A DNA stretch of 64,000 nt from assembly GCA_039025875.1 (NCBI GenBank), contig JBCCNK010000001.1, positions 9,147 through 73,146 on the forward strand, given 5' to 3'. Below, in pieces: positions 1 to 64,000 of the stretch (its first letter is position 1; every line of letters starts with the position of its first letter). Source of the DNA: Pseudomonadota bacterium (GTDB taxonomy: Bacteria > Pseudomonadota > Gammaproteobacteria > Pseudomonadales > Halieaceae). Position numbers and translations under genes: made by a program. The notes beneath the pieces were generated by a model that was given only the letters and a program-made list of their open reading frames with translations, ran no database searches and was not told where the DNA came from.

Positions 1-2827
1 GACGCCGCTTGAGCGGGCGGTGCTCGCGAGAAACCTCTGGTAAAGCGAACGACTCACCGAGCATCCTGTCAGCGATCCAGCAGCCAGATTCGCTGCCGAC
101 AATAGCCTGCGCATCGGAGAACGCCTGTGTTAAGCAGCGCGTAGCTGCGATAAAGTCGAAGCCAGAACTTTTGCTGACATATCCCTCCGGAGATCCGCGG
201 AGCTCCGCGTAAACGACCCCTTCTTGGACGAAATCAACCAACACATGTTGCGCATAAAGATGAAGTAGTAGCGGGTGGCGAAGGTGTTCCGCCCCGGTCA
301 AGGCGCACCCCTCCAGGTAGCGAGTGAGACTGCCTTTCGCGCTCCGTCCTGTTGCCACTTCGTCCGCGAGAACCTTAAACGTTCCACGGATCTCCGGTAG
401 TGGTCCATCTATTTTGCTGAGACGCCAGTCCCGCCTCTCAAATGCCGATGCGGACCAGTTGCCCTCCGCGTACAAAGATCTAGTTAGCGACTCCCAAGCG
501 TCCCGATCTGTAAGGATCTCTCGATTTACGATGTCGGTGCCGTTAATCGTGATCTTTGCTTCTTTGCATAGCAGAGCACGGGATAACACATAGATTCTCA
601 ACAGCTGGTCGGGCCCAATAGTTGGCTCGGCACCTCGAATGCCGGCCGTGATCAGGTCAAACTTTGATTTGCTAGCAAGGGCTTCTACCAAGTGGCCGGA
701 TGAGAGGTACTCGGGTATACCCAACAAATGCCGGAGCTTTCCGCGGGTTTCAGAGCTGAAAGGCTCATTTCCTCCATGCATCCGTTTTTCGACCTCTTCC
801 ACAAGGTTATCCGCTGCTCTGTGCCACCACTGTGCGTCGTTCTTCTCGCTGACTTTCAGTTCAAACCAATCGAAAGCTATCTCGTCGCCTTCAAATCGTT
901 TCACCCATTCCTCGACGAGGCTGCTATTTTCAACGATGAATGCTTTCCCCGATGGGGTTGGTTCGGCAAGTCCGATCACGGATGCTGCGACCATGAACTC
1001 GGCCTTCATGCTGGTTCCAACGTGTAGGTGTAGTTCCGCCTTGGGAATCGCAGCGAGTAGCTCGCGGAAACAATGGTTAGAGGTTTCCAGCGGGTCGGTG
1101 GCAGCACCGTGCTCCTGATCAAAGGTCGTGGAATCAATTCTGACTTTAGGCACGCGAGCGGATTTGAGGAGTCCAATGGTGCCAGGTGGTAGCCTGTAGA
1201 GTCCGTGGAAGTTACGACGCCATCTTGTGCTCAGTCGGTCACGTTGGTCGATGACCCTAGAAAGCACGCCGGGGATCGAGAGTGGCCTACTCTTCTCGAC
1301 GTAAGCTTGAGCGCCCGCGCGGTAAGCGTCTAGCACGCGATCAGGATCGCCATCCCTGCTGAGGGCGATTATTGCTGGTAGGCTTGAGTCATCGTCTCCG
1401 CCCGACCACGCCCGGTCACGTAAATACCTAGTTAGGCCTCGGATGACCGCTGGGCCTTCCAATACTTCCTGTCCGTTTGAGGGCAGGTACTGATCGACAA
1501 GGACTACGTCGTGACCTAGCACTTGTCTACGAAGGTCTTCGAGTGTTTCTTCTTCCTCTTGCGAAAGAGACTGAAAAGAGGAGGATTGGTATTTTGAAAG
1601 CAACGGCATGGCTCTTAGCAGCAACTTGGGGTCCAGCGCCGTTGGTGCACTCTGGAGCAGCTTTGGTTGCAATTTACCTAAGCTTGAAATGACGGGGTCG
1701 GGTTTGTCATCAATTAGCAGCATAGTTGCTTGCGGCGCGGTGCTAAGCAGGCTGTCGGATAGGTCACGCAACGCTACCAATAGGCGACGCGATTGATATG
1801 CCAAGTTGGCGTCAACAGCAGTGTTCTTAATCGAGTGGGGACTGATGGCAGCGAGTGTATGTATTGCGTGCGTGACTCGTGCCGGGTCTTCGTGCCCAAA
1901 CCAGCCCGCAAGCCTATTTGCCGCCACGGTCCACTTTGCCTCCAACGTGTCGCCTAGCGCCGCCAGCTTCTGTTCCGTAAAGGGGTTCGTATCGCTCGTT
2001 TGGAGGCTTAGCAGTTCCGCGGCTTCGACGCGTGTTAGAACCCGGGATGCCTTTTTGTTCTCAAGAGACTTGATGAACGCGGATATACAAGCCTCAGGAT
2101 ATTGATACCAGTTCTCTCCGAACGGAGCCAACAGGCGCCCTTTGCTCCAGATCCACTGAGACGGCGCCGGCGTAGCAATGAGGTCGACCGGGTGTATTAT
2201 CAACTCGACGGGCGTCGCATCCTCTTCAGGCGACATCGTTTCGAGTAGGGGTGTCGCGTATTCGGGCTCGCCTTCACCTAGATCCGCGATGATCTTCCAT
2301 CGCACTCTATGGGAGATAGATACTATTCGAGATCTTAGCTCTGCTGCTCTGCGGTGCAATTCCTGGGCGCACTCGCCATGCACACGCGATAGTTCGCTAA
2401 TAGCTTCGTCAAAGGTTTCCGGCCTGCCGACGGACGTTCGAGCCTTCTTCCAAATACTGCTGATGTTAAAGGCCAGCCCCCCACTGTAGGGTGCCCATGC
2501 AACGTTGTCGGGAATGCCTTCTTTTTTGGCAAAGAAGGAAAACGCCACGTTGGACGCAACGCCCTGCCCACCTACATGAAACAAGACCTTAACGTCGTGA
2601 CTCTCGGAAAGGCTACTGATCCAACTCCAATCAGCTGCTGAGTCAGCACCGTCATCACGTCGGACGGCAATAATTGCGTTCGTGTCAAAGTTAGGAGAAT
2701 CCGTAAAATCGAAGGGTCGTTGGGTAGTTCGCGTGATCGCTAGTAGATCACAGTCTGTATCAATGTGAATATCGTCCAAAATATTGGTTTTTGGGATAAT
2801 GAGTATAATGAGTCTTCGTTCAGCCAC
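1..2827 (-). CDS. Response-regulator receiver (REC) domain fused to an adenosine/AMP deaminase-family domain; partial, runs off the left edge (>942 aa)
   Basis: Not in the ORF track. My manual translation from GTG at 2827 has no stop down to base 2. REC motifs: MLLIDDKP (~1723-1700), DVVLVDQYLP (Asp ~1495), PAIIALS, AYRAGAQAYVEK (~1325-1292). Deaminase motifs: PKAELHLH (1045-1022), GSLTRYLEG, GVVYAELRGSP (220-188). The start overlaps the stop of the upstream kinase by 8 bp. Confidence 0.85.
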   Translation of the reverse strand, partial: MAERRLIILIIPKTNILDDIHIDTDCDLLAITRTTQRPFDFTDSPNFDTNAIIAVRRDDGADSAADWSWISSLSESHDVKVLFHVGGQGVASNVAFSFFAKKEGIPDNVAWAPYSGGLAFNISSIWKKARTSVGRPETFDEAISELSRVHGECAQELHRRAAELRSRIVSISHRVRWKIIADLGEGEPEYATPLLETMSPEEDATPVELIIHPVDLIATPAPSQWIWSKGRLLAPFGENWYQYPEACISAFIKSLENKKASRVLTRVEAAELLSLQTSDTNPFTEQKLAALGDTLEAKWTVAANRLAGWFGHEDPARVTHAIHTLAAISPHSIKNTAVDANLAYQSRRLLVALRDLSDSLLSTAPQATMLLIDDKPDPVISSLGKLQPKLLQSAPTALDPKLLLRAMPLLSKYQSSSFQSLSQEEEETLEDLRRQVLGHDVVLVDQYLPSNGQEVLEGPAVIRGLTRYLRDRAWSGGDDDSSLPAIIALSRDGDPDRVLDAYRAGAQAYVEKSRPLSIPGVLSRVIDQRDRLSTRWRRNFHGLYRLPPGTIGLLKSARVPKVRIDSTTFDQEHGAATDPLETSNHCFRELLAAIPKAELHLHVGTSMKAEFMVAASVIGLAEPTPSGKAFIVENSSLVEEWVKRFEGDEIAFDWFELKVSEKNDAQWWHRAADNLVEEVEKRMHGGNEPFSSETRGKLRHLLGIPEYLSSGHLVEALASKSKFDLITAGIRGAEPTIGPDQLLRIYVLSRALLCKEAKITINGTDIVNREILTDRDAWESLTRSLYAEGNWSASAFERRDWRLSKIDGPLPEIRGTFKVLADEVATGRSAKGSLTRYLEGCALTGAEHLRHPLLLHLYAQHVLVDFVQEGVVYAELRGSPEGYVSKSSGFDFIAATRCLTQAFSDAQAIVGSESGCWIADRMLGESFALPEVSREHRPLKRR

Positions 2828-5800
2828 CGGCGCAATCCACCCCAGTCGGAAATGGTGCTAAGCCCTTTGCGGGCAAAGATAGCAGCGCTTGCGCCAAGAC
2901 TGCCTTGTTTGCTGGCGGCTCTTTAGCGCTGACTGTGCTCATATTGAGCACGGAAAATGGAATGAAGGGGTAGATTTGCCCGCCCTGACGAGTGTAGCTT
3001 GAGCTTTCCTTTAGCCCTCCGCCACCTGACGTGCGGACATGCATTCGCGCGTTGGGAAAAAAATCTGCCAGCTCTTGGAACGACGCCCCTAGCGACTCGT
3101 GAATGACTACTGCGTCCAAGTCAATGGAGCAGTCTCGTTGGTTTGTTTGATTGGTGAAGTGATGATCATCCACCAGAGCTCGCTCTCCAAGCTTAAAGAA
3201 TGGAAATATCCCTGACAGGTGGTATCTGCGGAGCGTGTACTCGTCTGAAATGGATTGCGCAATACGTTCATCTGCAATGCCTATCCTCATTGCGAAAGAT
3301 TCAATCATTGAAAGCAAAAGGAAGGCCTGACTATCCTGATCGCGCGGCGGTACAAGTACCGACCGAAGAAACGATCTATCATCTATGCAAGCGTACCTAA
3401 CAAATTTCCCCTCTGGTAAGGAATCCCACGTGCTCTTTCTCGAATGATGCTCAAGGCAAATCAGGCCCTCGTGCGCGCCCAAGCTCACTTCCAATTCAAA
3501 GTTTGGATTTCCGTTTTTGTGGAAAATTCTGACCTCAATAAAGCCTTGGGTGCTCTCAGGTAGATCGAAGTCAGGCGCGATGTCGTCTTCTAGAACCAGT
3601 ATTAGCTTCCATCTTTCAATGGGCAGCCATGCACGCATCCAGGACAGGTAGTCATCGATATCAAACACACCGCTTCTCTGCCTACTGCAAAGCGACCCTG
3701 CGCGAAAAAAACGGAGATTTAGGTCCTCGCCTTCCCAAAGTGTTGTACTTGCGTCGCCAGATGCTATTGCAAAAGTCGCCATGCCTTGATCTCGGTTCTT
3801 TTCCCCCTCGCTAGGGAAAACGCGCAATAGTCGGGGCGCGTGCAGTTCTAAAGAGTAAACGACGTACTCGGGTGGGACAAAATCTGGTCTGCCTGGCAGG
3901 GCCTCGTGTGCCGCTCGCAATCCGTCTTGATTGCCGCTTAGAAATCTCGCGCAGTACCGCATTTCCCAAAGCCCATGGCCACCATGAATCCGCTCGCCAG
4001 TAGGCTTGATTGGTCCCGTTTTGAGCTTTGCCTTGATGTCGGATACCTGTTCCTCAGTGGCGTCGCTCCGGTCTGTAGTCATAGCGAGATCGTAAGAGTT
4101 GGTGTTGTCACCTTTGGTTAAGGTTATGAATACAGTGAGCTCCTTGTCGTCCTTGCTAGTATGTACTGCTGCATTACGGAGGATATTCTCGAGGATGATG
4201 GCTAGTGCATGCGATCCTAGTGCTCCGCCTGGAAACGCGATCAAGACATCATGTGCAACACGCGTCTTGTCGCTTCGAAAGTTGCCTTTCCCTTCGTCGT
4301 CCCATGAAAAAGTGATCGTCTCAGACCTGATGTCGTCTTCGTGGAGCTTGCATACAAACCGAATCTTGCTCGCACGGAAACCCCGGTCGCACGTTAGCAA
4401 GTCTATTAGGACTGCCTGCTCAAGGAACGGAACGAGGAAATCCGCGATGAGGAACAACGGCTGTGGAGGGGTCGGAACGTCACTGAGCGCTTGTGCGATG
4501 AAGTCTAGTCGGGACTGCAAGTACGACATCAACTGCCTAAGGTTGTCGTCTGGCGCGCCGCCAACTTCCTCGAGAGCCCTGGGTAGTCTTGGGTGCGTGA
4601 GTACGTGGCTGCCAATATTGTGCGAGAGATTTCGAGCCATGACTGTGGCCATTACCTCACGCTCGCGCAGCTTCATCAGCTGCTTGGATATAGGAGCGTA
4701 GAAGTTTGCGTCTACGAGCGGGGAGGATAAGTCGCCTAACAGAGACGATATTTCGGCAGGGCTGTATTCAGCTTTGGCCCAGCTATCTGGTAATTGATGT
4801 TCGATGGAGTCGAAGGGTCGCGTCGCGCAGAGTGCAAATCCTACAGCATGACGAGCTGCTCTATTCTTCCGCACGGGTTGCGAAGGGGATTGCCAGATCA
4901 GCGAGACAAAGTAGGTCTTTGGCGATCGGTCGACCGCATTCCACACGTAGAACGGAAGGATTGGGAATGGGGCATTCCGTTCAATCCATAGCAGGGTTTC
5001 GTCCCGCGTAAAGCCCGCGCAATATTTCTCCAGAAATGTTCTCGCAGGGTTGCGCAGGGCCTGCTCCCAAGACTCCGGACTATCGCGTTGTAGGATGCCA
5101 GATTCGTTTACAGGAAGGTTTAACTTCCGAAATTCCGAAGCGATTACGGCGCCAGACTTGGGTAAGTGTATCGCGTTTAGAGCCTCGATCCAGCTTGACT
5201 CGTGTATGCTCTGAAACTGATGAGGTACTGGTTCCTTGACAAAATTCCACCCGATAATGCCAGCGCTATTTTCATGCTGTTTTGAGAGCCAGACATCACT
5301 CACACTTTTGCCCGACTGCGCCCAATGCAGCTCTACTTTGCAAGCCCGAAGCTCAAGCGAGGCCGAAGTCGAAGTTTCTGTGGCTTGTAGCATGAGCCGC
5401 CACAGGTAGCACCAGAAAAAGATTTCGCCGATCCTGCAAGCCTTCCACGGCCGTGGTTCGGTATCGAGCCAGGCAATGTGGTCTGGCAGGTATTCGCTGT
5501 TCTCATCCTGCTCTTCGAGCTGACTTTCCCGAACGTGGACGAATAGTGTGTGAAGCCACGCAGCTGCCTGAGCCTTGCTCTCTCTAGCTACGCCCTCTAC
5601 TAGGTAAGGGACCAAGTAGCTTCTGTGTGCGTCCGGGTCCCCAGAAAAGAAGTTATACCGGTCCGAAGGAATGTCTTCAAAGAGGAAGCCGGCGCTCGCG
5701 AGCCCTAGGTTTTCGAAGTAGGCGGACGCATCCTCGTTGTGCAAGAGTTTATCGTAATGCTCTCGGATCTCGCTGGGTTCAAGAAATACTGTTGTTGGCT

Positions 5801-5879
5801 TTCCGCTTTTTTCTCTTGGTCCCCACAAGAAGTCTGTGAACCAGTCGGGCATCTCAGCTCTGAGCCCTTCCGATGTCAT
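2820..5879 (-). CDS. Divergent soluble histidine kinase-like protein (GHKL/HATPase_c) with uncharacterised N-terminal ~400 aa and probable degenerate C-terminal receiver-like region
   Basis: H-box-like MARNLSHNIGSHVL; N-box ILENILRNAAVH; G2-like GGHGLWEM; C-terminal RIGIADER. No obvious transmembrane helices. Confidence 0.75.
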   Translation of the reverse strand: MTSEGLRAEMPDWFTDFLWGPREKSGKPTTVFLEPSEIREHYDKLLHNEDASAYFENLGLASAGFLFEDIPSDRYNFFSGDPDAHRSYLVPYLVEGVARESKAQAAAWLHTLFVHVRESQLEEQDENSEYLPDHIAWLDTEPRPWKACRIGEIFFWCYLWRLMLQATETSTSASLELRACKVELHWAQSGKSVSDVWLSKQHENSAGIIGWNFVKEPVPHQFQSIHESSWIEALNAIHLPKSGAVIASEFRKLNLPVNESGILQRDSPESWEQALRNPARTFLEKYCAGFTRDETLLWIERNAPFPILPFYVWNAVDRSPKTYFVSLIWQSPSQPVRKNRAARHAVGFALCATRPFDSIEHQLPDSWAKAEYSPAEISSLLGDLSSPLVDANFYAPISKQLMKLREREVMATVMARNLSHNIGSHVLTHPRLPRALEEVGGAPDDNLRQLMSYLQSRLDFIAQALSDVPTPPQPLFLIADFLVPFLEQAVLIDLLTCDRGFRASKIRFVCKLHEDDIRSETITFSWDDEGKGNFRSDKTRVAHDVLIAFPGGALGSHALAIILENILRNAAVHTSKDDKELTVFITLTKGDNTNSYDLAMTTDRSDATEEQVSDIKAKLKTGPIKPTGERIHGGHGLWEMRYCARFLSGNQDGLRAAHEALPGRPDFVPPEYVVYSLELHAPRLLRVFPSEGEKNRDQGMATFAIASGDASTTLWEGEDLNLRFFRAGSLCSRQRSGVFDIDDYLSWMRAWLPIERWKLILVLEDDIAPDFDLPESTQGFIEVRIFHKNGNPNFELEVSLGAHEGLICLEHHSRKSTWDSLPEGKFVRYACIDDRSFLRSVLVPPRDQDSQAFLLLSMIESFAMRIGIADERIAQSISDEYTLRRYHLSGIFPFFKLGERALVDDHHFTNQTNQRDCSIDLDAVVIHESLGASFQELADFFPNARMHVRTSGGGGLKESSSYTRQGGQIYPFIPFSVLNMSTVSAKEPPANKAVLAQALLSLPAKGLAPFPTGVDCAGG

Positions 5880-6748
5880 CGACGGGCCCAGAGGATCGCC
5901 GTTTGGTACATGCGGTAGGGGCAGGCCACTTCGGAGAATCCGATGCGTCTAATTGTGTCTGCCTCGCCCTCGAAATCTACGCTCGTGTTTCCGACAGAGG
6001 ATGCCCACGCTGGCGGCTCAATTGGCAGGGGAAGATTCTGCTCGCTAACGTGGGCTATCCATTCAGCACCGAGTTCCTCCGCGGCAACGCCGGCTGAAGA
6101 GATCGCTGCTGCGTCGGTTGCTGCAAGTTTCTCGAAGGACTCCCTAATCCATTCCTCGGTTACCGCTTGGGCCATGCTGTTGAGGCTCTTCGCTTGGAAC
6201 CCCTGTATGTCAAGGTTTAGGAAGACGCCGTGCGGGCGGAGGGAGACTAAAATCTTCTCATAAAGTTTGCGCTTAAGTTTGAGTCCGTGGTGGTGAAGCG
6301 CGAAGGCGCTCACAGCGATGTCGAGGACTGTTTCTTCCCAGGGCGAGCCAGCCATAATCTCGTGCAGGTCGAACCCGTCGCTTAGGGCGTCAGCAGCGAC
6401 TAGGTGGCATCGCTTGGCTAGAGATGGGTCTTCTTGAAGCTTGCGTTCAAGCCCCCTCAGCATCGAGTCGCTGCGGTCTACTGCGATGATGCGAGCGCGC
6501 GGAAGCTTATAAAGAAGGCGCATTGCTTCCGCGCCGGTGCCGCACCCTATGTCCACTATCAAGGCGGAATCTTGGCCGTCTTGCCTTGCATGCCGATATA
6601 CCAAGTCGCACAAGCTGTTGTGGGCCAGGCCATAGTCCGGCATCGTCAGGTGCGTGGTTTGGTCATATAGGGTGGGCGACTGTTCGGCATAAAATAGCCG
6701 GAGCCGTCGGCTATCATTGCGGGCCGTCGTCTCGGATGTCACCGTCAT
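5876..6748 (-). CDS. Class I SAM-dependent methyltransferase
   Basis: Motif I IVDIGCGTG, IIAVDRSDSML, AVSAFALHH, LRPHGVFLNLD. 4-bp start/stop overlaps on both sides. Confidence 0.9.
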   Translation of the reverse strand: MTVTSETTARNDSRRLRLFYAEQSPTLYDQTTHLTMPDYGLAHNSLCDLVYRHARQDGQDSALIVDIGCGTGAEAMRLLYKLPRARIIAVDRSDSMLRGLERKLQEDPSLAKRCHLVAADALSDGFDLHEIMAGSPWEETVLDIAVSAFALHHHGLKLKRKLYEKILVSLRPHGVFLNLDIQGFQAKSLNSMAQAVTEEWIRESFEKLAATDAAAISSAGVAAEELGAEWIAHVSEQNLPLPIEPPAWASSVGNTSVDFEGEADTIRRIGFSEVACPYRMYQTAILWARR

Positions 6749-7497
6749 GTTGAAGTTCCTCTTGTGTGAATGCTCCCGGTGGAAGCCAGGAAACTGGCAA
6801 AGCGCGTGGCTCGGGGGGTGATGAAGTTGTCTTTTTCACCACGTTCAACGACGCGGCCCTCGTCGAGAAAGAGAAAGGTGTCCTTCTCGTCGAGATCTAA
6901 CAGCGTTCTCGCGAACTCAATGTTGTGGGTCACGAGAAGCATTCCAATCGATCGCTGCCGCAATTCGAAAAGATAGCCAAGAAGTCGGTTGGCTTGCTCG
7001 ACATCAAGTGCAGAGGTGATCTCGTCCAGCAGGAGGAACGAAGGCTGCAAGAGAACAGCCCGAGCAAGCGCAGCCCGTTGCCGTTGGCCGAGGCTGACCT
7101 GATTAGGGTGCCTGTCGAGGAATTCTGACATGTTGAATAGCGTGACAACCTCGTCAAGTAGTGCATCGTCACATCCTCGTTTCCGGAGGGGGAGCGTGAT
7201 GTTCTCTCTCAGCGTTAAATGTGGCCACAGGAATAGCTGCTGGAAGACAACGGTAATCCTCGGCCACGGAGGTTCGACGCCCCTGTGCGGTGAGTCAAAG
7301 TCATAAAGTGTCTCGTCCACCTGTATTCGACCGGACGAAGGTGGCTCCAGCATTGAAAGTGCCCTGACAAGCGTGGTTTTGCCGCTCCCGCTGGGGCCGA
7401 GCAGCACGGTGATGAAGCCCGGGCGCACTTCGACGTCGACGTCGTGTAGAACGCGGCGAGGCCCGAATGACTGTGAGAGCTTGCTACCCACTAACAA
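6745..7497 (-). CDS. Polar amino-acid ABC transporter ATP-binding subunit
   Basis: Walker A GPSGSGKT; VFQQLFLWPHLT; signature variant SLGQRQR; Walker B LLLDEITSALD; H-loop VTH. Confidence 0.92.
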   Translation of the reverse strand: MLVGSKLSQSFGPRRVLHDVDVEVRPGFITVLLGPSGSGKTTLVRALSMLEPPSSGRIQVDETLYDFDSPHRGVEPPWPRITVVFQQLFLWPHLTLRENITLPLRKRGCDDALLDEVVTLFNMSEFLDRHPNQVSLGQRQRAALARAVLLQPSFLLLDEITSALDVEQANRLLGYLFELRQRSIGMLLVTHNIEFARTLLDLDEKDTFLFLDEGRVVERGEKDNFITPRATRFASFLASTGSIHTRGTST

Positions 7498-7510
7498 CCT
7501 AAGAGTCCCC

Positions 7511-8173
7511 CTATCGTTCCGAAATATCTCGTGTGAAGCGCCATCTTAGCCATGATGCTAGCCCGTTCATGGGTATGCATATGGCTAAGAAGAACAGCCC
7601 CAGCGCAGTGTAGATCTCGATGGGCTGGTGGATTGAAGCGTTTATGCGCTGCGACACCCGGAAAAGTTCCTCAACCGAGATCAGGCTCGCGAAGAGCGTC
7701 ATTTGCAACATGGTGACTTGGAGGTTTAACGTCGGTGGGATTGCCTGCCTGGCCACCAGCGGTAACTGTACACGGCGGAGCGTTTGGTATTGCGAGAGGC
7801 CACATACCCTGGCGGCATCAAGGTACTGTTCTGGAAAATCGTCAAGCGCGGATCGAACAATCTGCGAGACGCCGAAAATGTTGAGTGTCGAGAGAATTGT
7901 CGCCGCGCTCAGGAACGGTGAAGCGACGACCCCTAGAGCGATTTGGAGCGGATAGTGCACCCAGTACAAGAACACAAGGAATGGAATGCCTCCAATCACA
8001 AAGGCGATCGACCGAACTATCCAGCCAATCCGGGGCCAGATGTGAGCGATTGCGCCTAACAAGGTGCCGAGGCCAATGCCGACGACCCAGGTGATTAGGG
8101 ATAGCTCGATAGTTACGCCGAGGCCCTTGAGAAAGGCCGGGCGGTACTCGGTAAGGATCTCCAGTATCGTCAA
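7511..8173 (-). CDS. Polar amino-acid ABC transporter permease (HisM/GlnP-like)
   Basis: FLKGLGVTIELS, GIPFLV, EAA-loop-like QYLDAARVCGLS, SLISVEEL; several hydrophobic helices. Confidence 0.9.
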   Translation of the reverse strand: MTILEILTEYRPAFLKGLGVTIELSLITWVVGIGLGTLLGAIAHIWPRIGWIVRSIAFVIGGIPFLVFLYWVHYPLQIALGVVASPFLSAATILSTLNIFGVSQIVRSALDDFPEQYLDAARVCGLSQYQTLRRVQLPLVARQAIPPTLNLQVTMLQMTLFASLISVEELFRVSQRINASIHQPIEIYTALGLFFLAICIPMNGLASWLRWRFTRDISER

Positions 8174-9090
8174 GGCGAAGTTTCGGCCACTGGTTGATTG
8201 ATCGTGTAGGGCCTTGCTACTCGAGGAAAAAGGTTTGGCCCGGTCTCATACTTTGCGAGGATGCGATCGATCGCGCCTGAAAAAAGGAGCTCCCGCATCG
8301 CCGCGTCGAGGAACAGCTTTAGGTCGATGTCGCCCCGGCGCACGACTAGCGAGTTGCCAAACACTCGAACTGGCTCGTCCGGTTTGAGCTGCTTGAGCGT
8401 TCCCGGGTTTGTTTGAAGGAACTCGAAGACTGTACCCGGCTCGGCAAAAGTGACGTCCGCCTTATTTGCGATGATATTCAGCAGGTTTTGGCTAAATGGA
8501 GTCCCCTGTGACAGGGATGCACGTGCTGCCTTGGGGTAGTCTGTCCTCGCTACGATATCTTCGAGAGCACCATCCTTTGTTGCTATGCGCACGGAAGGAT
8601 CATTTAGCTCTTCGAGAGAGTCCCATCTTTCCTCACTTGCGCGTACCCAAGCCGTGATAACGCTATAAAACACTGGTATCGTGAAGTACGCGACTTTTGC
8701 GCGTACGCTACTCGGCCAAAGTCCGCCGCAAAAAACGTCATAACGGTTCGCATCGAGGCCTATGAAAATATTCTCGTACTCAACTTCTTCAACCCAGGCT
8801 ATTTCCAGCTCGGCGCGCCGACCGATTTCTTCCATGATGTCGTAGAAGATGCCAGAGAGCTCGCCAGTGTTTGGGTCCTTGCGGATCAATGGTGAGTAGA
8901 GAAGGTAACTGCAACGGAGTTCACGAGCCAACACGATGTTGTCTAAGGCGCTTGATGGTTGGGCTTCGCTACTCGGATCCCGTTGGTTGCACCCTGCTGA
9001 AGAGAGAAGCAATGCAACGACGGCGAGAATCATTTGCCAATCCATTGTTCTCGTCGTAGCAGTGCTAGTTTCGGCTGGGTAACGGCTCAT
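8170..9090 (-). CDS. Amino-acid ABC transporter substrate-binding lipoprotein (SBP_bac_3-like)
   Basis: Lipobox-like LLLSSAGC; GELSGIFYDI, GLDANRYD, YFTIP, SGAIDRILAKY. GAGGA RBS upstream of ATG 9090. Confidence 0.88.
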   Translation of the reverse strand: MSRYPAETSTATTRTMDWQMILAVVALLLSSAGCNQRDPSSEAQPSSALDNIVLARELRCSYLLYSPLIRKDPNTGELSGIFYDIMEEIGRRAELEIAWVEEVEYENIFIGLDANRYDVFCGGLWPSSVRAKVAYFTIPVFYSVITAWVRASEERWDSLEELNDPSVRIATKDGALEDIVARTDYPKAARASLSQGTPFSQNLLNIIANKADVTFAEPGTVFEFLQTNPGTLKQLKPDEPVRVFGNSLVVRRGDIDLKLFLDAAMRELLFSGAIDRILAKYETGPNLFPRVARPYTINQPVAETSP

Positions 9091-9639
9091 CGATAATCCT
9101 CAGTGCTGCTCTGGGCGAGAGAGATTGCCTGTATGTTGCAATGTGCGCGACTTCAACCGTGCGCCACGTACTTGCGTCGCTACTATCGCTCAGCTTTGTT
9201 GTGCAGCTGGCGATAAGGCTCACAGCTAGGCAGTATTTTCCCTAGTCCCCTGAGCCCCGGTAACCGCCAGGCAAAGGGAGCCGGCGATGATGCAGACTCG
9301 AAAATCCGGCTAACCCGACTAGCACGCAGGTCTGCAAATCCCGCAGAGCAACCACGATGAGAAGCTAGCCTCGAATGGGTTCTGCGGGACACAAAGCAAC
9401 GCGATCTACGCCTAATCGGCACGCCAATCTACCGTTTGTCTACGCTGCATCTGGGGCCGTCGATCGCCATTCGCTTCGCGCTCAGCGGGTCACGCAAGGG
9501 CCAAGTGTGAACCAGCGGACAGTATCGCTTCCGCTCGAGCGCGCTGCAATGCGAAGTAAGGCCAAGCCTTCACGCCTAGAACGCGACACGTCATACGGAT
9601 TGAGCGGTATCAACGAAGGTGGTGGGTACATTGGCGTCT

Positions 9640-10357
9640 CACTTCGATTTCTGGCGGGGTCTTGTGGCGCGTGTCGCTAAGGCATCCCGGTGAAGTCGGC
9701 ATCGACGCGAGCCAAGATATGCTCGCTATCGCTCAGGAGGTTGTGTCTGGTTACGATCCGATGCCTAGACTTCGCGCTTGCAGATTTCCTCCTCTGCCGT
9801 TTGAAGGCGCAACCTTCGACGGGGTCTACGCGGCGCAGGTACTACACCACCTTGAAGACTCGGGAGCGGTTAGCGGGCGTCTTGGCTACCCACGGACCCT
9901 CGAGTACGTTAGGGAAGTCGCTAGTGTACTCAAGCCCGGCGGGCTCATTGCCCTCAATACTTGCACGCGAGATCAGCTCAAAGCCTATTGGCACCTAACC
10001 CAATAGGTCGGCTACCAAAGTAGCAAGCGTCACGAAATCGTTGAACGATACGCGCCCATCGATGTGCTGATAGATTTGCTCGGTAACGCAGGCCTTGAAA
10101 GAATTCGCAGAATCGTTGGGCTGGACGACTGCTGCTATCGCGACCGGAGTGTCTACCTAGATCCTGAGTCAGTTCTGTCGCCTGATGGGCGGAACAATTC
10201 TGCATGGGATCTGCTGAACTGCGCTGAGACAGAGCTCGTGCTGGAGACTATCCGCGAAAAAGTTCGGGACGGCTCGATTTACGGACACATACAAAGCTGC
10301 GATGCCCAGCACAAAGAGTTGGGGTCAACGATCTGGGTGCTCGGTGAAGAGGCCTAA
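9640..10357 (+). pseudogene. Degraded class I SAM methyltransferase
   Basis: GIDASQDML, LPFEGATFDGV, QVLHHL, VLKPGG. ORFs 9662-10006 and 10064-10357 share a frame and are separated by an in-frame TAG at 10004-10006. Motif I and the start appear corrupted, so the 5' limit is approximate. Confidence 0.7.
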
Positions 10358-11487
10358 CGACATTATCGTTACCGTCCGGGCACCACACCTTGATGGAATG
10401 GCTCGGGTTATGCGGCAGGAGACTGTTGAGCTTCTCGAACATCACGAGGGTCTCGGGCGGCGTCGCCTGAGAATCGCTCTGGTAGCTCGCGGTGCTGATA
10501 ATGTCGTAGGCGCGCTCAGCATCCATAAAGGCTTCGATCCGCTCTCGGGAGACGTGTAGGCGTGTGATGTCCAGGCACGTCAGCAACATCACGCGTTCTG
10601 GTGGTCATTAACTCCAGCGGGGTGACGCTGTGGATGGGGATTCTGGCTGTTATTACCTCAAGGTCATCCTCGTGCCAGTCCCGCTGGCGAGCCTTGCGTT
10701 CAACCCAAAGTTCGTCCGCGGAAATACAAAGCTGGCTGCGCGCTCCGGTGAATCGTTCGTAGTGATAGAGGTACTGAACGATCCACGTGTGTACCAGATC
10801 GTAGAGGTCGTAAGCCAGATAGTTCAGGCCGTTGCTGACCACAAGAGCATGCAGATTCGCAATCATCTGGTGGGACTCAGGGCGCATGCGGATAACCACG
10901 GTGGGGCCATCGCTGCGTTTAGAGAATCGTTTCCCCTCGGTGGATAGTATTAGGACGTATGATTCGGCAATTCGGTGCAGTTTGACGATCAGGTTCCCGA
11001 TGCTCTGCATCGCCGATGGACTGATCGGGTTGCCGCCCGCACGCTCCGCCAACCAATCCCGATAGTGGCTTTGCACGATCAGCACCAGTTCCGCCGCCAG
11101 CTCTTTGTCGACGATCCGGGCGCCCGTTTTGAGTACCCGGACCGCATCGGCGTCATGGACGCCAGCGCTGGAGAACACGATGGCTTTCTAAAAAATCTCC
11201 AGCTGAAGCGGCGATAGCCGCACATAACCTTCCCGTCGCTCCTCGGTCTTCCGACGCCGCTTCAGCCTTTCGGCTACTAACTCGCTTTAGGCGCGGAGTA
11301 CGGGCTTTTGAATCCGTTTGCCCGCCCGTAGCTTTGCCCAGTAACCGCGGGGCGGGGTTGGGACCTAAAGCAGTTTGCACCGCTTGCTGATGGCAACGTC
11401 CGATACGCCCAGCTCCTCGGCAAGCTGCCTCACCGGTTGTCCCCACAACAGGGGAAACAGCTCCTCTCGCGTGAAGTTTTCAAGCAT
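10248..11487 (-). pseudogene. Pseudogene of an HTH-like hypothetical protein of the type found in mobile regions
   Basis: From ATG 11487 (GGAG RBS): MLENFTREELFPLLWGQPVRQLAEELGVSDVAISKRCKLL*VPTPPRGYWAKLRAGK. In-frame stops at 11367, 11289 and 11190; the frame continues into ORF 10516-11178. A probable frameshift leads into 10248-10592, so the 3' limit is uncertain. Confidence 0.65.
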
Positions 11488-11848
11488 ATCTGGCTGCTCC
11501 TTCGATCGTGTATGCGACTCGACGTCGGCTGGCGTCGTACTCTCCTGATGCCCAGTCTGATGCGCAGTGCTATTTTCGATGCACGGTGGTCGTTAACGAC
11601 GTCAAGCAGGAAACAGGATCAGGGTAGATCGGATTTCTTGCGGCCGTGTCGCTTTGTCGTGCGTAGCGTTGCCTGGTGTTGCATGGAGAGTCCGCCATCA
11701 CCAGAAATTCCGGGTACGCCGATCTGGCCACGGAACCTTCAGTGTGAAATCGTCCGGGCCTCGCAATGGTCCAGGGCACCACCTTAGGAACACAATCAGG
11801 AGTCACCACCCAGCCAACCCCACTTTTTTACCCTTAACCAGGAGATGC

Positions 11849-13360
11849 ATGAGCATGGATGCGAACTGCACATCGGGAATGGATTCCCACGACAATACGG
11901 TCAGCGCACTGGTCAGTTTGGCGATCAGCCGTATCCGACCTTTTGAATACTCTCCCCGGCGGCGCCCGCACGAGGCTCGCCTGCGACTCGTGCAATCGAT
12001 TCGTCAGCATGGACTGGACCATGCGTTGGTTGTCACGCAGCCACCGGGTTCGAGGAACTATGTCCTCGCCGCCGGCGGCACAACGCGACTTTCCGTGCTC
12101 CGTGAGCTCGCCGCAGAAGCCGGCGGCGCCCGCTTCGCCAAGGTTCCGTGCGTCGTCATCCGCTGGCCCGGTGAGACCGAGCTGATACTCGCGCATCTTC
12201 GGGAGAACGATCTTCGCAGCGAATTGGTGTTCATCGAGCAGGCGCGTGCCGTCGCCCAGTGCAAGCGTTTGCTGGAGCTAGACACGGGGAGGTCGTTCTC
12301 CGATGATGAACTCGCGGCGCAGTTGCACCAGCGCGGCTACGGATTCAGCGGAGCGATCATTGACCAGATGCTCTATGCGACTGGGCGATTACTCGAGGTC
12401 ATACCCGCGGCGCTCGACAGCGGACTGCGCCGCGAAGCGGTGCAGCAGATTCGGTACCTGGACGTGACCGCAACACACCTCTGGACGGCGCACGGTCTCG
12501 ATCCCACGCAACCCTACGATGACACGTTCCTCGCCTTGTGCCGCCGCTACGACGGCCCCGATTGGTCTTTTGAGGACCTCGAAGAGGCCGTCGCCGTGGA
12601 AATCGCCGAGGCAGCCGATGTAAGTATCCAGGCTGTGCGCCTGGCGCTGCGTGCACCAGTGATCGACAACCCAGGTGCTTTAGATTCTGAAGTGCCAAGC
12701 GCTGTTTCCGCCTCTTCAGATTTTGAAGCGCAGACGTGCCCTTCTCAGAACGCTTCGCGCTCGATCAGCCGCGCCTACTCCCGCGGCTTCAACCGGCCCG
12801 TCTCGGGAGAGCGCACGGATCCCGAGGTGCGCGAGCCCGGTGCTGGCGACTATCTGACGAGACCGCCGGCGCCGGCTTTACAACACCGAGACAACGCGCC
12901 CCTGAAATCGGCGCGAGCGCGGTGCTGGACGCTAGCGCTGCGCCTTGCGACCCGCTTTGGCCTCCAGGATCTCGTCGTATCAACGCCCGGCGCTGGCCTT
13001 GGCTACCTGCTGATAGATTACCCAGACAGCGGCTTTCTATCGACGCTCTCGGGGCAGAAGGCCAGGCAGGTCCAGCACATCTGGGACCATCTGGCCACCT
13101 GCTGCGATCTCCCGCGCGCGCCGAGGGAGCATCTTGCGCGCAGGCTGACACCAGGGTCGGCGCTGTACAGCGATCTGCTGTCCGTTGACGGGAGAGCAGG
13201 GCACGTCGGATCGCAAATCAATGACTATCGGCCGCTGCGCTGCCCGTGGGGAGACCTTGAAGAGGCTGCGTGGCGTGACTACGTGGCCCTGATGGATGCG
13301 CGGCAAGCCGCGCATGGCTTCGCAGAGATTCATGGCGTGTGCCTCTGGGGTGCGCAATGA
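11849..13360 (+). CDS. ParB-family protein, PFGI-1 class ICE (BisD-like)
   Basis: IRPFEYSPRR, SIRQHGLD, LAAGGTTRL, LAHLRENDLRSELVFIE. GGAG RBS before ATG 11849, in frame with the listed ORF 11654-13360. Confidence 0.85.
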   Translation: MSMDANCTSGMDSHDNTVSALVSLAISRIRPFEYSPRRRPHEARLRLVQSIRQHGLDHALVVTQPPGSRNYVLAAGGTTRLSVLRELAAEAGGARFAKVPCVVIRWPGETELILAHLRENDLRSELVFIEQARAVAQCKRLLELDTGRSFSDDELAAQLHQRGYGFSGAIIDQMLYATGRLLEVIPAALDSGLRREAVQQIRYLDVTATHLWTAHGLDPTQPYDDTFLALCRRYDGPDWSFEDLEEAVAVEIAEAADVSIQAVRLALRAPVIDNPGALDSEVPSAVSASSDFEAQTCPSQNASRSISRAYSRGFNRPVSGERTDPEVREPGAGDYLTRPPAPALQHRDNAPLKSARARCWTLALRLATRFGLQDLVVSTPGAGLGYLLIDYPDSGFLSTLSGQKARQVQHIWDHLATCCDLPRAPREHLARRLTPGSALYSDLLSVDGRAGHVGSQINDYRPLRCPWGDLEEAAWRDYVALMDARQAAHGFAEIHGVCLWGAQ

Positions 13361-13998
13361 ACGGGTCGAAGGAGGCGGATCTGATGATCGCCGTGATGCT
13401 TTATGCGGTACGGTGTCTCGGCGAGGGCGACCAGCAATCCCTGCGCGAAATGGGGTTGGGCCCCCGCGAGTTGGATGCGCTGAGCGACCTCGAGATGGCC
13501 GACCTGTATCGATTTGGTGCGCTGCGCGCGCATTGCGTGACCATTACTATCGACTGTGATGTCTTCTGGCCTCTGCTGTCGCGGCTGCAGGATGCACGCC
13601 AGAGCGAGGAGCTGCAGCGTGACCTGGTCAAGCGAGACGCCCCCCTGGACATGATGCGGCGCCTATTCGGTATGGGGTCACGAGAGTACACGCGTCTGCG
13701 ACGGGCGTTAGCGGTGGAGCCCGCCGTCGGCCGGCCGCCGGAGCCGGACGAGGAGACGGCCCACCGGTTATGGCGAGCGATCGAAACCGCGATGGCCGGT
13801 CGTGACGGCTATGAACTGCTGCCCATCCATTATCTGCAGATCTGCGAGACGACCGGGGCATCGCTGCGCAGTGTCTGGCGCTGCGCGAAACGCTGGGCCG
13901 ACTACACGCCGCCCGTGGACCGGCGCAGCGCAGCGGCGAAGGCATCGGGCTCCAAGTCGCCCGCGACATCGACAACGCCACCGGCCCCGTCAACCTGA
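13357..13998 (+). CDS. DUF2857-family ICE protein (BisC-like)
   Basis: CLGEGDQQSLREMG, APLDMMRRLFG, VGRPP, SLRSVW. ATGA overlap with the ParB-like gene. Confidence 0.8.
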   Translation: MNGSKEADLMIAVMLYAVRCLGEGDQQSLREMGLGPRELDALSDLEMADLYRFGALRAHCVTITIDCDVFWPLLSRLQDARQSEELQRDLVKRDAPLDMMRRLFGMGSREYTRLRRALAVEPAVGRPPEPDEETAHRLWRAIETAMAGRDGYELLPIHYLQICETTGASLRSVWRCAKRWADYTPPVDRRSAAAKASGSKSPATSTTPPAPST

Positions 13999-14004
13999 GG
14001 CGGT

Positions 14005-15231
14005 GTGTCCATCCCAACGGGGAGCTTTCAGGCGCCCCCACCGGAGATCCGCGCGCTCGATGCCTGGATACAGGCGATCATGGCCTTGCAAGGTGTCGAG
14101 GACGACGGCGCGGTCGGTGGCAGCCTGCTGATACTGGCGCCACACCTACACTCGATCCCGGCGGCGGTCATCCACGATGCCACGCTCAGTCCCGTCGATA
14201 GGCTGGCCTGGATGGTGATCTTCCAGGCCGCGGTCGAGGGTGGGGGTACGGCCGCCTTCCCCTCGTATCGATCGCTCACGACAACCGCTAACCTAGGCTC
14301 GAGTGCCACGGTTTCCCGTGCGCTGGCGTCCCTGCGCATCCTGCGCTGGATGACGGTCAGCAGGCGCAAGGCGGCGGGGGAGGGCACCGGGGGTCTCACC
14401 GTCTACACGCTCCATGGGCATGCGCTGACGGTGGCCGATACGCTGCTGCTGGATCCCGGGTACCTGGCTTACCTCGAAGGTGCCCGTACTCATCACCACG
14501 CTCGTGTCCGTGCGTTGGCAGGGACCGAATGGTCACGATCCCAAACCAAGAACACCGCCGCTACGGCGTTGGCGTCTGAACGCCGCCCCGCGGTGACAGT
14601 CTGCGGCCATGAGAGTGGTGCCTCGGGGTCAGCGACTTCAGCGACTGAAGCGCTTCAGAATTCAAAGCGTCGTAGTAGTAGTAATAAACAACTACGTAAA
14701 CAACCTAATCAAAAAAAACAAAAAAAACAAAAAAAGTACAACAACAACCAGAACCCCGCTCCGAACTCCGCTACGGAGCACGTCGCGCGCGAGGCGGTCG
14801 ACGACCAGGGCCTCGTGTTTCCAGCGCTATTGCCCTCGGAGTTGCACCGGGTGGCGCAGGGCTACCTCGCCAAATTGCCGGAAGACGCTCGCCAGGCGGT
14901 GCTTGATGAACTCGCCGGCCGACTGGTCAACGCGCAAGCTGGCGATTCGCCCGTGCGCGACCCGCTGCGGTATCTGCAAAGTCTCTGCGGTCGTGCGCGC
15001 CGCGGCGAATTCGTGCCGAACCTCGGTATTGCCGTGCGCGACCGCCGCGAGCGGACGTCCACGGTGTCACCGCGCGCCGAGGCCCCTGCAGGACTACCGG
15101 AGCGGCAAGAACCGGCTGACTGGGAAGCGGCACTGCGAGTCCTCGCGGAGATACGGGAGTCCCTCGGCCAGTCGTTTCGGGCGAGCACCGCTACGCCGCC
15201 GAGTGGCAACCGAAAGCCGCCCGATCGGTAG
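14005..15231 (+). CDS. STY4528-like HTH replication protein of ICEs
   Basis: IPAAVIHDATLSPVDRLAW, AFPSY, TVSRALASLRILRW, RQAVLDELAGR, VRDPLRYL; S/N/K-rich linker. Confidence 0.8.
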   Translation: MSIPTGSFQAPPPEIRALDAWIQAIMALQGVEDDGAVGGSLLILAPHLHSIPAAVIHDATLSPVDRLAWMVIFQAAVEGGGTAAFPSYRSLTTTANLGSSATVSRALASLRILRWMTVSRRKAAGEGTGGLTVYTLHGHALTVADTLLLDPGYLAYLEGARTHHHARVRALAGTEWSRSQTKNTAATALASERRPAVTVCGHESGASGSATSATEALQNSKRRSSSNKQLRKQPNQKKQKKQKKYNNNQNPAPNSATEHVAREAVDDQGLVFPALLPSELHRVAQGYLAKLPEDARQAVLDELAGRLVNAQAGDSPVRDPLRYLQSLCGRARRGEFVPNLGIAVRDRRERTSTVSPRAEAPAGLPERQEPADWEAALRVLAEIRESLGQSFRASTATPPSGNRKPPDR

Positions 15232-15333
15232 GTTTGCCAATAATCGGCGACAGGGTCGGGTGGGGTTTCTCCTCGTCGCTCCTGTCTCGATGTGGGTTCA
15301 TGGGCGCTGAGCCCCTAGCGCTGGATTGGATCC

Positions 15334-16218
15334 ATGGACTCGCAACCGTTCATCCCATCGAAAATGCCGCCGAGCACTTCATCGAATACGCCGTCGCCCG
15401 AAAGCCACAGCGCGGAATCGGCACCCGATCCCGCTGCGCCGGTCCCCGGCAAACTCCTCGGCACGGCGACGCTGACGCTGCAGACGCAGCAGGCGGCACG
15501 CCTGGTGCGGGGCCGCGCGAAAACGAGCGACAAGCCGGCAATCATCGGACTGCTCAGCTTCGCGGCGATGTGCCGGACGATCTGGCACGGAGTGCGGGCT
15601 GACGACCCCTACGCGGACTGGTGGCGCCTGAAGGTGGACGGTGCCATTCGCGAGGCCCGCGCGGTGCTCGATCGGGAGCGCCGGTCCCTGGATCCGCTGT
15701 TCGCACGCGACGGCGCGGTCGCTGTACAGCCGGCGCGATCGGAAAAGCCCGTGCGCATTGCCCTGAACTTTACCAATCCCGACGCCTTTCGTGCCGCCCA
15801 GGTCATCGGCCATTTCGACGGTCTGGCCTGCGGCCTACTTTCGCTGGCTCACGCGGGGACCCTCGGCCGCGACGAAGCCCGCCATCGCCTCGAGCGGAGC
15901 GGTCGCGCAGTCCGTCGGGTGCTGCAAAGTGCGGTCGGCTACCGTTACCTTGGTCTTGATCGGTCCGCGGTGCGGCAGGGCACGGCCTTGGCGGTGCAGG
16001 CCCGAGAGGTGATGGGCGACTGCCCCCAGTCGCTGCTCGACAAGGCGTACCGGCACCCTGTGCACAGACCGCCCCAACCCGGCGCAGCGACCGCCGGTAC
16101 TGAAAGCAACAGCGTCGATCCAGACGGAGCACAGTCGATCGATGAACTCGCCGGGCCAGTCGGAATTCCTCGCGTCCCCGATGCGGACTCCCACTGCGAG
16201 GACGACCATGAGCCGTGA
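15334..16218 (+). CDS. PFL_4669/DUF1845-family ICE protein (InrR-like)
   Basis: LTLQTQQAARLVRGR, KPAIIGL, DDPYADWW. Confidence 0.85.
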   Translation: MDSQPFIPSKMPPSTSSNTPSPESHSAESAPDPAAPVPGKLLGTATLTLQTQQAARLVRGRAKTSDKPAIIGLLSFAAMCRTIWHGVRADDPYADWWRLKVDGAIREARAVLDRERRSLDPLFARDGAVAVQPARSEKPVRIALNFTNPDAFRAAQVIGHFDGLACGLLSLAHAGTLGRDEARHRLERSGRAVRRVLQSAVGYRYLGLDRSAVRQGTALAVQAREVMGDCPQSLLDKAYRHPVHRPPQPGAATAGTESNSVDPDGAQSIDELAGPVGIPRVPDADSHCEDDHEP

Positions 16219-16565
16219 GCACCCCGATGTCGCAGCATATCCGGCGTCGCGTCACGCTCCGCCTCGATTCCGCCATTCAGACGGAACGCCGAATCCTCGA
16301 ACAACTCGACGCGCTACCCGGGCGCAGTGGGACCGACTGGCTACGGGCCCTGCTAACGCAGGGATACCTTGCCGAGGCGCAGGATCAATCATCCGACCGG
16401 CCGTTAGGCACGCAAACAGTGAAGCCAGGAGCCCCAGCTGTTACTCCCTCGGAAGCCACGCAGAACGCGCAAGTCGCTGCTTCGCAAGCGGAAGCATCCG
16501 CAACACTGTCGACGGCGTCGACCGCCGGAAAGCCGTTTGCCCGACTGCGGGAGCTCGTCGGCTGA
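16215..16565 (+). CDS. Probable ParR/StbB-like centromere-binding adaptor
   Basis: Small protein with a ribbon-helix-helix-like N-terminus (RRVTLRLD...DWLRALLTQG), a low-complexity linker and an amphipathic C-terminal helix; lies immediately upstream of ParM. Confidence 0.6.
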   Translation: MSTPMSQHIRRRVTLRLDSAIQTERRILEQLDALPGRSGTDWLRALLTQGYLAEAQDQSSDRPLGTQTVKPGAPAVTPSEATQNAQVAASQAEASATLSTASTAGKPFARLRELVG

Positions 16566-16587
16566 TGGCTCGGCGAGGGCTCCAGCG

Positions 16588-17598
16588 ATGAGTGCCGTCT
16601 CGGATTCCTCGGCACTGGCGATCGGCATCGATGACGGCTATGCCGTGACGAAACTGGCGTTTCCCGACGGGCAATTACTCGCAATACCGTCTCGTGGACG
16701 GCTGGGAGCGGCGGCAGTGACCTCGGTGAATGGCCAGACTTCCGGCGTCAGCGAGTATCGAACCGACGGCGACACGGTCTCGGTCGGCGGGCGCGAGGGC
16801 GATGCGACAGCCTCGGACGACTACCCGTTCTCGTCATTGAACCGCGCCATCGTTCAGCATGCCCTGCTGGCGGCAGGGCTGTCGGGTCGATCCCTGCAGG
16901 CGGTCTCGGGTCTGCCCGTCGCGCGCTTCTATCGCGCCGACGGTCGAATCCGCGATGACCTGATCGCACGCAAGCGGGCCAGTTTGCAACAGCCCGTCGA
17001 GCCGTTGGACGGCCGGGCGCCCGCGAGCATCTCTCACCATGACGTGATCCCCGAGGCACTTGCGGCCTGGTACGACCATGTCATTACAGAAGACGACGCC
17101 GGCGCTCACCTGGACGACGAACGGCTGCGAACGCCGCTCGCCATCGTCGACATCGGCGGGCGCACGACCGATTTCGTGCTCGTCGCCGACGAAAATCTCT
17201 GGCACGCATCCTCGGGGTCCCTCACATGCGGCCTGCTCGATCTACGCCGGGACATCGCAGGCGTCATTTGCGGCGTGTTCGAGCTCGAGCAGCTGTCGGA
17301 CAGCGCAGTAGACCAGGTATTGGATACGGGCCAGGTGCGGCTGTTCGGCAAGGTGCATGACGTCTCCGCGATCGTATCCGATGCGCGCCGTCAGCTCGCC
17401 GTCCGCATCGAACAGGAGACGCGCCGCCGTCTCGGCCGAGGCGCCGAGCTCGAGCGCGTGCTTTTCGTCGGCGGCGGCAGTGTCGTGCTCGCCGAGGCCC
17501 TGCGCAACTGGTTTGCGAACCAGGTGATCGCTCCTCACGCGGCCTTTGCCAACGCCCGGGGCATGCTCAAGTACCAACGCTACGTCGGCGGCGCTTGA
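16588..17598 (+). CDS. parM: ParM/StbA-family actin-like segregation ATPase
   Basis: IGIDDGYAVTK, VSGLP, VIPEA, IVDIGGRTTD, LFVGGGS, FANARG. Confidence 0.9.
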   Translation: MSAVSDSSALAIGIDDGYAVTKLAFPDGQLLAIPSRGRLGAAAVTSVNGQTSGVSEYRTDGDTVSVGGREGDATASDDYPFSSLNRAIVQHALLAAGLSGRSLQAVSGLPVARFYRADGRIRDDLIARKRASLQQPVEPLDGRAPASISHHDVIPEALAAWYDHVITEDDAGAHLDDERLRTPLAIVDIGGRTTDFVLVADENLWHASSGSLTCGLLDLRRDIAGVICGVFELEQLSDSAVDQVLDTGQVRLFGKVHDVSAIVSDARRQLAVRIEQETRRRLGRGAELERVLFVGGGSVVLAEALRNWFANQVIAPHAAFANARGMLKYQRYVGGA

Positions 17599-17608
17599 GC
17601 TAAACCGA

Positions 17609-17637
17609 TTGATCCGTGGTCACTGCGGTTCAGTGGC
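17609..17637 (+). repeat. 29-bp dispersed repeat, copy 1 (TTGATCCGTGGYCACTGCGGTTCAGTGGC)
   Basis: 28/29 identical to 40064-40092; contains a CACTG-N5-CAGTG inverted repeat. Confidence 0.85.
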
Positions 17638-17810
17638 GGTTACCACAGCGTCGGGTCGTGAGACCGCTGTGGCACCGAAACCGAAAGGCTCCGGTGGCGA
17701 CCGTGATGAGTGCCTGATCAGGCACTCCTTTCAACGCACCCGGTCGGGGACATGCATCCCCGCAGGACGGGCACGCATTCCGACGACTTCAATCTGACAG
17801 GAGACGTGTC

Positions 17811-18206
17811 ATGTCAACGAGCGAGACGAAGTACTTCGATCTGTACACCACGGGCATCGGCTATCTAAGCCGCGTCCGGGAGATCACCAACACCAAAGGC
17901 AACCCTTTCCTGAGCATTACTCTCGCGGCCCTGCGTGGCAACGCGGACGATGCGCAGTACACACACTTCGATTGTGTCGTGTCAGGGCAGCAGGCCAAGG
18001 ACCTGGTCCGACAGCTTCAGCCTGCGGTGGACGGTGACTGCAAGGTCCTCGTCGGCTTCCTACTGAACGACCTTTACGGTCAGCCGTTCGTGTTCCAGAA
18101 CGGCGATAAGGCAGGCGAAGCCGGCGTCAATCTCAAAGCACGGCTGTTGCGCATCGAATGGGCCAAAGTGGACGGCAAGTCCGTCTACACCCGACGCGCT
18201 GCCTGA
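17811..18206 (+). CDS. DUF3577/STY4534-family ICE protein
   Basis: [56 protein letters not shown]. Confidence 0.88.
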
Positions 18207-18216
18207 CAGCCTTACC

Positions 18217-18245
18217 GGCGAGATCCTCGGATCTCGCCACTTTTC
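18217..18245 (+). terminator. Probable intrinsic terminator
   Basis: Palindrome GGCGAGATCC-TC-GGATCTCGCC followed by ACTTTT, just after the DUF3577 stop. Confidence 0.5.
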
Positions 18246-18306
18246 TAATCCCTGCGGGAATCGACCCGCAGGGGCGATCTCCCGCTCAACGCGCAAGGAG
18301 ATTGCC

Positions 18307-18819
18307 ATGAATCAAGACAGCGCCTCTCCCGAGGCGGTATCGGACCGCTTTCACGGTCTCAAGCCCAGTGTCCTCTCGGCCAGCGAGAAGGCGTCGGTCG
18401 TCCGGCTGGCCCTGTCGGTGCTCGCGCAGCGACACCGGCCCGGGCGATTGCTCAGTAGTCCGGATCGAACACGCGACTACCTGCGCCTCAAGCTCGGCGG
18501 TCGTCAACGGGAAGTCTTCGGCACGGTGTATCTGGATGCTCAGCATCGGATCCTGCAGTACGCCGAACTCTTCGAAGGGACCATCGATGGTGCCGCGGTG
18601 TACCCACGCGTGGTAGTGCAGCGTGCCTTGGACGTCAACGCCGCGGCGGTGGTGCTGTTTCATAACCACCCATCCGGGGTGGCGGAACCCAGCGCGGCTG
18701 ATCGAGCGATCACGCAGCGCTTGAAGGACTCGCTGGCACTCATCGACGTCCGCGTACTGGACCACCTCGTGGTCTGTGCCGGGGACGTGGTGTCTTTCGC
18801 TGAACGCGGTCTCGTCTGA
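18307..18819 (+). CDS. radC: RadC-family JAB domain protein
   Basis: [44 protein letters not shown]. Confidence 0.95.
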
Positions 18820-18855
18820 GGCCGCTTTTTCTCACCTCACTTAATCAGCATTCCT

Positions 18856-29028: not shown

Positions 29029-30159
29029 TCAATACAACGTTCGCCGATATCGCAGCATGGCAATCTCCATGACCACGGCCGTGAACACAGACATCGCGAG
29101 CAGCGGCTCGCTGAGCTGCACGAAGCTCGCGTCCTAAAGCATCACACCGCGTACCACGCGCAGGAAGTGAGTGAGCGGCAGCACTTCACCAATGGTCTGC
29201 GCCCAGCCCGGCATGCCGCGAAACGGAAACATGAAACCCGACAGCAGCAGCGAGGGCAGAAAGAAGAAAAACGTGAGCTGCATGGCCTGCATCTGCGACT
29301 TGGCAATGGTCGAGAACGTGAAGCCCAGCGACAGGTTGGCGACAACAAAGACGGCAACGCCGAGCAGCAGCAGCCAGAGGGCGCCGACAAAGGGCACACC
29401 GAAGAGCACTTTCGCTGCGACAAGAATGACGGCCGTCTGCGCGCTGCACACGAGCACGTAAGGGAAGATCTTGCCGATCATCACCTCGCCGGGACGCGCG
29501 GGCATGGCGAGCAGGTTTTCCATCGTGCCGCGCTCGGCCTCGCGTGTCATGGCCATGCCCGTGATCATCACGAGCGTCATGGTCAGGATCATGCCCAGCA
29601 GCCCGGGCACGATGTTGTAGCTGGTCTTGCCCTCGGGGTTGTAGCGCGAGTGCACGACGAGATCGAACGGGGAAGGGGTACCTGCGATGTGGCTGACGTT
29701 GCCGCGAAGCTCATGCCGGAGGGCGCGGGCGAGAATCGTCTCGGCGCGGCCAACGGCGTCGGAGGTGGCGGCCGGGTCCGAGGCGTCGGTCTCGATGAGC
29801 ACCTGCGGTCGATAGGCACGCAGCAGTGCGCTCTTGAAGCCGCTCGGTATCGATACGACGAACACGACGTCGCCGCGGGCGAGCAGCTCGCTGCTCTCGC
29901 GCGGGTCGGCTGTCTGCAACACGAAGTCGTAGTAGCCCGACGTCTCGAGCGCGGTCACCAGCGTGCGCACGATGGGCGTCTGCTCCTCTACGAGCAAGGC
30001 CGAAGGCAGCCGCTTGGGGTCCAGGTTGATCGCGAAGCCGAACAGCACGAGCTGTATGATGGGCATGCCGAACATCATCGCGAACGTGAGCCGGTCGCGA
30101 CGCATCTGCACGAGCTCCTTCATGGCCACGGCCGTGATGCGTTGCGTAGATGCGTTCAT
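29029..30159 (-). pseudogene. ABC-2 type transporter permease with a premature stop
   Basis: KELVQMRRD, YNP, VPGL, REAERGTME, LLSGFMFP, PLTHFL. TAG at 29134 removes the last TM helix; the frame continues to TGA at 29029. Confidence 0.85.
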
Positions 30160-30570
30160 GCGTGCACCCGCGTGTCCTGGCCTGCGTCGGCCATCAGCGC
30201 GATGAAGGCGTCCTCGAGGCTCGAGCGCACTTCTCGCCAGTCGACGTTACTGGTCTGCGCCGCACCGAAGTAGGCGACATGCTCGAGCGCATCGTTGGTC
30301 TTGAGCTGCTCGGAGAGCTGCCGCACGCCGTAACCCTCACCGCGGAATGTGTGCAGGCCCGAGCGCGCGATGATGTCGGCGACGGTGCCTTCAGCCACCT
30401 TCTCGCCGTTGGCGAGGTAGACGATGCGGTCGCAACGCTCGGCCTCGTCCATGTAATGCGTGGAGACGAGCACGGTCATGCCCTCGAGCGAGAGCCGGTG
30501 GATCTCGTCCCAGAAGTCGCGCCGCGCCTGCGGGTCGACGCCGGCTGTGGGTTCGTCGAGCAGCAACAGC
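30156..30570 (-). pseudogene. ABC transporter ATPase, C-terminal fragment
   Basis: Begins at Walker B LLDEPTAGVDP; VSTHYMDEAERC. The 5' half is replaced by IS91-like sequence. Confidence 0.88.
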
Positions 30571-31240
30571 CAGTTCCATCACGTACCGCATAGCCGTCGG
30601 CCCACAGCAGGGACGCAAAGCCTTCATGATTCGCACCATTCGCCCGCTGGACAGGCCTGACCCTCGCCTGGAGCGGGTGGCCAGGGCCAATGGCTTTTCC
30701 CTGCATGCTGGGGTGAGCTGTGAGGGCAATCAGAAAGACAAGCGTGAGCGCCTGTGCCGGTACATTTCCCGCCCGGCCGTAGCCGTCCCCCGGCTTTCGC
30801 TTAGTTCCACAGGCAAGGTGGTTTACACCCAAAAGACACCGTACCGGGATGGGACTACGCAGGTGGCCTTCGAACCAGCGGATTTTATAGCGCGATTGGC
30901 GGCACTGGTGCCTAAGCCGAGGGTCAACCTCACCCGCTACCACGGCGTACTCGCGCCGAACCACCGCTGGCGTAGGCTGGTCACTCCAGCAAGGCGCGGG
31001 AAAGGCATCAAATCCACCTCCAACGCAGAAGTCCGCACACCCGCCGAGCGTCATACCGCTATGACCTGGGCTCAACGCCTAAAGCGCGTTTTCAACATCG
31101 ACATCGAGGTCTGCAGTCTTTATGGCGGAGCCGCCAGAGTCATCGCTTAATGAAATGGACCCATCCCGCTTCTCACACCGCTGCCAGCAAGCCACGATGG
31201 AAGTGTGTGAAACCATCGGGACGAATTAGGAGGGTCCGAT

Positions 31241-32266
31241 ATGAAGCATAATAAAACAGTCGTCCGCTTAGGCATGGACATCGGCAAGAACACCTTTCAT
31301 CTGGTTGGCGTTGATCAGTCCGACCTTCCCGCCGTCAAAAAGAAACTGCGGCGCCACCAAGTGTTGGCCTGGTTCGCTAACCTGCCAGCATGCCTGGTCG
31401 CGATGGAAGCCTGCGGTGGGAGTCACTATTGGGCACGCGAGATCGGTAAGCTGGGCCATGATGTCAGGCTCATCAGCCCGCAGTTCGTGAAGCCCTACGT
31501 GAAGGGAAACAAGAACGACTACAACGACGCCGAGGGCATCTGCGAGGCGGCGGGTCGAGCGAACATGCGCTTCGTGACCGTCAAGACGGTCGAGCAGCAG
31601 GACATCCAGGGATTACATCGGATCCGCCAATCGGTGGTGAAGCAGCGCACGGCGCTGGCGAACCAGATCCGCGGGCTCCTCGGCGAGTATGGGATTGTCG
31701 TGGGTATGGGTATCAGTCAAGTCCGTCGCCGGGTTCCGCAGGTCTTGGAAGACGGGGAAAACGGCCAGACGGATCGCTTTCGCGGATGGCTCGCTGAGCT
31801 TTGGAGGTGCTCCGTGAACTAGATGAACGCATCAAACAATACGACAAAGAGATCGAGCGGGAATTTTCGGCCAACGAAGCCTGTCGACGACTGGGTGCCA
31901 TTGAAGGCATAGGCCCGCAGATCGCTACGGCGGTGATTGCTTCCTATGGAGATGCCCGGCAGTTCCGAAACGGCCGGCAATTTGCGGCCAGTATCGGGCT
32001 GGTGCCGCGCCAACACACGACCGGCGATCGCGGTCCTTCTGGCGATCAGCAAGCGGGGCGATAAATACCTTCGCACGCTGCTTATCCATGGCGCACGAGC
32101 GGCGATTCGTTGGCTGGAGGGAAAAGACGACCGGCGCAGTCGGTGGCTGCGGTCATTGGTGGCGCGACAGGGAAAGAACAAAGCCGCAGTTGCGTTGGCC
32201 AACAAAAATGCGCGGATCATCTGGGCGCTGCTGACGCGCGGTGAGTACTACCAGCCAGCCGTGTAA
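31241..32266 (+). pseudogene. IS110/IS1111 DEDD transposase with two frameshifts
   Basis: LGMDIGK, AMEAC, KNDYNDAEGI, IEGIGP, GLVPRQHTTG, ISKRGDKYLRTLLIHGA, ALANKNARIIWA, spread over three frames (shifts near 31800 and 32030). Confidence 0.9.
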
Positions 32267-32556
32267 GGAGTGGCGTTACCGCTAAGTCGCGCTGCCGTTG
32301 TAACTGAATTCAAAAAACCGCTAATCAGGGAATGCCCATCATGAGGTTGCGAAGACACAGAAGCGATTGATGACAGGACAGGTCAGACCGTCGTCTTGAG
32401 AGCCTGATCGATACAGTGGCTCCTTTGAAGCCGATCGCATGTTGAGGTCAAGACGAGCGGAATTCATCAAGGCCAGCGACAGAACGTTCGCGCTAACAGG
32501 CCGGATATATGGGTGCAACCTGTTTCTTAGCTCAAACAAAACTGTGTCTTGCAAAA
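32267..32556 (+). ncRNA. Probable seekRNA/bridge-RNA-encoding non-coding region of the IS1111-type element
   Basis: ~290-bp non-coding right end with stems (TCGTCTTGA/TCAAGACGA, TTGATGA/TCATCAA) and short matches to the target flanks and the circle junction. RNA boundaries are not determined. Confidence 0.7.
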
Positions 32557-32994
32557 CGGGATGGGTCCATATACGTATCGAGGACGAGGACGTCATACCC
32601 GATAAAGCGGGGCAGGCCCTCGACCGGATCCTGGATCACCTGCGCCAGAAAGAACAGGAAGCACCGACTCGGCCATTGCTGGTGCCACCGACCAGAGCGC
32701 CGCCTGGGACAAGGTGAATCGGTGCGAAGCGTCGAGAGAGGGTGCCCTGGGGTACATTGCTGCTTTTCAACGGGAAGGACTCTGGCCCATAGCCAGCAAG
32801 GAAGCCATTGAAAACCGCATGGCGTGAGCGGTTATGCGCGCTCGTTCAGGATTGACCGGGTAGGAATAACATGCCCACCGGCGCATACTGGATTTGCGGG
32901 TCGACAGATGGAAACTTTGGCAGATCTGCAGTCCCAGTCGGCACAGTCAGCGAGGATGTCTACTTCCGAAAGGTTCTTTGTCTGTCCTATACCC

Positions 32995-33108
32995 CTCCGA
33001 CAGATAGAGCAGCGCGTAGATCTGGCCGACGGTCCGGTTGATGCCCCAGCGGCTGCCCATCTCGCCGAAGTGCAGGATGAAGCGTTGTTGCAGCGGCGTA
33101 ACGTCCAT
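32995..33108 (-). pseudogene. GbsR/MarR-family regulator, N-terminal fragment
   Basis: MDVTPLQQRFILHFGEMGSRWGINRTVGQIYALLYLSE, after which the similarity stops. Confidence 0.7.
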
Positions 33109-33590
33109 AGTGTCGAAACTTTCAGTGATTGTTGAAACGTCATAATTAGTGACCACGCCGCTGCGGCGGGGTTCTGCGTGGTGGCGCTGGTTGCCCAAGA
33201 CAGCGTCGTTCTTCGCTGAGCATAAGCGGGGGTGAAACGCGGGCTTTTCAACCACGGCGAACAACTCGCCGATGGCGACGGTGTGCTTATTGGGTAGACA
33301 CCACATGCCGTTCGCCCGCGTGCTCAAGGCGACCTGGAATTTGTCGCGCTGCGACGCCGTTGGTGTCATGGACGACCCCTTGTATCGCCGCATTGGCGAT
33401 ATCCACGCCGTTGTTCAAGCCTATTCATGCACCGGGTCAGGGGAAATGGCCGAACGCACCCCGGCGAGGGCCGTCACAATTATGCGGAGTCTGAAGAGTC
33501 TGAGTACCGGCGTCGGCGGTAGGCGCGTCCGGCCACGTGCTGCTGGCTTTGCTGCATCAGTTCACAAGGTGGGTTTGCGAGGTTGCATCT

Positions 33591-34085
33591 ATGACATCTG
33601 AAGAAACCGGTCTTTCTGCCCACGTCACGGCGGAGATCGAGCGCTGGAAACGTAAATTCCCTGAGGGACGCGAACAGTCGGCGGTCATCGCCGCATTGCA
33701 CGCCGCTCAGCATGACAATGGCGGCCACCTGACGACGCCGATCACGGACGCGATTGCGAGCTATCTCGACCTGCCGAAAATCCACGTCTATGAGGTCGCC
33801 AGCTTTTATTCGATGTTCGAGACACGGCCGGTCGCGCGGCACAACGTCGCGATCTGCACAAATATCTCGTGCATGCTGCGCGGCGCGGAGGACATCGTCG
33901 AGCACGCTGAACGGAAACTTGAAATCACACTGGGCGAGAGCACCGCTGATGGCCGCATCTACCTGAAGCGCGAAGAGGAGTGTCTCGCCGCGTGCTGCGG
34001 TGCGCCGATGATGATGGTCGATCACCGCTACTACGAAAACCTGACCACCGACCTGGTCGACGACATACTCGAGAGGCTGGATTGA
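33591..34085 (+). CDS. nuoE: NADH-quinone oxidoreductase subunit E (orphan copy)
   Basis: SAVIAAL, YEVASFYSMF, CTNISCMLRG, ECLAACCGAPMM. Confidence 0.92.
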   Translation: MTSEETGLSAHVTAEIERWKRKFPEGREQSAVIAALHAAQHDNGGHLTTPITDAIASYLDLPKIHVYEVASFYSMFETRPVARHNVAICTNISCMLRGAEDIVEHAERKLEITLGESTADGRIYLKREEECLAACCGAPMMMVDHRYYENLTTDLVDDILERLD

Positions 34086-35335
34086 TGACGCGTGACAACG
34101 ACGTAGTTTGTTTGGGCACGCTCGGGCTCGATCGCCCCTGGACACTGTCGGCCTACGAAAGCACCGGCGGCTACACCGTGTGGCGTCGCGTTATCGCGGG
34201 TCAGTTGTCCCGACAGGAGATCATCGAGGCCGTCAAGGCCGCCGGGCTACGCGGGAGCGGTGGCGCCGGCTTCCCGACCGGGCTGAAATGGAGCTTCCTG
34301 CCACAGGATTCGGGTGGTCAGCAATACATCGTCTGCAACTCTGACGAGAGCGAGCCGGGCACGTGCCACGACCGCGATATCCTGCGCTACAACCCGCACG
34401 CGCTGATCGAGGGTATGGCCATTGCCGGGTACGCGAGGGGATTGACCGTCGGCTACAACCATATTCGCGGCGAGTTCATCGACGAGCCGGTGCCGCGCTT
34501 CGACGCCGCACTCGATGTGGCCTACGCGGCCGGTCTGATAGGCAAGGGTGTCCAGGGCTCGAACATAGACTTCGACCTGTACACCTTCGTCGGCGCCGGC
34601 GCCTACATCTGCGGTGAAGAGACGGCACTGCTCGAGTCGCTTGAGGGCAAGCCCGGAAAGCCGCGAATCAAGCCGCCGTTCCCGGCCAACCACGGGCTAT
34701 ATGGGCGGCCGACGACGATCAACAACACGCATACGCTGGCCAGCGTGCCGGCGATCGTGCGTCGCGGGCCCGACTGGTACGCGGGCCTGGGCCCCGAGGG
34801 TTCGGGCGGTACGGCGCTGTTCTCGGTGTCGGGGCACGTCGAGCGGCCGGGCAACTACGAATTGCCGATGGGAATTCCGTTTGAAGCGCTGCTGCAGACC
34901 GCCGGTGGCGTACTCGGAGGTAGACGTCTGAAGGCGGTGATACCCGGTGGATCGTCGGTGCAGGTGCTGCCAGCCGATGTCATCATGGGGTGCACGATGG
35001 ACTATGCGTCACTGCAGGCGGCCGGTTCGTCGTTCGGCACCGGCGCGGTCATCGTCATGGATGAGACGACCTGCATGGTCAAGGCACTGCAGCGGATCTC
35101 GCGCTTCTACATGTCCGAGTCGTGCGGCCAGTGCACGCCGTGCAGGGAAGGCACGGGATGGCTCTATCGCATGTTGACGAGGATCCTCGAAGGCGACGGG
35201 CGGGTCGAAGACCTGACGTTGCTGATGGACGTTGCCAATGGCATCGAGGGCCGCACGATATGTGCATCTCGGCGATGCTGCGGCCTGGCCGGTACAGAGT
35301 TTCCTCAAGCACTTCTCGCGTTTCGTTGCGTTTAA
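34085..35335 (+). pseudogene. nuoF: NADH-quinone oxidoreductase subunit F, frameshifted and truncated at the 3' end
   Basis: GGAGFPTGLKW, CNSDESEPGT, GAGAYICGEETALLESLEG, ESCGQCTPCREG. An extra base near 35267 shifts LGDAAAWPVQSFLKHF out of frame; homology ends near 35315. Confidence 0.88.
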
Positions 35336-35559
35336 GAGCGCGAGCGCCCTTTCCTGATTAATGATGCGCGCTGCGAGCTTGAGGCAGATAGGGTACTTGC
35401 TAATGGCGCACCCCAACTCTTACACGTCTAGAGCTTGCTAGCTATCTGCTTCCGAATTTTCTCGCGCTCGGATGGGCGAGGTGCTCATTTCTGCGCTACT
35501 GTACATCTTGTTTCTCGTGCCTCGCGCATCAGGCCCGAACTCTGTCCGAGGATGCCGCT

Positions 35560-36258
35560 TTGCCCAATCTCCCGTCAAGCCGCGAGCAAGTTACCCATGC
35601 GATCTGTACCTGTCTCTCGCTAACAGATCTGCGCCTCGCGGTACGCTCGCATTTGGATCGCGATATCGACGAGATTGTGTTGGCTGATAACAAGATCACC
35701 ATGGTGGAACGGGTTGTTGATTATGCGATCCGTCTTGGGGAGAAGGGCTCTCTCGTCGAAGGGGTATTGGCTCAAAATCCGCGACCTGATTTGCAGGAGC
35801 TTCTCAAAGCTTGGCTCGCTGAGGGCGAGCCTAGCCTGCATTTTTCCGGCCACAAGGTCGAAGTCATTCCGGCATGGGCATTGACTACGCAGGGAAAGGT
35901 CCAACTTGTGAGAGGTTTGCGTCGTGGGTTTGTAGATGGGTTTCTGGTCAGCCACGACTTGCGTTACAGCTTTCCGAAAAGCCTGGATGCTGTAAGTTCA
36001 GCCGGCATAGTCCAAGCCGCGAACGCGCTTCGCTGCAAGGTCGACCCGGAGTTCGAGCCGGCCGGAATGATCATTGAGGCACTGCCACTATACGGCTACG
36101 ACGATCAAGCGTACTGGCAGAGGGCATTTGACAAAGCATGCGCGCTGGGCGGACGCATGCTCGGCGCTCTACTAGTTTCTACTCCGAGCAACCTTTACGA
36201 AGCAAAACGTCAAGAAATTGAACAGTTGCTATACGATTTGAGGGATATTTCGTCGTGA
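35560..36258 (+). CDS. EAD1-like domain protein with a second helical domain
   Basis: DLRLAVRSHLDRDIDEIV...VERVVDYAIRLG...LVEGVLAQNPRPDLQ resembles the EAD1 pattern. GTGA overlap with the next gene. Confidence 0.6.
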   Translation: MPNLPSSREQVTHAICTCLSLTDLRLAVRSHLDRDIDEIVLADNKITMVERVVDYAIRLGEKGSLVEGVLAQNPRPDLQELLKAWLAEGEPSLHFSGHKVEVIPAWALTTQGKVQLVRGLRRGFVDGFLVSHDLRYSFPKSLDAVSSAGIVQAANALRCKVDPEFEPAGMIIEALPLYGYDDQAYWQRAFDKACALGGRMLGALLVSTPSNLYEAKRQEIEQLLYDLRDISS

Positions 36259-39200
36259 ACTTGCACAAATTCCAAATCGTGCGCTGCCTGATGGTCAGCG
36301 CGTGCTTTCTGCTCATATCTATCGCGCCTTCCCTAGGCCAGACGCTGAAAGCGGAGGACCGCTTAAGGATTGATCAGCTGGCGCGTACGATGGAAGCATT
36401 CGATCGACAAGGACAGGACCTGCTAGCGCGGTTTGGTTTTCCGCCGGAGGGGGAATTTACTGAGCGCTGGAATGATTGGCGTGCTTTGCCGCTGAATGGG
36501 CAGCTCGAACTCGCATGGCGTTCCGCCGAGCAGGCAGAGCGCGGTAGCGGCGAGGCGTTTCTGAAGGCATATGCCAGCGAAGTTGCGTCAGTCAATAGAG
36601 TGGTGCACGACGACTCGGTTCTGCGTGATCTTGTTCCTGCGCGGGGGCAACCCTTACCCAAGGCTAGCCGTTTTCGATTTAGCGTACCGCAGGGGGAGAT
36701 TGCCTCCATCGAACTCTCGCCTCGGGTGCGCGAGATCATCGGCGCATTAGCAAAGCACGCGTCGACGGTGCCGGGCGGGCCACTATCGATTGCCGCGCGT
36801 TGCTGCGGCATTAGCGTAGAGAAAGCGATGGAAAAGTTGTCGAACGCGCGTTCGTATCAGGAATTTTTGGAACATGCTCTGACGAAAGGCGAAGTCCCTC
36901 CGGAGATGGCGAGACGGCTCGCGCGACTTGCCTCTATCGTGACGCACGCAAACCATGCCGTGTTGACCGCTGATGAGCTGCAGCGTTTTCGCCCTGCGCT
37001 GGAAGAGATTGCAAAGCGGCCAGGCGCATGGACTCAAAACGACACATTCGTGTTGCCTACCCATGGAGAAAACTTCGATCCGATCGATCGCGCAGTCACT
37101 TCCGAATTGATCGCGATCGCTGCGGATCGACAACGCCACCTCGCCGGCAATTCCGCCTATGACAAGCTACGCAGTTGGATGCAATTTGCACCACTCAATG
37201 CGGAGCTGGACTGGGGTGGGCGCACCGACCGATTGTACGAAGCCAGCAACTACGGAGATCCTGGTGCAGGCGGTGGCGGTGGCGGTGGCGGTGGCGGTGG
37301 CGGTGGCGGTGCGCCGCCGCTGCACAAGCCTCGGGTGATTCCACCAGCCTCCATTCAACCGTTGGCTCCTTCGAGCATGGCGCGAACATCCTACACGCGG
37401 CCGGTAGCTACCTCGCGCAGCTTCTCCCGAGTTATCTCATTTCGCGGTGGCCGAGGCGGCATCGTATTCGGCAACTCAGTGCGATCCACTAAAGATCTGC
37501 GTAAGCCTGTGACGATAACTTGGCAGCCACTTGTCGACTCCACGGGTGTAGCGTCATTGCCACCCGAGACCACCGGTGTATTCGTGTTCCGCCTCGACGA
37601 TGGTGATTACGTCTTGTCACCGCCCGTGCGCGCCGACGACGCCGCCGCTGCGGTACGTTTGGTACTGACTGGAATCGCTGGAACTCCACCAGCCCGGAAA
37701 GGTGAAGCTATTGGATTGGCAGGTATGTCGCCGCGCCCGGTTACTCGATACCACCTAGAGGGCGGCAAAGTACGGGTTGTAGATGACGCCGTCGGCGTCA
37801 CTTTCTACGTACACCCGGCTATCAGTCGCACTACGTTGGCCCCGGTCATGTTGCTCGCCGACGCGAGGCCGATCATCGGCGGACTAGTTTCTCAGCTAAA
37901 AGAGCGGGTTCTATTGTCTCAGGCTTCTGAGCAGGTAAAGGATCAGCTTGTCAGTTGGCTGGAGATGAGGAAAGGGAACTACAAGATTATTGATGTACCG
38001 ATGGAGGTATACGAGCAAGGCGGTGTGCTCTCCACGCGTCGGTTTCCGTCTACATTGGCGGACGCAGTGGCATCATGCGATTGCTTCTTATCGATGCAAA
38101 CTTTCGATGCAGAAGGCAACCCTCGTCTCGAACAGGAAGAACCTGTCTCATTCTCTTCAATATTGCCTGTGATGCTCGAACACTTGCCGGAGTTCCGGCG
38201 TCTCAATGAACTCGCGCGCCAGATGGCATTGTTGCGTTGGGCCACCGCGAACGATGCCGCGTGGATTGGCGACATCGCCGTTGAGCAGGCCAAACATTCC
38301 ATCACCTCATTTTATGTGGCGAGCGATAATGAATTTGAGTTCGGCGTTGACCCAGACGAGGAGGCATTCATCCTCGCACAGAGGGTGGAGCGTGCATCGC
38401 GCGCGCTACTCGAATCCAGCAAGGCTCCCGCAGCGTTGCGCGATCTAGATGCGGATGTGGCCTCATATCGCAGGAAAACACTAGCGCTTGCGGCGATTGA
38501 GCGCGTCATCGTATCTGCCAACAGTATGTTCTATTTATCCCCTGACGACTCTGTTGAATTCGCTAAGGTGTGGGGCAACGGTGGTAACAGGGCGCTGATT
38601 GTAATGGACGACGAGGAGTTCGCCGATTACACGGAGTGGGCGGAGCCGGATGCCGAAATTTTGGAGCAAGTGACACACTCCCGAGAGCTATTCAGGCCTA
38701 TCGCCGCCGAGGTTGAGGCCGATACCGCTGTGCTGCAGGCGAGATGGGATGCATTGCGCGAAGGTGATCCGTTGCGCGACGGGTTGACGAGCGTCGCGGC
38801 CCGCTTATTTGAGCTAGAGTCGGACCGGCGCGCCGCGTTTGAACAGGGCATCGCTCGCGATCAAGAGATGAGAGATCTCTTGGCACGCCTAGAAATTGCC
38901 GCGAAGCGCCCGAGCTCTGCGTCCGACGAGGTCGAACTGCGACTGGCGTTCGCCAGCGACGCGGAGCGGGCGGCGTTGCAGCCAAGACTAGATGAATGGC
39001 GCGAGGCTTTGGAAGGTTGGTATACCGACGATGAAAAGCTGGCGCGCGAACTATTGCCGCGCCTGCGGCAGGTCGAGGATGCCGCTATCGATGACAAGCT
39101 GCGAGAACTGCGGCACGGCATTGAGCAGGCTGCGTTTCTCAACGACGTACCTGGTCTGTCCCGATGGTGGATGCTGCAACGGTCGTACCGAGAACAGTGC

Positions 39201-39269
39201 ATCGTCCAAGCTGAATGCGTGTTTGAGAGCCCGTTCATGCGCGCTCTATTCGAAGCGCGCGGCGAGTGA
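36255..39269 (+). CDS. Large predicted secreted hypothetical protein with a poly-Gly linker and coiled-coil C-terminus
   Basis: 1004-aa ORF; signal-peptide-like N-terminus; G14 tract. No family recognised. Confidence 0.75.
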   Translation: MNLHKFQIVRCLMVSACFLLISIAPSLGQTLKAEDRLRIDQLARTMEAFDRQGQDLLARFGFPPEGEFTERWNDWRALPLNGQLELAWRSAEQAERGSGEAFLKAYASEVASVNRVVHDDSVLRDLVPARGQPLPKASRFRFSVPQGEIASIELSPRVREIIGALAKHASTVPGGPLSIAARCCGISVEKAMEKLSNARSYQEFLEHALTKGEVPPEMARRLARLASIVTHANHAVLTADELQRFRPALEEIAKRPGAWTQNDTFVLPTHGENFDPIDRAVTSELIAIAADRQRHLAGNSAYDKLRSWMQFAPLNAELDWGGRTDRLYEASNYGDPGAGGGGGGGGGGGGGGAPPLHKPRVIPPASIQPLAPSSMARTSYTRPVATSRSFSRVISFRGGRGGIVFGNSVRSTKDLRKPVTITWQPLVDSTGVASLPPETTGVFVFRLDDGDYVLSPPVRADDAAAAVRLVLTGIAGTPPARKGEAIGLAGMSPRPVTRYHLEGGKVRVVDDAVGVTFYVHPAISRTTLAPVMLLADARPIIGGLVSQLKERVLLSQASEQVKDQLVSWLEMRKGNYKIIDVPMEVYEQGGVLSTRRFPSTLADAVASCDCFLSMQTFDAEGNPRLEQEEPVSFSSILPVMLEHLPEFRRLNELARQMALLRWATANDAAWIGDIAVEQAKHSITSFYVASDNEFEFGVDPDEEAFILAQRVERASRALLESSKAPAALRDLDADVASYRRKTLALAAIERVIVSANSMFYLSPDDSVEFAKVWGNGGNRALIVMDDEEFADYTEWAEPDAEILEQVTHSRELFRPIAAEVEADTAVLQARWDALREGDPLRDGLTSVAARLFELESDRRAAFEQGIARDQEMRDLLARLEIAAKRPSSASDEVELRLAFASDAERAALQPRLDEWREALEGWYTDDEKLARELLPRLRQVEDAAIDDKLRELRHGIEQAAFLNDVPGLSRWWMLQRSYREQCIVQAECVFESPFMRALFEARGE
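37269..37310 (+). repeat. (GGCGGT)x7 tandem repeat encoding 14 Gly
   Basis: Read directly from the sequence. Confidence 0.95.
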
Positions 39270-40063
39270 GATAGTCGGCTGACGGGCAAGCTCGCTTAGG
39301 TTTTCCGCGTCTCACGTTCATCTGGCGGTTTTGTTTTGTGGGGCCTATCCTGATCCCTCGGCAGTGAACAAACAAGAAGGCCATCGTGAGGAACTGCTGA
39401 TCCTCTGGTTTCAAGCACCGAGCTGTCTAAGAACGTCAACGCCGGAGCTGGCTAAGTCAATTCTCGCTTCGACGGCGCCCGTGATAGCTTATGCATGCCG
39501 CTTTCCAGACCGTGCGCCGTCAGCGAGGTTTTCATTCTTCTCCCTTCCGGCCACTATCATCTCGAGGAAGGAACTTCATTCTAGCGGAGGCTACGATACC
39601 AACCGCGCGATGGCCAAGCGTGCTCAACTGCTGCGTGTTGACCCGCGCTGTTCGTTGCGGTGCGCGCAGCAACTGGCGCCCCAAACGTCTGGATTGGTGC
39701 ACAGTTGACACCGTGGTTCGGTTTAGTCCGGAGCGTGTCGTACCGCCGATCTAGCACCGATCGGTGCACATTCGGGCCGCCCGCCTGTAAAGATCTGCGC
39801 GTGCTCCGCGTTGATTGCAGTGGAATACCGTGACGCGGTTCCCCATCAGCGCCGCAGGATAATCGCAAGGATAGCCAGAAGACAGGGCTCGCGAACGTGC
39901 CAAGCCCCCCTGCCGCGATGGGTGCCCCGCCGGTACGCCGCCCGTGTCACTAGCGAGCGAAGCGGGGTAGTGACGCGGGCGGCAAACGCAGAAACCGCGT
40001 CGCATGCAGGCCGAATTCTCCAGTGTTTACCGAATTACGGATTGCTAGGCTGGGCTCATTCAG

Positions 40064-40092
40064 TTGATCCGTGGCCACTGCGGTTCAGTGGC
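40064..40092 (+). repeat. 29-bp dispersed repeat, copy 2
   Basis: TTGATCCGTGGCCACTGCGGTTCAGTGGC with a perfect GCCACTG-N5-CAGTGGC hairpin; one mismatch to 17609-17637. Confidence 0.85.
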
Positions 40093-40594
40093 AGAGGGCA
40101 CCCACCCTCGACTTCGGTCAAATCGGGCTCGTGCGCAAGCGGATCGCCAGCAGCGCGCCGACCATGTGGTCGTCGGTCCATTTTTCCATTCCGCCCAGCA
40201 GGGCAGTTCAACTACACCAGGCCAATGCCTGCCGTTCTATTGCGCCCACCAGGGCATTTGTATTGCTGCTTCGGAAGCAACAGCACCACGACCGAGACGC
40301 TCGTGGGTAGTCACCGGGAGAGACCGAGCGGTCGATCCCATTCATCAACGTCAGCACATCGTAAAGGAGGTGATGCAATTCAACGCGGTCCCGTCGGGGC
40401 CGTTGGTTCTGCGCTGAATTTTTCTCCAAGAAGAGAAGGCCAGCGTTGCCTGACATCAGGCATGTTACGGCCGCGAACCGCGCCATTGCGGTGACCGTCG
40501 CCCTTGGGAGGGTTAGTTGCCATGATTAGCTACTCTTGAAATAAGCCGGTCGAAGCCACTCTCCGAACATGATCGCAGAATATACAGATCAAAA

Positions 40595-40622
40595 TGATTA
40601 TGTCAACGGATATTAATAATCA
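40595..40622. promoter_or_regulatory. Candidate WYL-regulator operator in the AT-rich BREX promoter region
   Basis: Inverted repeat TGATTAT-N14-ATAATCA about 80 bp upstream of the WYL gene. Confidence 0.4.
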
Positions 40623-40699
40623 CCAAAATACAAAGTATTACCATATAACGTCAAATTAGTGCAAAATGCTCGCTACCTTGATTAGGGGGATGGATTGAG

Positions 40700-41575
40700 G
40701 TGGAGTTGTCAGACATCAGCCAGGCACAAAAAGAGCGTCTGTCGCATATCGACTTTCGCACTTACTTTTTAGGTGAAATTGGCCGTAGTGATTTGGTTAC
40801 CCGATTCGGGATCGGCGAGGCCGCAGCCACGCGTGACATAACGCTCTATAGAGAGCTGGCACCGGCCAATCTGGACTACGACACCAAGCTGAAATCCTAC
40901 GTTAAGTCAGCCGCCTTTGAGCCGTTGTTTGAGTATTCGCCACCACAAGTATTGGCGGCGCTTTCTCAAGGATTCGGTGAAGACTTCATTGGCAGCCACA
41001 AGCCAATGGTTCGGTGCGAGACACCCGCCGAACTAAACCGGCCGCTGTTGCCGGTGCTAGCTGTGCTCACACGGGCGATTTACCACAAGAGGGTGGTGAA
41101 GATTCAGTATCGCTCGATCCAGTCTGGCCTTAGCGAACGCGAAATCGTCCCGTTTGTGTTGGTCGACAATGGTTTGCGTTGGCATGTCCGGGCTTACGAT
41201 CGTGATCGCCAGGCGTTTATCGATTTTGTGGTTACGCGAATAGCAGATCCCATCATTGTCGAGGATGAACCTAAAGACCATGAAATGAGTGATGCGGACA
41301 TACAGTGGAACCGCATTGTTGAAATGAACTTGGTGGCGCATCCGAATCTCTCTCATCCAGAAACCATCGAGATGGATTACGCGATGAGGGATGGCACGCT
41401 CAAGGTGAATGTGCGCGCTGCCGCAGCAGGATATGTGCTTCGACGCTGGAACGTGGACTGCACGGAAGATCACAGCTTGCAGGGCGCTGAATATCACCTA
41501 TGGCTGAAGAATTGGCAGGCGCTATATGGCGTCGAAAACCTGGTCATCGCACCTGGCTACAAACAAGCGAATTAA
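40700..41575 (+). CDS. WYL-domain transcriptional regulator (BrxR/CapW-like)
   Basis: wHTH (RSDLVTRFGIGEAAATRDI), IQYRS, REIVP, GLRWHVRAY, FIDFVVTRI. First gene of the BREX operon. Confidence 0.9.
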   Translation: MELSDISQAQKERLSHIDFRTYFLGEIGRSDLVTRFGIGEAAATRDITLYRELAPANLDYDTKLKSYVKSAAFEPLFEYSPPQVLAALSQGFGEDFIGSHKPMVRCETPAELNRPLLPVLAVLTRAIYHKRVVKIQYRSIQSGLSEREIVPFVLVDNGLRWHVRAYDRDRQAFIDFVVTRIADPIIVEDEPKDHEMSDADIQWNRIVEMNLVAHPNLSHPETIEMDYAMRDGTLKVNVRAAAAGYVLRRWNVDCTEDHSLQGAEYHLWLKNWQALYGVENLVIAPGYKQAN

Positions 41576-41589
41576 CAGATGGATGACTG

Positions 41590-42099
41590 ATGAACAATGA
41601 TGTTGTGAAATTGATTGTAGAACTTCGACTGCTGGTCGGATTTCTCGGCGAAAAGTCTCAGAGCAATTGGTGGGGCAGCAACTTTATTGGCACCAGCAGC
41701 GAAGCATTTCTAGCCCCTGTCTTTTCACGCACCACGATGCTCGCGCGTTATCACGGCGTTTGCGAAGCGGCAATGCTCTTACATGATGAATATATTGGTG
41801 TCGGCGCCAATTATCACTTGTATCGCATGCCAGATTCCGCCGAGCGTGCGGCCGCTAAGGCGATTGCCGATACTAACTTCCAACAACAGCTGAGCGATGT
41901 CTTAGGTAGCAGCGACGCAGCCCAACAACGGCTCGGTGAGCTGGCAGCCACCGACACAAATAGAGTCGAGGGCCCGGTTGTTTTGAGAGGTTACGCTGAT
42001 GCCGATCTGAATCATCAGTTGCGCCAGTCTGCGAGTCACTACTCGCGAGCATTTAAAGAAGGCTACAAGTGCTTTCCCTATATGCGGGAGGCAGAGTGA
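41590..42099 (+). CDS. brxE: BrxE-family protein
   Basis: LRLLVGFLGEK...WW...F...VFSRT...HDEYIG...YHLYRMP...CFPY; lies before brxA. Confidence 0.75.
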   Translation: MNNDVVKLIVELRLLVGFLGEKSQSNWWGSNFIGTSSEAFLAPVFSRTTMLARYHGVCEAAMLLHDEYIGVGANYHLYRMPDSAERAAAKAIADTNFQQQLSDVLGSSDAAQQRLGELAATDTNRVEGPVVLRGYADADLNHQLRQSASHYSRAFKEGYKCFPYMREAE

Positions 42100-42881
42100 G
42101 CGATATCAAGCCCTTCTACACCACGCAGCTGCAAGCCGGGTTGGGCCTCGTTGATGAAACGAAGCTGCTGCTGTCCTTATATAAAAAGGACTTATCGGCT
42201 CATCAGCTGTACGAAAAGGCCCTGGATTCCGGGCTTTTTCCTATGGTCTCCGCCAGAAGGCTGCGCAACATCGTTGTCGAGTGCTTTGCGCCAAGGTATA
42301 TCAAGACAGGGGGCGCAGAGTATTTACAGCGGCTGGCGGCACATTTGTCGTCATCGGCAATCAACCAGTTGTTTCTGATCTACACCGCAACTGCCAATGA
42401 GATCCTGCAGGATTTTATTCAGGAAGTTTATTGGGACCGGTATTCAGGTGGCCGCGATTCGATATCAACGGATGATGCCAAAGATTTTGTCGGGCATGCG
42501 GCCAGAGAAGGCATGACTCAGAAGCCCTGGTCCGACTCCACCATCAAACGTGTGTCCTCCTACCTTATTGGTTGTTGTGCAGATTACGGGCTTTTGTCAG
42601 CCGGTCGCGGATTAAAGCGCGCTATCCAACCTGTACGTATCCAGGAATCCACCGTCCTCTATCTCGCCTATAAGCTCCATTTTGACGGGCTGGGTGACAA
42701 CGCGGTGATCAATCATAAGTCCTGGGCGCTGTTCGGTCTTGATGGTTCCGATGTGAGAGAGGAACTCAAGCGATTGGCGAAGAACGGGTGGCTCATAGTT
42801 CAGTCGGCCGGTGATGTCACTCGGATTGGCTGGCAGTTCAAATCCATGGAGGAAGTGATCGATGTCATCACTCAAAGGTGA
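42096..42881 (+). CDS. brxA: BrxA (DUF1819) family protein
   Basis: YTTQLQAGLG, RRLRNIV, WSDSTIKRV, WALFGL; BREX gene order. Confidence 0.8.
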   Translation: MSDIKPFYTTQLQAGLGLVDETKLLLSLYKKDLSAHQLYEKALDSGLFPMVSARRLRNIVVECFAPRYIKTGGAEYLQRLAAHLSSSAINQLFLIYTATANEILQDFIQEVYWDRYSGGRDSISTDDAKDFVGHAAREGMTQKPWSDSTIKRVSSYLIGCCADYGLLSAGRGLKRAIQPVRIQESTVLYLAYKLHFDGLGDNAVINHKSWALFGLDGSDVREELKRLAKNGWLIVQSAGDVTRIGWQFKSMEEVIDVITQR

Positions 42882-43434
42882 CTTCAAGGAGCTGATGGAG
42901 CGCATCAAAGCTGGCCGGGATTTTGGTCATGCCAGCTTCGAGCCCATTTTCTACCTGGTTTTCTCGCCTGCCTCGATACTGGAAGTTAAAAGGCAGATGC
43001 CCGCGTGGGATGCGAAGCTTCATAACGATGGCTGGAGCGTGCACAGATTTTCTATTGCTGAAGAAATACAGAAAATCCTCGATGCAGCACCGTTGAAAAA
43101 GATCTGGATCGCGGCAGACAGCAAAGCGCCGCTGCAGTGGGAAAAAACCAACAAGGCGTTGGCGAATGCGCTGACTAACGGTTCTCTACAGGAACGGTTA
43201 GAAACAGTGTTGCAGGAACTCGAAGGTCAGCCCAACACCATTTTATTGGTGACGGATGTAGAGGCTCTTCACCCCTACATGCGCATTGGTTCTATCGAGA
43301 GCCAGCTGCAGGGCAAGTTTCATGTGCCCACTGTCTTCTTCTACCCAGGTGTCAGAACCGGCAAAACCCAGCTCAAGTTCCTGGGCTTCTACCCAGAAGA
43401 TGGCAACTATCGCTCGGTTCATGTGGGCGGATAA
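42862..43434 (+). CDS. brxB: BrxB (DUF1788) family protein
   Basis: LLVTDVEALHPYMR, PTVFFYPG, LKFLG, DGNYRS. Confidence 0.85.
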   Translation: MSSLKGDFKELMERIKAGRDFGHASFEPIFYLVFSPASILEVKRQMPAWDAKLHNDGWSVHRFSIAEEIQKILDAAPLKKIWIAADSKAPLQWEKTNKALANALTNGSLQERLETVLQELEGQPNTILLVTDVEALHPYMRIGSIESQLQGKFHVPTVFFYPGVRTGKTQLKFLGFYPEDGNYRSVHVGG

Positions 43435-43454
43435 GAGCGTTTTAGGAAAAAACG

Positions 43455-46400
43455 ATGGAAATAAAACAGTTATTCGATAGCAACAAAGACATCTATCGCA
43501 CCATCGAAAAGGTGATCACCTATAGCGCGTCTCAGGAACAGCGCTTGAAGGCTGAAATATCCGAATACGTGGTGACCGAAAGCATCGAAGAGCAGTTCGA
43601 AAAGCTGTTGGGAAAGATGCAGGCGGCCATGGAAGCCGGTGGGGAAAATGAAGTCGGCGTCTGGGTATCGGGCTTCTACGGTTCGGGTAAAAGCTCATTC
43701 ACCAAGTACCTGGGTCTGGCGTTTGACGAGAGCGTCACCATCGACGGCACGCCTTTCATTCAGCATTTGCAGAATCGCTTCAAGAAACAAACCACCAAGC
43801 AGCTGTTATCTACCGTAGCAAAACGATTCCCCGCCGCCGTGATTATGCTCGACCTGGCCAGCACCCAGCTCGCCGATGCCAGCATGAAAGAGGTATCGAC
43901 GGTTCTCTATTACAAGATCCTGGAATGGGCGGGCTATTCGCAAAACCTCAAGGTCGCCGCTTTTGAGCGCAGGCTGAAAAAGGAAGCCCGGTATGAGGAA
44001 TTCCTCAATATCTTCGCCGATCAGCTCGGCGGCGAGCAGTGGGCCAACTATCGCAACGATCCCCTGGTAGTAGATAGCGTGGTGCCAGAAATCGCGCATC
44101 AGATGTACCCCAATTTCTTCAAAACCGCCGAATCATTTTCCACCGTAACGGAAGACTGGGTAGTGTTCACCGACCAGCAGGTGGAGGAAATGCTGGAGAT
44201 TGCCCGTGAGGCAACCGGTAAGGAATACATCATCTTTATCGTGGATGAGGTGGGCCAGTATGTGGGTTCCCGCCAAAACCTGATCTTGAACCTGGACGGT
44301 CTCGCCAAAAACCTCAAAAACATCGGCGATGGCAAAGTCTGGATTGTCGGTACGGCCCAGCAAACCTTGACCGAGGATGATCCGAAAGCCTCGCTCAACT
44401 CACCAGAGCTGTACAAGCTAAAAGACCGCTTCCCCATCCAGATTGACCTGGAAGCCAACGATATCAAAGAGATCTGCTACAGCCGCTTGCTGGGCAAATC
44501 GCCGAGTGGTGAAACGGAACTCGGTAACCTGTTCGATAAGCATGGCCAGGCCCTACGGCACAATACCAAGCTGGTGGATGCCCGCGCCTATGGCGCCGAT
44601 TTTGACAAGCAAACCTTTATCAATCTGTACCCGTTCCTGCCGGCGCACTTCGATATCCTGCTGCATCTGTTAGGCGCTCTGGCGAAATCTACCGGCGGTA
44701 TCGGGCTGCGTTCTGCCATTAAGGTGATTCAGGACGTATTGGTAGAAGGGGCCGACCACAGTACTCCAATAGCAAACCAACCGGTGGGATGGCTGGCCAA
44801 CACGGTGACGCTGTTTGATGCACTGAAAAAAGACATCGAAAAAGGCTATCTGTCGCTTTACCAGTCAGTGGGCAAAGTAAAAATCCGCTTCCCCGATTCC
44901 AAGCTGCACCAGGACATCGCCAAGACAGTTTGTGTTCTGCAAATCCTTGGCAATCTGCCAATCTCTATTCAGAACGTCACCAGCCTCATGCATGGTGGTG
45001 TTGCCGATGCATCGGCGGCAGATCAGGTCAAAAATGCGGTCGAAGAGCTGATTAGTGATGCCATCGTGCCTCTCGGCGAGCAGGACGGCAATCTGTGCTT
45101 CCACAGTGAAAAACTCAACGACATTGAGCAGGAGCGAGGCACCATCCCCTTGCGGGCGGTGGAGCTGCGCCGCATTCAAAACGAAACCTTGCGCGAGGCC
45201 TACTCGCCACTGCCCTCAACCCATTTGAATGGCACCTTGTCGGTACAAACGGGCCTCAAAGCGCAAACGTCCGGTGGCGTGCCGGCTTCCCTTTCCGGAG
45301 AACGTAACACCGTGCAAACGGTGGTCGAGCTAGTTGACCCCACCGACTACGAAGCCGCTAAGGCTAGGCTAACGGAAGAGAGCCGTCACAAGAGCGCCAA
45401 TTACACCATCTTCCTGTTCGGCCGTACCTCACCCGAGATGGAGGAGTTGACTGCGGAAATCTATCGCAGCAAAGAGATCGTCAACAAATACCGAAACGAG
45501 CCGGATCAAGAGGTCAAGGAATACTGTAACGGTCAAACCGATCGTGCCAATCGCCTGATGGGCGAAGTGGAGCGGCTGATAAAAAGGAGTCTGGTTCAGG
45601 GGTCGTTTATTTTCCGGGGCGAGGTAACTGCAGTAGAGAGCATTAACCAGGACCTGATCGAGGCGGCGCGCAAGCATCTCGCCAGCGTGGCTGAGCAAGT
45701 CTTTGATCGGTACAACGAAGCGCCGGTGAGGGCGGGAACCGACCTGGCGGAGAAATTCCTTCGCCTCGGTAACCTGAGCGGCGTCACCAACGCAACCGAC
45801 CCATTGAGCTTGGTGCAAACCCAGGGCGGCAGGCCGTCCATCAATACCGGCCACAAAGCCATCACCAGTATTCGGGACATGATCGAGCGCCAGGGTTCCA
45901 TCGAAGGGAAGCGCCTGATCGACCTGTTTAGCGATGCGCCCTATGGCTGGTCACAAGATACCCTGCGCTACCTGGTGGCCTCGATGCTGGTTGCCGGGGA
46001 GATCAAACTCAAAGTCGCAGGCCGCGAAGTCACGGTAAATGGTCAGCAGGCTATCGATGCCCTGAAAACCAATAACGCTTTCAAGACTGTTGGCGTCTCC
46101 CTACGTGAAGAGCGGCCCAGTAACGAGATCCTGGCAAAGGCAGCAGAGCGCCTGACCGAACTCAGTGGCGACATGGTTGTGCCACTGGAGGATGACATCA
46201 GCAAGGCGACCACGAAGCTTTTCCCCCAGTTACAGCACCAGTACGGCCCTCTGGCAGAAAAGCTCAAGGGTTTGAAATTACCCGGCTCAGACCGACTGGA
46301 AAGCCTTAGCCAGGATATCAAGGATATCCTCTTCACTGACGCTTCGGATGCACCCCAGCGCTTAGGGGGTGAAGACTCCGAGCTCTACGCCAACCTCAAA

Positions 46401-47102
46401 TGGGCGGCCGACCTAAAACGCGCATTGGAACAGGGCCTGGAGCAAACCCTGAGCGAGCTGCAGCAACATCGCCGTGAACTGGAAAGCCTCCCCGCCAGTG
46501 GCACGCCTGGCCAACTAAAAACCGAGTTACAAGATGAAATCGCGGGTTTGAATGAGCGCCTGAATCATGCGGACTTCTTCAAGTACAGCACCGAGTTCGC
46601 CGGTAGCTTAACCACCTTGAAATCCAGGGTGCGGGATACCGCCATTGCTCTGCAAACCGAGCAGCAACAGCGTATCACCGATGCCGAGCAAGACCTGCGT
46701 CGGCTGTCGGAGTGGCCGGAGCTGACCCAGCAGGAACAGAACAATCTGTTGGCAGACCTGGAAAAACTGGCTGTTACCGCCAGTGAAGATCTCGCGGGCC
46801 TGCGCCTGCTCGTCAATCAGGAGTACGCCATCCAGAGCCAGGTGCAGGATATCAAACAGCGTATCCAGCGTATTGGCCAGCAGCGCTTGCAAGACAAGTT
46901 GCGCGAGGAACAAGAGCGGGCCATTGCGGAGGGTAAGAAGAAGATCTCTCGCACCGTAAACCCGAAAGCGCAGATTACCTCCATCGCTGAGCTGGATGCT
47001 CTGATCGCCGAGCTGCAACAGCTGCGCGGTGAGCTGAAGTACGCCCATGAGTTTGAGTTGGTGATTGGGCTCAGCGATAACGACGATCCACAAGAATCCT
47101 AA
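43455..47102 (+). CDS. brxC: BREX P-loop ATPase BrxC
   Basis: EYVVT, VWVSGFYGSGKS, FIVDEVGQY, KLKDRF, YPFLP, APYGW; coiled-coil C-terminus. Confidence 0.93.
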   Translation: MEIKQLFDSNKDIYRTIEKVITYSASQEQRLKAEISEYVVTESIEEQFEKLLGKMQAAMEAGGENEVGVWVSGFYGSGKSSFTKYLGLAFDESVTIDGTPFIQHLQNRFKKQTTKQLLSTVAKRFPAAVIMLDLASTQLADASMKEVSTVLYYKILEWAGYSQNLKVAAFERRLKKEARYEEFLNIFADQLGGEQWANYRNDPLVVDSVVPEIAHQMYPNFFKTAESFSTVTEDWVVFTDQQVEEMLEIAREATGKEYIIFIVDEVGQYVGSRQNLILNLDGLAKNLKNIGDGKVWIVGTAQQTLTEDDPKASLNSPELYKLKDRFPIQIDLEANDIKEICYSRLLGKSPSGETELGNLFDKHGQALRHNTKLVDARAYGADFDKQTFINLYPFLPAHFDILLHLLGALAKSTGGIGLRSAIKVIQDVLVEGADHSTPIANQPVGWLANTVTLFDALKKDIEKGYLSLYQSVGKVKIRFPDSKLHQDIAKTVCVLQILGNLPISIQNVTSLMHGGVADASAADQVKNAVEELISDAIVPLGEQDGNLCFHSEKLNDIEQERGTIPLRAVELRRIQNETLREAYSPLPSTHLNGTLSVQTGLKAQTSGGVPASLSGERNTVQTVVELVDPTDYEAAKARLTEESRHKSANYTIFLFGRTSPEMEELTAEIYRSKEIVNKYRNEPDQEVKEYCNGQTDRANRLMGEVERLIKRSLVQGSFIFRGEVTAVESINQDLIEAARKHLASVAEQVFDRYNEAPVRAGTDLAEKFLRLGNLSGVTNATDPLSLVQTQGGRPSINTGHKAITSIRDMIERQGSIEGKRLIDLFSDAPYGWSQDTLRYLVASMLVAGEIKLKVAGREVTVNGQQAIDALKTNNAFKTVGVSLREERPSNEILAKAAERLTELSGDMVVPLEDDISKATTKLFPQLQHQYGPLAEKLKGLKLPGSDRLESLSQDIKDILFTDASDAPQRLGGEDSELYANLKWAADLKRALEQGLEQTLSELQQHRRELESLPASGTPGQLKTELQDEIAGLNERLNHADFFKYSTEFAGSLTTLKSRVRDTAIALQTEQQQRITDAEQDLRRLSEWPELTQQEQNNLLADLEKLAVTASEDLAGLRLLVNQEYAIQSQVQDIKQRIQRIGQQRLQDKLREEQERAIAEGKKKISRTVNPKAQITSIAELDALIAELQQLRGELKYAHEFELVIGLSDNDDPQES

Positions 47103-47118
47103 GAAGGCTGCACAGTAG

Positions 47119-49068
47119 ATGGCATTTGATCAGAGCACCCGTAACCGACTGCAGAAGTTTGTTAACGATGCACGCAACCTGCTGACCGAGGAGTTCACCC
47201 GGCAGTTACAGGCAACCTACGGTCTCGATCCCAAGGCCGGTTTTGTCGCGGCCGTCGATTCGCTAACTCAGCTGGATAATCGTCAGCGGCAAGTTGCTCA
47301 TTTACTACGTGAGATCGTCAATCATTACGTCGCTAACAGTACCGGTAAGAGTGAAAAAGAGAAGAGTCGTCAGGCATTGGATCGCCTTGTACGCGAGCAG
47401 GGTTTCACCATTCTCAATCGCATCGCAGCTTTGCGGATGGCAGAGGCCCGTGGTCTTTTAATCGAATCTGTCGCCAAGGGTTACAACTCCAAGGGGTTTC
47501 AACTCTATAAAATGGTGGCTGGCACTAGCCATGGCGAAACCGGTGATGCTTACCGCAATTACCTGTTCAGTCTCTTCGATGAGTTCAGTATTGATCTAGA
47601 ACTGCTATTTAGTCGGCACAGTGCCCAGGGCCAGCTTTGTCCGCGAGAGACAGCGCTGCTGGAGCTGCTGGAACAGATCAATCATCACGAAATTGAGCAC
47701 CTGTGGGCCGAGGATGAAACCATCGGTTGGATCTACCAATATTACAACTCTCAGGAAGAGCGCAAAAAAATGCGCAAGGAGTCGCAGGCGCCGCGTACAA
47801 GTCGCGAACTGGCCGTGCGCAACCAGTTCTTCACGCCGCGCTATGTTGTGGAATTCCTGGTAGATAACACCTTAGGCAGGCTTTGGTTTGATGCAACAGC
47901 CGGCACCACCAACTTGTTCGAGCGCTGTCAGTATCTGTTGGTCAAACCGGAGGAGGTGGAGGAGAAGCGTTCCGGCATGCCGCCGACCACCATACGTGAT
48001 CCACGCACGCTCAAACTGCTAGACCCGGCCTGCGGCTCCATGCACTTTGGGCTGTATGCATTTGACGTATTCCTGGAAATATACCGAGAGGCTTGGACGT
48101 GGGAGCAAGAGCACGGGCCAGGATCTCTCGATCTGTCTGTTCAATCAGAGGCTGCTCGTCCAGAAGCCAATCATTCACAAAGAGAGTTGCAGCCACTGGG
48201 GCAAGCTTACACTTCCGAGTCTGATTATCTGCGGGATGTGCCAAGGTTAATTATCGAGCACAACATCTATGGCGTAGATATCGACCCCCGCGCAGCTCAA
48301 ATCGCCACCTTGGCTCTCTGGCTGCGTGCCCAACGGGCATGGCATGAGGCGGGGATCAAGTCGCAAGACCGGCCCACAATTGCACGAGGGCATGTACTGG
48401 CAGCGGTTGCGCCGCCAGCCGAACAGGATCTGCGAGAGCGCTTTGCCGCCCAACTCGATACGCTCGATGCCGAACTATTTACTCAAACCTTGCAATTGCT
48501 AAAGGGTGTTCCCGAGCAAGGGGTTTTACTGCAAGTCGAGCAGGAACTGCCTCGACTGGTGCGGGAAGTTTTTGGTGAACATGGCGACTTATTTAAAGAA
48601 GCTGACGAGCGGGAGTGGCAGAAAGCAGAAGAGCGATTGCGTGTTGCGCTTACTGAGTTTGCAGAAGCGGGGCAGGGTGGTTTTCAAAATCGGCTCTATG
48701 CTCAGGATGCTCTGCAGGGGCTTCGATTAATTGATCTCTGCCGTGAAGTCTTTGACGTAGTGGTAATGAACCCGCCTTTTGGTGCTCTCGCTGCGAATAC
48801 TAAAACACAGCTAAGCAATGCGTATCCCAATAGTAAGAATGATCTGTTGGCCATCATGGTGGAAAGGGGGCTGGAGTTGCTGCGCACCGGTGGTTTTATT
48901 GGCGCCATAACTTCGCGAACATGTTTTTTTCTTTCCAGTTTTCAGAAATGGCGTGAAAACGTGGTGCTAGGAATAGCACGCCCCGAGGTAATGGCCGATC
49001 TGGGCTTTGGCGTGATGGACGATGCCGCTGTTGAAGCGGCAGCGTATGTACTGGAGAAGCAGGTATGA
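47119..49068 (+). CDS. pglX: PglX adenine methyltransferase, N-terminal catalytic part
   Basis: IGWIYQY, QFFTPRYVV, LDPACGSMHF, YGVDID, VVVMNPPF. Confidence 0.9.
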   Translation: MAFDQSTRNRLQKFVNDARNLLTEEFTRQLQATYGLDPKAGFVAAVDSLTQLDNRQRQVAHLLREIVNHYVANSTGKSEKEKSRQALDRLVREQGFTILNRIAALRMAEARGLLIESVAKGYNSKGFQLYKMVAGTSHGETGDAYRNYLFSLFDEFSIDLELLFSRHSAQGQLCPRETALLELLEQINHHEIEHLWAEDETIGWIYQYYNSQEERKKMRKESQAPRTSRELAVRNQFFTPRYVVEFLVDNTLGRLWFDATAGTTNLFERCQYLLVKPEEVEEKRSGMPPTTIRDPRTLKLLDPACGSMHFGLYAFDVFLEIYREAWTWEQEHGPGSLDLSVQSEAARPEANHSQRELQPLGQAYTSESDYLRDVPRLIIEHNIYGVDIDPRAAQIATLALWLRAQRAWHEAGIKSQDRPTIARGHVLAAVAPPAEQDLRERFAAQLDTLDAELFTQTLQLLKGVPEQGVLLQVEQELPRLVREVFGEHGDLFKEADEREWQKAEERLRVALTEFAEAGQGGFQNRLYAQDALQGLRLIDLCREVFDVVVMNPPFGALAANTKTQLSNAYPNSKNDLLAIMVERGLELLRTGGFIGAITSRTCFFLSSFQKWRENVVLGIARPEVMADLGFGVMDDAAVEAAAYVLEKQV

Positions 49069-51080
49069 CCACCTTCTTGCGCCTTTTGGCAGATAAAGAC
49101 AAAGAAGCCAATCTTATGGCAAGTACTACAGCGCTTCGCGCAGGTGAATCAGATGCGAGAGTGTTCCAGGTAGAACCTGGGTCTTTTCGGGCAGTGCCTG
49201 GGGCGCCGTTTGCATATTGGGTGACACAGGTTTTTCTCCAAGCATTTTCGGAGTATTCGCCAATTCAGTCCGAGCAACGAGCAGCTGCAATCGGCGCATC
49301 TACGAAGGATGACGGGCGTTTTTTGCGGCTGAACTGGGAAATTGACCGGGATTACGGCTTCTACCCCTCATTCGCAAAAGGTGGTCACTATTCACCTTTC
49401 TACGCTGACATCTCATTAATAATTAGATGGAAGAGGGACGGCCGGGAAGCTAAGACATTTGTTAGCGATTATCGAAAAAGCAGAGGATGGAGTCCTCATT
49501 GGAAAGCTGAACTTCATAATCCACACTATTACTTCCGCCCCGGCCTTACCTGGCCACGTCGAACGAATGGCTTGAGTTTTCGGGTCATGCCGAAAGGTTG
49601 TATCTTTGCAGATAAGGGGCCTGCCGTCTTTATCGACGAAGATCAGCCAGAAGCTTTGCTAGCACTTTCTGCAGTAGTCAATAGCCAAGCCTTTGGCTTT
49701 TTGGTGTCGGTGCAGTTGGCACGTACCGAGCTAGCGCAATCGTTCGAAGTAGGGTTGATTCAGCAAACGCCGGTCCCGAATCTTGGTTCTGACGAGCAGG
49801 CCAAGCTAAGTTCGTTTGCTCGCCGCGCTTGGTCGCTCAGGCGCAGCTTGGACACTGTTGAAGAAACATCCCACGCGTTCGTTCTGCCTGCCACTTTGCG
49901 TACCCGAATAGGTGATTACAATCCACACACAATAGAAATGGAGTTGGTCCAGATTCAGTCTGAGATCGACGCCATCGTCTTTGATTTATATGGGTTTAGT
50001 GAGGATGACCGCGCTACGATGCAGAATGGTACGGTCGCGGGAGGCGAGGACGAGGCAAAAGAAGACAACGATCAAAGTGACGATGACTCAGATGACGAAA
50101 ACGGTGCGGCGGCCATTGACGACCTGGCAGGGCTTCTAAGTTGGGCTGTAGGTGTGGTCTTTAGCCGTTTCGACTGGCGCTTGGCGACCGCTGAGCGTGA
50201 GGTTCCTGAGGATCCAGAACCCTTCGATCCCCTTCCAGCCAAAAGTCCCGGGATGCTGCCGGATAGCGCAGAACCCTTCCATGCTCACTCCGGCATTCTG
50301 GTTGACGATGAAGGACACCCCCACGACCTGCCGAATCTCTTAGAAGAGGTTCTACAACGAGTCGATGCGCCGGTGCAGGTGGATACGCGTCGTTGGCTAC
50401 AACGAGAATTTTTTCCTTTCCATCTACAGCGTTATTCCAAGAGCAGACGAAAAGCGCCCATCTATTGGCCCTTGTCCACACTTTCCGGCGCTTACACCCT
50501 CTGGCTCTATTACCCAGACCTGACCAGCCAGACCTTGTTTACTGCTGTGAACGATTTTATCGAGCCTAAGCTCCAGCAAGTTCGTGGAGACTTGGACTCC
50601 CTACGTGGGAAAGGCAACGCACGTAGCAAGCAGGAGGAAAAGCAGCTTGAGGTGGCTGCAGATTTAAGCCAGGAGTTGGCTGATTTACGGGACGCTTTGC
50701 TGGCAATCGCGCCGAAGTATTCACCAAATCACGACGATGGTGTGCAGATCACAGCGGCCCCACTATGGCAGCTGTTCCGCCACAAGCCTTGGCAGAAAGT
50801 GCTGAATGACACCTGGGAAAAGCTGGAGCAGGGTGACTACGACTGGGCGCATCTCGCGATGAACTATTGGCCCGAGCGCGTGCTGCGCAAATGCCAACAG
50901 GACCGCAGCTTGGCCATCGCCCACGATGTTGAGAACACCTTCTGGCATGAAGTCGAAGTGCCCGTCATGCGGGGCAAAAAGCCTACTGGCGAAACCAAGT
51001 TGGAGTGGCAGCCCAAGGCACTGACAGACGATGAGCTGGATGCGCTGATTCAGGCGAAGATCAAGGAGAAGCGCGCATGA
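49065..51080 (+). CDS. pglX: PglX C-terminal (target-recognition) part
   Basis: VPGAPFAYW, AKGG, YFRPGLTW, RKAPIYWPL, PNHDDGV, GDYDWAHLAM. ATGA overlap with the N-terminal part. Confidence 0.82.
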   Translation: MTTFLRLLADKDKEANLMASTTALRAGESDARVFQVEPGSFRAVPGAPFAYWVTQVFLQAFSEYSPIQSEQRAAAIGASTKDDGRFLRLNWEIDRDYGFYPSFAKGGHYSPFYADISLIIRWKRDGREAKTFVSDYRKSRGWSPHWKAELHNPHYYFRPGLTWPRRTNGLSFRVMPKGCIFADKGPAVFIDEDQPEALLALSAVVNSQAFGFLVSVQLARTELAQSFEVGLIQQTPVPNLGSDEQAKLSSFARRAWSLRRSLDTVEETSHAFVLPATLRTRIGDYNPHTIEMELVQIQSEIDAIVFDLYGFSEDDRATMQNGTVAGGEDEAKEDNDQSDDDSDDENGAAAIDDLAGLLSWAVGVVFSRFDWRLATAEREVPEDPEPFDPLPAKSPGMLPDSAEPFHAHSGILVDDEGHPHDLPNLLEEVLQRVDAPVQVDTRRWLQREFFPFHLQRYSKSRRKAPIYWPLSTLSGAYTLWLYYPDLTSQTLFTAVNDFIEPKLQQVRGDLDSLRGKGNARSKQEEKQLEVAADLSQELADLRDALLAIAPKYSPNHDDGVQITAAPLWQLFRHKPWQKVLNDTWEKLEQGDYDWAHLAMNYWPERVLRKCQQDRSLAIAHDVENTFWHEVEVPVMRGKKPTGETKLEWQPKALTDDELDALIQAKIKEKRA

Positions 51081-52963
51081 GCATTATGCAACAGTCCAGC
51101 AAGGCTCAGGATCGAACACTGGGTGTGTGGTTCCAGGCTATTCAGCAGGGCCAGGTAAAACTGCCCCGGTTTCAGCGCTATGAGTCCTGGGACCGAGGGC
51201 GTATCACCAGCTTTCTCAACACCATTATCAATAACCTTCCGGTTGGTGTAACGCTCGCATTGGATGTGGCGGGGGAGGAGAAGTTTATCTCCCGTTATAT
51301 CGTATCCGCTGATCCCGCCGTGCCCGGAACGGTAACGCAGCACCTGCTTGACGGTCAGCAGCGACTCACTGCGTTCTGGCGTGCGATGCACAATAACTAC
51401 GAGTTTGAAGATTACTTTATCTACCTGCCGAGTTTCGATCAGCAGTGGAATCACTCAGAGGAGATTGAGGTCTATTGCCAGGGTCGCTGGACCAACAAGA
51501 AAGGGTCCCGTCGCCCCGTATGGGCCGACCACCCGTCTAAGTGCCTAGAACGAGGTCTGTTTCCGATTGATTTGTTGTGTCCGGGTGATAAGGCGACAGA
51601 AGTCGATAAGTGGGTTAACAAGGCAACGCTTCACTTGGAGCCAAACGAGCATGATCCAGAAGCGCTCAAGAAGTACAAGGTATATACAGCGACCAAGGAA
51701 AAGCTTAAGCAAGAGATCAACACCCTGCGAGAGCGGGTAACGCACTTCAATCTGCCGTATCTCTCATTGCCCTCCAATACACCAAAAGACGTGGCGCTCC
51801 AGGTATTCATCAATATGAATACCAATAGTAAGCCGCTTTCCCTGTACGACATTATCGTTGCCGAAGTGGAGAGTGTGGCGGGCAAGTCTCTGCACGATTT
51901 GGAAGATCACCTAGTCAGCAAGTGCCCCAAGGCGGCGCGCTTTGGCGATGTCAGAAATCTGATATTGGCGACTTCGGCGCTGTTGCAGGAGAAAACGCCC
52001 AATAACAAGGGCATGGTCGAGATGGACAAGCAGGTGCTGCTCGACAATTGGGAGAAGCTGGAACACGGCCTGGAGCGCATGGCCAACCTGCTTGAAAGCC
52101 AGGGCGTCTTTGATGAAGCGCGCTTGCCTACCAGTAACGTCTTGGCGGTCGTCGCGGCAGCCTATGAGCTGGTGCCCGAACATGGCGATTTTGTCGCTAA
52201 GGCGGAAAAGCTGTTGCGTGCCTATTTGTGGTCATCCTTCTTTACCGACCGCTACGAGAATTCCGCGGCCTCCAGGGCATACGCCGATTTTATTGGTGTT
52301 AAGGACAAGCATCGGGGCATCAAGGCATTCTTGAGCACGCCAGATTTTGATGAAAAGGCGTTATCCGAAGTGCCTGTCTTCAACCGCAAGGAGCATGAGC
52401 TGGCGGATGTGGACGCCCTGATGGCGGCAGGTTGGCCCAAGAAAATGGGTATTGAGGCACGGGGTATTCTGGCGGTTTCCAACTATTTTGGCGCCCATGA
52501 CTTTGCTGATAGCAAGCCTGCGTCATACGAGAGTATTCAAAAGCGCGAATACCACCACATCTTCCCCGATGCGCTGCTCTCTGAGGCGGATATCGATAGT
52601 TATTACGCGCTGAATTGCGCGCTGATTACCTGGAAGACCAACCGCATTATCGGCCGCAAGGACCCGCTGGACTACCTGAAAGAACGCGTTCAATGGGCGG
52701 ATGAACTCGCAGTATCTAACCGGCTGAAAACGCACCTGGTCTCCTTCGATTTATTGAGCAAAGCCCATTACCAGGGCTTGGACGGCGAAGCACTCAAAAC
52801 CCAGCTGGAGGCGGATTTTCGAGAGTTTATGCGTGATCGAGCAAAGCTGGTTCACAAGGCAGTCGTTCGTCTTGCAGACGGTGAGCAGCCTTCGCTGGAT
52901 TCTATTTGGGCGGCGTCTTCAGGCGAGCCAGCGGTAGAGGCGCAGAAGGAGGCTTCAATCTGA
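51077..52963 (+). CDS. GmrSD-like (DUF262 plus HNH-like) modification-dependent restriction protein
   Basis: LPRFQR, LLDGQQRLT, FINMNT..KPL; C-terminal EYHHIFP...N...TN. Confidence 0.85.
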   Translation: MSIMQQSSKAQDRTLGVWFQAIQQGQVKLPRFQRYESWDRGRITSFLNTIINNLPVGVTLALDVAGEEKFISRYIVSADPAVPGTVTQHLLDGQQRLTAFWRAMHNNYEFEDYFIYLPSFDQQWNHSEEIEVYCQGRWTNKKGSRRPVWADHPSKCLERGLFPIDLLCPGDKATEVDKWVNKATLHLEPNEHDPEALKKYKVYTATKEKLKQEINTLRERVTHFNLPYLSLPSNTPKDVALQVFINMNTNSKPLSLYDIIVAEVESVAGKSLHDLEDHLVSKCPKAARFGDVRNLILATSALLQEKTPNNKGMVEMDKQVLLDNWEKLEHGLERMANLLESQGVFDEARLPTSNVLAVVAAAYELVPEHGDFVAKAEKLLRAYLWSSFFTDRYENSAASRAYADFIGVKDKHRGIKAFLSTPDFDEKALSEVPVFNRKEHELADVDALMAAGWPKKMGIEARGILAVSNYFGAHDFADSKPASYESIQKREYHHIFPDALLSEADIDSYYALNCALITWKTNRIIGRKDPLDYLKERVQWADELAVSNRLKTHLVSFDLLSKAHYQGLDGEALKTQLEADFREFMRDRAKLVHKAVVRLADGEQPSLDSIWAASSGEPAVEAQKEASI

Positions 52964-52964
52964 T

Positions 52965-55487
52965 ATGAGTTTTGCAGAGTTCTTCAAAAGCTCAATACTG
53001 GAAACGCGGCTTGCGAAATCACAGGTCATGGTGGTGTATGACCCTGAATGGCGATACCGAGATGTTTGTCTGGGGATGGCGACCGAGAAAAGATCGGTGG
53101 TCGATAGCTCGGAATCGAGCATTACCAGCCGAGCAGAGGCGATAGCGGATCTCGGTAAGCTGGGTGATCACCAGATCGAGCAGTTGCTCGTCTATGTGCC
53201 GGCTCCTAAACCCCTGGAAGACGAGGATAAGCAGAGAGATCCTTTTGCCTTGTACGGCGTGTGTGGCGATATTTTCCCCAGTGGGGATGGCGATAACTAC
53301 CTGAGCTTGTGTCTGAAGGCCAAACCTGACCACGCGACGCAAGTGCGAGCGGTCTTTGATCAAGATCCCAATCCCACTTTTGCGGTGATTGATGCCATCG
53401 GTGGCGGCCTGAACTGGCCCAATCTGCGTGCCTTGCTCAAGGTGGAGTCCACCCGCGACATTTTGTTCGCTCTGATGGTGCCTAGTGATCTGCAGCAATC
53501 AGCATTGAAAGAGACCGATAGCTGGGTAGCGGAAGCCAAAGCGTTGCTACAGGACAGTATCGGTTTAGGTCTGAAAACCCGTGGCAAGACCTGGTCGGTC
53601 ATTGGCGATGAGTTATGGCGCTTTGTGCTGTTCAGTGAGTTTGTCTTTGATCTGCCGGAGGAACTGCCGCCAGGTTTGCAGGATGTGCCACGTGCCGAAG
53701 CGGCGGCACAGCCGCTGATAGAGGATATGTGTGAGCGACTACGCAGCGACCGCCGCACCCAGAATATCTATATCGAGCGCGCCGAAGCGATTGAGGCAGA
53801 GCTGGATCTACCCAGCATCTGCGGGCATATGGCGGATTTGGGAGAACGGGACACCTTCCCGTTTGAAGAGCGGACTTTCTTGCAGCGCGCCATGGAGGCT
53901 TTGGCACGCGACGATACCGACAAGGTAAAAGCCATTCTTGGACGCCATGCCCAATCGGTTTGGACTGGTAAGGGTGAGAGCCAGGCGCAATGGGATCTGA
54001 TTCGTTCGGCTTTTTCTCTGATGGAGTGCTGCCAGGATAACGATCGTTTGCTCAGCGAGCATACGCGGAGCATGGACAGTCTGATTGATCTGTATGTGAG
54101 CCAACTGCGGGAAATCGATCGCCTGCATCGCGAGTTTGAGCAAGCGGTCAGTGATTACGATTGGCAGGATGCGCAGGGCATTATGCAGCCGGTTCAACAG
54201 CAGGCGCGAAAGCAGTACGGCAAACTGATCGAAAAAGTACAACTGCTCTTTACAAAGCACCTAAAGCAGTCGGGCTGGCCGGTTGTCGGACGGCTGGCCA
54301 ATGGTGACGTATTCGATAAGTTGGTGGCGCCCAAACTGCAGCGAAGCGGCACTAAAGTCGCTTACCTGATGGTGGATGCTCTCCGTTATGAGTTGGGTGT
54401 CGCGCTTGAAAAGCAGCTGGCGGAGGATGGCAAGGTTGAACTGAAACCAGCGCTCGCTCAGTTGCCGAGTATTACACTGGTCGGCATGGCTAGCCTGTTG
54501 CCAGGTGCCGGTACCGGCCTGCGACTGATAAAGAATGAAAGTGGCTATACCCCGCATCTGGGCGATCAACCGGTAGCAAACGTTGGCCAGCGGATGGAGA
54601 TTCTCCGTAAGCGGTACGGACAACGATTCCAGGAAGGGCGTTTGGAGGAGTTCGTCCGCAACCGGTTCGAGGTTGACGGCGATGTTGAATTGCTGGTGCT
54701 GCGTTCAGTAGAGATCGACAGCCACTTCGAAAATCATCCGGATACCGCCCCGACTGAGATTATCAATGCCCTCAAGCGTATTCGGGTGGCTGTACACAAG
54801 TTGAAAGATGCGGGCTTCACCGAAGTCGTGATCGCAACCGATCACGGGTTCTTTATGAACACCCATGCCGGGGCGGGAGACACCTGTAGCAAGTTGCCGG
54901 GTGACTGGCTGAACGAACACCAGCGCTGTTTGTTGGGCGAGGGGAGTTCCGATAGTCACCACTATCTATTGACTGCCGAGAAAGCCGGTGTTCGCGGCGA
55001 CTTCACCAGTATCGCTGGGCCATTGAGTATGGCTTCTTATAAGGCGGGGATGCTCTATTACCACGGTGGTGCCTCGCTCCAGGAATGCGTTGTGCCGGTA
55101 ATTACGCTGCAGCTAGACGCCCCAGAGCAGGCCCCGGTCTCCCAGGCGACGGTTTTCTTGAATTACAAGAACGGTGCTAAACGCATCACCACACGCCTGC
55201 CCGTGATCGAAATCAGCATCGATACCCAGGATATGTTTTCGGTAGGCAGTGATTTCGAGATCTTGCTGGAAGCCCACGACAAACAAGGCGAAGTGGTCGG
55301 TGAAGCAAAGCCTGGCGGACTGGTGAATCCCGCTACCGGCACGATCACGCTGAAGCCGGGTGACAAGGTGCAGGTCACTTTGAAGATGCAGATGGAATAC
55401 GAAGGCAAGTTCAAGGTGAAAGCGCTCAATCCGTCCACGATGGTGGCTTTCTGCCAACTGGACTTAGAGACCGACTATACGGTGTAA
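52965..55487 (+). CDS. pglZ: BREX PglZ phosphatase-fold protein
   Basis: MVDALRYE, LPSITLVGMASLLPG, IATDHGF, YYHGGASLQE. Confidence 0.93.
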   Translation: MSFAEFFKSSILETRLAKSQVMVVYDPEWRYRDVCLGMATEKRSVVDSSESSITSRAEAIADLGKLGDHQIEQLLVYVPAPKPLEDEDKQRDPFALYGVCGDIFPSGDGDNYLSLCLKAKPDHATQVRAVFDQDPNPTFAVIDAIGGGLNWPNLRALLKVESTRDILFALMVPSDLQQSALKETDSWVAEAKALLQDSIGLGLKTRGKTWSVIGDELWRFVLFSEFVFDLPEELPPGLQDVPRAEAAAQPLIEDMCERLRSDRRTQNIYIERAEAIEAELDLPSICGHMADLGERDTFPFEERTFLQRAMEALARDDTDKVKAILGRHAQSVWTGKGESQAQWDLIRSAFSLMECCQDNDRLLSEHTRSMDSLIDLYVSQLREIDRLHREFEQAVSDYDWQDAQGIMQPVQQQARKQYGKLIEKVQLLFTKHLKQSGWPVVGRLANGDVFDKLVAPKLQRSGTKVAYLMVDALRYELGVALEKQLAEDGKVELKPALAQLPSITLVGMASLLPGAGTGLRLIKNESGYTPHLGDQPVANVGQRMEILRKRYGQRFQEGRLEEFVRNRFEVDGDVELLVLRSVEIDSHFENHPDTAPTEIINALKRIRVAVHKLKDAGFTEVVIATDHGFFMNTHAGAGDTCSKLPGDWLNEHQRCLLGEGSSDSHHYLLTAEKAGVRGDFTSIAGPLSMASYKAGMLYYHGGASLQECVVPVITLQLDAPEQAPVSQATVFLNYKNGAKRITTRLPVIEISIDTQDMFSVGSDFEILLEAHDKQGEVVGEAKPGGLVNPATGTITLKPGDKVQVTLKMQMEYEGKFKVKALNPSTMVAFCQLDLETDYTV

Positions 55488-55490
55488 GCC

Positions 55491-57578
55491 ATGGACGAAT
55501 TAGATAGCAAGATCACTAGTGTATTTGATGGCAAGGTCGTAAGAAAAGACCTGCTCCATCGAATCAAGAAGGGTACCAATGTGCCTACCTTCGTGCTGGA
55601 GTTTTTGTTGGCGCGGTACTGCGCCAGCGATGACGAAGCTGAGATCCAGGGCGGATTGGAGGCGGTGCTTGAAACCCTGAACGATAACTATGTGCGCCCC
55701 AATGAGGCTAATAAAGCGCAGTCATTTGTAGCTACCAAAGGCAAGCATCGGTTCATCGATAAAGTCCATGTTAACTACGTGGAGAAGGACCGACGCCATT
55801 GGGCTGCACTTGAAAACTTCGACTCCAGGCGTGTCGCCATCTCTGAAAAATTCTACCGCGACAACGATCGACTGCTACAGGGTGGGTTGTGGTGCGAGGT
55901 GACAATCGCCTACAACGAGATTGAGGACGACGATTACGCGTTCTACATTGAAGACCTGCGCCCGATTCAGCTCAGCCGGTTTAACTTCGAGCAATACTGC
56001 GAAGGTAGGGAACAGTGCTCACGCGATGAGTGGCTCGACATCGTGCTGCGATCGGTTGGTTTGGAACCCAGTAAGTTATCCCACAGGGTCAAGATGCACT
56101 TTGTTGCCCGGTTACTCCCCCTGGTTGAGCCGAACTTTAATTTCATCGAGCTTGGTCCTCGCGGTACCGGCAAATCTTATTTCTTCAGTGAGTTTTCACC
56201 GTATTCCACGCTGATTAGTGGTGGCCAGGCCACAAAAGCCACGCTGTTTTATAACAACCAGCGCAAGAAAATTGGCTTGGTAGGCTTTTGGGACACTGTC
56301 GCATTTGATGAAGTAGGCGGCATTAAGGTCAAAGATCCCGACACCATTCAGATCATGAAGGACTTCATGGCCAACGGCCGGTTCTCGCGTGGGGTGGAGG
56401 TGATCGCCGACGCCTCCATGGCCTTTGTCGGTAACCTCGATCTTTCTGTCTCACAGATCGTAAATTCCGAGGTCTACGATCTGTTCCAGCCGCTACCCAA
56501 GGAATTTGATCTTGCAGTAATGGATCGTTTCGCCTGCTATCTGCCCGGTTGGGAAATGCCGAAAAATAGCAGTGAGTTCTTGACCAGTAACTATGGATTC
56601 ATCACCGATTACCTGGCCGAAGCCTTTCATCACCAGCTCAAGCAGACCAACCGTTTTGAAGAGGTCAACAAACGCATTCGTCTAGGCTCATCAGTCGAAG
56701 GACGGGACGAGAAGGGCATTAAGAAAACCGTTGCGGCGTTTCTGAAGATTCTCCATCCCGCTGGCGCGCCTTCTGATGAGGAGTTCCAAGAGTATGTGGA
56801 ATATGCGGTCGAATGCCGACGCCGCGTGAAGGAACAGATGAACAAACGCAAGTCGGATGATGAGTTTGCCAAGATCAATCTGTCCTATATCGGTTCGGAT
56901 GGCAAAGAGGTGATCGTTTACTGCCCCGAATCGAAGTCGGCTCCAGCGACACAAGAGCCTATTCGACGCGATATCCATTCGGACGAGGCGCCGGACCAGA
57001 CATCTAAAGAATCGAAAAAATCTGAGGCGATGCAAACACCGCCTCAGGTCGCCATGGACGTTGCTGAGATTCCTGAATCGCCGCCGGTAGAAGATCCCGT
57101 CATTAAAGAGCTGAAAGAACAACACTACACCATTCACTACGGCGCCACGGGATACAGCTATGAGTCGATTGTCGGTCCGTACTTAGAAGGTGCCAAGTCA
57201 GTTGAAATAGAAGACCCATACATTCGGGTGACGCACCAAATCCACAATTTTGTTCGTTTCTGCGAAGCAGTTACTAAGACCCCAACGGTCCGCAAGATAC
57301 GCCTGGTTACCAGTTACGACGACGATACTGACGTCAAGAAGATGTCAGAGAGTCTGAGTGAGCTGAAACAGAGCCTGCTTGAACTCGATATCGAGTTGGA
57401 GCTCAAGGTTAACGAACGCATGCACGATCGGGAGATTCGTATCGATAACGGGTGGACAGTCAAGATTGGGCGCGGTTTGGATTTTTATCAGAAGCCAGAC
57501 AGTTGGTTTGGGATCGGCACCAATGATTTGAATCTGAGGAAATGCCTTGAAACCAAGGTGGATATCTTTAAACGGTAA
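55491..57578 (+). CDS. brxL: BrxL-family AAA+ protein with a C-terminal MIT_C/PLD-like domain in place of the Lon protease
   Basis: GKVVRKDL, NVPTFVLEFLL, ELGPRGTGKS, VAFDEV, PGWE. C-terminal IEDPYIR...HDREIRIDNGWTVKIGRGLD. No Lon catalytic motif seen. Confidence 0.88.
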   Translation: MDELDSKITSVFDGKVVRKDLLHRIKKGTNVPTFVLEFLLARYCASDDEAEIQGGLEAVLETLNDNYVRPNEANKAQSFVATKGKHRFIDKVHVNYVEKDRRHWAALENFDSRRVAISEKFYRDNDRLLQGGLWCEVTIAYNEIEDDDYAFYIEDLRPIQLSRFNFEQYCEGREQCSRDEWLDIVLRSVGLEPSKLSHRVKMHFVARLLPLVEPNFNFIELGPRGTGKSYFFSEFSPYSTLISGGQATKATLFYNNQRKKIGLVGFWDTVAFDEVGGIKVKDPDTIQIMKDFMANGRFSRGVEVIADASMAFVGNLDLSVSQIVNSEVYDLFQPLPKEFDLAVMDRFACYLPGWEMPKNSSEFLTSNYGFITDYLAEAFHHQLKQTNRFEEVNKRIRLGSSVEGRDEKGIKKTVAAFLKILHPAGAPSDEEFQEYVEYAVECRRRVKEQMNKRKSDDEFAKINLSYIGSDGKEVIVYCPESKSAPATQEPIRRDIHSDEAPDQTSKESKKSEAMQTPPQVAMDVAEIPESPPVEDPVIKELKEQHYTIHYGATGYSYESIVGPYLEGAKSVEIEDPYIRVTHQIHNFVRFCEAVTKTPTVRKIRLVTSYDDDTDVKKMSESLSELKQSLLELDIELELKVNERMHDREIRIDNGWTVKIGRGLDFYQKPDSWFGIGTNDLNLRKCLETKVDIFKR

Positions 57579-59694
57579 GGTCGTTCAGGGTCATTTTCAT
57601 TGAGTCCATCACTCGCAGTGAGCTTGGGACTGGAAGTCAACAGATGCTTGTGTGTTATCGGGATATGGTCGGCCACTCTGGTGTTGGCTAATAATGCTTA
57701 GTACTTATGCGGCAAAACTGCTGTGGGTCCATGTCGGAGATAGCAAGGATTAGCGTTGATGACTCTGTAGTTAGCTCTCAATTCAACCAGATATGAGGAT
57801 TCGGAGCAGCATTTAAGGTGGGTTGCGAAGTCCGGAGAAGAGATGCCAGCTAACGTTGAGGTCGCTGCCAATCTGTTGGAACGATCCTGGAACGACTATG
57901 TTCAGGGTAATCTGAGATGGCAAGGGTTGGAGTAGAGGGCGAATGTCATGAACGATGTATTGGCATCGCTGAACAAGTGGTTCTCAGAGCGGCCGCAGTG
58001 GCTCCAGATTGCGGCTACCCGGTTACTTCAGCAACCTGAGTTCACGGAAGAAGACGTCTCTGAGCTCGCAAACCTTTGTCAGCAGGAAGTCAACGGTAAG
58101 CCGCCCATAACGACCTGTTCATTTCCTCCCACCGCGTTCTCCCAGGGCGCAGCAGGCTCCCTGCGCTTAAGTTCAATCAGTGAAGTCGAAGGAGTGAACG
58201 CCCTTGCTCCGAAAAAGCCACTTGAGTTTGGTAAGGGCAATCTAACGGTCGTGTACGGCAACAACGGGTCAGGCAAGTCCGGTTACGTCAGACTCCTCAA
58301 ACATGTATGCGGGGCCCGCGTGACAGGCACTCTCCACCCCAACGTCTATAAGCACGGCTCTACCGCACAGAAAGCTCGCATTTCTTTTGAGAAGGACGGC
58401 GTACCGAGAACTCACACGTGGTCAGGGCAAGGGATCTGCGGTGACCTCAATGGTGTTGACATTTTCGACGCCTCATTTGGCAAAGTCTTTGTCAGCAGCG
58501 AAGATGAAGTGAGTTACGAGCCGCCGGTTCTATCGTTCTTCAGTTCGCTCATAGCTGCGTGCGAGCAGGTCGCATCAGCTCTGGACACCGAGGCCAACCG
58601 GCACCAGTCCAAAAAGCCGAACATGCCTGCTGAGAGCAAGGTAACTCCTGAAGGGATTTGGTACGAAACCATCAGCGCCAAGACCAGCACCCAGGACGTC
58701 GACAAGCATTGCGCATTTGGCACTGCTGACGAAGCGCAGATGCAAACGCTGCAGCAGCGCATTGCCGAACAGGCACCAGCAGAAAAGGCGAAACGGCTGA
58801 GAACGCGAAAACAGCATATCGATACTCTGGTCCAGGACGCTCAAAAGTATCTTGAGCAACTGTCGGAGGAGAATTTCCGGCGGATCATTGCTGCCAGGAA
58901 GAAGTCGATGCTCAAGAAGGCAGCGGCAGATACGGCCGCAGAAAAGGTGTTCGCCGGCAGCGAGCTGGAGGGCATCGGCTCTGATGTCTGGAAAGACCTA
59001 TGGGAAGCAGCCCGGAACTTCTCCGTCTCGGCTGTGTACAAAGGGGCTGAGTACCCGAATGTTTCTGATGGCTCCCGCTGTGTCCTTTGTCACCAGCCCT
59101 TGTCCGAGGATGCCAAGGAGCGGTTGACATCCTTCGAAGACTTTGTGCAAGGCGAAATGCAGAAAGCCGCAGAGGATGCGGCAAAGGAATACGAAGACGC
59201 CAGTCAAACTATCGAGGAGCTCCCGACATCGGACACGTTGAAGGTACGTATCGATGCAGCTGGCATTCCAGAGAATCTAGTCGCCAACCAGGTGGCGGAT
59301 TTCTTTGCGCAATTACAGGCCAGACAAGACATGCTTGCCGGGATCGATTCCGAAGAAGCCATTCCCGAACAGCTACCCTCACCGAAATGGATCGAAGAAG
59401 CCAACGCTCATTCGAGAAGCCTCGGTGAACTTGCAGCGAAGTATGACGAAGACGCCGAAAGCGACAATCGTGAGGAAATCAAGAAGAAGCTGAACAGTCT
59501 GCAGGCTAGAAAGTGGTTGTCTGAACACCGCGCCGCCATTCACGAAGAAGTCGCCCGATTGAAGCGGCTGGACCGAATTCAGGAAGCCAAGAAGTCGACC
59601 AACACCAAAGCCCTATCTCAAAAGAAAGGAGTGAGGTCGGTCGGAATTCGTGGAGTCCATCGGATCGTTTATCTTTACGATCTGGAGGACAACG

Positions 59695-59997
59695 ATGGAA
59701 AGAATACCCAGGGCATCCTACACACCGGAGTTTCGGGCTGAGGCCGTGAAGCTGGTGGAGTCGACGGGCATGTCGGTGGCGAGGGCTGCCGATCAGCTGT
59801 CGATTCCCAAGAGCAGTCTCAGTAACTGGGTACGCGCGGCCCGAGCGGGGAAGCTGAAGCAGGTAGGTGAACATCAACGCGCACCTACGGAGCTGGAGAT
59901 GGAGTTGGCGCGCGCCAAGCGTGAGCTCGCCGAAGTCAAACAGGAGCGCGACCTGCTAAAAAAGTTTGCGGCGTACTTCGCGAAGGAATCCCGGTGA
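59695..59997 (+). CDS. IS3 transposase OrfA
   Basis: YTPEFRAEAVKL, HTH, leucine zipper; A-AAA-AAG slippery site at 59958-59964. Confidence 0.93.
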   Translation: MERIPRASYTPEFRAEAVKLVESTGMSVARAADQLSIPKSSLSNWVRAARAGKLKQVGEHQRAPTELEMELARAKRELAEVKQERDLLKKFAAYFAKESR

Positions 59998-60869
59998 AGT
60001 ACGCGCAGATTCACCGGCTCAGACATGAACACTCCGTCGTCGCTATGTGCCGCCTGCTGGGCGTATCTGAGAGTGGTTACTACGCCTGGCGCAAGAGGCC
60101 TCAATCGCCACGGGCAAAGGCCAACGCGCGGCTGGCGCTGGAGATCAAGGCAGCTCACGAGCGTACCCGACGGACGTATGGCCCCGAGCGTCTACAATCC
60201 GAGCTTGCTGACAACGGCATTCGCGTCGGTGTTTATCGCATCAAGCGAATGCGCCGTGAGCAGGGCCTGCGCTGCAAGCAGAAGCGACGTTTCCGCGTAA
60301 CGACGGACTCGAAGCACACGCTGCCTGTGGCACCGAACAGGCTTGCCAGGCAGTTCTCGACCGATGCGCCCAACAAGGTCTGGGTGGCGGACCTCACGTA
60401 CATCGACACTGACGAGGGCTGGTTGTACGTGGCTGGTATCAAGGACCTGTTCAACGGTGAGCTTGTCGGCTACGCAATGTCGGAGCGGATGACCGTTGAC
60501 CTGACGGAGACGGCACTTCGCCGTGCGATCGATGCCAGACGACCTGGCCCCGGTCTCATTCATCCCTCTGATCGTGGCAGTCAGTACTGTGCCGGCGCTT
60601 ACCAGAAGCTCATGCGGCAGCACCAGATGCAGGCGTCAATGAGCCGCAAGGGAAACTGCTGGGACAACGCGCCGATGGAGAGCGCCTGGGGCATCCTAAA
60701 GTCAGAGCTTGTTCACCATGACCGCTTCTACACGAGAGCAGAGGCGCGAGCTGCTATCCAGGAGTACATTGAGATCTTCTACAACCGGACCCGGAAACAA
60801 GCGCGCCTCGGTTATTTATCACCGGTACAGTTCGCTATGCAGCACCGCCATAGGCAGGCGGCACATTGA
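59994..60869 (+). CDS. IS3 transposase OrfB (DDE)
   Basis: WVADLTY, SDRGSQY, GNCWDNAPMES, FYNRTR. Confidence 0.95.
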   Translation: MKYAQIHRLRHEHSVVAMCRLLGVSESGYYAWRKRPQSPRAKANARLALEIKAAHERTRRTYGPERLQSELADNGIRVGVYRIKRMRREQGLRCKQKRRFRVTTDSKHTLPVAPNRLARQFSTDAPNKVWVADLTYIDTDEGWLYVAGIKDLFNGELVGYAMSERMTVDLTETALRRAIDARRPGPGLIHPSDRGSQYCAGAYQKLMRQHQMQASMSRKGNCWDNAPMESAWGILKSELVHHDRFYTRAEARAAIQEYIEIFYNRTRKQARLGYLSPVQFAMQHRHRQAAH

Positions 60870-61802
60870 GCCGGTGGGCTCTACGGAAATCGACCGACCT
60901 CAGAGAGCTAGCAGAAGCCTTAATCACGGATGCGTTCGTTCAAAGGTTCAATAAGGAGCTTAAGGACCTTGGTGCGTCGCAGGTAAACGTCGAGCTCGTG
61001 AAGTCAAAAGTCTCTAAGGGCCGTGTTCTTCATAGGCTCCAGCTTCGAGGGGCCTCTCAGAATGGGCTCGCCGATGTGCTCAGCGAGGGAGAAAATAGGA
61101 TAGTTTCCCTCGCAGCTTTCTTGGCCGACGTCACCGGCAAGAGCAACCGGGCTCCGTTTATCTTTGATGATCCCATATCCTCGCTGGACCAAAGCTATGA
61201 AGAGGCTGTGGTTCAAAGACTGATTGAGTTGTCTAAAGATAAACAGGTCATTGTTTTCACTCATCGCCTGTCCTTGCTGGGGACAATCAGACATTTTGCC
61301 GAGAAGAAGGCCATCAAGCTCGATGTGATAAGCATCCGCTCTGCGGACTGGGGGACCGGAGAACCGGCGCCCATTCCACTGTCACAGAGCGACATCAAAA
61401 CCGCCCTAAACACACTCATGAACCAGCGGTATCAGGATGCAAAGAAAGCGAGTGAAAACAGCGAGTTTGAACATGCCGAAATCTTGCTTAAGTCGATGTG
61501 TAGCGACTTCAGGACGTTGGTGGAGCGCTCGATTGAAAACGATCTGTTGTGCGGGGTGGTTCAAAGGTTCCAACGACCGGTGCATACGTTGAAGCTCAAG
61601 GATTTGGGCAAATTGAAGAGCACGGATTGCGATCTTCTTGATTCGCTCATGACTAAATACTGGGGTTTTGAACACTCGCAGCCGACAGAATCACCCGTGG
61701 AGTTGCCGAAACCAGACGAACTGCTGGCAGACATGGCTGCATTGAAAACTTGGCGTGACGAATACGCGAAACGTCCCACCTCAGCGGTGACTGGGTAACC
61801 GT

Positions 61803-63044
61803 ATGAGAGTTCTCCATACATCTGACTGGCATCTCGGGCGCACGCTGTACGGCAGAAAACGCTACGAGGAGTTCGAGGCCTTTCTGACCTGGCTGGCTGA
61901 CACGATTCAGCAGAACGAAATTGATGCTCTTGTGGTGGCGGGTGATGTTTTTGACACTACAGCTCCAAGCAACCGCGCACAGGAGCTCTATTACCGGTTC
62001 CTGTGCCGGGTAGCCGCCTCATCCTGTCGGCATGTTGTCGTCGTCGCCGGCAATCACGATTCTCCGTCTTTTCTCAATGCCCCCAAGGAACTGCTCAGAG
62101 CACTGGATGTCCACGTGATCGGCAGCAGCACCGCTTCACCGGAGGACGAAGTGCTTGTACTCCGCAATGGACCAGGCGACCCGGAATTGATTGTCTGTGC
62201 AGTGCCGTACCTCCGCGACAGGGACATCCGTGTCGCGGAGGCTGGGGAGAGCATTGAGGACAAGGAGCGGAAGCTGGTTGAAGGTATCCGTACTCACTAT
62301 GCCGCCGTTGGAGCTGTGGCCGAACAGAAGCGCGAGGAGTTCGGAGGCGATATCCCCATCGTCGGCACAGGTCACCTGTTCACCGCTGGGGGACAAACGG
62401 TCGATGGTGATGGCGTGCGTGATCTGTATGTCGGCACCCTGGCCCATGTAACCGCGGGTATTTTCCCAGCTTGCTTCGACTATCTGGCGCTTGGTCACCT
62501 TCACGTACCTCAGGTAGTGGGTGGCATCGAGACTATCCGTTATAGCGGGTCGCCACTGCCCATGGGGTTTGGAGAGGCTAAGCAGCAGAAGAGTGTTTGC
62601 CTGGTTGAATTTCAAAGCACGGCTGCGTCCGTGCAACTGATCGACGTGCCCGTGTTTCAGAAGCTCGAGCGTGTGAAAGGTGACTGGGAGGGCATTTCAA
62701 ACCGCGTCCTGGAACTGTCGGCAACGGCGGACGCAAAGCTGTCGACCGCCTGGCTTGAAGTCATCTATGACGGCTCTGAAGTCATTGGTGACCTGCGTGA
62801 ACGGATGGAGGCAGCGATTGCCGACACGTCTATGGAAATCCTCCGGATAAAGAACAACCGTATCGTCGACCGCGTGATCAGTCAGATCCATGAAGAGGAA
62901 ACTCTCGACGACCTGAACGTGAACGACGTATTCGGAAGATGCCTTGCCGTTCATGACGTGCCGGAGGAGCAGCGGCCAGAGCTGTTACAGGCCTACCAGG
63001 AAACGGTCTCGTCTCTCCATGAAGACGACGCGCAGGCGGAATAA
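61803..63044 (+). CDS. sbcD: SbcD nuclease
   Basis: HTSDWHLG, AGDVFD, AGNHDS, GHL, LALGHLH, YSGSP. Confidence 0.95.
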   Translation: MRVLHTSDWHLGRTLYGRKRYEEFEAFLTWLADTIQQNEIDALVVAGDVFDTTAPSNRAQELYYRFLCRVAASSCRHVVVVAGNHDSPSFLNAPKELLRALDVHVIGSSTASPEDEVLVLRNGPGDPELIVCAVPYLRDRDIRVAEAGESIEDKERKLVEGIRTHYAAVGAVAEQKREEFGGDIPIVGTGHLFTAGGQTVDGDGVRDLYVGTLAHVTAGIFPACFDYLALGHLHVPQVVGGIETIRYSGSPLPMGFGEAKQQKSVCLVEFQSTAASVQLIDVPVFQKLERVKGDWEGISNRVLELSATADAKLSTAWLEVIYDGSEVIGDLRERMEAAIADTSMEILRIKNNRIVDRVISQIHEEETLDDLNVNDVFGRCLAVHDVPEEQRPELLQAYQETVSSLHEDDAQAE

Positions 63045-63055
63045 CGAGGCAGTCG

Positions 63056-64000
63056 ATGAGAATACTGGAGGTACGCTTCAAGAATCTGAATTCCCTTGTT
63101 GGTGAATGGCAAATCGACCTTACGCATCCTGCGTTTGTATCTGACGGCATCTTCGCCATCACCGGTCCCACCGGAGCCGGGAAATCTACGATTCTGGATG
63201 CCATTTGCCTGGCTCTCTACGGGCGGACGCCTCGCCTGAACAAGGTCACCAAGAGCGGAAACGAAATCATGTCCCGCCAGACTGGCGAGTGTTTTGCCGA
63301 GGTCACCTTCGAGGCCCAGACGGGGCGCTACCGCTGTCACTGGAGCCAACACCGAGCACACAGAAAGCCGGACGGCGAACTCCAGGCGCCGAAGCACGAG
63401 ATTGCCAATGCCGATTCCGGCGAGATTTTCGAATCCAAGATCAAAGGAGTGGCTGAGCAGATCGAGTCGGCTACCGGGATGGATTTTGACCGTTTTACCC
63501 GGTCCATGTTGCTGGCGCAGGGCGGTTTTGCCGCGTTCCTACAGGCTGCGCCAGATGAGCGCGCCCCAATCCTAGAGCAGATAACGGGCACGGAGATCTA
63601 CAGCCAGATATCCATTCGTGTGCATGAGCGCCGGCGGGAAGAGCAGGAAAAGCTTAATCTGCTTCAAGCCGAAACGGCCGGCATCGAGATCCTCGACCCG
63701 GAGCAGGAGCGCGAGTTTGCAGAGGCTGTTGAAGCAAAGCAGAAGGAAGAGACAGGCCTCGCAGCCGTAGTCGCGGAAACGGGTAAGGCCATCGCTTGGC
63801 TCAACACTATTGATGGGCTAAAGAAGGAAATCGCCAACCTGGCGGGTGAAGCGAGCGCGTTGCAGAGCGAATTCGAGGCGTTCAAACCGGAGCGTGAAAA
63901 GCTGGCCCGGGCTTTGAATGCTGCCTCGCTGGACGGCGCATACGCAACGCTCACCGCCGCCCGCAAACAGCAGGCGGATGACAGTGCAGTCTTGAGAGCC
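63056..64000 (+). CDS. sbcC: SbcC ATPase (partial, runs off the right edge)
   Basis: Manual translation: MRILEVRFKNLNSLVGEWQID...ITGPTGAGKSTILDAICLALYG...FTRSMLLAQGGFAAFL. Confidence 0.93.
   Translation, partial: MRILEVRFKNLNSLVGEWQIDLTHPAFVSDGIFAITGPTGAGKSTILDAICLALYGRTPRLNKVTKSGNEIMSRQTGECFAEVTFEAQTGRYRCHWSQHRAHRKPDGELQAPKHEIANADSGEIFESKIKGVAEQIESATGMDFDRFTRSMLLAQGGFAAFLQAAPDERAPILEQITGTEIYSQISIRVHERRREEQEKLNLLQAETAGIEILDPEQEREFAEAVEAKQKEETGLAAVVAETGKAIAWLNTIDGLKKEIANLAGEASALQSEFEAFKPEREKLARALNAASLDGAYATLTAARKQQADDSAVLRA

What the first reader, a model, noticed from the sequence alone, without database searches (positions are those of the whole stretch)
1..5879. Histidine kinase coupled to a receiver-adenosine deaminase fusion: candidate phosphorelay-gated nucleotide-deaminase system
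Seen: a >942-aa minus-strand ORF, absent from the ORF track, has a complete receiver domain (DD, phosphoacceptor Asp, Ser, Lys) followed by an ADA-family domain (PKAELHLH, GVVYAELRGSP). It overlaps the stop of a soluble kinase-like gene by 8 bp. Known: Detocs anti-phage systems use a kinase plus a REC-effector fusion (e.g. PNP nucleosidase), and RADAR RdrB and CRISPR Cad1 use ADA-fold enzymes to convert ATP to ITP. Inference: this may combine two-component control with deaminase output. I know of no described system with this architecture, and the surrounding defence-rich region fits a conflict role.
Basis: partly seen in the sequence, partly recalled or inferred. Interest (0 to 1): 0.9.

Follow-up and report, generated by a model that had tools for sequence, protein, structure and literature searches.

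The report
Kinase-gated receiver–ATP-deaminase operon
A mobile six-gene operon couples a nutrient-type importer and a very divergent sensor kinase to an enzyme whose phospho-switch domain is fused to a deaminase of the type bacteria use to turn ATP into ITP during antiviral defence; this arrangement has not been described.

Summary
The left-hand ORF runs 763 bp past the window edge and is a complete 1196-aa protein. It has an unknown N-terminal region, a receiver (REC) domain with all four phospho-acceptor residues invariant in 43 relatives, and a full adenosine-deaminase domain with every catalytic residue. That domain groups with CRISPR Cad1 (ATP to ITP), apart from housekeeping deaminases. 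The upstream 1019-aa protein has no Pfam or PADLOC match. Its model nevertheless folds as a histidine kinase (DHp plus ATPase), and the H, N and G boxes are conserved. It belongs to a large unannotated family of about 3000 clusters.

It is a tightly overlapping six-gene operon: lipoprotein binding protein, permease, ABC ATPase, SAM methyltransferase, kinase, REC-deaminase. It lies in low-GC cargo of an integrative element. Among 12 other REC-deaminase loci, 6 carry the same kinase family, 10 a binding protein, 9 a sigma-54 activator and 4 an ITP pyrophosphatase.

Best reading: a transporter-linked phosphorelay that switches on an ATP deaminase. An anti-phage role is plausible but unproven. No paper describes this arrangement. 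An earlier follow-up in this scan reported the same kind of locus on other DNA.

The parts
1..2827 (-). REC-adenosine/ATP-deaminase fusion gene. The window holds the first 942 of 1196 codons. The gene ends 763 bp left of the window, at contig C1:8383.
   Evidence: Pfam A_deaminase 9e-43 and PADLOC CARF_ADA 3.7e-69; about 55 full-length relatives of 1100-1420 aa
1763..2827 (-). N-terminal region of the fusion (aa 1-355), function unknown. Its first ~200 aa resemble the separate 221-aa protein of locus L002 by eye only.
   Evidence: No Pfam hit. Low-confidence model. Weak Atlas lead to REC-like OKR_DC_1_N folds, score 0.83. BLASTP to the 221-aa protein was not significant.
1223..1735 (-). Receiver (REC) domain, aa 365-535, with D373/D374, phospho-acceptor D445, S490, Y509 and K512. 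It has an extended alpha1-alpha2 insert.
   Evidence: Invariant residues in 43 sequences; PDB profile hits are all receivers; pLDDT above 90 and Foldseek hits to receivers
2..1075 (-). First part of the deaminase domain (aa 585-942): HxH metal site (H600/H602), a family-specific insert of roughly 170-220 aa, and the GVVYAELRGSP strand.
2820..5879 (-). 1019-aa soluble histidine-kinase-like protein of an unannotated family
   Evidence: No Pfam, NCBIfam or PADLOC hit. 3048 representative clusters at E<=1e-3. Fold matches only histidine kinases.
4764..5879 (-). Variable N-terminal (sensor?) region of the kinase, aa 1-372
   Evidence: Not conserved across the family; pLDDT below 50
3810..4760 (-). 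DHp helices plus GHKL ATPase core (aa 374-690). H box RNLSHNIGSH (H420, H425), N box ILENILRNAA, G1 D602, G2 GHGLWEM.
   Evidence: 4 of 35 rows of the family alignment give weak Pfam HATPase_c hits
2823..3677 (-). Conserved C-terminal domain of the kinase (aa 735-1019). Invariant W747, H812, E860, D870-E871-R872, H927, G952/G954 and K992. Possibly a REC-like fold with His where REC has the phospho-Asp.
   Evidence: no PDB sequence-profile match; weak Atlas lead, score 0.80-0.84. The fold itself was not tested.
5876..6748 (-). Class I SAM-dependent methyltransferase (290 aa). It overlaps the kinase start by 4 bp.
   Evidence: Pfam Methyltransf_25/12/11. Methyltransferase genes occur in at least 6 of 13 loci and are fused to the N-terminus of the REC-deaminase in P0054/P0055.
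6745..7497 (-). ABC transporter ATP-binding subunit (polar amino-acid type)
   Evidence: Pfam ABC_tran 3.9e-30; best NCBIfam hits ArtP/EhuA/GlnQ, all below cut-off
7511..8173 (-). ABC transporter permease (BPD_transp_1), with five hydrophobic segments
8170..9090 (-). Periplasmic substrate-binding lipoprotein (SBP_bac_3) with a signal peptide and lipobox (LLSSAGC). First gene of the operon.

Best explanation
The window holds a six-gene operon, carried on a mobile island, that encodes a transporter-linked phosphorelay whose output is a nucleotide deaminase.

Proposed steps:
(1) A lipoprotein binding protein and its ABC importer deliver a small molecule to the cytoplasm, or report transport activity. 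This is inferred.
(2) The soluble 1019-aa kinase senses this through its variable N-terminal region. It autophosphorylates on the H-box histidine (H420 in RNLSHNIGSH) using its GHKL ATPase domain. The fold and motifs are shown; the chemistry is inferred.
(3) The phosphoryl group passes to D445 of the receiver domain in the 1196-aa protein. This is inferred from invariant acceptor residues and the translationally coupled genes.
(4) Receiver phosphorylation switches on the fused Cad1-type deaminase, which converts ATP or dATP to ITP or dITP plus ammonia. This is inferred from homology and from ITP pyrophosphatase genes placed directly after the deaminase gene in four related loci.
(5) The cell loses ATP and gains ITP or IMP, and growth stops. 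This could be abortive-infection-like defence or a reversible shutdown.

The methyltransferase is a conserved accessory of unknown target.
For: - Gene completeness and catalytic residues. H600, H602, H1032, E1035, H1056, D1118 and N1119 are invariant in 43 sequences.
- Deaminase affinity: the best PDB hits are Cad1 entries (9c67 at 2.5e-29, then 8z3k and 9ebt), and they share the T-D-N motif. The PADLOC CARF_ADA model scores 232 bits, against 156 bits for the housekeeping model TIGR01430, which is below that model's cut-off. In a tree of the C-terminal half, REC-fused, CARF-fused and other long deaminases form one group (SH-aLRT 99). That group is separate from 79 single-domain deaminases, including this genome's own.
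- Cad1 chemistry (ATP to ITP) and its catalytic residues come from PMC11645235.
- REC domain.
- Kinase fold and motifs.
- Operon structure: overlaps of 4-8 bp at four of the five gene junctions.
- Conserved context: the same gene order occurs in L005. The kinase family lies directly upstream of the REC-deaminase in L002, L005, L007, L089, L170 and L174.
- Ham1-type ITPase lies next to the deaminase gene in L002, L088, L089 and L168.
- Accessory, mobile status: GC is 0.51-0.57 against about 0.64. There is an integrase at the contig start and ICE genes ParB, DUF2857 and AcaB to the right. The kinase family was not found in 300 other genomes of the same order. Separate canonical deaminase genes exist elsewhere in the genome.
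- Precedent for a kinase plus REC-effector acting as a defence system: Detocs.
Against: - No biochemical data exist for any member.
- Six of 13 REC-deaminase loci lack a detectable member of this kinase family, so the kinase is not an obligate partner.
- The constant presence of SBP-dependent importers, and of sigma-54/NtrC-type activators in relatives, is typical of nutrient-responsive signalling rather than known phage sensors.
- An ITPase in the same operon would remove ITP, which argues against ITP poisoning as the purpose, although it still fits ATP depletion.
- Substrate specificity (ATP versus AMP, adenosine or a methylated adenine nucleotide) cannot be read from the sequence.
- Pfam's receiver and kinase models do not recognise either protein, so both are far from the characterised families.
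Confidence: 0.58

Rival explanations
1. Nutrient or nitrogen-scavenging regulon. The importer brings in a nitrogen-rich compound. The kinase, with NtrC-type activators in relatives, reports its availability. The REC-gated deaminase releases ammonia from adenine nucleotides or adenosine, or buffers the adenylate pool like an AMP deaminase. The role would be metabolic, not conflict-related.
For: - SBP/ABC importers of amino-acid, branched-chain/urea or NMT1 type occur in 11 of 13 loci, and sigma-54 activators in 9 of 13.
- Neighbours include nucleoside hydrolase, isochorismatase-type hydrolase and isocitrate/isopropylmalate dehydrogenase genes.
- Weak AMP_deaminase Pfam hits occur in some related long deaminases.
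Against: - The genome already has ordinary deaminase genes.
- The deaminase domain groups with Cad1 effectors and not with housekeeping enzymes.
- The locus is sporadic, mobile and absent from 300 genomes of the same order.
- Its neighbours are integrase, T4SS, TraI and transposase genes.
- ITPase linkage points to a triphosphate product.
- A 1200-aa phospho-gated enzyme is an unusual design for scavenging.
Confidence: 0.2
2. Detoxification or house-cleaning system. The relay detects imported adenine-nucleoside analogues or damaged or methylated adenine nucleotides. It activates the deaminase, together with the methyltransferase and ITPase, to neutralise them.
For: - The deaminase co-occurs with Ham1-type non-canonical NTP pyrophosphatase in 4 loci and with methyltransferases in at least 6 loci, some of them fused.
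- A dCTP-deaminase-like gene and a nucleoside hydrolase gene lie in kinase locus L003.
Against: - The transporters are importers of amino-acid or branched-chain type, not nucleoside (BMP-type) binding proteins.
- No resistance-type gene logic is visible.
- No known analogue-specific residues could be identified.
- The idea rests on gene co-occurrence alone.
Confidence: 0.07
3. The two large proteins are neighbours but not a phosphotransfer pair. The REC domain would be served by another kinase or by acetyl phosphate, or would act as a phosphorylation-independent dimerisation module. The kinase-like protein would signal only to its own C-terminal domain or to other partners.
For: - Half of the REC-deaminase loci lack this kinase family.
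- Kinase loci without a deaminase exist: L003, L175 and L176.
- The kinase carries its own conserved C-terminal domain.
Against: - The two genes overlap by 8 bp.
- The adjacency recurs in 6 independent, highly diverged loci with 20-40% identity.
- The REC acceptor residues are invariant.
Confidence: 0.12

Closest known systems
Detocs (DtcA sensor kinase, DtcB stand-alone receiver, DtcC receiver-PNP ATP nucleosidase; Rousset et al. 2023, bioRxiv 10.1101/2023.01.24.525353)
   Same: A kinase is paired with a receiver domain fused to an enzyme that destroys the adenine nucleotide pool. The output domain is modular. Several related loci also carry a stand-alone receiver (L003, L007, L089, L168, L174), as Detocs does with DtcB.
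   Different: - The kinase here belongs to a different, Pfam-invisible family, with no TPR sensor and an extra C-terminal domain.
- The effector is a deaminase rather than a nucleosidase. The paper lists nucleosidase, endonuclease and transmembrane effectors and no deaminase.
- The window's operon has no stand-alone receiver.
- It does have an SBP-dependent ABC importer and a methyltransferase, and relatives add sigma-54 activators.
- Defence has not been shown.
Cad1 / CAAD (CARF-fused adenosine deaminase of type III CRISPR; PMC11645235; PDB 9c67, 8z3k, 9ebt)
   Same: These are the closest solved relatives of the deaminase domain. They share the metal and catalytic residues and the T-D-N motif, and fall in the same tree group. 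In both, a sensor domain is fused N-terminally to an effector deaminase. The Cad1 product is ITP.
   Different: - The sensor here is a phospho-receiver, not a cyclic-oligoadenylate-binding CARF domain.
- The protein is twice as long, with an unknown N-terminal region and roughly 170-220 extra residues inside the deaminase.
- There is no CRISPR association.
- Oligomeric state and substrate are unknown.
RADAR (RdrA ATPase plus RdrB adenosine deaminase)
   Same: A large ATPase-type partner gene sits next to a large deaminase that converts (d)ATP to (d)ITP in defence, as summarised in PMC11645235.
   Different: No RdrA or RdrB PADLOC model matched either protein. No RdrB structure appeared among the PDB hits. 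The partner here is a histidine-kinase fold, not a AAA+/STAND ATPase.
Classical transporter-associated two-component systems with NtrC-type outputs (for example NtrBC-like and amino-acid or C4-dicarboxylate sensing pairs)
   Same: A DHp plus GHKL kinase core, receiver outputs, sigma-54 activators in relatives, and genetic linkage to SBP/ABC importers.
   Different: The kinase is cytoplasmic and lacks recognisable HisKA/HATPase_c sequence signatures. One output is an enzyme acting on nucleotides rather than a transcription factor. The locus is mobile and sporadic.

Membership tests
Adenosine/AMP deaminase superfamily (Pfam PF00962) | HxH, HxxE, downstream His and Asp metal or catalytic residues in a TIM-barrel amidohydrolase domain | tested here: met
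   Pfam 9e-43. H600, H602, H1032, E1035, H1056 and D1118 are invariant in 43 sequences.
Cad1-type effector ATP deaminases | Deaminase domain closer to Cad1 than to housekeeping Add, and sharing the T-D-N motif | tested here: met
   PADLOC CARF_ADA 3.7e-69. Top PDB hits are Cad1 entries and show TDN. One tree group with CARF-ADA, SH-aLRT 99.
Cad1-type effector ATP deaminases | N-terminal CARF domain that binds cyclic oligoadenylate, and CRISPR type III linkage | tested here: not met
   The PADLOC match covers only profile positions 224-602, which is the deaminase part. The N-terminal half is REC plus an unknown region. No cas genes lie in the 20 kb around the locus.
Cad1-type effector ATP deaminases | ATP to ITP conversion | not testable with these tools
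   Needs an enzyme assay. ITPase genes adjacent in 4 related loci are indirect support.
Response-regulator receiver (REC/CheY-like) domain | (beta-alpha)5 fold with an acidic pair, phospho-Asp, Ser/Thr and Lys | tested here: met
   D373/D374, D445, S490 and K512. PDB profile hits are all receivers. Foldseek TM 0.6-0.73 to receivers. Pfam Response_reg itself is not matched.
Histidine kinase (DHp + GHKL catalytic domain) | Helical hairpin bearing a conserved His, followed by a Bergerat-fold ATPase with N, G1 and G2 boxes | tested here: met
   Foldseek top 50 are essentially all histidine kinases (plus two mitochondrial PDK-type GHKL kinases), and VIA-align gives Z up to 10.3. H420/H425, E564, N569, D602 and G636 are conserved. 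Pfam HATPase_c appears only as weak hits in 4 of 35 rows of the family alignment.
Histidine kinase (DHp + GHKL catalytic domain) | Autophosphorylation and phosphotransfer to the cognate receiver | not testable with these tools
   Needs biochemistry.
Detocs | Sequence membership in the DtcA, DtcB and DtcC families | not testable with these tools
   This PADLOC copy gave no Dtc-named hit even for canonical receiver proteins, so it probably holds no Detocs models. P0002 lacks the TPR, HisKA and HATPase_c Pfam signatures described for DtcA.
Detocs | Three-gene operon: kinase, stand-alone buffer receiver, receiver-effector | tested here: not met
   The window operon has a kinase and a receiver-effector but no stand-alone receiver. 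It has four extra genes: SBP, permease, ATPase and methyltransferase.
Detocs | Protection against phage | not testable with these tools
   Needs infection assays.
RADAR | RdrA ATPase plus RdrB deaminase homologues | tested here: not met
   No RdrA or RdrB PADLOC hit at E<=0.1 or 0.01.

The most novel reading that the evidence does not exclude
The roughly 3000-cluster kinase family defines a previously unrecognised class of transporter-coupled phosphorelays. These would read an extracellular or imported small molecule, possibly a danger or kin signal. They would drive interchangeable receiver-fused outputs: sigma-54 activators, stand-alone receivers and a Cad1-type ATP deaminase. The window's compact ICE-borne version would then be an externally triggered ATP-to-ITP shutdown switch, that is, immunity or dormancy cued from outside the cell rather than by an intracellular phage sensor. 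The kinase's invariant C-terminal domain, with His at the position of the receiver Asp, would be a new phosphorelay element.
Probability: 0.25. Interest if true: 0.88.

Novelty: new variant of a known kind. Interest (0 to 1): 0.74.

Why it matters
ATP-to-ITP conversion is known as an immune output in only two settings, Cad1 and RADAR. In both, the trigger is an intracellular nucleotide signal or is unknown. Here the same type of enzyme is wired to a phospho-receiver, a new histidine-kinase family and a periplasmic binding-protein importer.

If the model is right, it shows that nucleotide-pool sabotage can be placed under two-component control and possibly under the control of an external cue. 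It gives Detocs-like logic a second, independent origin. It also assigns a first function to a large protein family (about 3000 clusters at 50% identity) that no domain database currently recognises.

The system is compact (six genes) and makes clear predictions at single residues (H420, D445, H600/H602, E1035), so it can be tested directly.

Tried and rejected
- Complex prediction: kinase core dimer (aa 374-700, two copies) with the REC domain gave no verdict, score 0.00. I do not use it either way.
- First word-index search with the whole fusion protein found only the protein itself, because the words came from the non-conserved N-terminus. Restricting to aa 360-1196 found the family.
- Scans of genome contigs and metagenome contigs with the family alignment returned almost only ordinary single-domain deaminases. 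True members were L008, L088 and L089, plus the L090 fragment.
- A profile of the kinase C-terminal domain against PDB sequences gave no meaningful hit. VIA-align on the whole model was filled by kinase-core matches.
- Looked for the kinase family in 'type B' loci (L006, L008, L088, L168, L169, L171) by HMM with filters off, by motif regex and by hhalign. Nothing was found.
- The idea that P0008 (221 aa, L002) equals the N-terminus of the window protein: BLASTP was not significant. It remains an impression from reading the sequences.
- Sigma-70 promoter, terminator and sigma-54 promoter pattern scans around the operon ends showed nothing above chance. No tRNA lies at the contig start.
- PADLOC cannot be used to exclude Detocs.
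- Alignment A2, used for the kinase model and the order-wide search, contains one row that later proved non-homologous (L006:14718-18305, a different ~1200-aa family). Its hit to the A2 HMM is circular and was discarded. The motif statistics exclude it.
- Literature searches found no description. Terms used: receiver or histidine kinase with adenosine deaminase and anti-phage; Cad1 with response regulator; RdrB with two-component; 'ATP deaminase' with receiver; SHNIGSH; nucleotide-centric systems. The library lacks most subscription-journal papers.

Full report
1. WHAT IS IN THE SEQUENCE

The window is G000:C1:9147-73146. The minus-strand ORF at window 2..2827 runs off the left edge. On the contig it continues for 763 bp and ends with a stop codon, giving a 1196-aa protein, P0003. 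Its GTG start overlaps the TGA of the upstream ORF 2820..5879 (1019 aa, P0002) by 8 bp.

Upstream on the same strand lie four more genes:
- a methyltransferase (5876-6748), which overlaps the kinase gene by 4 bp
- an ABC ATPase (6745-7497), which overlaps the methyltransferase gene by 4 bp
- a permease (7511-8173), separated from the ATPase gene by a 13-bp gap
- a substrate-binding protein (8170-9090), which overlaps the permease gene by 4 bp

The binding protein has a lipoprotein signal and P0002 has no membrane segment. The unit is therefore a six-gene operon, not a gene pair. Another first-reader note on this window says the same (e1-5457574).

2. THE DEAMINASE FUSION

Pfam A_deaminase scores 9e-43. 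The PADLOC model of the Cad1 deaminase (CARF_ADA) scores 3.7e-69, and only over its deaminase half.

In an alignment of 43 family members, H600, H602, H1032, E1035, H1056, D1118 and N1119 are invariant. These correspond to the residues shown to be needed in Cad1: H243, H448, H472 and D533 (PMC11645235).

The best solved relatives are Cad1/CAAD entries (9c67 at 2.5e-29, 8z3k, 9ebt), and they also read T-D-N. The genome's other deaminase genes read D-D.

I built a maximum-likelihood tree of the C-terminal half from 107 rows, using a quick search, LG+G4 and a midpoint root for drawing only. REC-fused, CARF-fused and other long deaminases fall on one side of a branch with SH-aLRT 99. The other side holds 79 single-domain enzymes, including this genome's own. 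Thirteen REC-fused rows form a clade with support of 100. The sampling is biased towards the best matches of the query, so this shows affinity and not ancestry.

3. THE RECEIVER

Pfam does not detect a receiver in P0003. Three other lines of evidence do:
- D374, D445, S490 and K512 are invariant, and D373 and Y509 nearly so, in 43 sequences that are only about 30% identical.
- A profile of aa 355-545 finds only receiver proteins in the PDB (8svz at 8e-6, NarL, CheY).
- The AlphaFold model has pLDDT above 90 over aa 365-535. Foldseek returns receiver domains at probability 1.0 and TM 0.6-0.73.

The domain carries a long insert between beta1 and beta3. Residues 1-260 fold with low confidence, and the only lead there is a weak language-model similarity to REC-like folds.

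4. THE KINASE

P0002 has no Pfam, NCBIfam or PADLOC match. An exhaustive profile search found 3048 representative clusters at E<=1e-3 and 1219 at E<=1e-30. Conservation starts at the H box and runs to the C-terminus, and the N-termini vary.

The family consensus reads RNxSHNIGSH, then ILENIxRNAA, a conserved Asp in place of the G1 box, and GxGxxEMK. The model is confident over aa 374-690. Foldseek (E about 5e-7, prob 1.0) and VIA-align against 48,161 chains (Z 7-10.3, model range about 404-684) return only histidine kinases. Four of 35 rows of the family alignment give weak HATPase_c hits.

The last ~285 residues are a conserved domain with invariant D-E-R, a His at the end of a predicted strand, TSGRG and a Lys. 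This pattern resembles a receiver with His replacing the acceptor Asp. I could not test the fold, and a PDB profile search found nothing.

5. IS THE LINKAGE CONSERVED?

About 55 proteins of 1100-1420 aa share the REC-deaminase architecture at 32-41% identity. Three of them carry an N-terminal methyltransferase.

I examined 13 loci with a REC-deaminase: this one, L002, L005-L008, L088, L089, L168-L171 and L174.

| Feature | Loci |
|---|---|
| Kinase family directly upstream | 7 of 13 (own, L002, L005, L007, L089, L170, L174) |
| SBP gene | 11 of 13 |
| Sigma-54-type activator | 9 of 13 |
| Methyltransferase | at least 6 of 13 |
| Ham1-type ITP pyrophosphatase near or directly after the deaminase gene | 4 of 13 |
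| Divergent module with a Tubulin_2 protein and two large unknown proteins | 5 of 13 |

- L005 has exactly the window's gene order.
- The six loci without the kinase family instead carry three conserved unknown genes plus a receiver-less sigma-54 activator. No kinase signature could be found there.
- Of five kinase loci picked without regard to the deaminase, two have it (L002, L174) and three do not (L003, L175, L176). All five have an SBP, four an ABC transporter and three an NtrC-type regulator. The contig of L174 begins at the SBP gene, so a transporter upstream of it cannot be excluded.
- Stand-alone receivers occur in five loci.

The deaminase is therefore one of several outputs of a larger, transporter-linked relay. 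An earlier follow-up in this scan reached the same description on another genome (e1-3334289). I treat that as agreement, not as evidence.

6. GENOMIC SETTING

GC is 0.51-0.57 over window 1-11000 against about 0.64 beyond. The contig starts with a tyrosine integrase, followed by a class II lanthipeptide synthetase gene. To the right of the operon lie an ICE PFGI-1-type ParB (above the NCBIfam cut-off), DUF2857, AcaB and a ParM-like gene. After those comes an EAD1-trypsin/STAND/GDSL conflict operon.

The kinase family was not found in 300 other genomes of the same order, 272 of them of high quality. Related loci sit next to T4SS, integrase/KfrA, TraI and transposase genes. The genome is a 58%-complete assembly.

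7. HOW IT MOST LIKELY WORKS

My commitment is this. The importer supplies the cue. The soluble kinase autophosphorylates on H420 and transfers the phosphate to D445. The phosphorylated receiver then switches on a Cad1-type deaminase that converts (d)ATP to (d)ITP, which collapses the ATP pool and stops growth.

- Shown here: gene structure, folds, conserved residues, family affinities and recurring linkage.
- Inferred: every chemical step, the substrate, and the biological purpose.

The ITPase linkage supports a triphosphate product. It also suggests that ATP removal (ATP to ITP to IMP), or a reversible arrest, matters more than ITP poisoning.

I give the phosphorelay-gated deaminase model about 0.58. 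Within that model, an anti-phage or anti-mobile-element role is roughly even odds. The rivals are a nitrogen or nutrient regulon (0.2), a non-cognate neighbour arrangement (0.12) and analogue detoxification (0.07).

8. COMPARISON WITH KNOWN SYSTEMS AND NOVELTY

The operon works like Detocs in logic and like Cad1 in chemistry, but it is a member of neither.
- It has no CARF domain and no CRISPR linkage.
- Its kinase belongs to a different family from Detocs, with a different gene set and no stand-alone receiver here.
- RADAR models do not match.

The Detocs preprint lists nucleosidase, endonuclease and transmembrane effectors, not deaminases. Eight full-text searches found no description of a receiver-deaminase fusion or of this kinase motif. 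The library does not cover most subscription journals.

I class it as a new variant of a known kind: two-component control of a nucleotide-depleting effector. The kinase family and the transporter coupling are the parts that could turn out to be new in kind.

Noticed in passing
window 2823-3677 (kinase aa 735-1019): All members of the kinase family end in a conserved ~285-aa domain with invariant W, H812, E860, D-E-R (870-872), H927, TSGRG and K992. The pattern and predicted beta-alpha order resemble a receiver in which His replaces the acceptor Asp. No database or PDB profile recognises it.
   Followed up: partly
L002:14440-15003, L168:13776-14342, L089:12910-13500, L088:13445-14041: A Ham1/RdgB-type ITP pyrophosphatase gene lies directly downstream of, or close to, the REC-deaminase gene in four related loci. 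None is in the window's operon, and none was found in this 58%-complete genome.
   Followed up: partly
L006:14718-23741, L008:12814-21283, L088:16172-22369, L168:16235-23768, L170:13620-22974: A divergently transcribed module recurs next to the REC-deaminase gene. It has a ~940-1200-aa protein, a ~650-730-aa protein, a Tubulin_2 (FtsZ-like) protein and a vWA protein. It also appears next to a kinase locus without a deaminase (L175). Its function and its relation to the relay are unknown.
   Followed up: no
L006, L008, L088, L168, L169, L171 (genes just upstream of the REC-deaminase): Half of the REC-deaminase loci lack the kinase family. Instead they carry three conserved unknown genes (~460-820, ~190-290 and ~170-190 aa) and a sigma-54 activator without a receiver. 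What phosphorylates the receiver there is unexplained.
   Followed up: partly
P0054, P0055, P0056 (proteins): In these relatives a SAM methyltransferase domain is fused to the N-terminus of the REC-deaminase protein. This suggests that the separate methyltransferase in the window works on the same pathway.
   Followed up: partly
L001:200-1435 and L001:2785-5968 (contig left of the window): A tyrosine integrase sits at the contig start. It is followed by a class II lanthipeptide synthetase (DUF4135 + LANC_like, 940 aa), which is preceded by a small ORF with a weak match to a ribosomally synthesised peptide family. This is further low-GC cargo of the same island.
   Followed up: no
window 11654-17598: ICE backbone genes: a PFGI-1-type ParB (TIGR03764, 190 bits, above the cut-off), DUF2857, the AcaB regulator and a ParM-like actin. 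The operon is therefore cargo at the edge of an integrative conjugative element.
   Followed up: partly
window 18856-27384: An operon with EAD1-trypsin, a STAND NTPase with TPRs, a second trypsin-like protease and a GDSL-type hydrolase.
   Followed up: no
L003:19274-19792 and L003:364-1320: A kinase-family locus without the deaminase carries a dCTP-deaminase-like gene (DCD) and an inosine-uridine nucleoside hydrolase gene. This hints that nucleotide-acting enzymes are a recurrent theme of these relays.
   Followed up: no

Follow-up and report, generated by a model that had tools for sequence, protein, structure and literature searches.

The window, meaning the whole 64,000-nucleotide stretch of DNA analysed here, contains a dead copy of an IS1111-group element that very probably carries a bridge or seek RNA at its 3' end and belongs to a lineage aimed at one Ala-Cys codon junction of IS91/ISCR transposase genes. 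This interpretation draws on the anatomy of the element, covariation within the fold of the predicted RNA, covariation of its guides with target flanks and element ends, repeated insertion at a single codon junction, and the structure of the empty site. The family is known, and so, since 2024, is RNA-guided target choice by IS110/IS1111 elements. An IS91/ISCR transposase gene as the target of such elements appears undescribed, and no report of an IS91, ISCR or TGCATCGA-type target was found in the literature searched or in the supplements of two 2024 papers. Matches to "ISCR" in the literature turned out to be ISCro4, and string matches in the Durrant supplements were unrelated sequences.

A decayed IS1111-group element

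The element occupies positions 31148-32573 of the window on the plus strand (1,426 bp), a span delimited by ends common to its relatives and by empty-site alleles that join at 31148. At its left end (31148-31168, +), the 7-nt extension TAATGAA precedes the left subterminal inverted repeat, ATGGACCCATCCCG, at 31155-31168. The right end (32549-32573, +) has the hexamer TTGCAA at 32549-32554 and, at 32557-32570, the right-hand copy of the repeat, CGGGATGGGTCCAT, and it closes with the extension ATA. Among 22 aligned right ends of relatives, the hexamer is invariant at all but one of its six positions and nearly so at the remaining one. The subterminal inverted repeats are perfect over 14 bp and have extensions of 7 nt and 3 nt, which fits the IS1111 criterion of 7-17 bp. 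Between the ends lies a DEDD transposase pseudogene (31241-32266, +) distributed over three overlapping open reading frame pieces (31241-31822, 31801-32064 and 31937-32266), which match PF01548 (DEDD_Tnp_IS110, E=2e-16) and, on shifted pieces, PF02371 (E=3e-12 and E=2e-4). The motif GL-P----S/TG of the IS1111 group is present as GLVPRQHTTG in the piece at 31801-32064, and the non-coding stretch measures 307 bp 3' of the stop (32267-32573) against 93 bp before the start. Together, the two domains, the subterminal repeats, the 3' non-coding region, the GL-P motif and the site- and orientation-specific insertion place the element in the IS1111 group of the IS110 family, in agreement with the identity proposed by the sequence-only reading, an earlier inspection of this DNA.

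Alignment to five intact relatives with transposases of 342-357 aa indicates that two deletions break the transposase frame, one of 1 bp after 31800 and one of 2 bp after 32030, leaving about 77 codons out of frame. Counted from the start codon that they share, intact relatives measure 342-347 aa, in line with the 330-350 aa typical of IS1111 transposases. The same frameshifted sequence occurs in contigs of two public runs, so the deletions are not errors of one assembly. The element is present in one copy in the genome from which the window derives, and no further copy was found in that assembly, which is 58% complete and comprises 378 contigs. No close DNA relative was detected among 72,556 plasmids and 301 genomes of the same order, in which transposase similarity was distant (at most 73%). 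Judged by its sequence, with two frameshifts and the first base of its right flank mutated from T to C, the window copy is dead and would be unable to move alone.

The interrupted gene and its empty site

The gene disrupted by the element is a remnant of an IS91-family (Y2, HUH-type) transposase gene. Its left part (30575-31147, +), truncated at the 5' end and ending in ...CSLYGGAARVIA, matches PF04986 (E=4e-21) and shares 64% amino acid identity with residues 259-449 of ISVsa3 (ISCR2); the N-terminal half is missing, and the remnant adjoins a truncated ABC ATPase gene. The right part (32574-32717, +) encodes the transposase tail RIEDEDVIP...ILDHL... and a stop codon. The IS91/ISCR identity of the gene is given by PF04986 together with the tail C..CGG..[VI]IA-C-I-[ED], which is decayed here (CSLYGG, and R for C). 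The flanks of the element read GTCATCGCT on the left and CGTATCGAG on the right, and the junction falls exactly between the Ala and Cys codons of the ..KVIA/CIED.. motif (a slash between sequences marks the insertion point), with no bases added and with a TAA stop set straight after the Ala codon. ISVsa3 is kin of the target, not of the element, and keeps both the KVIA/CIED motif and its DNA: the intact sequence is GTCATCGCC/TGCATTGAA, or GTCATCGCC/TGCATTGAAGAC when extended to the right, corresponding to KVIA449/C450IED.

Uninterrupted alleles of the form ATCGCT/TGTATCGAG occur in the public runs X2 and X3, which belong to two studies. In the empty-site contigs, the position equivalent to 31148 is joined to 32620 via GTATCGAGGACCAGG[A/G][C/T]GTCA, and they read ATCGCT/TGTATCGAGGAC..., that is, IA/CIEDQDVIDRILDHL. 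The IS91 tail of the window also has 24 nt inserted in frame, at about 32596-32620, which the empty-site alleles lack. In the run that is probably the source, a loose end carries CATCGCGT ahead of GTATCGAG. Neither the empty alleles nor ISVsa3 shows doubled bases, indicating that target duplication is absent, and comparison of the junctions with the empty sites leaves one shared T at the crossover. A model in which a 2-nt core, TA, is repeated at each junction was considered and rejected, as it would put two extra bases in the IS91 frame that are absent from ISVsa3 and the empty alleles.

Position 32574 is C in the window (CGT, Arg) and T in relatives and empty alleles (TGT, Cys). The empty alleles carry TGT, so the guide of the element, discussed below, foretold a codon that the window copy had mutated to CGT; on these sequences, the TGTATCGA predicted by the guide is the natural allele and the C at 32574 a later change in the interrupted copy. 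The target spelled out from the guides by the sequence-only reading, ATCGCA-TG-TATCGA encoding I-A-C-I-(D/E), is thus supported by the ATCGCT/TGTATCGAG alleles and by the KVIA/CIE sequence of ISVsa3.

Structure of the predicted guide RNA

A bridge or seek RNA is predicted at 32384-32520 (+), with approximate ends, in the non-coding 3' end of the element where it had previously been placed. In the consensus fold, which was derived from an alignment (MAFFT) of the 22 related right ends, a target-binding stem-loop is followed by a donor-binding stem-loop, and compensatory changes are seen in 13 of the 37 pairs. The target-binding stem-loop (32391-32456, +) has a closing stem that pairs 32391-32398 with 32449-32456, where the stem noticed earlier (TCGTCTTGA at 32391-32399 and TCAAGACGA at 32448-32456) is indeed present, and an apical hairpin that pairs 32418-32421 with 32429-32432. 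Every pair of the 8-bp closing stem is double-changed in 1 to 11 sequences, seven of the eight in at least three, and a U-A pair of the apical hairpin is replaced by C-G in four sequences. The two guide blocks form the variable, unpaired sides of the internal loop between closing stem and apical hairpin; the flank matches consequently lie in loops and not in stems, the arrangement on which the earlier proposal of a guide RNA depended. The donor stem-loop likewise contains a covarying inner hairpin (32476-32479 with 32488-32491).

A scan of positions 30000-34000 against Rfam 15 at E<=1 gave no match, and Rfam may hold no model for IS1111 right-end RNAs. A simple terminator scan of 31100-32650 returned one terminator-like site, located within the transposase gene on the minus strand, which does not exceed the chance expectation.

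Covariation of guides with targets and element ends

The strings that originally drew attention, TCGATAC at 32408-32414, ATCGCATGT at 32434-32442 and ATATATGG at 32505-32512, are all found at these positions, and comparison with relatives assigns them to distinct guide segments. Guide 1, ATCGATACA (32407-32415, +), is the reverse complement of TG plus TATCGAT and would pair with the top strand of the core and right flank; it is unpaired in the fold, covaries with right flanks, and predicts the TGTATCGA found in the empty-site alleles. Guide 2, ATCGCATG (32434-32441, +), corresponds to the final 6 nt of the left flank joined to the core TG and would pair with the bottom strand; it is also unpaired, covaries with left flanks, and agrees with the left flank of the window copy (ATCGCT) at five of six positions. 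Relatives that share the ends but differ in their flanks follow one rule throughout: the reverse complement of the right flank, with a conserved TG first, makes up the first block, and the second consists of the six left-flank bases nearest the insertion, then TG. For instance, the relative L037 has the flanks CCCGAG/TGGCCAGGGG and the guides CCCCTGGCA and TCCAAGTG, L082 has the right flank TGCGCTGAT and the guide ATCAGCGCA, and the unusual flank of L116, ATTGCC/TGCATTGAC, is matched perfectly by its guides, including three variant positions. Across 58 non-redundant relatives, guides and flanks agree at 525 of 754 positions, compared with 308 ± 14 (sd) after shuffling, and a score as high as the observed one did not occur in 10,000 shuffles. 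As expected of a seekRNA or bridge RNA, two loop segments match opposite target strands, with the top-strand match lying 5', and both change with the target.

The match of the window copy itself is imperfect (12/15). Two of its mismatches lie beside the crossover, at position -1 (guide A, target T) and at the first base of the core (C in the flank versus T). Position -1 is the wobble position of the Ala codon and is mismatched in L111 and L113 too. The remaining mismatch involves the last base of guide 1, a T facing a flank G, at a position that is often mismatched in relatives.

The second loop matches the element's own ends, as also expected of a seekRNA or bridge RNA. The 5' side of the donor loop, AATTCATC (32461-32468, +), is complementary to ATGAA, positions 3-7 of the left end, and covaries with the left-end variants ATGAA, ATGGT, ATGGG, ATGGA and ATGTGAT. 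The 3' side, ATATATG (32505-32511, +), combines the final 5 nt of the right end with the core TG. The sequence-only reading had taken ATATATGG as complementary to the circle junction. It lies in the donor loop, but ATATAT is palindromic, so that in the window copy the complement of CCATATAT and a top-strand reading of ATATATGG look the same; the better reading is the right end ATATA plus the core TG, identical to the top strand, because the dinucleotide after GGATATA covaries with the target core. In 78 of 85 relatives, this dinucleotide (TG, CG or TA) is the same as the target core, which forms the start of the right flank; all 11 elements that have CG as target core and a guide departing from the common TG carry CG here as well. 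The left end begins with TA where the donor guide has TG, a discrepancy that G-T wobble would accommodate.

Recurrent insertion into IS91-family genes

Ten more related copies (L031, L032, L111-L117 and L182) reside in IS91-family transposase genes, with transposases 78-89% identical to that of the window. All 11 copies occupy the same junction, equivalent to Ala449/Cys450 of ISVsa3, in the same orientation, as judged from left flanks that end at residue 449 when aligned to ISVsa3 and right flanks that, where present, begin at residue 450. The flanks of these ten copies are IS91 transposase genes at the same codon, just as the sequence-only reading would predict. The eight readable guide pairs of the IS91 type all spell I-A-C-I-(D/Q), and they vary at five of five third-codon positions versus one of ten other positions. 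The gene that L113 interrupts shares about 80% identity with ISVsa3, and no insertion into ISVsa3 itself was seen in the collection of 72,556 plasmids. In L031 and L111, IS91 homology ends a few codons past the right junction. The close relatives L033, L034, L035, L082 and L118 have other flanks, and L034 and L082, whose guide loops are on the contig, also have other guides. Given that several close relatives carry other flanks, IS91 targeting is, on present sequences, a trait of a sub-lineage and not of the whole clade. More distant relatives are found at palindromic repeat-like sites of the form CTRCAKGGA/TGYAGG..GGTAGAG.

If the element had entered one IS91 copy a single time long ago and had since diverged together with its flanks by vertical descent, the shared codon would reflect common ancestry, and the uniform orientation and junction would be expected, as would the degraded appearance of several IS91 hosts, such as those of the window, L031 and L111. 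This scenario is nevertheless very unlikely. The elements are 69-92% identical to one another (80-92% without L182), whereas their IS91 flanks, although coding, are only 58-79% identical; five of the elements have intact transposases of 342-357 aa; and flanks more diverged than the elements, combined with intact transposases, speak for repeated insertion instead of one inherited event. In addition, the guides follow flank-specific synonymous variants, with L116 perfect at its three variant positions, and a disrupted IS91 would be unable to spread alone.

Recognition of a generic short motif or DNA structure that merely happens to be present in IS91 genes, with no specialisation on IS91, is even less probable. 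It would be compatible with an effective target of just about 13 bp and with the palindromic repeat-like sites used by distant relatives, but all 11 copies with readable flanks and carried or implied IACI-type guides lie in IS91-family genes at 449/450, and guide variation confined almost entirely to synonymous positions of the motif is expected solely for a protein-coding target pool. That the resemblance between non-coding region and flanks is a chance likeness of short strings, a caveat already attached to the sequence-only reading, is hardly credible at all: the matches of the window copy are indeed only 7 nt and 7/9 nt long, with two mismatches beside the junction, yet the position-specific covariation in 58 relatives was never equalled by shuffling, and TGT was predicted by the guide and then found in empty-site alleles. 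An IS1111-group lineage with guides aimed at the IS91/ISCR Ala-Cys junction therefore remains by far the preferred explanation.

Proposed mechanism and comparison with known systems

By analogy with ISEc11 and IS621, the production of the RNA, its binding to the transposase, the circle promoter and the chemistry of exchange may be pictured as follows. Active relatives would excise as a circle whose joined ends build a TTGCAA-17 nt-TATAAT promoter; its -35 box corresponds to 32549-32554, its -10 box straddles the junction, and the promoter would be lost upon integration. The integrated copy lacks TTGCAA-17 nt-TATAAT, and a simple promoter scan of 31100-32650 found no sigma-70-like promoter in it; the promoter is presumably of the usual circle-dependent kind. 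The DEDD transposase would bind the RNA, whose donor loop (32461-32468 and 32505-32511) would pair with both element ends and whose target loop (32407-32415 and 32434-32441) would pair with opposite strands of a target of about 13 bp, TCGCN-TG-YATYGA. In this manner, the RNA would bridge circle junction and target during strand exchange by the transposase, presumably at the T of the TG core. The target would correspond to the Ile-Ala/Cys-Ile-(Glu or Asp) codons near the C-terminus of IS91/ISCR-family (Y2) transposases, and the lineage would land between the Ala and Cys codons in constant orientation, the IS91 protein being ended by TAA.

The closest known systems are the IS1111-family elements ISEc11, ISXne4, ISPa11, ISKpn4 and ISPst6, which carry a seekRNA (Siddiquee et al. 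2024, PMC11187229). The window element shares with them a DEDD transposase of about 340 aa, subterminal inverted repeats and an RNA in the 3' non-coding region, as well as a top-strand complement lying 5' of the bottom-strand one, matches that overlap at the insertion point and a target of about 13 bp; the lineage also resembles the pair ISEc11 and ISXne4 in natural retargeting through changes of loop bases alone (PMC11187229). Unlike the ISEc11 group, which targets REP repeats or attC, it is aimed at a coding motif that belongs to another insertion sequence's transposase gene, and its RNA and the activity of the lineage are predicted from sequence. Similarities also extend to IS621 and other IS110-family bridge recombinases (Durrant et al. 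2024, PMC11208160; Hiraizumi et al. 2024, PMC11208158): as in IS621, the RNA has two internal loops, one for the target and one for the joined ends, each with two guide segments that share the core dinucleotide. In contrast to IS621, the RNA of the window element lies in the right end and not in the left and matches no Rfam model, the inverted repeats are long (14 bp), and the target core TG faces a TA at the left end, so that G-T wobble would be required and only one base (T) is shared at the crossover.

Homing of IS1111-family elements to conserved sequences on other mobile elements has precedents in IS4321/IS5075, which target the terminal repeats of the Tn21 family, and in another IS1111 group that targets attC (Partridge & Hall 2003; Post & Hall 2009, both as cited in PMC11208160). 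The landing site in each case, as here, is harmless, multi-copy and horizontally mobile; unlike those non-coding recombination sites, the present target lies inside a transposase open reading frame, and the protein is truncated.

Biological implications

What appears to be new is a natural target class: a conserved coding motif of another transposon family's transposase gene (IS91/ISCR), with no fewer than 11 diverged genes entered at the same codon junction. Guides that differ almost only at third-codon positions constitute a clean natural experiment, showing that the coding constraints of the target shape how the guides evolve, and a well-resolved comparative map of all four guide segments and the core has been obtained for this subfamily. 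Since antibiotic-resistance genes move with the help of IS91/ISCR elements such as ISCR2, a natural set of guides against the transposase of these elements is of practical interest, providing a starting point for the study of interference between mobile elements.

The sequence-only reading went further and described the element as parasitising rolling-circle transposons. That is a suggestion about biology, and the demonstrated part is the site preference. It is conceivable, though doubtful, that the lineage is a dedicated hyperparasite of IS91/ISCR rolling-circle transposons, whose guides follow host alleles synonymously and which both damps and hitch-hikes on IS91/ISCR activity. If so, the IS91 transposase would be truncated at Ala449 while the element would still sit inside a unit mobilisable in trans by intact IS91 copies. 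Such elements could then also naturally disrupt ISCR2/ISVsa3, a clinically important gene-capture element, since its target lies within one or two mismatches of natural guides.

Sequence changes around the insertion and in related copies

To the right of the IS1111-type element, the tail of the interrupted IS91-family gene carries an in-frame insertion of 24 nt at about 32596-32620 (..VI-PDKAGQAL-DRILDHL), which is missing both from the uninterrupted alleles of this gene in the public sequencing runs X2 and X3 and from the intact reference transposase of ISVsa3. On the left, the IS91-like remnant starts at 30575, the equivalent of ISVsa3 residue 259, where it adjoins a minus-strand ABC transporter ATPase gene that lacks its N-terminus (ORF 30156-30566). 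The truncation of both genes at a single junction shows that the region 30156-30626 underwent an older rearrangement.

Among the related copies that interrupt IS91-family genes, the right-side IS91 homology ends a few codons past the target in L031 (4335-4376) and L111 (2547-2588), reading CIEG.. and CIEY.., respectively, which suggests deletions or rearrangements beginning at the right end of the element. In a third such copy, L115, the left flank at 2034-2073 reads ..CGGAAKVI-PKALATLAGQALA|, with the half-site CTTGCC lying ~39 nt past the point at which KVI normally occurs in the IS91 gene; the cause is either an unusual insertion at this spot or a second event.

Further IS91-family matches and more distant relatives

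A second Y2_Tnp match, at another place in this genome (L192, G000:C23:2261-2596), is weak and contains an internal TGA; it may represent another decayed IS91-family remnant. In addition, a 402-aa gene call (P0004) combines PF01548, PF02371, and PF04986, and is probably a further copy of the IS1111-type element beside an IS91 gene, joined by gene-caller read-through.

In the more distant relative L120 (3716-3915), TA replaces the core TG in both the predicted target loop (ACTTAC-TA) and the predicted donor loop (GGATATA-TA), and the right flank begins AACCC, without TG, so that the core or the exchange register is different in this locus. Relatives with the left end TAATGGTATGG, represented by many loci (e.g., L093, L124, L136, L143, and L147), are inserted in CTRCAKGGA|TGYAGG(W)GGTAGAG, a target that is palindromic and resembles a repeat; it is found across many unrelated contigs and probably constitutes a REP-type repeat family.
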